The notes under the pieces: model-generated | Told to the model about the DNA's origin: nothing | Seen by the model: the letters and a program-made list of their open reading frames with translations, nothing else | The model's database searches: none | Source of the DNA: an uncultured Lentisphaerota bacterium | GTDB taxonomy: Bacteria > Verrucomicrobiota > Kiritimatiellia > RFP12 > UBA1067 | Direction: 5' to 3' | Length of the DNA: 34,843 bases | Assembly: GCA_900321575.1 (NCBI GenBank) | Contig: ONWT01000088.1 | Coordinates: 1 to 34,843, forward strand | Translations under genes and position numbers: made by a program | Shown: positions 1 through 34,843 of the stretch, piece after piece | Position numbering within the stretch: position 1 is the stretch's first letter | Layout of the letters: each line of letters begins with the position of its first letter

Positions 1-176
1 GGCCGACTGTGCGCGAGTGAGGCGACGGAATCTGCAAGCGTAAGAGAGGCGTTGTCAGCAGCAAGTTGCCTTGTCTAGGCTGGACTGGCTGAACAAAAGC
101 TTCTTGTCTAACGATATAGCCGCAGCAGATTCCGTCAACGAGAGCGAGCGCATAGTCGGCTCGCCGACGCCGCCCC

Positions 177-205
177 TTGACTCCCAAAATTTATTATGCT
201 ATTAT
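177..205 (+). promoter_or_regulatory. sigma70-type promoter candidate upstream of the large surface-protein gene
   Basis: TTGACT (177-182), 17-nt spacer, TG (197-198) and TATTAT (200-205) in an AT-rich patch. This implies a roughly 230-nt leader before the ATG at 443. Confidence 0.45.
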
Positions 206-442
206 TGTCTTGAAACTTGGACGAGGCGTAATACGAAGTGTGCCTTGTTCAGGCGAACGATTATGCAGAAGACCGCTAAAATCAAGCGTTTGAACGCTAT
301 CGAGACGACGCGCACGGCGCGGCGCTGGTTTTCGCATACTCTCCTCGCGGCCCCTCGGAAGGCGGTGCTGTGATGGCGACACTGGCGATGTTCAAGGGAA
401 ATTTCTAGAATCAACAAAAAAACAAACAAGGAAAAACAAACA

Positions 443-3400
443 ATGAAAACACTAATAACACGGATTAAGCGGTTAGCGCTTGCGCTGTGCTTTGTGACGC
501 CACTGGTGTCATGGGCGAATACAGATTTGCAAGTGACTATCACAGACAACACCGTCGTTATCGACAACGATAACGCGGAGACGTTTGACCATATGTCATT
601 CACTGTCAGCTCTCCTGTGGTGACGATTCCGGCTTCCGAAACGTTGCCGCTTGGGACGCAGATTGAGTTGACGTCAATTGCGCTCGGCAAGAGAGCTTCG
701 GGTTCCGGTAATACAAGGCCTGAAACTCTTTCCATTACAGGTACCGATGGTACGGTCTATACGTCCGATGCCATTGTGGAATCGGGTACGTTCACTAATG
801 CCGGCTGTACAAAGGAGGTCTATTCCTTCTCTGGCAAGGGCTGCGTGCTTACGGTCGGTCTATCGTACGCTATGTCTTTCAAGAATGCCAATGGAAGTGA
901 TTTCACATCCCTTGTCAGTCGTACCGCGAAGAATTCTGCGTCTCTGTTTGGCACAACGGTATACAACTCCAATTATACGGCTTGGCTTCCTGTTCAGGAA
1001 CTGACGGGCGAGATTGTCGGCTCCACCAGCTTTACGCTCTTGACGGGTGCGCTGACGAACATCAATAATACTGATACGACAAAGCCTGCGTATCTGCATA
1101 ATGCAACAGGCTGGATTTCGACCGACACTGTAAGCTCTGGCGAGATTAAGTTGGTGAACGGCCCTGCCGGATATGCTCTCACCGTGAACAACGGAAATTC
1201 AATTGCGGATAACAACAAGAACCGTACTTCCGTGTGGAAGAAGCTTTCTGGCGATGGTCTGCTTACTACGGCGAACAACAACTGGCAGACTCCCGCAGTG
1301 AAGATTTATGACGCCTCTGAATTCACAGGCAGCATTAATGCCAGTGCCGGCAATGTTCGTTTGGCGGTTATCTTCTGCGCAGAAGAAGATACTTTCTCTC
1401 CAACTGTATATGAAGAGATTGGTAGCAAGTCCGGCCTTATCTACATTAAGCCGGGAACATCGGTTACGGTTGCCGAGGGTGCAACATGGACCGCCGTCAA
1501 TGGCATTGTGAACAAGGGTGCGCTCACCGTCAACGGTACGGTTGCGAGCGCAATAAGCAACAATGGTGGTACGGTTACCCTCAATGCGGGTGCGTCAGTG
1601 CCTTCCTTCGGTTCGCAGCGTGACTTCACTGGCTTCACGGTTCATTCCTCTGTCCCGGTCAAAATTACGATGACCTCTGCGGAATACGGCAAGGGATCGG
1701 TAAGTGTTACTGGCGCAAGCGGAATTTCGACTATTACTGTGCTCGCTCCTGACGGCACAACAACGGTTGGCACCATTACTCCCGCGGAGTCTTCCACGCT
1801 TGAGACTGGCGTCAAGACTACTGGTCTCGCCACTTGGTGCGATTATGAGTTCAACGGCGATAAGTCCAACGCTGGTGTCGACAAGACTGGCCTTACGAGC
1901 GATGTCGATACGACCGATTATCCCGAAATATTCAATAGCTCGATGCTTTACACCTATACGCATCCGTATCGTGGTGTAACTTATCCCAATTCCTGGACAG
2001 CGGTTGTGCGTTGCACGGTGCCAGAACTCGAGAATGCAGTCGTCGTAATGTTCGGTACATATGCTGCCGGCGCTATCGGTCTTGTTGCGGGTTCGAATCC
2101 TGAAGAGGAAATGTTGCTTGTTTCCACTCCTGGTACGGTTGCGCAGGCCGAAGACAAGCACTTTACCACTTTGGCTACGATGAACGTCAAGGATGCCACC
2201 ACGGCCCAGCATGTCTATGTGTTCACAAAGGATGGCACCACCGTTAATGTTTACTGCGACGGCGAAAAGGTCCTTGAGGACTATCAGCTTGCAAGTGCCA
2301 CGCTTGGCGGTGGTCTGCAGGTCGGCTCTCTCCATGGCGGTGTTGTTCAGAGTGGGGTTCACACCGGTCTCATCCGTTTTGGTGCTGGCGAAAGTCAGAT
2401 TTCCTCTTTGACGCTTGCGCAGCAGCAGAATGCTCGCATCGACTGCATGAGGATGTTCGACTATATCGTCAGCCCCGAGCAGATCGCGGCTCTCTCCGTC
2501 GAGTTCCCTGCGGTCAAGCTCTATCGTGCAACGGCCGCAGCTGATGCTGATACGACTTGGGGTGATCTTTCCTGGACTCCTGCCTGGGATGGCGGCAATA
2601 CGCAGTCCAAGGTCATTCTCACGACTGAGGGCGACGCGACTGTCGCACTGCCTGAGTCGATTACGGTCGATGAAGTCCAGTTGGACCTCGAAACTGACTC
2701 GACGCTCACGCTGGTCGGCCCTGGCTCGCTAGCGATTACCCAACCTATTACCATCGAGGATGGAACCCTTGAGCTGACTGGCTCGGTTACGTTCACGCAG
2801 GATACGACCTTCAACGGCAAGGTTGAATTCACCCAGTTCACCAAGGCTGGCGCGGGTGCTATCAAGCTCTCGACTGGCGCTACGGTCGGCGTTGATGCGG
2901 CTCTCGTCGTGACTCCGCTCGGCACATACACACTTGCCGAAGGCACGGTCGTCGATTCTGCATACACTGGCGATGGCGTCAGGCTGATGCCGCTTGCGTC
3001 GGCTGCTTGCTCTCTGACCTCCGGAACCACAGTCCGCTACTATTCCGATGCAACTGGCGTGTTCGATACTTTTCTAAGTGAGGCTGCGACCGACGAGAAC
3101 TTGGTTTACACCATTCTTGATGGTACGGACTGGTCTGCCTATGCTGCACAGCTTGGAACGTTGGGATACTACTATGACCAGGCGGCAGGTACGATAACCA
3201 GAGCGTTCGCGAGAATTGCTGCGGTGCCGTATATGTCGCTTGCGGATGCTGTTGCTGCGGCTACGGAAGACGCGACGGTCGTACTTCTTCGTGCTTCCAG
3301 CGAGGAGATTACGCTCAACAAGGCGATTACCCTTAGCGAGACGGCCAACTTCTCCGGTACGCTTACCGGCAACGGCACGCTGACCTTTGCGGCGTTCCGC

Positions 3401-5584
3401 AACAACCCGTCCATCACGTTCACCGATTGGACCGGCACGGTTGTGTTGCCTTCGTTCGCTGCGGATGGTACAATCCTCAATAACTATGGCGTCGCTGGCT
3501 CCACGGTTGTCTTGAAGGGCATCACGAGCGGTTGGTTTGGTGAGACCTCTTCGCAGAAGATGGATGTCAATCCTGTTCTCCAGCTCGATGGCGATGTGAC
3601 CATTACCGGCTTCTCGACCGCGTGGGACTACACGTTCGCCGAAATTACCGGTACTGGTACGTTTGCGCTCGATCCGACGGACAACAATCCGAAGTCTGCC
3701 ACCATTACTAAGGTTGCCGAAGGCTTCACGGGAACGGTTTACACTGATATCGATACCACTCTCACGATCGGCACTCTCGCTCGCGAGGCTGGAACTAGCA
3801 CGGAGCCTGACACGCTGTTGCTCTCCACGGACGGCGAGGGCGATGTAGTGGTAGAGGCGGTCACGATTGGCGGCGAGCCGGCTGATGTCTATCTCGTCTA
3901 CGAGGAAGACGGCGTTTATGTCGGCGTTCCTCCGGTTGAGATTGATCCGTCTGCTGTCGTAATCAATTACAACAGCTATGCCACGTTGAGTGTGGTCGGT
4001 GGTTCTCTCGAGGGTGCCACATATGGGTGGACGATGTATACGAACAATGTTGCATGCCCGTCTACGCAGGGCCCTGTTAAGATCTCTAGCGGCAAAACCA
4101 AGGCCACGGTCAAGGTATATTCCGAGACCACGGCATTTGACAACGTTGTCGCCAAGGTTGCTATCACGAATGGCGAAGAAGTCATTGAGCGCGAAGCGAC
4201 AATTACGGTTGCTGATGTTGCCGCGAAGATTGGCGAGACTGAATATACCAAGGCTGAACTCAACGACGCGATTGCTGCGGCAATTGAATCTGGGGATGTG
4301 CTTGAGCACTACTTGAGTGTCTCCACAACCATCTCTAAGGGGCAAACCCTCAAGACGAAGAAGCTCGCCGAGCGCAATGGTTCTGCAACAGTCAAGGCTG
4401 CTGCAAGCACTGTTGAGGGTGAGGCGTGGACGATTGCAAAATCCGAGGAGGATGGTGTAATCACTTGGAGTGTTGGGACAGAGACCGCATACTTCGAGTT
4501 TACGAGTGCCGACAGCCAAACGGTTGAATACCTCGCAACTCCGAAGAATGCTGCCGGTGTAAACAAGCTCTTGTCTGATGCTACTATCACGAAGCAGTTC
4601 TCCGTCACAAAGGATGGCGTGGTGCTCGATCTTAACGGTCATGTTCTTACTTCGACATACGCAAGCACTACTGCTGGTGCGGTCTATGTAAATGTGATCA
4701 GCCCTGCTCCGGCGGCGCTAACCGTTAAAGACTCGGTTGGTGGCGGCTCCATTGCCGCAGCCTCCGCGCACTCGGTATTCACGCTCGGCAGTAATGGTCA
4801 GTTGACCGTTGAAGGTGGTTCATTCACAGGCAACCATATCGTGTATGGCAGCAAGACCACTTCAGTGGCGACCATTACAGGCGGCACCTTCACGGCGACC
4901 GACGCTGGATTCACGCTCAATATGCTTGACACTGCTCGCGGCACGATAACGGTCACCGGAGGTACGTTCACGGGCTTCAACCCGGCGAATAACGCCGCAG
5001 AGGGAGCCGGAACCAACTTCGTTCCTAACGGCTATGTCTCCACCGAGACCTCGTCTGGTGTCTGGACGGTTGCCGAGGTTCAGGAAGTTCCTGTGGCCCC
5101 TGGTGCACAGACCGAGCCGGTGGCGACCGAGGCCGAGGCCGAGGATGCAGCTGCGAAGGTTGTGCCTAGCGTCCCGGCTGCAGTTGCCGAGGTTCTGTCC
5201 GATGACCAGGAGACCGCCTATAAGGCTCTCTTCGAGCCCAAGGTCGTCGAAGTGCCTGGCGAGACACCCCAGTATGCCGTTGAGGTGGTGCTGAAGGCGG
5301 ATGTCGTTACCGAGATTCAGTCGGACGTTGATGACGAGGCTGATGACCTCGCCAAGGCGGCGGTTGATGCTGCGGCCGACGCGGTGAATGGTGGCGAGGC
5401 TACTGTCACGACGAAGCCCGGTCTCTACTATGTGGTTGAGGCTGGTACTGAACTCAATGGCATCGAGCCTGCGTCCTGCACGCTCGCGACGTCCGAGTCG
5501 ACCACACTCCCTGTTCCCAACAAGGGAGCCAAGGGCTTCTACAAGATCCGCGTCAGCGTGACCCCTGTTCAGGTCCAGGAATAA
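443..5584 (+). CDS. giant secreted surface protein: beta-helix / autotransporter-associated beta-strand-repeat-like adhesin with an internal LamG (concanavalin-like) domain and an acidic Ala/Glu/Val-rich C-terminal region
   Basis: 1713-aa ORF. AAGGA sits 10 nt upstream of the ATG. N-terminal Sec signal MKTLITRIKRLALALCFVTPLVSWA. Thr/Gly/Val-rich repeats (ITGGTFT, VTGGTFTG, LTLVGPGSLAI..GTLELTG). The segment around aa 480-690 (WTAVVRCTV..VVMFGT..VYVFTKDGTTVNVYCDGEKV..LQVGSLHGG) looks LamG-like. Confidence 0.8.
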   Translation: MKTLITRIKRLALALCFVTPLVSWANTDLQVTITDNTVVIDNDNAETFDHMSFTVSSPVVTIPASETLPLGTQIELTSIALGKRASGSGNTRPETLSITGTDGTVYTSDAIVESGTFTNAGCTKEVYSFSGKGCVLTVGLSYAMSFKNANGSDFTSLVSRTAKNSASLFGTTVYNSNYTAWLPVQELTGEIVGSTSFTLLTGALTNINNTDTTKPAYLHNATGWISTDTVSSGEIKLVNGPAGYALTVNNGNSIADNNKNRTSVWKKLSGDGLLTTANNNWQTPAVKIYDASEFTGSINASAGNVRLAVIFCAEEDTFSPTVYEEIGSKSGLIYIKPGTSVTVAEGATWTAVNGIVNKGALTVNGTVASAISNNGGTVTLNAGASVPSFGSQRDFTGFTVHSSVPVKITMTSAEYGKGSVSVTGASGISTITVLAPDGTTTVGTITPAESSTLETGVKTTGLATWCDYEFNGDKSNAGVDKTGLTSDVDTTDYPEIFNSSMLYTYTHPYRGVTYPNSWTAVVRCTVPELENAVVVMFGTYAAGAIGLVAGSNPEEEMLLVSTPGTVAQAEDKHFTTLATMNVKDATTAQHVYVFTKDGTTVNVYCDGEKVLEDYQLASATLGGGLQVGSLHGGVVQSGVHTGLIRFGAGESQISSLTLAQQQNARIDCMRMFDYIVSPEQIAALSVEFPAVKLYRATAAADADTTWGDLSWTPAWDGGNTQSKVILTTEGDATVALPESITVDEVQLDLETDSTLTLVGPGSLAITQPITIEDGTLELTGSVTFTQDTTFNGKVEFTQFTKAGAGAIKLSTGATVGVDAALVVTPLGTYTLAEGTVVDSAYTGDGVRLMPLASAACSLTSGTTVRYYSDATGVFDTFLSEAATDENLVYTILDGTDWSAYAAQLGTLGYYYDQAAGTITRAFARIAAVPYMSLADAVAAATEDATVVLLRASSEEITLNKAITLSETANFSGTLTGNGTLTFAAFRNNPSITFTDWTGTVVLPSFAADGTILNNYGVAGSTVVLKGITSGWFGETSSQKMDVNPVLQLDGDVTITGFSTAWDYTFAEITGTGTFALDPTDNNPKSATITKVAEGFTGTVYTDIDTTLTIGTLAREAGTSTEPDTLLLSTDGEGDVVVEAVTIGGEPADVYLVYEEDGVYVGVPPVEIDPSAVVINYNSYATLSVVGGSLEGATYGWTMYTNNVACPSTQGPVKISSGKTKATVKVYSETTAFDNVVAKVAITNGEEVIEREATITVADVAAKIGETEYTKAELNDAIAAAIESGDVLEHYLSVSTTISKGQTLKTKKLAERNGSATVKAAASTVEGEAWTIAKSEEDGVITWSVGTETAYFEFTSADSQTVEYLATPKNAAGVNKLLSDATITKQFSVTKDGVVLDLNGHVLTSTYASTTAGAVYVNVISPAPAALTVKDSVGGGSIAAASAHSVFTLGSNGQLTVEGGSFTGNHIVYGSKTTSVATITGGTFTATDAGFTLNMLDTARGTITVTGGTFTGFNPANNAAEGAGTNFVPNGYVSTETSSGVWTVAEVQEVPVAPGAQTEPVATEAEAEDAAAKVVPSVPAAVAEVLSDDQETAYKALFEPKVVEVPGETPQYAVEVVLKADVVTEIQSDVDDEADDLAKAAVDAAADAVNGGEATVTTKPGLYYVVEAGTELNGIEPASCTLATSESTTLPVPNKGAKGFYKIRVSVTPVQVQE

Positions 5585-5642
5585 TCGCTTACGATAGAGC
5601 AACTAACAGACAGGCGCAGCAATGCGCCTGTTTTGTTTTATG
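5584..5642. repeat. direct repeat copy A; core 5595-5642 is near-identical to 6519-6565 and contains the terminator
   Basis: tagagcaac(t)aacagacaggcgcagcaatgcgcctgttttgttttatg matches copy B with a single 1-nt indel. Weaker similarity (atcgct) extends about 10 nt upstream. Confidence 0.9.
5611..5639 (+). terminator. Rho-independent terminator of the surface-protein gene
   Basis: Stem caggcgc (5611-5617) / gcgcctg (5624-5630), 6-nt loop, then ttttgtttt. It starts 27 nt after the stop codon. Confidence 0.85.
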
Positions 5643-5702
5643 GCTACCTGAATTCTGTCAAAACAGGCCTGGTCAACTTTGACAGATTTCGCCAGTGGGG
5701 GG

Positions 5703-5732
5703 TTGATTACATGGCATATGAAAGTGTATAAT
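5703..5732 (+). promoter_or_regulatory. extended -10 promoter of the zeta-like kinase gene
   Basis: TTGATT (5703-5708), 18-nt spacer, TG (5725-5726), TATAAT (5727-5732). The ATG at 5746 is only 13 nt past the -10 element and no Shine-Dalgarno is visible. Confidence 0.6.
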
Positions 5733-5745
5733 ATGCATATCTTTT

Positions 5746-6309
5746 ATGAAACGGCTTTATATATTGGCAGGGGCAAATGGAAGTGGCAAAAGCACTATAT
5801 CAAAAGTGTTTCTGCCCGAGCAGAACATTGTGTATATAAACCCTGACGATATTGCGCGAGATTTGGATCCCGAAAATCCAGCTAGAGCAAGAATTGCCGC
5901 TGGTAAAGAAACATTACGTAGCATAGGTGATCGCTTGGCAAGAGGCGAGTCGTTTGCGGTAGAATCAACTTTGTCAGGCACGATTTATGTAAAAACTCTA
6001 GAGCATGCAAAAGAGCTTGGCTATGAGACCTCCATTATCTACACATTTGTAGATTCGCCAGAGGTTTGTATCGCAAGAATCGCCACTAGAGTAAAGAACG
6101 GGGGGCATCCTATTCCCGATGAAGACGTGCGCCGCAGGTATTTCAGAAGCAAGAAAAACTTCCTGTCTGCCTATGCGCCAATTGTTGACTATTGGACGCT
6201 CCTTTATAATGGCGACGCGCAAGTAGTAATGGTCGCGCGAAAGGATAATGGCTTGGGGGTGACAGTGTTTTCTGATTCGCTGTACAAAATGTTCAAGGAG
6301 GGCATATGA
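5746..6309 (+). CDS. zeta-toxin-like P-loop kinase / AAA-type ATPase (COG4185-like)
   Basis: 187 aa. Walker A motif GANGSGKST lies near the N-terminus, followed by INPDDIA. Size and layout are typical of zeta/PezT-like nucleotide kinases. AT-richer than the surrounding genes. Confidence 0.7.
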   Translation: MKRLYILAGANGSGKSTISKVFLPEQNIVYINPDDIARDLDPENPARARIAAGKETLRSIGDRLARGESFAVESTLSGTIYVKTLEHAKELGYETSIIYTFVDSPEVCIARIATRVKNGGHPIPDEDVRRRYFRSKKNFLSAYAPIVDYWTLLYNGDAQVVMVARKDNGLGVTVFSDSLYKMFKEGI

Positions 6310-6470
6310 CGGAGTTTGACGCTAAGATTCTTTCGATAGCCAATCGCGCGGTTTATGCAGCACAGGAAGAGAACCGCCGCAAGGGCATACCGAATGTCTA
6401 TGTCTTGAACGGTACAATTGTCTGGCAGATGCCTGATGGCTCTATCACGACAGTAAACCCAGACGCCTAG
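6306..6470 (+). CDS. 54-aa hypothetical protein, candidate partner (antitoxin?) of the zeta-like kinase
   Basis: Absent from the ORF track because it is under 60 aa. Its ATG overlaps the kinase stop (ATGA at 6306-6309). Translation: MTEFDAKILSIANRAVYAAQEENRRKGIPNVYVLNGTIVWQMPDGSITTVNPDA. It ends before the duplicated terminator. Confidence 0.5.
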   Translation: MTEFDAKILSIANRAVYAAQEENRRKGIPNVYVLNGTIVWQMPDGSITTVNPDA

Positions 6471-6507
6471 TGAAGCTAAAGGTGCTCAAGCGTAAAGAGC
6501 TCCCTTG

Positions 6508-6565
6508 ATCGCTCCCTCTAGAGCAACAACAGACAGGCGCAGCAATGCGCCTGTTTTGTTTTATG
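6508..6565. repeat. direct repeat copy B (core 6519-6565)
   Basis: Same 47/48-nt sequence as 5595-5642, including the hairpin and T-tract. Confidence 0.9.
6534..6562 (+). terminator. Rho-independent terminator (duplicate copy) ending the kinase + small-ORF cassette
   Basis: Stem caggcgc (6534-6540) / gcgcctg (6547-6553) followed by ttttgtttt. Confidence 0.8.
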
Positions 6566-6569
6566 CCCC

Positions 6570-6599
6570 TTGCGTCAAAGGGGAGAAGTGTGGTATAAT
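6570..6599 (+). promoter_or_regulatory. extended -10 promoter of the DUF3800 gene
   Basis: TTGCGT (6570-6575), 18-nt spacer, TG (6591-6592), TATAAT (6594-6599). Confidence 0.55.
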
Positions 6600-6654
6600 A
6601 CACTCGACAAAACCGAGAGGCGGAGTCAATCGGCTGGCGGAGAAGCCTCCGCTG

Positions 6655-7395
6655 ATGGCGTGGGAGACCACGCCATTACTTCTATACCGAAGGTTTATCA
6701 TTGTGAGCGGCGCTAAGGAAATCAGTGTGTTTGTAGATGAATCTGGCAGTTACGATCTTAATGCCAGTTCATCTAGGTTTTATATTGTATGCATGGTCTT
6801 TCACGACCAGTCGGACTCAATCGCTGAAGAGATTGATCGCCTTAACGTATTTTTGCGAAATAAGAATCTGCCTGAAGACCATCCCATCCATGCTGGGCCC
6901 CTTATACGAATGGAAGAGCCGTATAGGCATATGCGCCGAAGTGAGCGAAGAGCGATATTCTCGGCATTGTTGGCGTTTCTGCGCCGCTCGCGCATAACAT
7001 ATAAGTGCTTTAGCATCGATAAGAGATATATCGATTCGGCACCGGCATTTCACGATTCATTGCTACAGTGCCTGATTTCGCATCTAGTTTCCCGGAAGGA
7101 TGAGTTCAACAGTTATAGCCGGATCAAGATATATTATGACAATGGGCAGGCTGCGGTGACATCTATATTGCGCGAGGCGTTTGCAATCTACGCATCCAAG
7201 TGCGAGTTTGTCAGTAACGTTACTTCGTCTAAATATAAATTGTTTCAGGTGGCCGACATGATTTGTGCGATAGAGCTTGCAAGGCTTAAATTGTTGCATA
7301 TTGGCCATATATCAGACTCTGAAAAAGACTTCTTTATGGGTATTGGAAATTTTAGAAAGAACTATCTCAAGCCTATATTGAGAAAAGAGGCGTAA
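6655..7395 (+). CDS. DUF3800 domain-containing protein
   Basis: N-terminal ISVFVDESGS and C-terminal LFQVADMICAIE match the DUF3800 pattern (xDESG ... Q-x-aD). The TTG start at 6505 in the ORF track runs through the terminator and promoter, so it is rejected. The true start is ATG 6655 or GTG 6703 (GAAGG lies about 10 nt upstream of the latter). Confidence 0.65.
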   Translation: MAWETTPLLLYRRFIIVSGAKEISVFVDESGSYDLNASSSRFYIVCMVFHDQSDSIAEEIDRLNVFLRNKNLPEDHPIHAGPLIRMEEPYRHMRRSERRAIFSALLAFLRRSRITYKCFSIDKRYIDSAPAFHDSLLQCLISHLVSRKDEFNSYSRIKIYYDNGQAAVTSILREAFAIYASKCEFVSNVTSSKYKLFQVADMICAIELARLKLLHIGHISDSEKDFFMGIGNFRKNYLKPILRKEA

Positions 7396-7490
7396 TCGCT
7401 CTCCCGTTAGACGCAGAGCCGCAGAGATGTAAAGAATTTGACAGATTTTCGGCGAAAGATGGGGCTTAAAAAATTATTTGCGATACCCCC

Positions 7491-7520
7491 TTGCGCAGGC
7501 GCGGCGATTTTTGATATAAT
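7491..7520 (+). promoter_or_regulatory. extended -10 promoter of the ribosomal alpha operon
   Basis: TTGCGC (7491-7496), 18-nt spacer, TG (7512-7513), TATAAT (7515-7520). Confidence 0.6.
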
Positions 7521-7559
7521 ACGCGTTCATTCGACCACTCAAAAGAGTAAATAACAACA

Positions 7560-7673
7560 ATGAAAGTACGTAGTTCCGTTCGTCGCATATGCGAGAACTG
7601 CCGCATCATACGCCGCAAGGGTGTGGTGCGCGTGATCTGTACAAACCCGCGCCACAAACAGCGCCAGGGTTAA
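7560..7673 (+). CDS. rpmJ: 50S ribosomal protein L36
   Basis: Absent from the ORF track because it is under 60 aa. Translation [37 protein letters not shown] has the typical L36 C-x2-C...C...H zinc-ribbon pattern and the expected position before rpsM. Confidence 0.93.
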
Positions 7674-7694
7674 CAACAACGAGGTAAAACAACT

Positions 7695-8075
7695 ATGCCA
7701 AGAATGATGGGTGTGGATATTCCGGGCAAGAAGCATATTCGCTTCGCGCTTCGCTATATTCACGGTATCGGGCCGAAACGCGCTGATGACGTTTTGGCGG
7801 CTTGCAATGTCGACCCCATGAAGAAGGCCGACGACGTCACGCAGGATGAAATTCATGCGATCACGACGTACATTCAGGACCATTTCCGCGTCGAGGGCGA
7901 CCTCCGTCGCGAGGTTAGCCAGAACATCCGCCGTCTGATCCAGATCGGGTCTTATCGCGGTCTCCGTCACAAGAAGGGGCTTCCCGTGCGCGGCCAGCGT
8001 ACGAAGACGAACGCGCGTACCCGCAAGGGCGGCAAGCGTGTTTCGATCGCGATGCCCAAGCAGGCCGGTCGCTGA
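7695..8075 (+). CDS. rpsM: 30S ribosomal protein S13
   Basis: MPRMMGVDIPGKKHIRFALRYIHGIGPKRA...GSYRGLRHKKGLPVRGQRTKTNARTRKG. GAGGT Shine-Dalgarno. Confidence 0.97.
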   Translation: MPRMMGVDIPGKKHIRFALRYIHGIGPKRADDVLAACNVDPMKKADDVTQDEIHAITTYIQDHFRVEGDLRREVSQNIRRLIQIGSYRGLRHKKGLPVRGQRTKTNARTRKGGKRVSIAMPKQAGR

Positions 8076-8087
8076 GGAGTTTAAGAA

Positions 8088-8537
8088 ATGAGCGAAGAAG
8101 TCAAGAAAGAAGAAGCCCCGGTGGCGCCTGCCGCCGATGCCGCTGTCGCGGCCGAGGGCGAAGTCGTCGCCAAGAAGCGTCCCGGCAAGTCCATTCCCGC
8201 CGGTATCGCGTTCATACGCAGCACGTTCAACAACACTCAGGTTTCGATCGCCGATGCGCGCGGCGGTGTGATATCCTGGAGCTCGGCCGGCAAGGCGGGC
8301 TTCAAGGGCAGCCGCAAGTCGACCGCTTTTGCAGCGACGATGGTCGCGCAGGATGCGGCGCGTGTTGCCGTAGCCAAGGGTATGCACGAGTGTGAAGTCA
8401 GGATGCAGGGCGCCGGCGCCGGCCGCGAGAGTGCGGTTCGTGCGATTCAGGCGGCGGGCATCCGCGTCACTCAGATCACAGACACGACGCCCGTTCCCCA
8501 CAACGGTTGCCGTGCACGCAAGCGCAGGAGGGTCTAA
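8088..8537 (+). CDS. rpsK: 30S ribosomal protein S11 with an acidic/Ala-rich N-terminal extension
   Basis: [41 protein letters not shown]...[13 protein letters not shown]. Confidence 0.97.
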
Positions 8538-8539
8538 AG

Positions 8540-9148
8540 ATGGGTCATTTTACAGGTCCGCGCAGCAAGATTGCGCGTCGTTTCGGCGAGCCCGTGTTTG
8601 GGCCCGACAAGGTTCTTGAGAAGCGTCCTTACGCTCCCGGCCAGCACGGTGCGAACAAGCGCCGCAAGAAAATGTCCGAATACGGCGTCCAGCTTCGCGA
8701 GAAGCAGAAGGCCAAGGCCATTTACGGCATGCGCGAAAAGCAGTTCCGTCTGTTCTTCGAGCGCGCGAAGTCGAAGAGCGGGGTCACCGGTGACGCGATG
8801 CTCGCGATGTGCGAGATGCGTCTCGACAATATCGTCTACCGTCTCGGCCTGTCGCCGACGCGTGCTGGCGCCCGTCAGCTCGTGACGCACCGCCATGTCA
8901 CCGTGAACGGCAAGGTTTGCGGCGTTCCCTCCTACATCGTCCGTCCGGGCGAGGTTGTGGCGGTTCGCGAGAAAGACCGTGACATGATCGCGGTTGTCGA
9001 CTCCCTCAAGCAGCACAAGTCGCCTGTGGTGACGTGGCTTGCGTGGGATGATGCGACTGCGCAGGGTACCCTCATCAGCGCTCCCGAGCGCGCGGAGATA
9101 CCCGAGACTCTCGACATGCAGCTCATCGTCGAATTCTTCTCGCGTTAA
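8540..9148 (+). CDS. rpsD: 30S ribosomal protein S4
   Basis: MGHFTGPRSKIARRFGEPVFG...LDNIVYRLGLSPTRAGARQLVTHRHVTVNGK. ATG 8540 is preferred over the track start at 8507, which overlaps rpsK. Confidence 0.95.
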   Translation: MGHFTGPRSKIARRFGEPVFGPDKVLEKRPYAPGQHGANKRRKKMSEYGVQLREKQKAKAIYGMREKQFRLFFERAKSKSGVTGDAMLAMCEMRLDNIVYRLGLSPTRAGARQLVTHRHVTVNGKVCGVPSYIVRPGEVVAVREKDRDMIAVVDSLKQHKSPVVTWLAWDDATAQGTLISAPERAEIPETLDMQLIVEFFSR

Positions 9149-9197
9149 TTCCGGCGGTAATGCCGCTTAAACCATTAATTTGCACAGGAGGTAACAT

Positions 9198-10208
9198 ATG
9201 CCTATCCGCTTGAACAGGTTCGAAATGCCGAAGGCCGTCCAGAAGGACGAGTCCACGGCCACTGCGACGTATTCGCGTTTCGTCGCCGAGCCATTCGAGA
9301 TCGGCTATGCCCGCACGATCGGCAACTCGCTGCGCCGTGTTCTTCTCTCGTCCATCGAGGGGGCCGCTATTTCGTCCGTGAAGATTCGCGGCGTCAGCCA
9401 CGAGTTCGCGACGATCAAGGGCTGCACGGAAGATGTCACCGACATCATCCTCAACTTGAAGCGCGTCCTTCTCAAGACCTACACCCGCGACACCCAGACG
9501 ATCACCCTCAAGGCCCAAGGGCCCTGCACCGTGACGGCCGGCGATTTCGCGGCGGAGAACAACGTGCAGGTGCTGAATCCCCGTCAAGAGATCTGCACGC
9601 TCGATGTCGACGGCACCCTCGAGATGGAGTGCGAGGTTCGCACCGGTCGCGGTTTCTGCCTTGCCGACGGCAACAAGAAGCCTGATCAGGAGATCGGACG
9701 CATCGCGATCGATTCGATATTCTCGCCCGTGACGCGCGTCAATTTCCTCGTTGAGAACACCCGCGTCGGTCAGCGCACCGACTACGAGAAGCTTGTTCTC
9801 GACATCTGGACCGACGGCCGAATCGACCCCGAAGAGGCTTTGAGGACGGCTGCGGCCGTTCTGAGACGCCACATCGACGTGTTCGTCGATTACGGTGCCG
9901 TTGCCGAGGAAGCGACCAAGCTCGAGTTCGAAGACGCCGACAAGAAGGATGTCGACGAGCGCGAGCGTCTCAGGAAGCTCCTCAATATGTCGGTCAACGA
10001 AATCGAGCTTAGCGTTCGCGCGGCCAACTGCCTCAACAACGCCAACATTTCGACCGTCGGCGAGCTCGCCTCGAAGACCGAGGCCGACATGCTCAAGTAT
10101 CGCAACTTCGGCAAGAAGTCTCTTACGGAGATCAAGGCGAAGCTCATCCAGCTCGGCCTTTCGCTCGGCTACAAGTTCGATGCCGATCTCCTCGAATCGA
10201 AGAAGTAA
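9198..10208 (+). CDS. rpoA: DNA-directed RNA polymerase alpha subunit
   Basis: 336 aa. N-terminal domain GNSLRRVLLSSIEGAAI. C-terminal domain IELSVRAANCLNNANISTVGELASKTEADMLKYRNFGKKSLTEIK. AGGAGG Shine-Dalgarno. Confidence 0.97.
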   Translation: MPIRLNRFEMPKAVQKDESTATATYSRFVAEPFEIGYARTIGNSLRRVLLSSIEGAAISSVKIRGVSHEFATIKGCTEDVTDIILNLKRVLLKTYTRDTQTITLKAQGPCTVTAGDFAAENNVQVLNPRQEICTLDVDGTLEMECEVRTGRGFCLADGNKKPDQEIGRIAIDSIFSPVTRVNFLVENTRVGQRTDYEKLVLDIWTDGRIDPEEALRTAAAVLRRHIDVFVDYGAVAEEATKLEFEDADKKDVDERERLRKLLNMSVNEIELSVRAANCLNNANISTVGELASKTEADMLKYRNFGKKSLTEIKAKLIQLGLSLGYKFDADLLESKK

Positions 10209-10220
10209 GGAATCTACAAA

Positions 10221-10628
10221 ATGCGTCATCAGAGAGTTGTCAAGAAATTCGGGCGTTCAACAGCCCACCGTGCGATGCTCATGAAGAGCCTCGTCACGAA
10301 CCTCATCCTCGCGGAGTCGATCAAGACGACCCTGCCGAAAGCCAAGGAAGCGCGCAAGGACGCCGACAAGATCGTGACGATCGCCAAGAAGGGCGATCTC
10401 GCGGCCCGTCGTCTCGCGGCCAGCCGCCTTCTTGACCCGGAGGCCGTCCAGAAGCTCTTCGCGAAAGTCGCGCCGGCCATGAAGGACCGCAAGGGCGGCT
10501 ACACGCGCATCGTGAAGCTCGGCACCCGCAAGGGCGATGCTTCCGAAATGTGCGTACTTCAGTGGTCCTATGTCGGCGAGGCCGTTCAGGCTCCCGCCGC
10601 TGAAGAGCCGGTGAAGGAGGTGAAATAA
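10221..10628 (+). CDS. rplQ: 50S ribosomal protein L17
   Basis: MRHQRVVKKFGRSTAHRAMLMKSLVTNLILAESIKTTLPKAKE...GGYTRIVKLGTRKGD. Confidence 0.96.
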   Translation: MRHQRVVKKFGRSTAHRAMLMKSLVTNLILAESIKTTLPKAKEARKDADKIVTIAKKGDLAARRLAASRLLDPEAVQKLFAKVAPAMKDRKGGYTRIVKLGTRKGDASEMCVLQWSYVGEAVQAPAAEEPVKEVK

Positions 10629-10831
10629 TGGCTATCGTGCTCAAGCTCAAGAAGGGCGAGTCGGTCGAACGCGGACTCAAGCGCATGAAGAAGATCCTCG
10701 ACAAGGAGGGTCTCCTGAAGACGATCCGCGACCAGCGCTACTTTGAAAAGCCTTGTGTCAAGGCGCGCAAGAAATCCCAGCGCGCCCGTATCCGCAACAG
10801 ATCGCGCCGCGGGCGCATGGAGCTCAACTAA
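10628..10831 (+). CDS. rpsU: 30S ribosomal protein S21
   Basis: MAIVLKLKKGESVERGLKRMKKILDKEGLLKTIRDQRYFEKPCVKARKK. Its start overlaps the rplQ stop (TAATG). Confidence 0.9.
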   Translation: MAIVLKLKKGESVERGLKRMKKILDKEGLLKTIRDQRYFEKPCVKARKKSQRARIRNRSRRGRMELN

Positions 10832-10852
10832 GCTCTGTTCTACGGATACTGC

Positions 10853-10887
10853 AAAAGAAGCGCGGTTTTGCCGCGCTTTCTTTTTTT
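10853..10887 (+). terminator. Rho-independent terminator of the ribosomal operon
   Basis: aaaagaagcgcgg-tttt-gccgcgctttc followed by a T7 run. Confidence 0.85.
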
Positions 10888-10901
10888 GTCCGGCGCGGCG
10901 G

Positions 10902-10931
10902 TTGCGCTATAGGAGGAAAATTTGGTATAAT
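10902..10931 (+). promoter_or_regulatory. extended -10 promoter; short-leader or leaderless
   Basis: TTGCGC (10902-10907), 18-nt spacer, TG (10923-10924), TATAAT (10926-10931). The ATG at 10942 is 10 nt past the -10 element, with no Shine-Dalgarno. Confidence 0.6.
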
Positions 10932-10941
10932 TCCACCTGAT

Positions 10942-11499
10942 ATGACAGCTGTTTGGGGTCTTCTACTTGGCGTTCCCATGCTCGCCTTTGGCGGGTTTTC
11001 GTTTGTTTTTCCCGAGAAGGCGTCCGGTTTTGCCGATTGGTTCAAAAGTTCGCGCCGCGTAGCCTTGGCGCTTACGGTCTTTGCCTGGTTCTGGACCGCC
11101 TACGAGTGCGACACAATCGGCATAGACGTTTTCGATATGGTCTTGAAGCGTTTCCCGGGGCAGTTGTGGCTCATGGCGGCGCTTTTGAGCTATTTGACTT
11201 TCATATGGATGCCGGCCAACCTTTCCGTCAGGGCTCTTACCGGGATATTGATGCTTATACCTGCGGAGTTGTTCAAGGCTACCAGACCTGTTCTGCCTGA
11301 TGGCGGCTTCGCGGCGGTACACATTCTCGTCGCTACGGCCTATATCGGCGCCGTGACCGGCATGTATGGAATGTTTTATCCGTGGCGGCTTGAGAAGGGC
11401 ATGGCGTTTTTCCAGAAAAAGGCTTCGCGGATGCGGGCTCTCGGGCTTGGCTTGATATTGTGGGGCATTGCGCTTGTCGGCGCCGGTTTCGCCGCATAA
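10942..11499 (+). CDS. small integral membrane protein of unknown function (about 5-6 TM)
   Basis: 185 aa starting MTAVWGLLLGVPMLAFGGFSFVF, with hydrophobic segments throughout. The track start at 10753 overlaps rpsU and its terminator, so it is rejected. Confidence 0.6.
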   Translation: MTAVWGLLLGVPMLAFGGFSFVFPEKASGFADWFKSSRRVALALTVFAWFWTAYECDTIGIDVFDMVLKRFPGQLWLMAALLSYLTFIWMPANLSVRALTGILMLIPAELFKATRPVLPDGGFAAVHILVATAYIGAVTGMYGMFYPWRLEKGMAFFQKKASRMRALGLGLILWGIALVGAGFAA

Positions 11500-11514
11500 C
11501 TTTAGGAGCAGAAC

Positions 11515-13209
11515 ATGAAAGACATTCTTCTGATACTTACGACGGTTTGCGGCGGACTGGGATTGTTCCTCTTGGGTATGAAGCACCTTTCGGAAGGGTT
11601 GCAGTCCACTGCCGGCGGAGGGCTCAGAAAATTCATGGCCAATGCGACGAGCCATCGTATGGTCGGTGTCGGCATGGGCGTCATTTCGACGATGATTGTC
11701 CAGTCTTCGTCGATCATAACGGTGATGCTTGTCGGTTTTGTGTCCACCGCGCTGTTGACGTTGCCGCAAGCGATAAACGTGCTCATCGGCGCGAATATCG
11801 GCACTACTGCTACAGTATGGATTATCGCCTATGCGCCCAATCCGCAGATGCTCGGCTTCGTCGGCATCGCCATAGGCAGCGTGTTCTACTTTTTCATGCG
11901 CGGCGAGAAGGTGCACAATCTCGGGTTGACGATAATCGGGCTGGGTCTAGTTTTTCTAGGGCTGTACTACATGTCGAAGGGCGTGATGCCGATAAGGGAG
12001 AATCCTGCGATAGCCCGCTATTTTACGGAAATGGACGGTTCGACGCTCGTCGGGTGCGTCAAAGTCGCGGTGGTCGCCATGCTCTTCACGGCGGTCATAC
12101 AGTCCTCCGCGGCGACCGTCGCCATCGCCATGACGCTTGCTTCCCAGCAGCTGATATCGTATGAAGTGGCGATTGCGGTGCTTTTCGGCGCCAATGTAGG
12201 CACAACGGCGACCGGCTGGATCGCCGCCATCGGCGGAACGGCCGACGCCCGACGCACAGCGCTCGCGCATACGCTCTCGAACCTTATCGGGTCGATAGTG
12301 TTTCTGCCGTTTATCGCGGTATTCGTGAAATGCGGGCAGGCCATATTCCCGAACTGGAATGTCGCCGAGACGGTGATCGTCAGCGGACAGCCCACCCAGG
12401 CGCTGACCCATATTACGGCGCCCATAGCGGTCACCGACACGATATTCGCCATTTGCAGAGGCGCGCTGCTGTTCCCGTTCGTGAAAAGCTTTGCCCGCCT
12501 TGTGGAGAAGGTGATTCCGCAGCCGGAGAACGAGAAACCGCACCTTTCGGCACTGAAGTTCGGCGCCAGACTCTCGCCGGTGATTGCGTGCGATCAGGCT
12601 TTGCTGGAAGTAAAGTTCATGAAGGAGAGCAATCTGGAGCTGTTGGATTGCGCGAGAAAGGTGCTTTCCGGCGAGGCTGACGAATCGGTGGAGAACCACA
12701 TAATCCATCGAGAGGACATTTTGGACAATGTGCAGCGGGAAGTAACGGAATTTCTGGGCAGCATAATGACCAAGCGCCTGGCTTTTGACGTTTCCGAGCG
12801 GGCGAGGCGGCTGCTGAGGCTCACCGACGAGCTGGAGTCGGTCTCCGACGAGGCGGCCACGGTTCTAAAGGTGGTTAAGCGCCTGAGATCGCAAAAGCAG
12901 AAAATGTCCGAAATTTCCGTCTCGCTGCTGTTGAGCGTGCACGATCGCGTGGCAGAGTTCGCCGCCAAGGTCACGCCGTGGATTCGCTCGCCGCGACCCG
13001 CCATAGACATCGCAGATGTCCAGTCCGAATCGGCGGCCATACATGAATTGATACGCACCTGCCGCAAGACGCAGCTCGGCAGGGTCGGGCCGGAAGACCC
13101 TGGTTCTTCAATACGGGTTCTTGGCGAGCTGGACATAATAAACGCTTACGAGAGGATACGCGCCTACTACTTGAACATCGCCGAAACGCTTGCCGGCGGC
13201 AAACGGTAG
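11515..13209 (+). CDS. Na/Pi cotransporter family protein with a PhoU-like C-terminal domain
   Basis: LGLFLLGMKHLSEGLQ...MIVQSSSIITVMLVGF...GANIGTT, and a duplicated second half (IQSSAATVAIAM..GANVGTT). A helical soluble C-terminal region follows. Confidence 0.85.
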   Translation: MKDILLILTTVCGGLGLFLLGMKHLSEGLQSTAGGGLRKFMANATSHRMVGVGMGVISTMIVQSSSIITVMLVGFVSTALLTLPQAINVLIGANIGTTATVWIIAYAPNPQMLGFVGIAIGSVFYFFMRGEKVHNLGLTIIGLGLVFLGLYYMSKGVMPIRENPAIARYFTEMDGSTLVGCVKVAVVAMLFTAVIQSSAATVAIAMTLASQQLISYEVAIAVLFGANVGTTATGWIAAIGGTADARRTALAHTLSNLIGSIVFLPFIAVFVKCGQAIFPNWNVAETVIVSGQPTQALTHITAPIAVTDTIFAICRGALLFPFVKSFARLVEKVIPQPENEKPHLSALKFGARLSPVIACDQALLEVKFMKESNLELLDCARKVLSGEADESVENHIIHREDILDNVQREVTEFLGSIMTKRLAFDVSERARRLLRLTDELESVSDEAATVLKVVKRLRSQKQKMSEISVSLLLSVHDRVAEFAAKVTPWIRSPRPAIDIADVQSESAAIHELIRTCRKTQLGRVGPEDPGSSIRVLGELDIINAYERIRAYYLNIAETLAGGKR

Positions 13210-13225
13210 GGCGGGTGCCGAACAA

Positions 13226-13558
13226 ATGGTTTTCGAGGACGGAGAGAACTGGAAGCCGTTAGATCCTCAATCAAGGGGGCGGCATGCCACATTCGCATCG
13301 GCACTTGACGCGGCAGTAGCCGACATGCTCACGGAGAAGAGTCCGTTTTTTGACGCGTTGCCCGACATTTGGCCGACGCTTTTCCCCGGGATCGCGGCCA
13401 AACCCGGAAGATATGAAGACGGAGCGATTGTGCTTTACGTCAAAAATTCCGCTTCGCTGTACATAGTCAGAATGAAACTCGCGCAGATTCGGGCCAAGCT
13501 CGCCGCGCTTCCCGGAGCCCCCAAGGACATAGCGCTCCGATTGGAGGTGCATTCGTGA
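13226..13558 (+). CDS. DUF721 (DciA-like) domain protein
   Basis: IWPTLFPGIAAKPGRYEDGAIVLYVKNSASLYIVRMKLAQIRAKLAALPGAPKDIALRLEV fits the DUF721 pattern (W..ivG..a....P....dG.L.v.v.ssa...el......I...L). ATG 13226 is preferred over TTG 13190. Confidence 0.5.
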   Translation: MVFEDGENWKPLDPQSRGRHATFASALDAAVADMLTEKSPFFDALPDIWPTLFPGIAAKPGRYEDGAIVLYVKNSASLYIVRMKLAQIRAKLAALPGAPKDIALRLEVHS

Positions 13559-15063
13559 GAACGGCGAAGAAACGGTTGGCTGCTTCGTTCGCGTCTGCCG
13601 TAGCGGTCTTTGGGTGCGCGGCGGCTACATTCACGCGGTCCCTCGAACGCGTATCGACAATGGACCCTGCGCAAGGCAGGTCGGTCTACGATGCGCGCGC
13701 ACAGAGGCTGGTATACAAAAGCGTTCTCGAAGTCGATTATCATGCGCGGCCATACAGGGTAGCCCCTTGCGCATGCGGCTTGCCGATGGTTTCCGATGAC
13801 GGCCTTGCATATCGCTTCGAGGTGATAGACGGCGAATTGACGGCCGATGATGTCGTCAGATCGCTGGAGCGGCTTCGCGATCCGGCGGCGGTTTCGCCGA
13901 ACAAATGGGTGCTTAATGACGTAGATTCGATTTCTGCGGTCGATTCGCGCACCGTCGATATACGGCTAAAGAGGAAATGCCACTACTTTCCGTGGCTCAT
14001 GACCATGCCTGCCGCGGCGGTGATGAAAAGCGACGGCTCTGGAACAGGCGCGTTCGTGCTGGACTCATGGTGGAAAAACCACGAGATGGTGTTCAGGCGC
14101 AGGCAACCCGTGCCAGGAATGTTCGACGAAGTGCGATATGTGGTGGTGGACGATGTCTCCACGCAGTGGCTCATGTTCTTGAAGGGCGAAACCGATTTTC
14201 TCGGGGAGATTTCGCGCGACAACTGGGATGCCGTGATAGGGCCCAATGGGGAGCTGGACCCCGCGCTGGCAAAATCTGGCGTAAAACTCTATTCCATCCC
14301 GACACTCGATACTATGTATATCGGCATCAATATGCGCGATCCCGTGCTGGGCGGAAACAAAAAGCTTCGTCAGGCGCTCAATGCAGCCTTCGACTACCCG
14401 GCGTGGGAGCGGTTCTATTCAGGCCGCATAACCAAGGCGGGCGGGCCTGTTCCGCCGGGAATTGCCGGTTTTCTCGATGAACCGTTCGAATATTCATTCG
14501 ATCTCGAAAAAGCGAAGCGCCTCATGGCGGAGGCCGGATATCCCGGCGGAATAGACCCCGCGACGGGACGCAGGTTGGTGCTTACGCTTGCGATAGGGCG
14601 CGCTTCGCAAGACAGCAGAGAGGCCGGGGAGCTTGTCGCAGCTTTTTACGAAAAGATAGGAGTCAAGCTGGAGCTGTCGTTTCAGACGTGGGACGCGTTT
14701 TTGAAGTCGGTCAATGAAGGACGGGTGCAGCTTTATCGCATGGGCTGGGTCGGCGACTATCCCGACGCGCAGAACTTTCTGCAGCTGTTCCACTCGGCGA
14801 ACACGAGTCCGGGGCCGAACCACTCCAACTACGAAAGCGAGGAGTTCGACAAGATGTACGACATGGCGCTCGCGGCGGCTACGGCGGACGAGCGCGAAGA
14901 ATGCTGGCGCGGCTGCCAGAGGATATTGAGGGAGGATTGCCCCTGGGTGTTTACGCATTTCAACAAATCGAACATGCTCGTGCGGCCGACCGTCGGCAAT
15001 TATGTGCCCAGCGTATTCCCCTACGGCGCAGAGGAGCATTATACCGTCATGGAGACCAGATGA
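13555..15063 (+). CDS. ABC transporter substrate-binding protein, family 5 (peptide/nickel type), probable lipoprotein
   Basis: 502 aa. GTGA overlap with the upstream gene. N-terminus ...AVAVFGC is lipobox-like. SBP_bac_5-like motifs are present (YRMGWVGDYPDAQNFLQLFHS). Confidence 0.8.
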   Translation: MRTAKKRLAASFASAVAVFGCAAATFTRSLERVSTMDPAQGRSVYDARAQRLVYKSVLEVDYHARPYRVAPCACGLPMVSDDGLAYRFEVIDGELTADDVVRSLERLRDPAAVSPNKWVLNDVDSISAVDSRTVDIRLKRKCHYFPWLMTMPAAAVMKSDGSGTGAFVLDSWWKNHEMVFRRRQPVPGMFDEVRYVVVDDVSTQWLMFLKGETDFLGEISRDNWDAVIGPNGELDPALAKSGVKLYSIPTLDTMYIGINMRDPVLGGNKKLRQALNAAFDYPAWERFYSGRITKAGGPVPPGIAGFLDEPFEYSFDLEKAKRLMAEAGYPGGIDPATGRRLVLTLAIGRASQDSREAGELVAAFYEKIGVKLELSFQTWDAFLKSVNEGRVQLYRMGWVGDYPDAQNFLQLFHSANTSPGPNHSNYESEEFDKMYDMALAAATADEREECWRGCQRILREDCPWVFTHFNKSNMLVRPTVGNYVPSVFPYGAEEHYTVMETR

Positions 15064-15593
15064 AAACGCTTTACATAGAACGCTCGACCGGCGAGAGCCG
15101 TTCCGGCGATTGGATCAAGAAACTGGATATGTCCGAGCGGCCGGAGCGCATAGTCGTCGGCATCGGGCCGGGTTCGTTCGCCGGCATTCGTGCGGCGCTC
15201 GCGTTTGCGCAAGGATTCGCATTGGGAGCGGGGTGCGAGGTTCTCGGGTTGCCGTCTTCGTGCGCGTTGGCCGAAGCGTCGCGCAAAATCGCGGTTGTCG
15301 GCGACGCCAGGAGAGGCAAGTTCTGGGTGGCGCTCTATGACGGCTACGCCCAGATCGGCGATGTGTTCCAGGTCGATGAAGCCGGGTTGCCAGGCGCGAT
15401 CGGCGAGGACTTCGCGGTAGTGACGCCTGACGCCGCCCGCATAGACGGATTGCTGCGGAAGACATTCGGCGGCCGTTACGAAGGCGGGCGCGTTCCGTCA
15501 GAAGAGGGGCTGCGCGCGTTCGCCGAGGCCAATCCTTCAGTGCTCAGGTCCGAACCGCTGCCGATATATCTCAACCCAGCGGTACGGGATTGA
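15060..15593 (+). CDS. tsaB: tRNA t6A biosynthesis protein TsaB-like (short form)
   Basis: ATGA overlap with the upstream gene. LYIERST...IVVGIGPGSFAGIRAALAFAQGFALG is the TsaB/YeaZ signature. At 177 aa it is shorter than the usual protein. Confidence 0.65.
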   Translation: MKTLYIERSTGESRSGDWIKKLDMSERPERIVVGIGPGSFAGIRAALAFAQGFALGAGCEVLGLPSSCALAEASRKIAVVGDARRGKFWVALYDGYAQIGDVFQVDEAGLPGAIGEDFAVVTPDAARIDGLLRKTFGGRYEGGRVPSEEGLRAFAEANPSVLRSEPLPIYLNPAVRD

Positions 15594-15613
15594 TGCACAG
15601 AATGCAAATAATT

Positions 15614-15622
15614 TGATATAAT
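15614..15622 (+). promoter_or_regulatory. extended -10 element upstream of exbB
   Basis: TGATATAAT (TG 15614-15615, TATAAT 15617-15622), followed by AGGAG (15641-15645) and the ATG at 15650. Confidence 0.55.
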
Positions 15623-15649
15623 ATCACCTAAACCAATCTAAGGAGACAT

Positions 15650-16162
15650 ATGATCGATATTACGTTCGGACAAGCGTGGGAATATGGCGGGCCGCTTATG
15701 TGGGTGCTGGCCGGATTTTCCGTTTTCGGCCTTGCTGTCGCGCTTTATCTTTGGATCGTCCAGGCGCGCTGGGTCTTTCTTCCGGCTGCGCTGAAGCGCC
15801 TTCACGCCGCGAAGGATTGGGTCGCTGAAGGCGCAAGAATCGCGTCCCGCGCCAATGCTGCGGTGGACTGGCTCGCGGACATCGCCGCGATCGCCCCGCT
15901 TGTCGGTCTTCTCGGCACCGTGCTCGGCATGTTCAAGGCGTTCGGCGGAATCGCCAGCGACGTGTCCGCAGGCGCAAAGCCGGTCGTCCTCGCGCAAGGG
16001 GTTTCGCAGGCCATAGTGACCACCATATTCGGTCTTGTCGTCGCCATTCCCGCGCTCGTGATGTACGCGTTCTTCCGTCGCCGTACCGCCAAGCGCATAG
16101 CAGAGCTAGAAGAGGCTGCGGAAGATCTTGTCAGCGGAGCCAACGATGAAGTTCAAAACTGA
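15650..16162 (+). CDS. exbB: MotA/TolQ/ExbB proton-channel family protein (short, 3 TM)
   Basis: APLVGLLGTVLGMFKAFGGI and GVSQAIVTTIFGLVVAIPALVMYAFFRRR are the family signature. Confidence 0.88.
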   Translation: MIDITFGQAWEYGGPLMWVLAGFSVFGLAVALYLWIVQARWVFLPAALKRLHAAKDWVAEGARIASRANAAVDWLADIAAIAPLVGLLGTVLGMFKAFGGIASDVSAGAKPVVLAQGVSQAIVTTIFGLVVAIPALVMYAFFRRRTAKRIAELEEAAEDLVSGANDEVQN

Positions 16163-16565
16163 TTCCAAATCGCGGGCTCCGGCTCTCGCGCTGACATCCA
16201 TGCTGGATGTCATCTTCCTGCTTTTGTGCTTTTTTGTCACGGTAAGCGTGTTCTCGCAGTGGGAGAGCGAGATTTCCATAAAGCTCCCCGCGGCGCGCAC
16301 TTCGGAACAGCTTGAGCGGCTGCCCGGCGAGATAATCGTCAACCTCTCGAAAGAAGGCACGGTGAAGGTCAACGGTTCGATACTGCCGTTGCCGGAGCTC
16401 CGCGACCGTCTTGCGAAGATTTCCAAGTTCTATCCTGGTCAGCCCGTGATAATCCGGGCCGATCGCGAAGTACGCTACGAATCGCTCGTGTCGGTGATCG
16501 ATACCTGCCGCGAAGCGGATGTGTGGAACTTCTCTCTGGCCACGGAAGGGGATTCTGCAAAGTGA
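16146..16565 (+). CDS. exbD: biopolymer transport protein ExbD/TolR
   Basis: LTSMLDVIFLLLCFFV TM helix, then IKLPAA...VNLSKEGTVKVNG...VIIRADREVRYESLVSVIDTCREA. GGAG lies 6 nt upstream of ATG 16146. Confidence 0.88.
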   Translation: MKFKTDSKSRAPALALTSMLDVIFLLLCFFVTVSVFSQWESEISIKLPAARTSEQLERLPGEIIVNLSKEGTVKVNGSILPLPELRDRLAKISKFYPGQPVIIRADREVRYESLVSVIDTCREADVWNFSLATEGDSAK

Positions 16566-18475
16566 TGTTTCTTCCGACACTTCTCATCGCCGCGATAACT
16601 GTGGCTCCGGCCGACAGGCTCGCCATGGCCGACAGGCTTTTCAACCGGGGCGCGTATGCCGATGCGCGTGCCGAATACGACGCCATAAGAGGCGAGGGGG
16701 TCTTGCCTTACGACGATTTGCTGTACCGTCTGGCGGAATGCGATCGCGCACTCGGCAAAAACGCCGAAGCGCGGGCCGCTTACGGCGAGCTGCTCGAGAA
16801 GTTTCCGGCTTCGCGGCATGCCGACCGTTCGCGTCTCATGCGCGCGCTTGCCGGCACCGACGACGAAAAGCGCAGCGAACTCAAGGTGTTGGATTCCGAC
16901 AGGGTCGCCGCCGACATAAGATCGGCCGCCCTTTACCACCTAGGCGTGGTGGACGGCGACGTAAAAGCGTTCGAGAAGTGCGTCTCGGTTTCGCCGAAGG
17001 GCAAATACGCCCCGTACGCCAAACTGCGCAGGGCGTCTTTGCTGGCGTCTTCGAAAGACGCGGTCGAGCGGCGTCAGGCCGTAAGGCTTCTGCTCGAAAT
17101 AGCCTTTGGCGACAACGGCGAATTTTCGGAGGAGGCGCTTTATCTGGCCGCCACGACGAGCTACGGCGAGAAACGCTACAACGAGGCCGCGACGCTTTTC
17201 AGGCGCTATATGAAGGGTTATTCCCGCGGCAAGCACATTCGCGACGCCGTCTCCATATGCGCGTGGTGCGAATATCTGAACGGCAAGTACGCCGACACGA
17301 TTTCCCTTTGCGGCGACGGCACGACGGAAGATACGGCGTTTCTTTTGGCGGCCGCGACCCATGCGACAGGGGATATGCCCAAAGCAAAGTCGCTGTTTGA
17401 ATCTTATCTAGAGAAATATCCCCAAGGGCGCTATCGCAAAGATGCCGAACTGCCTATAGCCAGAATCGGGTTTGCGGCCGCCGAAAAGGATGGCGATGCC
17501 GCCAAGGCGCTCGAGTGCGCGCTTCGCGCGGCGGCGATTTCGAATTTGGCGTCCGACCGTTTGCGCGTGGCGTGGGCCTACGAGAAGAGCGGCTCCGTCG
17601 AGGATGCGGAGCGCGAATATATTGCAGTCGCGACGGATTTCCCGTCCACTCCCGAAGCGGCCGAGGCGATGTTCCGAAAGGCTCTTGCCGATTTGCGCGA
17701 AGAAAGGTGGGCCGCGGCCGAGCTTTCGCTCGCCGAGGCGCTTGGCGGCAAGCTCGACCCTCGGCGTCAGGCGGAGGCGCTCTACTGGCGCGGCATTGCG
17801 GCAATCCGCATGGGCCACGAAGAAGAGGGTGTCGTCCATTTGCGCGAAGCGCTCGTGAAAGGTCTTACGCTCGACCAGTCGCGCGAAGCGCGCCTTCTGA
17901 TCGCCGATTGCGACTACAATTCCGGCAGAACACAGGAGGCGAAGAACGCCTACTCGAATCTTGTGAAGGAAGGCGCTGCGGCGAGAATGAGTGCCGCCAA
18001 GACGCTTGCCGTCGGCAAGATGCTCTTTCCAGGCGAAGAAGCCGAGATATGCGCAAGAGCGCTTATAAAGAGCGACGCGGCGGAGTGGCGGCAGGCTGGG
18101 TATGCGCTTCAAGGCGCGGTGGAAGAGGAGGCGAAGTCGTTCTCGGCGGCGATCGATTCGTACAGGAAGTGCATGGCCGAGAATTGCAAGACCGAAGACC
18201 TGCCCCGCGTGGCAGCCCGGCTTGGAGCTCTTGAGGCTGCGAACGGAGAGTGGGACGCGGCCGAGGTCACTCTTTCCCGTGCGGTGGAGCTGAATGTCGA
18301 CGATGTGGAGGCTCGGGCTGAAAGCTATCTGCACCTTGCGGAGGTGTCTGCGGCCAAGGGCAATTCGAAGAATGCGCGGGCCTATGCGACTGTCGTCGCG
18401 ACTCTTTTCGAGGGTACGCCGTTCCGCGCCAAGGCGGAAGAGATATTGAAGTCTCATCCGGAGGTGGCCGAGTGA
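16565..18475 (+). CDS. secreted/periplasmic TPR-repeat protein
   Basis: ATG overlaps the exbD stop. N-terminus MFLPTLLIAAITVAPA is signal-like. Repeated TPR-like A/L/Y/R helical units run through 636 aa. Confidence 0.7.
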   Translation: MFLPTLLIAAITVAPADRLAMADRLFNRGAYADARAEYDAIRGEGVLPYDDLLYRLAECDRALGKNAEARAAYGELLEKFPASRHADRSRLMRALAGTDDEKRSELKVLDSDRVAADIRSAALYHLGVVDGDVKAFEKCVSVSPKGKYAPYAKLRRASLLASSKDAVERRQAVRLLLEIAFGDNGEFSEEALYLAATTSYGEKRYNEAATLFRRYMKGYSRGKHIRDAVSICAWCEYLNGKYADTISLCGDGTTEDTAFLLAAATHATGDMPKAKSLFESYLEKYPQGRYRKDAELPIARIGFAAAEKDGDAAKALECALRAAAISNLASDRLRVAWAYEKSGSVEDAEREYIAVATDFPSTPEAAEAMFRKALADLREERWAAAELSLAEALGGKLDPRRQAEALYWRGIAAIRMGHEEEGVVHLREALVKGLTLDQSREARLLIADCDYNSGRTQEAKNAYSNLVKEGAAARMSAAKTLAVGKMLFPGEEAEICARALIKSDAAEWRQAGYALQGAVEEEAKSFSAAIDSYRKCMAENCKTEDLPRVAARLGALEAANGEWDAAEVTLSRAVELNVDDVEARAESYLHLAEVSAAKGNSKNARAYATVVATLFEGTPFRAKAEEILKSHPEVAE

Positions 18476-20118
18476 GAGAAGGTGTCAAGAGAGATCTTCT
18501 TGTCGCAGCGCTTGCCGTTTCTGCGGCGGTGCATGTCGGCATAATGATGTGGGCTGAGCCGAAAGTCATGACCCATGTTGTGCAGGGGGTCAACCGCGCT
18601 TTGAGGCGGGGCCCGATGGCTGTGAAGCGTGCCGAGGCGCCGGAAGAGCCCGTCAAATTCGAAATTGTGCAGGACATGCCGGCCCAAAAGGAGGCTCCCG
18701 AGGTCGATGAGACCATTGTCGCCGCCCCCGCCCCCGATATGCTGCTGCCGACGCCTGAGGTCGCGTTGCCGATGCCTACGGCGATAGAGGCGCCGAAAAT
18801 CCTGGAGAGATTGCGCCCTGAGGCCGATGCGCCGGTAATCCCGATCGCCAAAGCGGTAGAGTCCGCCGTCAGAGAAGATGCCGTCGTCGCGATGCCTTTC
18901 GACATATATGCGCCGCTTACGGAGATATCCGCAGTCGGCGGAATAGTCTCGAGCGCGCCCGCGACCCCTATCGAAATCGAGGCTCCGGCGATAGAAGATC
19001 CGGGAATGGAATTTGTCGATGAATCTGCTGGCGAAGTGGAGCCGCCCGAGAAAATGGTCGCCGAAGATGAAGAGTCGAAAGACGGCGAGAGCGGGTTTAC
19101 TCCGCTGGAAGAGGTAATGGGCGAGGTCGATGAAGCCGTCGTCGAGCGCGAGAAGGAGGCTGTGCGCGAGCTCATAGATTCCGACGATGCGGTTGAGATG
19201 CACGAGGCCGTGGATGTCGCGGTGGCATGGTGCGAAGGCGGCGACGGCTATACGTATTTCAAGGCCACTGTCTCGCCGAAGCACGATCTTAAGTCCGTGC
19301 CAAAGGACGTGGTGATTCTCATTGATGCCTCCGGTTCAATCGGCGACGACCGCCTTTCGAGTTGCCGCAAGGCGGCGCGCGCCATAATGCGCAGTTGCAT
19401 GAACACAGGCGACCGCTTCAATCTGGTGGCTTTTCGCGACCGTTTTTCGTATGCGTTCCGCACATGGCGCGAATGCGACGCCTCGAGCTTCGCCGATGGC
19501 GACAAGTGGCTGGGCAAGCTTGTCGCGCACGGGCGTACGGATGTCTTCGCGACGATTTCGTCCGTTCTGACGCTTCCGCGAGACCCTAAGCGGCCCTTGG
19601 TCGCGCTCGTAGTCACAGATGGCGACGCGAATGCCGGCGTCAGGGATACGGCCGACATTCTGTCCAAGTTCTCGAAACTTAACGATGGGCTGGTTTCCGT
19701 ATATATGTATGGCGTGAAGGCCAGCGCGAATCGGGAGCTGATTGACGTGCTTACGCGCGGCAATCGCGGCGAAGGATTTATATTCGAAGGGTGGCGGTGG
19801 AAGGCCGGTTCGGAGATCGAGCGCCTTTCCGAGAAGTTTCGTGATCCGCTGATTACCGATTTGCGCGTGGTCTTCCCGTCAAGTTGCCCAGCCGAGGCGT
19901 ATCCGTCGCTTCTCAGAAACGTCTATCGCGGAAACGGCGTTTCGTTCGTGGGGCGCGTGCAGGGGCGCCCGGCCGACATAGCGTTTTCGCTGAAGGGTTT
20001 GGCCGGCGAGACTGCGTATGAGGGTTTCTTCCGCTTGCCGCTCGATTCAGCCCGGAACGACCAGTCGATACCCGGGATGTGGGCGCAAGAGCGTGAAATC
20101 GATATGAAGATACGCTAA
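18472..20118 (+). CDS. TonB-like N-terminal anchor + Pro/Glu-rich spacer + von Willebrand factor A (VWA_3-type) domain protein
   Basis: GTGA overlap with the TPR gene. TM helix LLVAALAVSAAVHVGIMMW carries S-x3-H as in the TonB SHLS motif. The spacer is EAPEEPVKFEIVQDMPAQKEAPEVDETIVAAPAPDMLLPTPEVALPMP. The vWA MIDAS motif is VVILIDASGSIGD with DRFNLVAFRDRF and VTDGDAN. Confidence 0.75.
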   Translation: MREGVKRDLLVAALAVSAAVHVGIMMWAEPKVMTHVVQGVNRALRRGPMAVKRAEAPEEPVKFEIVQDMPAQKEAPEVDETIVAAPAPDMLLPTPEVALPMPTAIEAPKILERLRPEADAPVIPIAKAVESAVREDAVVAMPFDIYAPLTEISAVGGIVSSAPATPIEIEAPAIEDPGMEFVDESAGEVEPPEKMVAEDEESKDGESGFTPLEEVMGEVDEAVVEREKEAVRELIDSDDAVEMHEAVDVAVAWCEGGDGYTYFKATVSPKHDLKSVPKDVVILIDASGSIGDDRLSSCRKAARAIMRSCMNTGDRFNLVAFRDRFSYAFRTWRECDASSFADGDKWLGKLVAHGRTDVFATISSVLTLPRDPKRPLVALVVTDGDANAGVRDTADILSKFSKLNDGLVSVYMYGVKASANRELIDVLTRGNRGEGFIFEGWRWKAGSEIERLSEKFRDPLITDLRVVFPSSCPAEAYPSLLRNVYRGNGVSFVGRVQGRPADIAFSLKGLAGETAYEGFFRLPLDSARNDQSIPGMWAQEREIDMKIR

Positions 20119-20140
20119 CTTCTCAAACGGGCGTCCGCTT

Positions 20141-20920
20141 ATGAAAATAGCTGTCATTGGAAGGGGTCTTATCGGCGGCTCGCTTGCAAAGGCGGCTCTT
20201 CGCGCAGGACATGAGGCCGTTGCGTTCGACAAAGGGGACGACTTCAAAGTGGAAGAGGCCGATATCGTGTTTGTCGCGGTGCCTCCCTCTGCCGTAGTCG
20301 GGGTTGTCGATTCGATAGCGTGCCGTCTGCGCGAAGGAGCGATTGTCGTCGATATGACCGGCGTAAAGGGGTTCGTCTACGAGGCGCTGAAGAAATATGT
20401 GTTCTCAAAGCGGTTCACTTTTGTCGGCGGGCATCCCATGGCCGGCAAGGAAGTGTCCGGTTGGGCCAATTCGTCGCCTGATCTTTTTGACGGCGCATCG
20501 ATGATACTCGTGCCGTATCCTTCATGCGGACGCCTTGTGCTCGACAGGCTGGAGAAGCTTTTTCGCGAATTGGGCTTTGCCAGGACGGTGTTTACCGATC
20601 CGGAGCACCATGACGAGATGATCGCCTTTACGAGCCAGTTGTGCCATCTTGTGTCTTCGGCATATGTCCGCGATGAATTGTCGTCAGGTCATAGCGGCTA
20701 TTCGGCCGGAAGTTTTCGCGATATGGTCCGGGTCGGCGCGCCCGATCCCGATATATGGACCGAACTGTTCATGCTCAATCGCGATGCGCTCAAACCGGTT
20801 CTGGCGCGTTACATCGGGCGGCTTGAAGATTTTCTGGAGGCGCTCGAGGCGGGCGATTCCGCGCGGCTTCACCGCGCTCTCGAACAAGGCGTAATCGCAA
20901 AGGGAAAAATATGCTCATAA
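20141..20920 (+). CDS. tyrA: prephenate dehydrogenase
   Basis: MKIAVIGRGLIGGS Rossmann motif and the GGHPMAGKEVSGW signature. Confidence 0.85.
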   Translation: MKIAVIGRGLIGGSLAKAALRAGHEAVAFDKGDDFKVEEADIVFVAVPPSAVVGVVDSIACRLREGAIVVDMTGVKGFVYEALKKYVFSKRFTFVGGHPMAGKEVSGWANSSPDLFDGASMILVPYPSCGRLVLDRLEKLFRELGFARTVFTDPEHHDEMIAFTSQLCHLVSSAYVRDELSSGHSGYSAGSFRDMVRVGAPDPDIWTELFMLNRDALKPVLARYIGRLEDFLEALEAGDSARLHRALEQGVIAKGKICS

Positions 20921-23787
20921 AAATAGCACTGACTCTCGTTTTTCTGCTCGTAATGGTCGCAGTCGGCGTTTACAGCCGCCGCCATTCGTGCTCTGTTGAC
21001 GGCTTTGTGCTCGGCGGACGCAATGTCGGACCGTGGCTGACGGCCTTTGCCTACGGGACGAGTTATTTTTCCGCCGTTGTCTTTATCGGCTATGCGGGAC
21101 AGTTCGGCTGGAAGTATGGCCTTTCCGCGACATGGATAGGCGTCGGCAATGCCATAATCGGTTCTCTTCTGGCCTGGCTTGTTTTGGGCCGCCGGACGAT
21201 GCAAATGACGCGAAAGCTACAAAGCCGGACAATGCCCGATTTCTTCGGCTCGCGATTCGACAGCGAAGCGCTGCGCGTGGCGGCCTCTGTAATCGCGTTC
21301 GTATTCCTGATTCCCTACACGGCTGGCGTGTACAAAGGCATTTCGACGCTCTTCGAGACCAGTATGCACATACGCTACGAGTATTGCGTAGTGCTCATGG
21401 CGGTGCTTACGGCGCTTTATGTCATACTTGGCGGATACAAGGCCACGGCCATAAACGATTTCATACAGGGCATTGTCATGCTGTTTGGAATAACAGCCGT
21501 GATAGTGACCGTTCTTGGCTTGAAAGGCGGCCTTGTCGAAGCCGTGCACAACCTTGCGCAGATTCGCTCGGATGTAAACCCTGCCGAGTGTGGAGGTTTC
21601 GCGTCGGTGTTTGGGCCTGATCCGCGTGGACTGGTCGGAGTCGTCATACTGACTTCTCTGGGCACCTGGGGTCTGCCTCAGATGGTCAGCAAGTTCTACT
21701 CCATAACCGACGAGAAGGCCATCTACCGCGGAACGATCATATCTACGGTCTTTGCGTTCGCGGTTGCGGGCGGGTGCTATTTTCTCGGCGGTTTCGGAAG
21801 GCTTTTCCCGACGCCTGCGACGTTGGCCAACGGAAAGCTCGATTTCGACTCGATCGTGCCGTCCATGCTGGTGACTCTGCCCGATGTGCTCATTGCGCTT
21901 GTCGTGCTGCTCGTGCTTTCGGCGTCGATGTCGACTCTTGCGTCGCTAGTGCTGACATCCAGTTCGACTCTTACGCTCGATATAATCTATCGCGACAAGA
22001 AATCTTCCTCCGGCGAAGTCGAAGCGGGGCAGATAGACGATTCGGTCGTCGAGAAGATCGAGCGCCGCAAAGTCGTTGTCATGCGCGTGCTGATACTCTT
22101 CTTTATCGCGCTTTCGCTGATGATAGCCCTGAACCCGCCAACATTCATCGCTCAGCTTATGGGTATTTCCTGGGGCGCGCTTGCCGGCGCCTTCCTGGCG
22201 CCGTTTACGCTCGGGTTGTATTGGCGAGGCGTTACCCGCGCTTCGGTCTGGGCTTGCTTCATATGGGGAGTGGGGCTTACGGTCGTCAATATGCTTGCGG
22301 GCAATCCGGTAAATCCGATCGATTGCGGAGCGCTCGCGATGCTGGGCGGTTTTGTTGTCGTGCCTGTCGTGAGCCTGATCAGCCCTCGGTTGCCGGATGG
22401 CGTGGTGAAAGCCGTCTTTGCGGCGACAGCCGTGTTCGCCATGATCCCGCTTTCGGCGATGGCAGATGAGGCCGTTTTGCAAGAGCCCAGAAAAGTCGAT
22501 TTCAACATGGGGGCGGACGTGCGCATCCGCCAAGAGATAATGGGCAATGTGCCCGGCACCCCCGGAGGCGGAGTTCTCTATCCCAGAGTCCGCAGGTCGT
22601 ACTTGAACCAGATGCGCTTCCGTCCGCGCGTCTGGGGCGAGTTGAAGGCTTCCGAAAACTGGCGCCTTTATTTGCGCCTGGCGGACGAGTTTCGCTGGAC
22701 CGTCAAGCCGAGCAACCACAATGCGGCGTTTCCGGACGAACTCGTGCTCGACAATCTCTTCATCGAGGGTGTGGATCTTTTTGACGGATTCGTCGATCTG
22801 AAGATCGGCCGTCAGGATATCTACAATATGTACGGCCTGAACCATGTTTTTGTGGACGGCACGCCTGGCGACGGTTCGCGAACGGTCTATTCCGATGTCG
22901 TCCGCTTCGCGCTCAAGTTCGACGAAGACCAAAGACTTGACGTCTTCGGACTGTACAACTTCGACAAAAACCCTGCGAGATGGGGAACCCGCCGTTCGAA
23001 AAAAGCGCTTGCGGGGCTAGGCGGCGGTGCGGAGCGCGAGATGGACGACTGGGGCTGGGGCGCGGTATGGTCCGGCAAGGCCCTCGACTGGTTGCCCTAT
23101 CAGGTGTTCGCCATGCAGAAGCTGACCAGATCGTTTCACCGTCGCGGCGAAAAGCGTCCTGGCACGCGGCGTGAATTGCTTGGCGTGAAGCTGATGCCGC
23201 AGCTCACGGACGAGATATCCCTTCAACTTGAAGCTATTGGGCAGGTCGGCCGCAACGGTGAAGGTTCGTGGCTCGGCGGGTGGAGCACATATTCGGGGAT
23301 AAACTGGAAATCTTCTGCTGAGAGCGGTCTCAAGCCCTTTGCCGCCGTAGGGTTCCATACCATGAGCGGCGACAAACATGCCGCCAATGAAGATGGCGGA
23401 CACCACGCGTGGGATCCTATGTGGGCGCGCGGAGTGAACGATTCCGAACTGATGCTCTACGGTACGCATTACGGCGTCGCATGGTGGAGCAATATGATGT
23501 ATCTGAAGTTTACTCTTGGCGTGGATATCGCGCCCAAGCACCGCGTCGCCTATGCGACAGGCCCGATGTTCGCCGCGACGCGCGACGGTCTCGGCGGTGG
23601 CAACGGCTCGTTCAAGGGCTATCAGAACCAATTGCGGTACGACTTCCCGCTTTGCACGCTGAACGCCGAGGGACGGCCTCTCGACATCTTCGGCCATGTT
23701 GTCGGCGAGTTGTTCAATCCGGGGGGCTACTTCGAGACGGACAAGCCCGGTTGGTTCGTCCGTTGGGAAGTCGACTTCAAGTTTTGA
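20911..23787 (+). CDS. sodium:solute symporter (SSS family, about 13 TM) continuous in-frame with an outer-membrane beta-barrel module
   Basis: 958-aa ORF with no stop. Residues 1 to about 497 form a normal-length SSS transporter (GGRNVGPWLTAFAYGTSYFSAVVFIGYAG...). Residues from about 498 start with a signal-peptide-like segment and end in ...WEVDFKF. Confidence 0.75.
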   Translation: MLIKIALTLVFLLVMVAVGVYSRRHSCSVDGFVLGGRNVGPWLTAFAYGTSYFSAVVFIGYAGQFGWKYGLSATWIGVGNAIIGSLLAWLVLGRRTMQMTRKLQSRTMPDFFGSRFDSEALRVAASVIAFVFLIPYTAGVYKGISTLFETSMHIRYEYCVVLMAVLTALYVILGGYKATAINDFIQGIVMLFGITAVIVTVLGLKGGLVEAVHNLAQIRSDVNPAECGGFASVFGPDPRGLVGVVILTSLGTWGLPQMVSKFYSITDEKAIYRGTIISTVFAFAVAGGCYFLGGFGRLFPTPATLANGKLDFDSIVPSMLVTLPDVLIALVVLLVLSASMSTLASLVLTSSSTLTLDIIYRDKKSSSGEVEAGQIDDSVVEKIERRKVVVMRVLILFFIALSLMIALNPPTFIAQLMGISWGALAGAFLAPFTLGLYWRGVTRASVWACFIWGVGLTVVNMLAGNPVNPIDCGALAMLGGFVVVPVVSLISPRLPDGVVKAVFAATAVFAMIPLSAMADEAVLQEPRKVDFNMGADVRIRQEIMGNVPGTPGGGVLYPRVRRSYLNQMRFRPRVWGELKASENWRLYLRLADEFRWTVKPSNHNAAFPDELVLDNLFIEGVDLFDGFVDLKIGRQDIYNMYGLNHVFVDGTPGDGSRTVYSDVVRFALKFDEDQRLDVFGLYNFDKNPARWGTRRSKKALAGLGGGAEREMDDWGWGAVWSGKALDWLPYQVFAMQKLTRSFHRRGEKRPGTRRELLGVKLMPQLTDEISLQLEAIGQVGRNGEGSWLGGWSTYSGINWKSSAESGLKPFAAVGFHTMSGDKHAANEDGGHHAWDPMWARGVNDSELMLYGTHYGVAWWSNMMYLKFTLGVDIAPKHRVAYATGPMFAATRDGLGGGNGSFKGYQNQLRYDFPLCTLNAEGRPLDIFGHVVGELFNPGGYFETDKPGWFVRWEVDFKF
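22405..23787 (+). CDS. candidate independent outer-membrane beta-barrel protein (alginate-export/porin-like) from an internal GTG start
   Basis: GTG at 22402 or 22405 is followed by KAVFAATAVFAMIPLSAMA|DEA, a classic n-h-c signal with an AxA site. Alternating amphipathic strands follow (DVRIRQE, MRFRPRVWGEL, WRLYLRLADEFRW), ending in a C-terminal Phe. The GTGA at 22405-22408 resembles the gene junctions used elsewhere in this window. Confidence 0.5.
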   Translation: MKAVFAATAVFAMIPLSAMADEAVLQEPRKVDFNMGADVRIRQEIMGNVPGTPGGGVLYPRVRRSYLNQMRFRPRVWGELKASENWRLYLRLADEFRWTVKPSNHNAAFPDELVLDNLFIEGVDLFDGFVDLKIGRQDIYNMYGLNHVFVDGTPGDGSRTVYSDVVRFALKFDEDQRLDVFGLYNFDKNPARWGTRRSKKALAGLGGGAEREMDDWGWGAVWSGKALDWLPYQVFAMQKLTRSFHRRGEKRPGTRRELLGVKLMPQLTDEISLQLEAIGQVGRNGEGSWLGGWSTYSGINWKSSAESGLKPFAAVGFHTMSGDKHAANEDGGHHAWDPMWARGVNDSELMLYGTHYGVAWWSNMMYLKFTLGVDIAPKHRVAYATGPMFAATRDGLGGGNGSFKGYQNQLRYDFPLCTLNAEGRPLDIFGHVVGELFNPGGYFETDKPGWFVRWEVDFKF

Positions 23788-25664
23788 TGAAATCTCCGGC
23801 CGATAAAGACCCGACACGCTTCTCGTGCGTGAAAATGCGGGCCTCCCTGAAAGGCGCCCACATATCCGGTGCCGAGCGGATCGTTTGCCCCGGCAACGTC
23901 CAGAAAACGGTCGCGTCGCTCGTCGGTCGTGCCATGACGCACGAAAAGGGGATCCCCGACTTTATCAACGTCAAGGTCGAGTCGTGCGCTTGCGCGCGCC
24001 ATATCGTCGCTCTCGAAGTCCGCACCGAGGCGGTGGATTCTCCTGAAGAAGGCTGGCGCCGGGTCGATAAGCTTCTGCGCGAGGCTGGCTTCTCGCGTGC
24101 GGAAGAAATCAGAGACCTCTTCAAAGAGACGTATTCCATGCGAGGCGCGATGCTGCTTGATGCCGATACGCTTGAGCGGCTGGAACCGAATCGCGAGCGC
24201 GGCGTCAGGGCCACTTGCATGGATGCGGCCGACTCTCTCGCAGGCGCGGCCGGAGTGAAGGACCACTATGCCGAAGCGATCGTCCTTGCGACGAAGGTCC
24301 AGAGTGCGCCAGGTATCGTAGGCGAGATATGCATGTCGGATGATCCCGACTATGTTACCGGCTATGTCGCAACGAAGGCTTTGGGCTATAGGCGCATAAC
24401 GGTCTTGAAAGAAAAAGGCGACCCAAGCGGAGGGCGGATCTTTCTCTACCGCGGCCGCCGCGAGGATGTCGCCGAGACGATACGCTATCTTGAGAGCGAG
24501 CCCGTGCTGGTCGATGGCGTACCTATGCTCGAGCGTCAAATCGACGAACGCAGAATGGCGTCGCTGGCCGCAGATCTGGATGTGGCAAGGCAGAGCGGAT
24601 TGTGGCGCAACATCCGCATGGCGCCCAAAGACGCCGTGAATCTCTCGTCTAACGACTACCTTGCCCTTTCGAATGACGAACGCGTCAGAAAAGCCGCCGC
24701 CGAAGCCGCCCTGCAATATGGGGCCGGGACTGGCGCTTCCAGACTGGTGACTGGTACGCAACCGCCGCACGAAAGGCTCGAACGCCACCTGGCAGAGTTC
24801 AAAGGGGTGGATGCGGCGATAGTGTTTTCGGCCGGATATATGGCGAATCTTGGTGCGATAACCGCGATTGCAGCGAGGGGAGACGTAGTCGTCTCCGACG
24901 AACTCAACCACGCCTCGATAATCGACGCCTGCCGCATGAGCGGGGCTGAAATAGTCGTGTATCGCCATCTTGACATGGCCGACCTTGAGCGCAAACTGGC
25001 CCGTTGCCGCGGATACAGGCGCCGCCTTGTAGTCTCGGACGGGGTGTTTTCGATGGATGGTGATATTCTGCCGCTAGGCGATTTTCTTCATGTCTGCCGC
25101 AAATATGATGCTTTTTCCATGGTGGACGAGGCTCACGCCCTCGGCGTTGTCGGCGCGACCGGCCATGGCCTCGTCGAGCATTTCGGGTGTGGCCGCCCCG
25201 ATATAATGATGGGCACGCTCTCAAAGGCGCTCGGTTCGCAGGGCGGCTATGTGGCCGGCTCGGCGCAACTGGTCGAGTATCTGCGCCAAAAATCGCGGCC
25301 CTTCATATTCAACACTGCGCCTTGCGCCGCGGCCATGGCTGGGGCTGATGCCGCGCTGAAAATCCTCGAAGCCGAGCCCGATCGCGTGGCCAGACTCAAG
25401 AGAAACGTGCGAGTTCTTGTCGAAGCGCTCTCGGAGCGCGGCGTAAAGGTGGCGACGGCTTCCGCGATAGTCCCCGTGATAGTCGGCGACGAACGGCGCG
25501 CAGTGGCGATATCCCAAGCGCTAGAGACGGAAGGGTTTATTGTCTCCGCGATACGCTACCCAACGGTCGCGAAGGGGGCTGCGAGGCTGCGTTTCGCGGT
25601 GTCGAGTGCTCATTCGGAGGAGTCTCTGATGAAAGCCGCCTCGGCAATCTCGGCCAAATTATGA
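23787..25664 (+). CDS. bioWF: fused 6-carboxyhexanoate-CoA ligase (BioW) / 8-amino-7-oxononanoate synthase (BioF)
   Basis: N-terminal part: VKMRASLKGAHISGAER, GVRATCMD, ICMSDDPDYVTGYVATKALGYRRITVLKEKG..GGRIFL, all resembling B. subtilis BioW. C-terminal part is a PLP alpha-oxoamine synthase (SNDYLALS, DELNHASIID, SDGVFSMDGD, VDEAHALG, GTLSKALG). The start overlaps the upstream stop (TGATG). Confidence 0.85.
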   Translation: MKSPADKDPTRFSCVKMRASLKGAHISGAERIVCPGNVQKTVASLVGRAMTHEKGIPDFINVKVESCACARHIVALEVRTEAVDSPEEGWRRVDKLLREAGFSRAEEIRDLFKETYSMRGAMLLDADTLERLEPNRERGVRATCMDAADSLAGAAGVKDHYAEAIVLATKVQSAPGIVGEICMSDDPDYVTGYVATKALGYRRITVLKEKGDPSGGRIFLYRGRREDVAETIRYLESEPVLVDGVPMLERQIDERRMASLAADLDVARQSGLWRNIRMAPKDAVNLSSNDYLALSNDERVRKAAAEAALQYGAGTGASRLVTGTQPPHERLERHLAEFKGVDAAIVFSAGYMANLGAITAIAARGDVVVSDELNHASIIDACRMSGAEIVVYRHLDMADLERKLARCRGYRRRLVVSDGVFSMDGDILPLGDFLHVCRKYDAFSMVDEAHALGVVGATGHGLVEHFGCGRPDIMMGTLSKALGSQGGYVAGSAQLVEYLRQKSRPFIFNTAPCAAAMAGADAALKILEAEPDRVARLKRNVRVLVEALSERGVKVATASAIVPVIVGDERRAVAISQALETEGFIVSAIRYPTVAKGAARLRFAVSSAHSEESLMKAASAISAKL

Positions 25665-25670
25665 TATAAT
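25662..25670 (+). promoter_or_regulatory. extended -10 element overlapping the bioWF stop codon
   Basis: TGATATAAT (TG 25662-25663, TATAAT 25665-25670), then AGGAGG (25687-25692) and the ATG at 25700. Confidence 0.5.
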
Positions 25671-25699
25671 TATCCTTTATCGCAACAGGAGGATTGGTT

Positions 25700-27655
25700 A
25701 TGAAGCTACTGGGAGAGAAAATCTTTGCGAAGGATGCAGACGGGCGGTTGATAAGTCGTATAGGAACCATGTTCCTTAGAACCCCCGGCCTCGTCACTAC
25801 TCGTGCGGTGCACGCCATGCAGCGCATGCTTTGGCTCGACGACTTGAACGCCACGCGTGCGGAGGCCGGTTTGCCGGCGCTCACTCCAGAAGAAGAGGAG
25901 GCGGAGTTGACGGAGTCGGTCGACCTGATTTTCACCGATGATGCCGTTCTGATACGTCCCGACCCGGAGAGAATGGATCTCGCGCTTCGTGCGGACGAGG
26001 TTCTGCGCACGATGATGTCCAAGCTCAAGGTGAGATTTCTCAACACCAATTCCGCGAAAGTGCGCAATGCGCTCTGCGAACGCGGCGAAAACTGGCGTAT
26101 GGCCCGCCATCCCATATCCGAGGATGATATGGCCACGGTCATAGAAAACTCGCGCGTGGCGATTGAGTGTCTGCCGATCTATTACTATAACAGGGCCACA
26201 GGGTCGCGCTTTATAACGGCGGGCGGCTATTTGCAGGTAAGCACCCTGCCCGATGAGGAATATCGCCGTCAGATCAAAGAAGTCGTCGACGGCCTCAACA
26301 AGCGCAACAGGCTCGGCTATCAAGAAGTCATGATCTTTCCGCCGTCCACGCCGATAGAGGTGTCGAAAGCGCTGAAGTCCATACCGATGACCGAGCTGAA
26401 CGACACCGAGCTCCGCCGCGCAGTAGACAGAATCGCCACCGATTGGCGAATGTCGCTGCCGCCCGAATTGCGCGAAGAGTCCGTCTCGAACTACGAATGG
26501 CGCAATGCGATGTGCCAAGCGGTGACCCACAGGCTAAACGAGACCGTCGCCGACGAGCGTGAGCTCGTGAGCGGCATCGCCGCCGAGTTCTACCGCCAGA
26601 TAGAGTGGTTGCCGGGTGCCAGAATCATAGACGGCGAGCTCGTGTTCGATGATCTTTACGATGAAGCCGCCCGAACCCAAGACCCCGAACTGCACGCTCT
26701 TTGCGACAGTCGTGCGAAGGCGCTTATCTTCAATCTGACCCGCGTGTTCGGCGCGGTGGACTACATCAACATCGGCCGTATCGCCCGTTCGCTCTCGCGC
26801 AAGCAGAATCCGAGCGGCCATCGCGGCAGCATATACATAATACAATATCGCGATACAGGCACGAAGAATTCGAAGATGATGATACTGCGCTTCCAGAAAT
26901 GGGGCGTCAAGGAGCATCTCGACGAGGGTAAGGACCTTATGCGCGCGATGTTGGAGTCTGACGAATATACCGACTACATCCTCGACCGCCGTCTGATGTG
27001 CAGACAGCTCGGCATGAATCTGCCCAAGAGAATCGGCTTCGGCCACTTCACCGAAAAGTACCACAGCCACAACCAGTACAACGGCATAACCGTGCGCACG
27101 GTCTGCCTCGTGCGTCCCTATGTGCGTGGAACCGCTTCGGACAAGATACCCCTGAATAAATACAAGAACCCGGTCTTCGCCGCTAAGTTTGCGAAGCTGA
27201 TGGGCGCCGCCGCCGCCGTGGACCTTATTGTCGGGCGCAGGTCTTCCGCGACGATGGAGATACTTTTCGACCACAGCTACGAGATCGTCCTCTGCACCGA
27301 CGAGGGCCTGCCCGAATCCGTGAGGATAACCGACCACGCGGGCAGCTTCGTCGATTACGAGCGCGAACTTGCCGAAGGAGTCGCCGATTACGCCGAGGCG
27401 GTGCGCTCGCGCCGCAATTTCGTCACCGACTACCAGACATTCGCCGCCGAATACGTAAATGCGTTTGCCGACAAGATAGCCGAAGTGCAGAATTCCTACA
27501 GAACGCGGCGCAAAGCGTTCGACGGCCTGTTCGCCGACCGGCCCTTCGACACGAACGGCTCGGGCGCATACCGCTGGGCGCGTGCGCTCGCCCGCCTCGA
27601 TCGCGCAGACGTGGCAGAGCTCAAGACCAAGCTGATAGAAGCGGTAAAATGCTGA
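25700..27655 (+). CDS. large cytoplasmic protein of unknown function; the C-terminal ~280 aa has AceK-kinase-like motifs
   Basis: 651 aa, with no TM helix or signal peptide. GHRGSIYIIQY...KMMILRFQKWG, IPLNKY, GAAAAVDLIVG, ITDHAGSF and LFADRP...YRWARAL occur in the same order and with similar spacing as the motifs I recall in the E. coli AceK kinase domain. This is a by-eye comparison only. Confidence 0.6.
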   Translation: MKLLGEKIFAKDADGRLISRIGTMFLRTPGLVTTRAVHAMQRMLWLDDLNATRAEAGLPALTPEEEEAELTESVDLIFTDDAVLIRPDPERMDLALRADEVLRTMMSKLKVRFLNTNSAKVRNALCERGENWRMARHPISEDDMATVIENSRVAIECLPIYYYNRATGSRFITAGGYLQVSTLPDEEYRRQIKEVVDGLNKRNRLGYQEVMIFPPSTPIEVSKALKSIPMTELNDTELRRAVDRIATDWRMSLPPELREESVSNYEWRNAMCQAVTHRLNETVADERELVSGIAAEFYRQIEWLPGARIIDGELVFDDLYDEAARTQDPELHALCDSRAKALIFNLTRVFGAVDYINIGRIARSLSRKQNPSGHRGSIYIIQYRDTGTKNSKMMILRFQKWGVKEHLDEGKDLMRAMLESDEYTDYILDRRLMCRQLGMNLPKRIGFGHFTEKYHSHNQYNGITVRTVCLVRPYVRGTASDKIPLNKYKNPVFAAKFAKLMGAAAAVDLIVGRRSSATMEILFDHSYEIVLCTDEGLPESVRITDHAGSFVDYERELAEGVADYAEAVRSRRNFVTDYQTFAAEYVNAFADKIAEVQNSYRTRRKAFDGLFADRPFDTNGSGAYRWARALARLDRADVAELKTKLIEAVKC

Positions 27656-28581
27656 AATACGTCTTGAAGAGATTGGCGGAAGTGATACCCACCACAATCG
27701 GGATATTGCTTCTTACCTTCATGCTCTTCAATGTCGTGGGCGGCTCGCCTGCCGAAGTCATACTCGGCAAGAACGCCACTGCCGAGTCAATAGCTGCCTT
27801 CAACCGCAAATGGGGCTATGACAAGCCGCTTATATGGTCCGCCGACAGCCAGTTCGTCAATTTCATCTGTTCGCTCGCGAAGGGCGACCTGGGCTACTCC
27901 ATAGAAATGGACGAGCCGGTGAAGGACGTTCTGATGCGCGGGGTGGGGCCCTCCCTTTCGCTCACCGTGCCGATTCTGGCCGGCGGCACTGTCGTCGCGC
28001 TTATGCTTGCGATGCTTTCGGCGGCGTTTCGCGGCGGTGTTGTAGACAAGGCGGTCCTCGTCGGTTCGACCGTTTTGATGAGCGTCAATTATGTCGTTTG
28101 GGTGCTTTTGGGGCAGTTCCTGCTCTCGTACAAGGCGGAGATATTCCCTGTCTGGGGCTACAAGAACGCCTTTTACCTCGTTCTGCCGGTCTTGATAGGT
28201 ATTCTTTCATCGCTTGGCACTGATGTGCGTTTCTTCAGAACCGCCATTCTCGACGAATCCTACAAGCCGTATGTGCTGACAGCGCGTTCGAAGGGTCTGT
28301 CCAGGACGGCGGTCATGATGCGCCATATATTGCCGAATGCGATGATACCCATCGTCACCTACATATCGCTCTCTATACCGTGGCTTTTTACCGGCTCGCT
28401 TCTTCTCGAAAGCTTTTTCGGCATTCCCGGCCTCGGCAGCGTCTCGATAAACGCAATACATTCGGCCGATATGGCCGTGGTGCGCGCGGTGGTCGTGCTC
28501 GGCGCTCTGCTGTATCAGTTCGTCAATCTGGCGACAGACCTCCTCTACGCCGCGCTCGATCCGCGCGTGCGCTTTGCCTAG
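27649..28581 (+). CDS. ABC transporter permease (DppB/OppB-type, BPD_transp_1)
   Basis: MLKYVLKRLAEVIPTTIGILLLTFMLF... is the typical N-terminus, with the EAA-like loop TARSKGLSRTAVMMRHILPNA. Its ATG lies 7 nt inside the upstream gene. Confidence 0.85.
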   Translation: MLKYVLKRLAEVIPTTIGILLLTFMLFNVVGGSPAEVILGKNATAESIAAFNRKWGYDKPLIWSADSQFVNFICSLAKGDLGYSIEMDEPVKDVLMRGVGPSLSLTVPILAGGTVVALMLAMLSAAFRGGVVDKAVLVGSTVLMSVNYVVWVLLGQFLLSYKAEIFPVWGYKNAFYLVLPVLIGILSSLGTDVRFFRTAILDESYKPYVLTARSKGLSRTAVMMRHILPNAMIPIVTYISLSIPWLFTGSLLLESFFGIPGLGSVSINAIHSADMAVVRAVVVLGALLYQFVNLATDLLYAALDPRVRFA

Positions 28582-28612
28582 TTCTACGCCGCCCTTCAAG
28601 GCGTGCGGCCGC

Positions 28613-28641
28613 TTGAAGTCGTTCGTCTATTTTGGTATTAT
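28613..28641 (+). promoter_or_regulatory. extended -10 promoter; leaderless candidate
   Basis: TTGAAG (28613-28618), 17-nt spacer, TG (28633-28634), TATTAT (28636-28641). tttggtattattccacc matches 16 of 17 positions of the 10921-10937 promoter. The GTG at 28648 is 6 nt past the -10 element. Confidence 0.5.
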
Positions 28642-28647
28642 TCCACC

Positions 28648-29646
28648 GTGAGAGTTTGGACCAGAGTATTCTGCGCGACCGTGGCCTCGTGCTGCGGCCT
28701 TGTCGCCAAGTGCACCGTGTCGGACGACATCATCGTGTCGGTCGATGCGGAGGCGATTGCCGAAATCGCCCCTTTGGCGGTAAGGGCGTTCGAGATACAG
28801 CGTCTGGCCCTAAAGCGCGAAGCCGACCACAACAAGGAGCTGGCGAAGCGCGGCATTGTCGAGGTGCCGCCCTGCCGCGCAATGAGATATACTGTCGATA
28901 CCGCAGGCCTCACAAACGGCTTCTCTTTCGACGAATGGGGCGAACTTTACATAGATCGCCGCTTCGTCACGCCCGAAGAGATGAAGATCGTAAGCCGCAT
29001 CGAGGCTTGGATAAAGCGCCACTTCCCCGCCAAAGTCACCAAGGTCCGCCAGCCCCGCACAAAGGCTGGCAAGCCTGGCGTGCCCGTGTTTCGCGGCTTT
29101 GAGGACGCGCGATATCAGCGGCACGACGCGCTGATACAGAGGCTCGTGGACGAATTCAACGCGAACAAGGCGCAGTGGTGCGGCGGCACTCCCGCGCAGG
29201 CGGCGAAAATCGGCGATCTAACCCCCGCCATCGTGAAGGCCCACATGATAGAGGAGTCCGGCGGCAACGGCCCCTCGTCCAAGGCGGCGTGGCAGGTTGA
29301 CCCCCTGCAAGTCAACGTTCCCGGCGATTGGGGGGCCGAAAAGCGCCAAGTCGGGCTCTCCAAGCCTCGCCGGCGCAACGAAGGCACGGCGGAGGGCAAC
29401 ATCCGCGCCGCCATAAAGTATCTTTCGCGCAAGGGCTTCGGCGCGTCCGGCAGACCTGCTTCGGCGCGGCCTACGGGCTTCTTCGACGGGTGGGAGACCG
29501 CCTTGAGGCGCTATAACGGGCGCCGCGACCGCACCGCCACAGACCGTTGCTACAACGACGAATATTCCGCAAAGATAATGAAAAGGGCACGAAACCCTGG
29601 AGTTTTCGTGCCGATAGAGACAAGACTCAAAAAGAAGAAGAAATAG
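28648..29646 (+). CDS. lytic transglycosylase (SLT domain) protein, possibly a lipoprotein
   Basis: C-terminal half has MIEESGGN (catalytic Glu-Ser), DPLQVN, NIRAAIKYL and ALRRYNG. The N-terminus VRVWTRVFCATVASC is lipobox-like. The start is ambiguous between 28603 and 28648. Confidence 0.7.
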   Translation: MRVWTRVFCATVASCCGLVAKCTVSDDIIVSVDAEAIAEIAPLAVRAFEIQRLALKREADHNKELAKRGIVEVPPCRAMRYTVDTAGLTNGFSFDEWGELYIDRRFVTPEEMKIVSRIEAWIKRHFPAKVTKVRQPRTKAGKPGVPVFRGFEDARYQRHDALIQRLVDEFNANKAQWCGGTPAQAAKIGDLTPAIVKAHMIEESGGNGPSSKAAWQVDPLQVNVPGDWGAEKRQVGLSKPRRRNEGTAEGNIRAAIKYLSRKGFGASGRPASARPTGFFDGWETALRRYNGRRDRTATDRCYNDEYSAKIMKRARNPGVFVPIETRLKKKKK

Positions 29647-29665
29647 AAGAGAGACCTGTAAACAT

Positions 29666-31156
29666 ATGCAAGACTTCAAAACACCACCGAACAATACCGA
29701 CGCCGAACGCGCAGTGCTGGGGTGCATATTGCTCGATACGACGAACCGCAGCGGCGACCGCGTGATGGATATATGCCTTTCGGGCGGCGTTACCGCCGAA
29801 TCGTTTTACGATCCGCGAAACCGCGAGATATACGGCATGATGCTCGAAATGAACCGCGCCTCGAAGCCGCTCGACATGGTGACGCTTGTGGAGTCGCTGG
29901 CTGTCGCCGGCAAGACCGAGGCCATCGGCGGCGTTGCCTATTTGCAGACGCTTTACGACCAGACGCCGACTACCGCCCATGCGGAGTACTACATAAACAT
30001 CTTGCGCGGCAAGCATCTGCGCAGAATGATGATAGAGCGTGCGGCGAAGGTGGTCGAGAAGTGCTATGACGAGCAGGACTATCCCGACCCGCAGGCCGTG
30101 CTCGGCGAGGCCGAAAAGACGTTCCTCGAAATCGGTCTCAATGGCGAGGCGACAAAACCATGGTCGGCCGCGATCGAAGAGAGCTTCAAGCGCATAGACG
30201 CGATGTTCGAGTCCAACGGGTCTACGTTTGAGGGTCTCTCCACTGGGCTCACCCATCTCGACGAGCGGCTTCAGGGGCTCAAGAACGCCGAAATGATAGT
30301 CATCGCGGCGCGTCCTTCCGTGGGCAAAACATCCCTCGCGATGAATATCGCCGAATGCTGCGCGCTTGGGATGGATCTCAACAACGTGCCGATAAAGTCG
30401 GACGGTGGCAAGCAGCACCCCGTGATGATCTTCTCGCTCGAAATGCCCGTCGAGGCGCTCACCAAGAGAATGATAGCTGGGCGCGCCCACGTCAACATGT
30501 GGCGGCTGAACCGCAACCTCTGCGCCAGGAACGAAAAGCAGATGCTGTCGAACAACCTGTTCCAGGCCGTGAGCGAGCTCAAGTCGGCGCCGATATATGT
30601 GGACGATACAGCTGGACTGGACATAATGGATTTGCGCGCCCGCGCCCGCCGCGCCAAGAAGCAGCACGGCATAGAGCTTATCGTCATCGACTATCTGCAG
30701 CTCTGCACATGCCGCGACGCGGCGCGCCAGGCGAGCCGCCAGATCGAGGTCAGCATGATCTCCCAGCAGATAAAGGCCATGGCGAAAGAGCTCAAGATAC
30801 CTGTTATCGTCCTCTCGCAGCTGTCGCGCGCCAACGAACAGCGCGGCGACAAGTATGAGCGACCGAAGCTCTCCGACCTGCGCGATTCAGGCGCGATCGA
30901 ACAGGATGCCGACGTGGTGTTTCTTCTGCGCCGCCCGTCGCGCACGCCGAGCGACCCGAGGGCCGCCGACGAAACCCTCGCCATCATAGATGTCGCGAAG
31001 AACAGAAACGGCGAGACCGGCGAGGTGGAAGTCAACTTCTTCCGCGAATTCACGCGCTTTGGCGACCGCGAGAAGATTGCGTCGGGAATCGAGAATATGC
31101 AGACCTCCGAACCGCCTCCGGTCGGCCCCGAGTTCGTGGATGACCCGCTTCTGTAA
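29666..31156 (+). CDS. dnaB: replicative DNA helicase DnaB
   Basis: PPNNTDAERAVLGCILLD at the N-terminus, Walker A motif ARPSVGKTSLAMNIA, then IVIDYLQL and VIVLSQLSR. Confidence 0.95.
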   Translation: MQDFKTPPNNTDAERAVLGCILLDTTNRSGDRVMDICLSGGVTAESFYDPRNREIYGMMLEMNRASKPLDMVTLVESLAVAGKTEAIGGVAYLQTLYDQTPTTAHAEYYINILRGKHLRRMMIERAAKVVEKCYDEQDYPDPQAVLGEAEKTFLEIGLNGEATKPWSAAIEESFKRIDAMFESNGSTFEGLSTGLTHLDERLQGLKNAEMIVIAARPSVGKTSLAMNIAECCALGMDLNNVPIKSDGGKQHPVMIFSLEMPVEALTKRMIAGRAHVNMWRLNRNLCARNEKQMLSNNLFQAVSELKSAPIYVDDTAGLDIMDLRARARRAKKQHGIELIVIDYLQLCTCRDAARQASRQIEVSMISQQIKAMAKELKIPVIVLSQLSRANEQRGDKYERPKLSDLRDSGAIEQDADVVFLLRRPSRTPSDPRAADETLAIIDVAKNRNGETGEVEVNFFREFTRFGDREKIASGIENMQTSEPPPVGPEFVDDPLL

Positions 31157-31177
31157 AGCCTGTGCGAAAGACCAGTC

Positions 31178-32551
31178 ATGACAGCGATAGTGGACTACAA
31201 GGCCGGCAATCTCACAAGCGTAAAGAACGCCTTTGCGGCGATCGGCGCCGAAGCCGTGGTTACGCGCGACGCTTCGGTCGTCGAACGCGCCGACCGCGTC
31301 GTGTTCCCCGGAGTGGGCGCGGCGGCGAGCGCCATGTCGAACCTTCGTGCGATGGGGCTCGCCGACGCAGTTCGCAAAGCCGCCGCGACGAAGCCGTTTC
31401 TCGGCATATGCCTCGGCATGCAGATTCTCTTCGAGAGCTCCGAGGAGGATGGCGGCGTCGGGCTGCTTGGCGTGATTCCCGGAAAGGTGCGGCGTTTTCC
31501 CTCCGCGGACGGCTGCAAGGTGCCGCAAATCGGCTGGAACCAGGTAAACGGCGCGACCGACTATTATTTTGTCCATTCCTACTGTGCCGACGTGGGGCCC
31601 CATACCGTCGGCGTCACCGATTATGCAGGCGTTTCCTTCACCAGCGTCGTCAAGAAGGATGCCTTGCTCGCCTGCCAGTTCCATCCCGAGAAATCCGGCA
31701 AGGCCGGTTTGCGCCTTATCGAAGACTGGCTCGCCGGCAAACCTTTCCGGGACGGCGGCAAGAGCGGCGCCTCGCGGCTGACGCGGCGCGTCATACCGTG
31801 TCTCGACGTGCGCCGGGGACGCGTCACCAAAGGCGTCAAGTTCAAGAACAACATAGATCTCGGCGACCCTGTGGAAATGGCCGTCGCCTATTCGGACGGT
31901 GGCGCGGACGAACTTGTGTTCTACGACATCACGGCTTCGGCGGAGCGTCGCCCGATAGACATCGCGATGGTGGAGTCGGTCGCGAAGGCGATCAGAATAC
32001 CTTTCGCCGTCGGCGGCGGAATCTCCTGCCTGGCCGACATGGAGCGCGTCATTCTTGCCGGCGCGGAGAAAATCTCCGTCAATTCCCTCGCCGTGCGCAA
32101 CCCGGCGATAATCGCCGAAGGGGCCGCCGCGTTCGGGCGTCAATGCATTGTGCTCGGCATGGACCCCGTGAAGAGCGATAACCCCAACTGTCCCTCCGGC
32201 TACGAAATAACCACGCGAGGTTTCCGCGAATTCACGGGAATGGATGCCGTCGAGTGGGCCCGCCGTGCCGCCTCTCTGGGCGCGGGCGAGATAGTCGTAA
32301 ATTCCGTCGATGCGGACGGTACCCGCCAAGGCTTCGAGGTCGCCCTTACGCGGATGATCGCCGACGCGGTCGACGTGCCTGTCGTGGCCAGCGGAGGCGC
32401 GGGCGAACCAAGCCATCTCGTGGACGTGTTCCGCGACGCGAAAGCCGATGCCGCAATCGTCGCCGGTATGATACATTCAGGCGAATATTCGATAACGGAC
32501 ATCAAACGCGCGATGTCCGCTTCAGGCGTTCCGACCCGAATGAGCTATTGA
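31178..32551 (+). CDS. hisHF: single-chain imidazole glycerol phosphate synthase (HisH glutaminase fused to HisF cyclase)
   Basis: N-terminal part: IVDYKAGNLTSVKNAF, PGVGA, GICLGMQ, QFHPEKS. About a 25-aa linker. C-terminal part: RVIPCLDVRRGRVTKGVKF, GADELVFYDITAS, VGGGI, SGGAG. Confidence 0.88.
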   Translation: MTAIVDYKAGNLTSVKNAFAAIGAEAVVTRDASVVERADRVVFPGVGAAASAMSNLRAMGLADAVRKAAATKPFLGICLGMQILFESSEEDGGVGLLGVIPGKVRRFPSADGCKVPQIGWNQVNGATDYYFVHSYCADVGPHTVGVTDYAGVSFTSVVKKDALLACQFHPEKSGKAGLRLIEDWLAGKPFRDGGKSGASRLTRRVIPCLDVRRGRVTKGVKFKNNIDLGDPVEMAVAYSDGGADELVFYDITASAERRPIDIAMVESVAKAIRIPFAVGGGISCLADMERVILAGAEKISVNSLAVRNPAIIAEGAAAFGRQCIVLGMDPVKSDNPNCPSGYEITTRGFREFTGMDAVEWARRAASLGAGEIVVNSVDADGTRQGFEVALTRMIADAVDVPVVASGGAGEPSHLVDVFRDAKADAAIVAGMIHSGEYSITDIKRAMSASGVPTRMSY

Positions 32552-32554
32552 GAC

Positions 32555-33193
32555 ATGGCCGTAACTCTCGAATACGAACGCTCGCTGGGCGGCCTTGTCA
32601 TGGGTATCGACGAGGCTGGCCGCGGTCCCTTGGTAGGCGGAGTTTACGCGGCCGCCGTTTCGGTTCCGCTTGACGTCGCCGCGCGCCTTATCGAGAACGA
32701 ATGGCGCGAGATCAACGACTCGAAGAAACTTACCGAAAAACGGCGCGAACGCCTCGCCGCCGTCATAAAGGCGACTCCGCATTGCGTGTGGCATGTCGCT
32801 TCAGCCACGCCCGGAGAAATCGACCGCCTGAACATATTGAACGCCACCCACCTTGCCATGAAGCGCGCCGCGGAGAATGTCGGCGCGAGGCTTCAGGGCG
32901 GCGAGATATCCATTCTGGTGGACGGCAATCCCGTGCGGGGCCTGCCCTACAAGTCGCGGAATCTCGTGAAGGGCGACGCAAAAAGCCTGTTCGTCGCGGC
33001 GGCTTCCATACTCGCCAAGACTGCGCGCGATGCGGACTGTCTGCGGCTGGAGGCGCTCTATCCCGGCTACGGCTTCGCGCGCAACAAGGGCTATCCCACA
33101 AAGGAGCACTTCGCTGCGCTGGCCAGGCTTGGGCCCTGCCCCGAGCATCGGCGCAGTTTCGGCCCCGTATCGCAAATGGAGTTTGATCTATGA
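32555..33193 (+). CDS. rnhB: ribonuclease HII
   Basis: GIDEAGRGPLVGGVYAAAV, NDSKKLT, GYGFARNKGYPTKEH. Confidence 0.92.
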   Translation: MAVTLEYERSLGGLVMGIDEAGRGPLVGGVYAAAVSVPLDVAARLIENEWREINDSKKLTEKRRERLAAVIKATPHCVWHVASATPGEIDRLNILNATHLAMKRAAENVGARLQGGEISILVDGNPVRGLPYKSRNLVKGDAKSLFVAAASILAKTARDADCLRLEALYPGYGFARNKGYPTKEHFAALARLGPCPEHRRSFGPVSQMEFDL

Positions 33194-33900
33194 TGGCCAA
33201 AGTCATGGGTATCGTCAACGTCACGCCCGACTCTTTCTCGGACGGCGGCAAGTACTACCGCGCCGACGAGGCCGTCGCCCGCGCCAGGAATATGGTCGCG
33301 GACGGCGCCGATATCGTGGACCTCGGCGGCGAATCTACGCGCCCGGGCGCAACGCCGCTAGAATGGGCCGACGAATGGAGCCGCGTCGAACCTGTCCTGT
33401 CGGCGCTCGTAGCCTGTCTCAAGGTGCCCGTTTCGGTCGATACATACCACCCAGAAACGGCCGAAAGGGCGGTTGCCCTAGGGGCGAAAATAGTGAATTG
33501 CGTCTATACCGACCCCATACCGCGCATGATCGGGATATGCAGGAAATCGGGCGCGACGCTGGTCATGCCGGCCAAGTGCCTCGATTGCGCAGAGCTCGAC
33601 CTTGACGGACTCGACTATTGCCTCGACCCTATGATCGGTTTCGGCACGACGCGCGAAGAGGATGTCGCGCTGTTGCGGTCCATCCCCGAATTGGCGAAGC
33701 GGGGACGCGTTCTCGTCGGCGCCAGCCGCAAGCGCATCGTCAAGAAGCTGACTGGCGAGAAGCTGACAGGCAAGAATCTGGGCGGCAATATCGGTATCGC
33801 CGTCTGGTGCGCGATGAACGGCGCAGGAATCGTGCGCGTGCACGATGTCAAAGAGACTGTCCAGGCGCTGAAGGTCGTCTCCGCCTTGTCCGCTACTTGA
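33190..33900 (+). CDS. folP: dihydropteroate synthase (compact form)
   Basis: [51 protein letters not shown] overlap with rnhB. Confidence 0.9.
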
Positions 33901-34606
33901 GCGGCATGAGCGAAAATATCTTCTTCAGTCCCTTGCGGGCGAGCGCGCGCAAGGCGTCGAGCGACTCTTCGGTGAAGGGCTTGTGCTCCGCCGTGCCCTG
34001 AAGTTCGACATAGCGCCCGTCGTCCGTCATGACTACATTCAGATCGACTTCCGCGGTGGAATCGTGCGCATAGTCGAGGTCCAGCGTCGGCTTGCCGTCG
34101 CAAACCCCGACCGAAACCGCGGCGACGCGATGCGTTATCGGACTCTCCTTCAGCGAACCGTCGGCCAAAAGCTTTGCCACGGCATCCTGAAGGGCGACCA
34201 TGCCGCCTGTTATCGAAGCGCAGCGTGTGCCGCCGTCCGCCTGGAGTACGTCGCAATCTACCGTGATCTGCCTTTCGCCTAGCTTCTCCATGTCGACAGC
34301 CGCTCTGAGGGAGCGTCCGATGAGGCGCTGTATTTCGGTGGAGCGGGCGTCCTGCTTCAGCTTCTTTATGTCGCGGTCTTTGCGTCCCCCGCCCGTCGAA
34401 CTCGGCAGCATCGAATATTCCGCCGTGACCCATCCCTTGCCGGAATCCTTGAGGAACGGGGGAACCTTGTTTTCCACGCTCGCGGTGCACAATACCCATG
34501 TGTCGCCCCATTTTACGAGCACGCTGCCCGCGGCATGTTTTGTGAAGTTTCGCACGAACTCTACCGTCCGCAGCTGATCGTTCTTTCTCTTGGCTGTCTT
34601 TTTCAT
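33893..34606 (-). CDS. rph: ribonuclease PH
   Basis: [34 protein letters not shown]...[11 protein letters not shown]...[15 protein letters not shown]...[18 protein letters not shown]. Convergent with folP, with an 8-nt overlap. Confidence 0.95.
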
Positions 34607-34615
34607 ATTGCGGAT

Positions 34616-34645
34616 ATTCTACCATTTCCTTCTCCTGTAAATCAA
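34616..34645 (-). promoter_or_regulatory. extended -10 promoter of rph; leaderless candidate
   Basis: Read on the minus strand: TTGATT (34645-34640), 18-nt spacer, TG (34624-34623), TAGAAT (34621-34616). The ATG at 34606 is 9 nt downstream, with no Shine-Dalgarno in between. Confidence 0.55.
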
Positions 34646-34781
34646 CACTCGTCCCGTTGCGCCAGCTTCAATCGCCTAAAGAAGGAGAGCGACCGCTTCG
34701 TCCCATACCCTAAGTAGAGGTCTTTTACCCCTAGGAGCAGAGCCTCTCCGCCCCTGGGCGTTGCCATACCCTCAGGCTAGC

Positions 34782-34843
34782 GTGCAAAAGTAGTACTATT
34801 TTTGCGCATAAATAGTACTATTTTTGTGCAAAAGTAGTACTAC
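34782..34843. repeat. 22-bp tandem repeat (2.8 units) centred on the palindrome TAGTACTA, truncated by the window end
   Basis: Units run 34782-34803, 34804-34825 and 34826-34843. TAGTACTA occurs at 34791, 34813 and 34835, exactly 22 bp apart. Each is flanked as AAAA-N-TAGTACTA-N-TTTT. Confidence 0.85.

Follow-up and report, generated by a model that had tools for sequence, protein, structure and literature searches.

A candidate ExbB/ExbD-driven transducer with a vWA head, encoded together with a TPR protein, in a gut Kiritimatiellae bacterium

To our knowledge, of the routes by which inner-membrane energy reaches the outer envelope in diderm bacteria, just two, TonB and TolA, are well understood. 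They share one small C-terminal domain. Membrane-anchored vWA proteins are encoded with a TPR protein in the Bat operon; we know of no ExbB/ExbD linkage and of no conserved S-x3-H anchor among Bat proteins. Pairs of membrane-anchored vWA proteins and TPR proteins recur in bacteria (PMC5700661). Recently, "vWA force transducers" encoded next to tolQR-like and TPR genes have been proposed computationally in PVC bacteria (Williams-Jones et al., Mol Biol Evol 2025, msaf138, PMC12204202). The seed of that proposal was two proteins from Tichowtungia aerotolerans (Kiritimatiellota), of 476 and 474 aa. An earlier note on the DNA described here knew of no characterised system with such a design; this holds for experiments, but the design itself had already been proposed in msaf138.

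The window is the whole stretch of DNA that was analysed (34,843 nt). An ORF check finds a four-gene operon at 15650-20118 (+) in this gut Kiritimatiellae bacterium, in the order exbB, exbD, TPR gene, vWA gene (Table 1). The junctions were read from the sequence. The exbB ATG is preceded by AAGGAG. The exbD ATG at 16146 lies inside the end of exbB, giving a 17-nt overlap with the exbB stop (16160-16162), and has GGAG 6 nt on its 5' side. The exbD/TPR-gene junction is TGATG at 16563-16567; the TPR-gene/vWA-gene junction is GTGA at 18472-18475, with GGAGG 7 nt upstream. These start-stop overlaps imply translational coupling of all four genes. The vWA gene ends at TAA (20116-20118), the next ATG is at 20141, and no terminator was found between the operon and the next gene. 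All the ORFs and junctions are thus present as the earlier note described them. Its "one strong promoter" has fared less well. A single sigma-70-like site lies in the 56-bp intergenic gap, and 15300-20400 holds no other promoter-like site; however, one site in 5.1 kb compares with 1.4 expected from shuffles, so it is a promoter candidate only.

Table 1. Coordinates of the operon features in the window
Feature	Position	Strand	Basis or detail
Sigma-70-like promoter candidate	15594..15622	+	TGCACA, 17-nt spacer, TATAAT; TG before -10
exbB/tolQ-like stator subunit, 170 aa, short form, three TM segments	15650..16162	+	Pfam MotA_ExbB
exbD/tolR-like stator subunit, 139 aa	16146..16565	+	Pfam ExbD
Periplasmic-type TPR solenoid protein, 636 aa	16565..18475	+	Pfam TPR families
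Putative vWA-headed TonB/TolA-like transducer, 548 aa, GTG start overlapping TPR stop	18472..20118	+	Pfam, AF2
Single N-terminal TM helix, residues 3-27	18478..18552	+	AF2 helix; S17 at 18520-18522, H21 at 18532-18534
Disordered Pro/Glu/Ala-rich linker, residues 28-216, 189 aa	18553..19119	+	AF2, composition
Globular head, residues 217-548	19120..20115	+	Pfam VWA, VWA_3, VWA_2; PDB profile; Foldseek

The arrangement exceeds chance. ExbB-ExbD-TPR-vWA is the gene order in 48 of the 69 informative Kiritimatiellae loci (70%); all three of the distant loci looked up, at ~30% identity, show it as well, each with one ExbD. The neighbourhood comparison suggested by the earlier note thus finds the vWA gene with exbBD in most close and in all three distant loci. 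Adjacency of the TPR and vWA genes is tighter than that of the motor and vWA genes, being kept in 64/69 loci. No exbB or exbD lies within ~8 kb of the TPR-vWA pair in 16/69 loci, and in a further 5/69 the vWA gene stands alone; nearby exbBD is missing from 21/69 in all. The vWA gene can therefore occur with no dedicated motor in cis. The vWA family is large (186 clusters at 50% identity, E<=1e-30). Among the loci returned there is one operon locus per genome, and the flanking genes are housekeeping genes which differ between loci. Matches to defence systems were absent, and the loci compared have no transporter, CAZyme or substrate-binding gene in common beside the operon. Among the window ORFs scanned with Pfam there is no TBDT gene, and the operon and the large ORFs contain neither tolB nor pal.

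Going by its sequence, the motor is of genuine ExbB/ExbD type with the key residues present. ExbB matches Pfam MotA_ExbB (PF01618) at 6.6e-25 and 87.8 bits (cutoff 22.9), and the PDB ExbB structure 5sv0 at 1.9e-12; ExbD matches PF02472 at 5.1e-27 and 94.9 bits (cutoff 25.4). ExbB T90 and T122, the aligned counterparts of E. coli T148 and T181, show no variation in 52 loci, and neither do the ExbD segment TSMLDVIFL and ExbD D21, which aligns with the essential D25 of E. coli ExbD (6tyi). ExbB has no equivalent of Glu176 in TM3; Gln occupies the aligned position and is at least 90% conserved in the 52 loci. No second exbD-like gene is present in the operon or the window. In NCBIfam, both subunits score marginally higher against TolQ/TolR models, and the ExbB-model scores nearly equal the TolQ scores. 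The equivalog cutoffs are missed widely, both for TolQ (TIGR02796, 67.1 bits against 221) and for TolR (TIGR02801, 46.6 bits against 127.3). Zorya and other MotAB-type defence systems were also considered and rejected: for the four proteins, PADLOC returned a single match, of ExbB to ZorA2 at 14 bits.

The 548-aa protein has three parts: an anchor, a linker and a head. In the TM helix, S17 and H21 are invariant among 43 homologues, and S-x3-H is carried within a hydrophobic segment near the N-terminus by 242 of 246 full-length members of the family, at identities as low as ~27%. Of the SHLS motif only the S-x3-H half can be seen; A28 and V32 stand where the spacing would call for Leu and Ser. 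Profile searches relate the N-terminus to neither TonB nor TolA. The link to TonB is therefore drawn from S-x3-H, from how well it is conserved and from the neighbouring genes. K+R counts in 242 sequences are 2.16 for the N-flank of the helix against 2.43 for the C-flank, so the positive-inside rule is ambiguous and gives no periplasmic assignment for the vWA head. The linker has no Pfam match and is rich in P (13.2%), E (15.3%) and A (14.8%); its AF2 pLDDT is mostly <50. Conserved linker motifs follow the helix: P30-x-V32-M33, G47-P-M-x-V and D68..A71-x-K73-x-A75-P76. The second of these is a candidate motor box. The P-M-x-V-D-R consensus also occurs in distant relatives. For the msaf138 transducers, the motor box is a beta-strand predicted to follow the TM helix; the monomer AF2 model of the window protein predicts no strand at its candidate box.

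The AF2 model of the head comprises a helix (221-235), a beta hairpin (247-269), the vWA domain (~279-437), a beta-sandwich (459-523) and a C-terminal helix (533-547), with the vWA plus beta-sandwich module spanning 247-523. Pfam VWA is matched at 6.8e-11 over residues 279-440. The MIDAS is intact (D285-A-S287-G-S289 at 19324-19338, plus T356 and D383), and these five metal-site residues are also invariant in the 43 homologues. The best PDB profile match is to ITIH1 (6fpy, 3.9e-9); Foldseek finds ITIH1 (4e-19) and ArnB (8s05 and 4fx5). TonB_C (PF03544) and TolA_III were not found in Pfam or NCBIfam, with the whole protein or fragments, even at E<=10, and neither PDB profile search nor Foldseek gave a TonB_C-like fold. 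Most of what the earlier note said of this protein is borne out: a single TM helix with S-x3-H, a Pro/Glu/Ala-rich spacer (which it put at roughly 150 aa), a MIDAS-bearing vWA domain with a beta-rich tail, and no TonB C-terminal domain. Its TonB-type N-terminus stands as regards motif, conservation and context but not as profile homology.

The TPR protein matches Pfam TPR_6, TPR_19 and YfiO among many TPR families, and a BamD-like NCBIfam model. It scores 100.2 bits against tol_pal_ybgF (TIGR02795, cutoff 90.1), a sum over five stretches for a 119-position model, and 28 bits against the CpoB model NF008068 (cutoff 383). Its AF2 model (pLDDT 90.8) has 35 helices in ~17 hairpins; Foldseek returns generic TPR scaffolds only. 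Some homologues carry the JGI name 'TolA-binding protein'. The start is ambiguous (ATG 16565 or GTG 16523). Compared in 55 loci, the N-termini are signal-peptide-like, with a short hydrophobic segment and then a conserved (A/L)P(A/S)↓DR; DRLAMADRLFNRG is conserved past the predicted cleavage site. The protein had been called "secreted", with which the N-terminus agrees, but the start is ambiguous and there is no lipobox in the N-terminus.

At a probability of roughly 60%, the operon encodes a trans-envelope force-transduction module on the TonB/TolA plan with a different head. The sequences support the suggestion of the earlier note that a PMF-driven stator may energise a vWA head in place of the TonB C-terminal domain. 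An ExbB5-ExbD2-type inner-membrane stator would convert proton flow into movement by way of ExbD Asp21 and a ring of ExbB Thr90/Thr122. The 548-aa protein would dock outside the ExbB pentamer by its single TM helix, through Ser17 and His21, and the short conserved segment right after the helix probably touches the periplasmic domain of ExbD. The disordered tether of ~190 residues would span the periplasm. In the ITIH-like vWA/beta-sandwich head, the MIDAS metal site may grip an acidic residue of a partner, which motor work would then pull. As direct partner or adaptor, the likeliest candidate is the periplasmic TPR solenoid, since the linkage of its gene to the vWA gene is closer than that of the motor genes. 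The domain anatomy, the conserved key residues and the synteny are observed; docking mode, N-in/C-out topology, force transmission and target are all things we infer. AF3 complex models accompany the same inference for the analogous PVC vWA family (PMC12204202). Several features count against this reading. The ~37-kDa head is far bulkier than the TonB/TolA C-terminal domain and would have to cross the peptidoglycan layer. The N-terminus has no TonB/TolA profile match, the topology is ambiguous, ExbB has Gln at the Glu176 position, and some loci have no motor genes nearby.

The role of such a module could be a housekeeping, Tol-type envelope function, for example outer-membrane tethering or constriction. 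We hold this at somewhat less than even odds; nutrient import and gliding are less likely. Counted in its favour are the single locus per genome among loci returned, the variable housekeeping flanks, the lack of defence matches, the CpoB/YbgF and BamD matches, the 'TolA-binding protein' names and the slight TolQ/TolR preference, along with the non-motile coccoid form of cultured Kiritimatiellota (PMC10880615) and the presence of tolB-pal in Kiritimatiella, where no TolA can be annotated (SI of PMC12204202). A Tol-like role would, however, lean on sub-threshold TolQ/TolR scores and repeat-driven CpoB scores, and is weakly indicated by them. A bolder version is doubtful. It would have a distinct, widespread lineage of PMF-driven transducers, in which a metal-dependent MIDAS 'grip' replaces beta-strand augmentation in applying force at the outer envelope and the TPR protein is an obligate adaptor. 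The transducer would be a TolA stand-in in Kiritimatiellae, independent of the Tichowtungia type, with convergent recruitment of vWA domains to 5:2 motors. At least some members of the phylum lack TolA: Kiritimatiella glycovorans has tolB-pal and no annotatable TolA (SI of PMC12204202), and neither TolA nor TonB can be made out in Tichowtungia.

Other explanations share parts of this evidence. An import energiser, in which the vWA head would act like TonB on an outer-membrane transporter or surface glycan-capture machine and power uptake, has the same architecture as the force-transduction reading and the near-equal ExbB-model and TolQ scores on its side. Kiritimatiellota are glycan degraders, some with TonB-dependent transporters near CAZyme genes (PMC10880615). 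It seems unlikely, as the varying flanks offer no conserved transporter, CAZyme or substrate-binding gene, the TonB-box-binding domain is missing, and the loci returned include one per genome, whereas TonBs for uptake frequently occur in several copies. A Ton or Tol system of the ordinary kind, the 548-aa protein being a true TonB/TolA orthologue whose C-terminal domain is divergent or cryptic, would account for the ExbB/ExbD context, the S-x3-H helix, the Pro-rich spacer and a TPR protein that reaches the cutoff of the CpoB (YbgF) model. The lack of any TonB_C/TolA_III signal in Pfam or NCBIfam, and the match of residues ~220-548 to vWA/ITIH/ArnB/integrin folds only (PDB profile, Foldseek), largely refute it; the AF2 model leaves no globular segment unassigned. 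We regard it as very improbable.

A static, Bat-like envelope scaffold of vWA and TPR proteins would receive no force; exbB and exbD would serve another client or be loosely linked. The tighter TPR-vWA adjacency (64/69 against 48/69 for the motor), the 21/69 loci without nearby exbBD and the ambiguous topology suit such a scaffold, and membrane-anchored vWA plus TPR pairs are a known bacterial theme. It offers no reason, however, for a Ser-x3-His kept in the TM helix of 242/246 relatives, for the four-gene order kept at ~30% identity in three distant loci, or for start-stop overlaps that imply translational coupling with exbD. There are also no BatA_N, MoxR or DUF58 matches in the proteins or the neighbourhood. 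The scaffold is improbable on balance. Finally, a gliding or adhesion motor with a CglB-like head acting in surface motility was suggested for the Tichowtungia proteins in 2025 (PMC12204202), and in Myxococcus the TolQR-like AglQRS motor is reported to have the vWA adhesin CglB as a working partner (PMC9946355). All cultured Kiritimatiellota, Tichowtungia included, are reported as non-motile cocci (table, PMC10880615), the head is anchored through its tether in the inner membrane and lacks a surface-export signal, and no Glt-like genes lie nearby. Such a motor is hardly credible here.

If the force-transduction reading is true, this conserved, core-genome system shows that the same motor and anchor can carry an integrin-like, metal-dependent head, so that the 5:2 motor and tether form a modular platform. 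An energised envelope process not yet recognised would be indicated for Kiritimatiellae, a group abundant in rumen and gut, and for other PVC bacteria. The large, sequence-distinct family would widen the msaf138 proposal and provides targets for mutation: S17, H21, D285/S287/S289 and ExbD D21.

The operon shares with E. coli TonB-ExbB-ExbD a stator with conserved Asp and Thr, a single-pass S-x3-H anchor, a Pro-rich spacer and arrangement in one operon. It differs in having no TonB_C domain or TonB-box logic; instead there is a head of ~330 residues with a metal-dependent MIDAS site. It adds a gene for a TPR partner, and its ExbB, of 170 aa, is short and has Gln in place of Glu176. With Tol-Pal it has in common a motor slightly better matched to TolQ/TolR models, an operon-encoded TPR protein with CpoB-type repeats, and a housekeeping, single-copy character. 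The TM motif presumably resembles that of TolA as well (IISAVLHV in TolA, AVSAAVHV here). Unlike Tol-Pal, it has no TolA domain III, misses the TolQ/TolR cutoffs and is accompanied by neither tolB nor pal among its own genes or the scanned window ORFs; the TPR protein, at 636 aa and ~17 hairpins, compares with ~260 aa for CpoB. BatA/BatB/BatC and Borrelia BB0172/BB0173 likewise pair a membrane-anchored MIDAS vWA genetically with a TPR protein, but the window operon has no MoxR ATPase/DUF58 neighbours and no match to the BatA N-terminal domain. ITIH1 (6fpy) and bacterial VIT-vWA proteins (TIGR03788) are the best sequence and fold matches, over residues ~250-541. They share with it the integrin-like MIDAS vWA packed on a beta-sandwich, at an identity of only 16-17%. 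The window protein gives no match to the VIT domain (PF08487), and is predicted to be motor-tethered whereas ITIH/VIT-vWA proteins are secreted or sortase-anchored.

The closest design is that of the msaf138 transducers, from the same phylum. Both have a TM helix with a Ser/His motor-binding motif, a disordered linker, a C-terminal domain of vWA fold, and tolQ/tolR-like motor genes and a TPR gene alongside. The window protein shows no detectable similarity to the Tichowtungia seeds beyond the TM helix (BLASTP E 0.08, N-terminus only; hhalign probability 0.9%), with a seed sequence retyped from the SI in which one or two residues may be wrong. Its MIDAS is an intact DxSxS, whereas the printed Tichowtungia sequences have DADK/DANK there. 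It also has a longer linker (~190 aa) and an extra ITIH-like beta-sandwich. The window operon has one transducer and one ExbD, and Tichowtungia has two transducers and two heterologous TolR-like genes; unlike in Tichowtungia, the TPR gene lies between the motor and transducer genes. By these comparisons, the window family is distinct in sequence from the single published example of a kind of design already proposed computationally.

The 548-aa vWA protein encoded by the last gene of the exbB-exbD-TPR-vWA operon is best read as a force transducer analogous to TonB or TolA. The operon has the catalytic residues of the motor, and its vWA protein has an invariant Ser/His anchor, a long disordered tether and a head with an intact MIDAS; the gene linkage is conserved. 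These features support the proposal, made earlier from the sequence, that a PMF-driven stator energises a vWA head.

The four ORFs lie in direct succession at 15650-20118 on the forward strand. The earlier note described them as coupled, and direct reading of the sequence confirms this observation and bears out the start-stop junctions claimed there. The next gene downstream encodes prephenate dehydrogenase and starts 22 nt past the operon end; there is no terminator-like hairpin between the two. A single strong promoter was also claimed. The 56-bp gap upstream of exbB does contain one sigma-70-like site (TGCACA-17-TATAAT, with TG), but 1.4 sites are expected from shuffled sequence; because shuffled sequence yields as many, the site is a candidate only.

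Junctions of the operon in the window and predicted segments of the vWA protein
Feature	Position	Strand	Basis or detail
exbB/exbD junction	exbD ATG 16146, 17 nt within exbB (TGA 16160-16162)	+	GGAG upstream
exbD/TPR junction	TPR ATG 16565, A common to exbD TGA (TGATG)	+	direct reading
TPR/vWA junction	vWA gene GTG 18472, over TPR stop (GTGA)	+	GGAGG 7 nt upstream
Operon end	TAA 20116-20118	+	direct reading
TM helix	residues 3-27		AF2 model
Low-confidence segment (linker)	residues 28-216		AF2 model
Helix	residues 221-235		AF2 model
Beta hairpin, vWA fold, beta-sandwich	through residue 523		AF2 model
Terminal helix	residues 533-547		AF2 model

The 170-aa ExbB and the 139-aa ExbD far exceed the cutoffs of their Pfam families, MotA_ExbB and ExbD, and both can be aligned to the solved E. 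coli proteins. The essential D25 of E. coli ExbD corresponds to D21 in the window, and T148 and T181 of E. coli ExbB correspond to T90 and T122; none of the three residues varies across 52 related loci. At about residue 118 of ExbB (15650-16162) there is a Gln, at least 90% conserved in the 52 loci, where E. coli ExbB has Glu176. By NCBIfam, the motor proteins are marginally closer to TolQ/TolR than to ExbB/ExbD, at scores far under every equivalog cutoff. The exbD of the operon is the only exbD-like gene in the window, and no further motor was found there. PADLOC returned nothing meaningful for a Zorya-like defence system, and that reading was rejected.

The AF2 model of the vWA protein rests on an alignment of 43 sequences. 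In this alignment S17 and H21 of the TM helix are invariant, as are the MIDAS residues D285, S287, S289, T356 and D383. Past the helix there are short conserved motifs (P30, V32, M33 and GPMxV at 47-51), and the linker is rich in Pro (13%), Glu (15%) and Ala (15%). An exhaustive family search gave 186 clusters at 50% identity (E<=1e-30). Among the 246 relatives of full length, the most distant of which are about 27% identical, S-x3-H is found within the N-terminal hydrophobic helix in 242 and DxSxS in 243. The head matches ITIH1 both by sequence profile (3.9e-9, PDB profile search) and by fold (4e-19, Foldseek); Foldseek ranks archaeal ArnB and a vWA protein from an actinobacterium next.

Neither a cryptic TonB_C domain nor a TonB N-terminal domain was detected by Pfam, NCBIfam, PDB profile search or Foldseek. 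The Pfam searches, at E<=10, covered the full-length protein as well as residues 1-60, 1-216 and 440-548. The claim that a vWA domain sits where the TonB C-terminal domain would be expected therefore holds, fragments included. As to the claim of a TonB-like N-terminus, residues 1-60 match no TonB profile, but profiles cannot settle kinship with TonB, since a helix of 25 residues is too short for any of them. Conservation argues strongly for a TonB-like N-terminus: the S-x3-H motif is nearly universal among the relatives.

The TPR protein matches many TPR families, BamD/YfiO and a CpoB/YbgF model (Pfam, NCBIfam); its TIGR02795 score of 100 bits, where the cutoff is 90, is a sum over five stretches. 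Some homologues are named 'TolA-binding protein' by JGI. AF2 confidently predicts a continuous solenoid of 35 helices (pLDDT 90.8). The fold is uninformative as to function, since the Foldseek matches are all generic TPR scaffolds (Ctr9, Ski3, IFT-A, APC); one bacterial match was chain 9hmf_K from the flagellar periplasmic scaffold of Campylobacter. Across 55 loci, the N-terminus has a hydrophobic stretch of 12-13 residues followed by (A/L)-P-(A/S)|D-R-L-A-M-A-D-R-L-F; it resembles a signal peptide, and none of the 55 has a lipobox. Translation could start at the ATG at 16565 or at a GTG at 16523. Seeming conservation upstream of the ATG arises because the conserved C-terminus of exbD overlaps there.

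The 80 related genomic loci all derive from MAGs of gut or rumen, which are labelled Kiritimatiellae, 'Verrucomicrobia' or 'Lentisphaerae', and the homologues carry only Kiritimatiellae protein names. Gene order could be counted in 69 related loci whose upstream sequence is long enough. The complete ExbB-ExbD-TPR-vWA order is found in 48/69, TPR-vWA with no ExbB/ExbD inside about 8 kb in 16, and the vWA gene alone in 5. TPR and vWA genes are thus adjacent in 64/69 loci, a tighter link than that between motor and vWA. The classes track subclades, which points to a few rearrangements and not to many independent events, and S-x3-H is kept in every class with a readable N-terminus. Three distant loci (L081, L083 and L085), with vWA proteins only about 30% identical to that of the window, keep the complete four-gene order, again with one ExbD. 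A profile search with distant relatives, narrowed by its word prefilter, gave 11 proteins. Synteny of the vWA gene with exbB/exbD, as the earlier note expected, thus extends to other genomes. In L081, an FRG-domain gene (4906-5730, +) lies between the TPR and vWA genes of the otherwise kept cassette. In L014, from another Kiritimatiellae genome, a stand-alone vWA gene adjoins a homologue (5903-7903, -; 62% identity) of the ORF at 25694-27655 (+) of the window, which encodes a 653-aa protein with no Pfam match.

The operon is flanked by housekeeping genes, including those for a TsaB-like protein, an SBP_bac_5 solute-binding protein, a Na/Pi cotransporter, DnaB and RNase HII. Upstream, a 1713-aa ORF (443-5584, +) matches no Pfam family at E<=0.001. 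Further on, 5746-7395 (+) encodes an AAA_33/zeta-toxin-like kinase and a DUF3800 protein at a G+C content of 0.48-0.49, against about 0.58 in the rest; this stretch may be a horizontally acquired islet. Downstream, a single 958-aa ORF (20911-23787, +) encodes an SSF sodium:solute symporter (Pfam, residues 32-444) which runs on with no stop for about 500 more residues. The extension begins like a signal peptide (…AVFAMIPLSAMADEAV…) and ends …WEVDFKF; it looks like an outer-membrane beta-barrel, and 22330-23787 has no Pfam match even at E<=10. The fusion may be genuine, joining an inner-membrane transporter to an OMP-like domain, or it may stem from an error of frame or assembly. Two other apparent fusions are present: BioW (6-carboxyhexanoate-CoA ligase) with a BioF-like class I/II aminotransferase (23409-25664, +), and a glutamine amidotransferase with a His_biosynth domain (HisH-HisF-like; 31178-32551, +). 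The true start of the former is probably later than 23409, because the 958-aa ORF ends only after that listed start.

If the vWA protein is a force transducer, it would lie N-in/C-out, dock on ExbB through H21/S17, possibly with a motor box near residues 47-52, and use a metal-mediated bond to pull on a partner. The positive-inside rule is unusable for topology, because mean K+R counts beside the TM helix are ambiguous (2.16 on one side, 2.43 on the other). The main non-motor rival is a static scaffold like that of Bat systems. It is disfavoured: Ser and His are invariant in the TM helix, and MoxR, DUF58 and BatA_N are absent by Pfam from the operon proteins and their neighbours in the window.

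For the physiological role of the transducer, a Tol-like envelope function is favoured, with a probability of about 35-40%. The locus has a core-genome character, with one locus per genome among the loci returned and variable housekeeping neighbours, and the TPR partner is of the CpoB/BamD type. All cultured members of the phylum are non-motile and coccoid (PMC10880615), and Kiritimatiella is reported to have tolB-pal but no annotatable TolA (PMC12204202); both points also favour a Tol-like role. The main alternative is that the system energises uptake; a role in gliding seems unlikely.

A search of full texts turned up a single paper that bears directly on the system (Mol Biol Evol 2025;42(6):msaf138; PMC12204202). 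It describes vWA force transducers seeded from Tichowtungia aerotolerans, a member of the Kiritimatiellota in which neither TolA nor TonB can be discerned, and in its AF3 models the conserved His of the transducers sits on the motor at the TonB/TolA site. The concept was thus proposed computationally in 2025; the design is not categorically new, and the architecture will not surprise a specialist who knows that work. The vWA-motor system is widespread, mechanistically suggestive and open to clear tests. Strict membership of the Tichowtungia family was rejected. With the first of the two transducers printed in the SI (476 and 474 aa), BLASTP aligned the TM region alone (E 0.08) and hhalign against the 43-sequence profile gave a probability of 0.9%, with no similarity past the TM helix; no Tichowtungia-type gene was detected by tblastn, either in the window or among 86 loci. 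The printed sequences have DADK/DANK at the would-be MIDAS, whereas the MIDAS of the window protein is intact. The window protein belongs to a different lineage with a different operon layout. Unlike the Tichowtungia system, the window operon has one transducer and one ExbD, with the TPR gene in the middle, and its vWA protein has an extra beta-sandwich.
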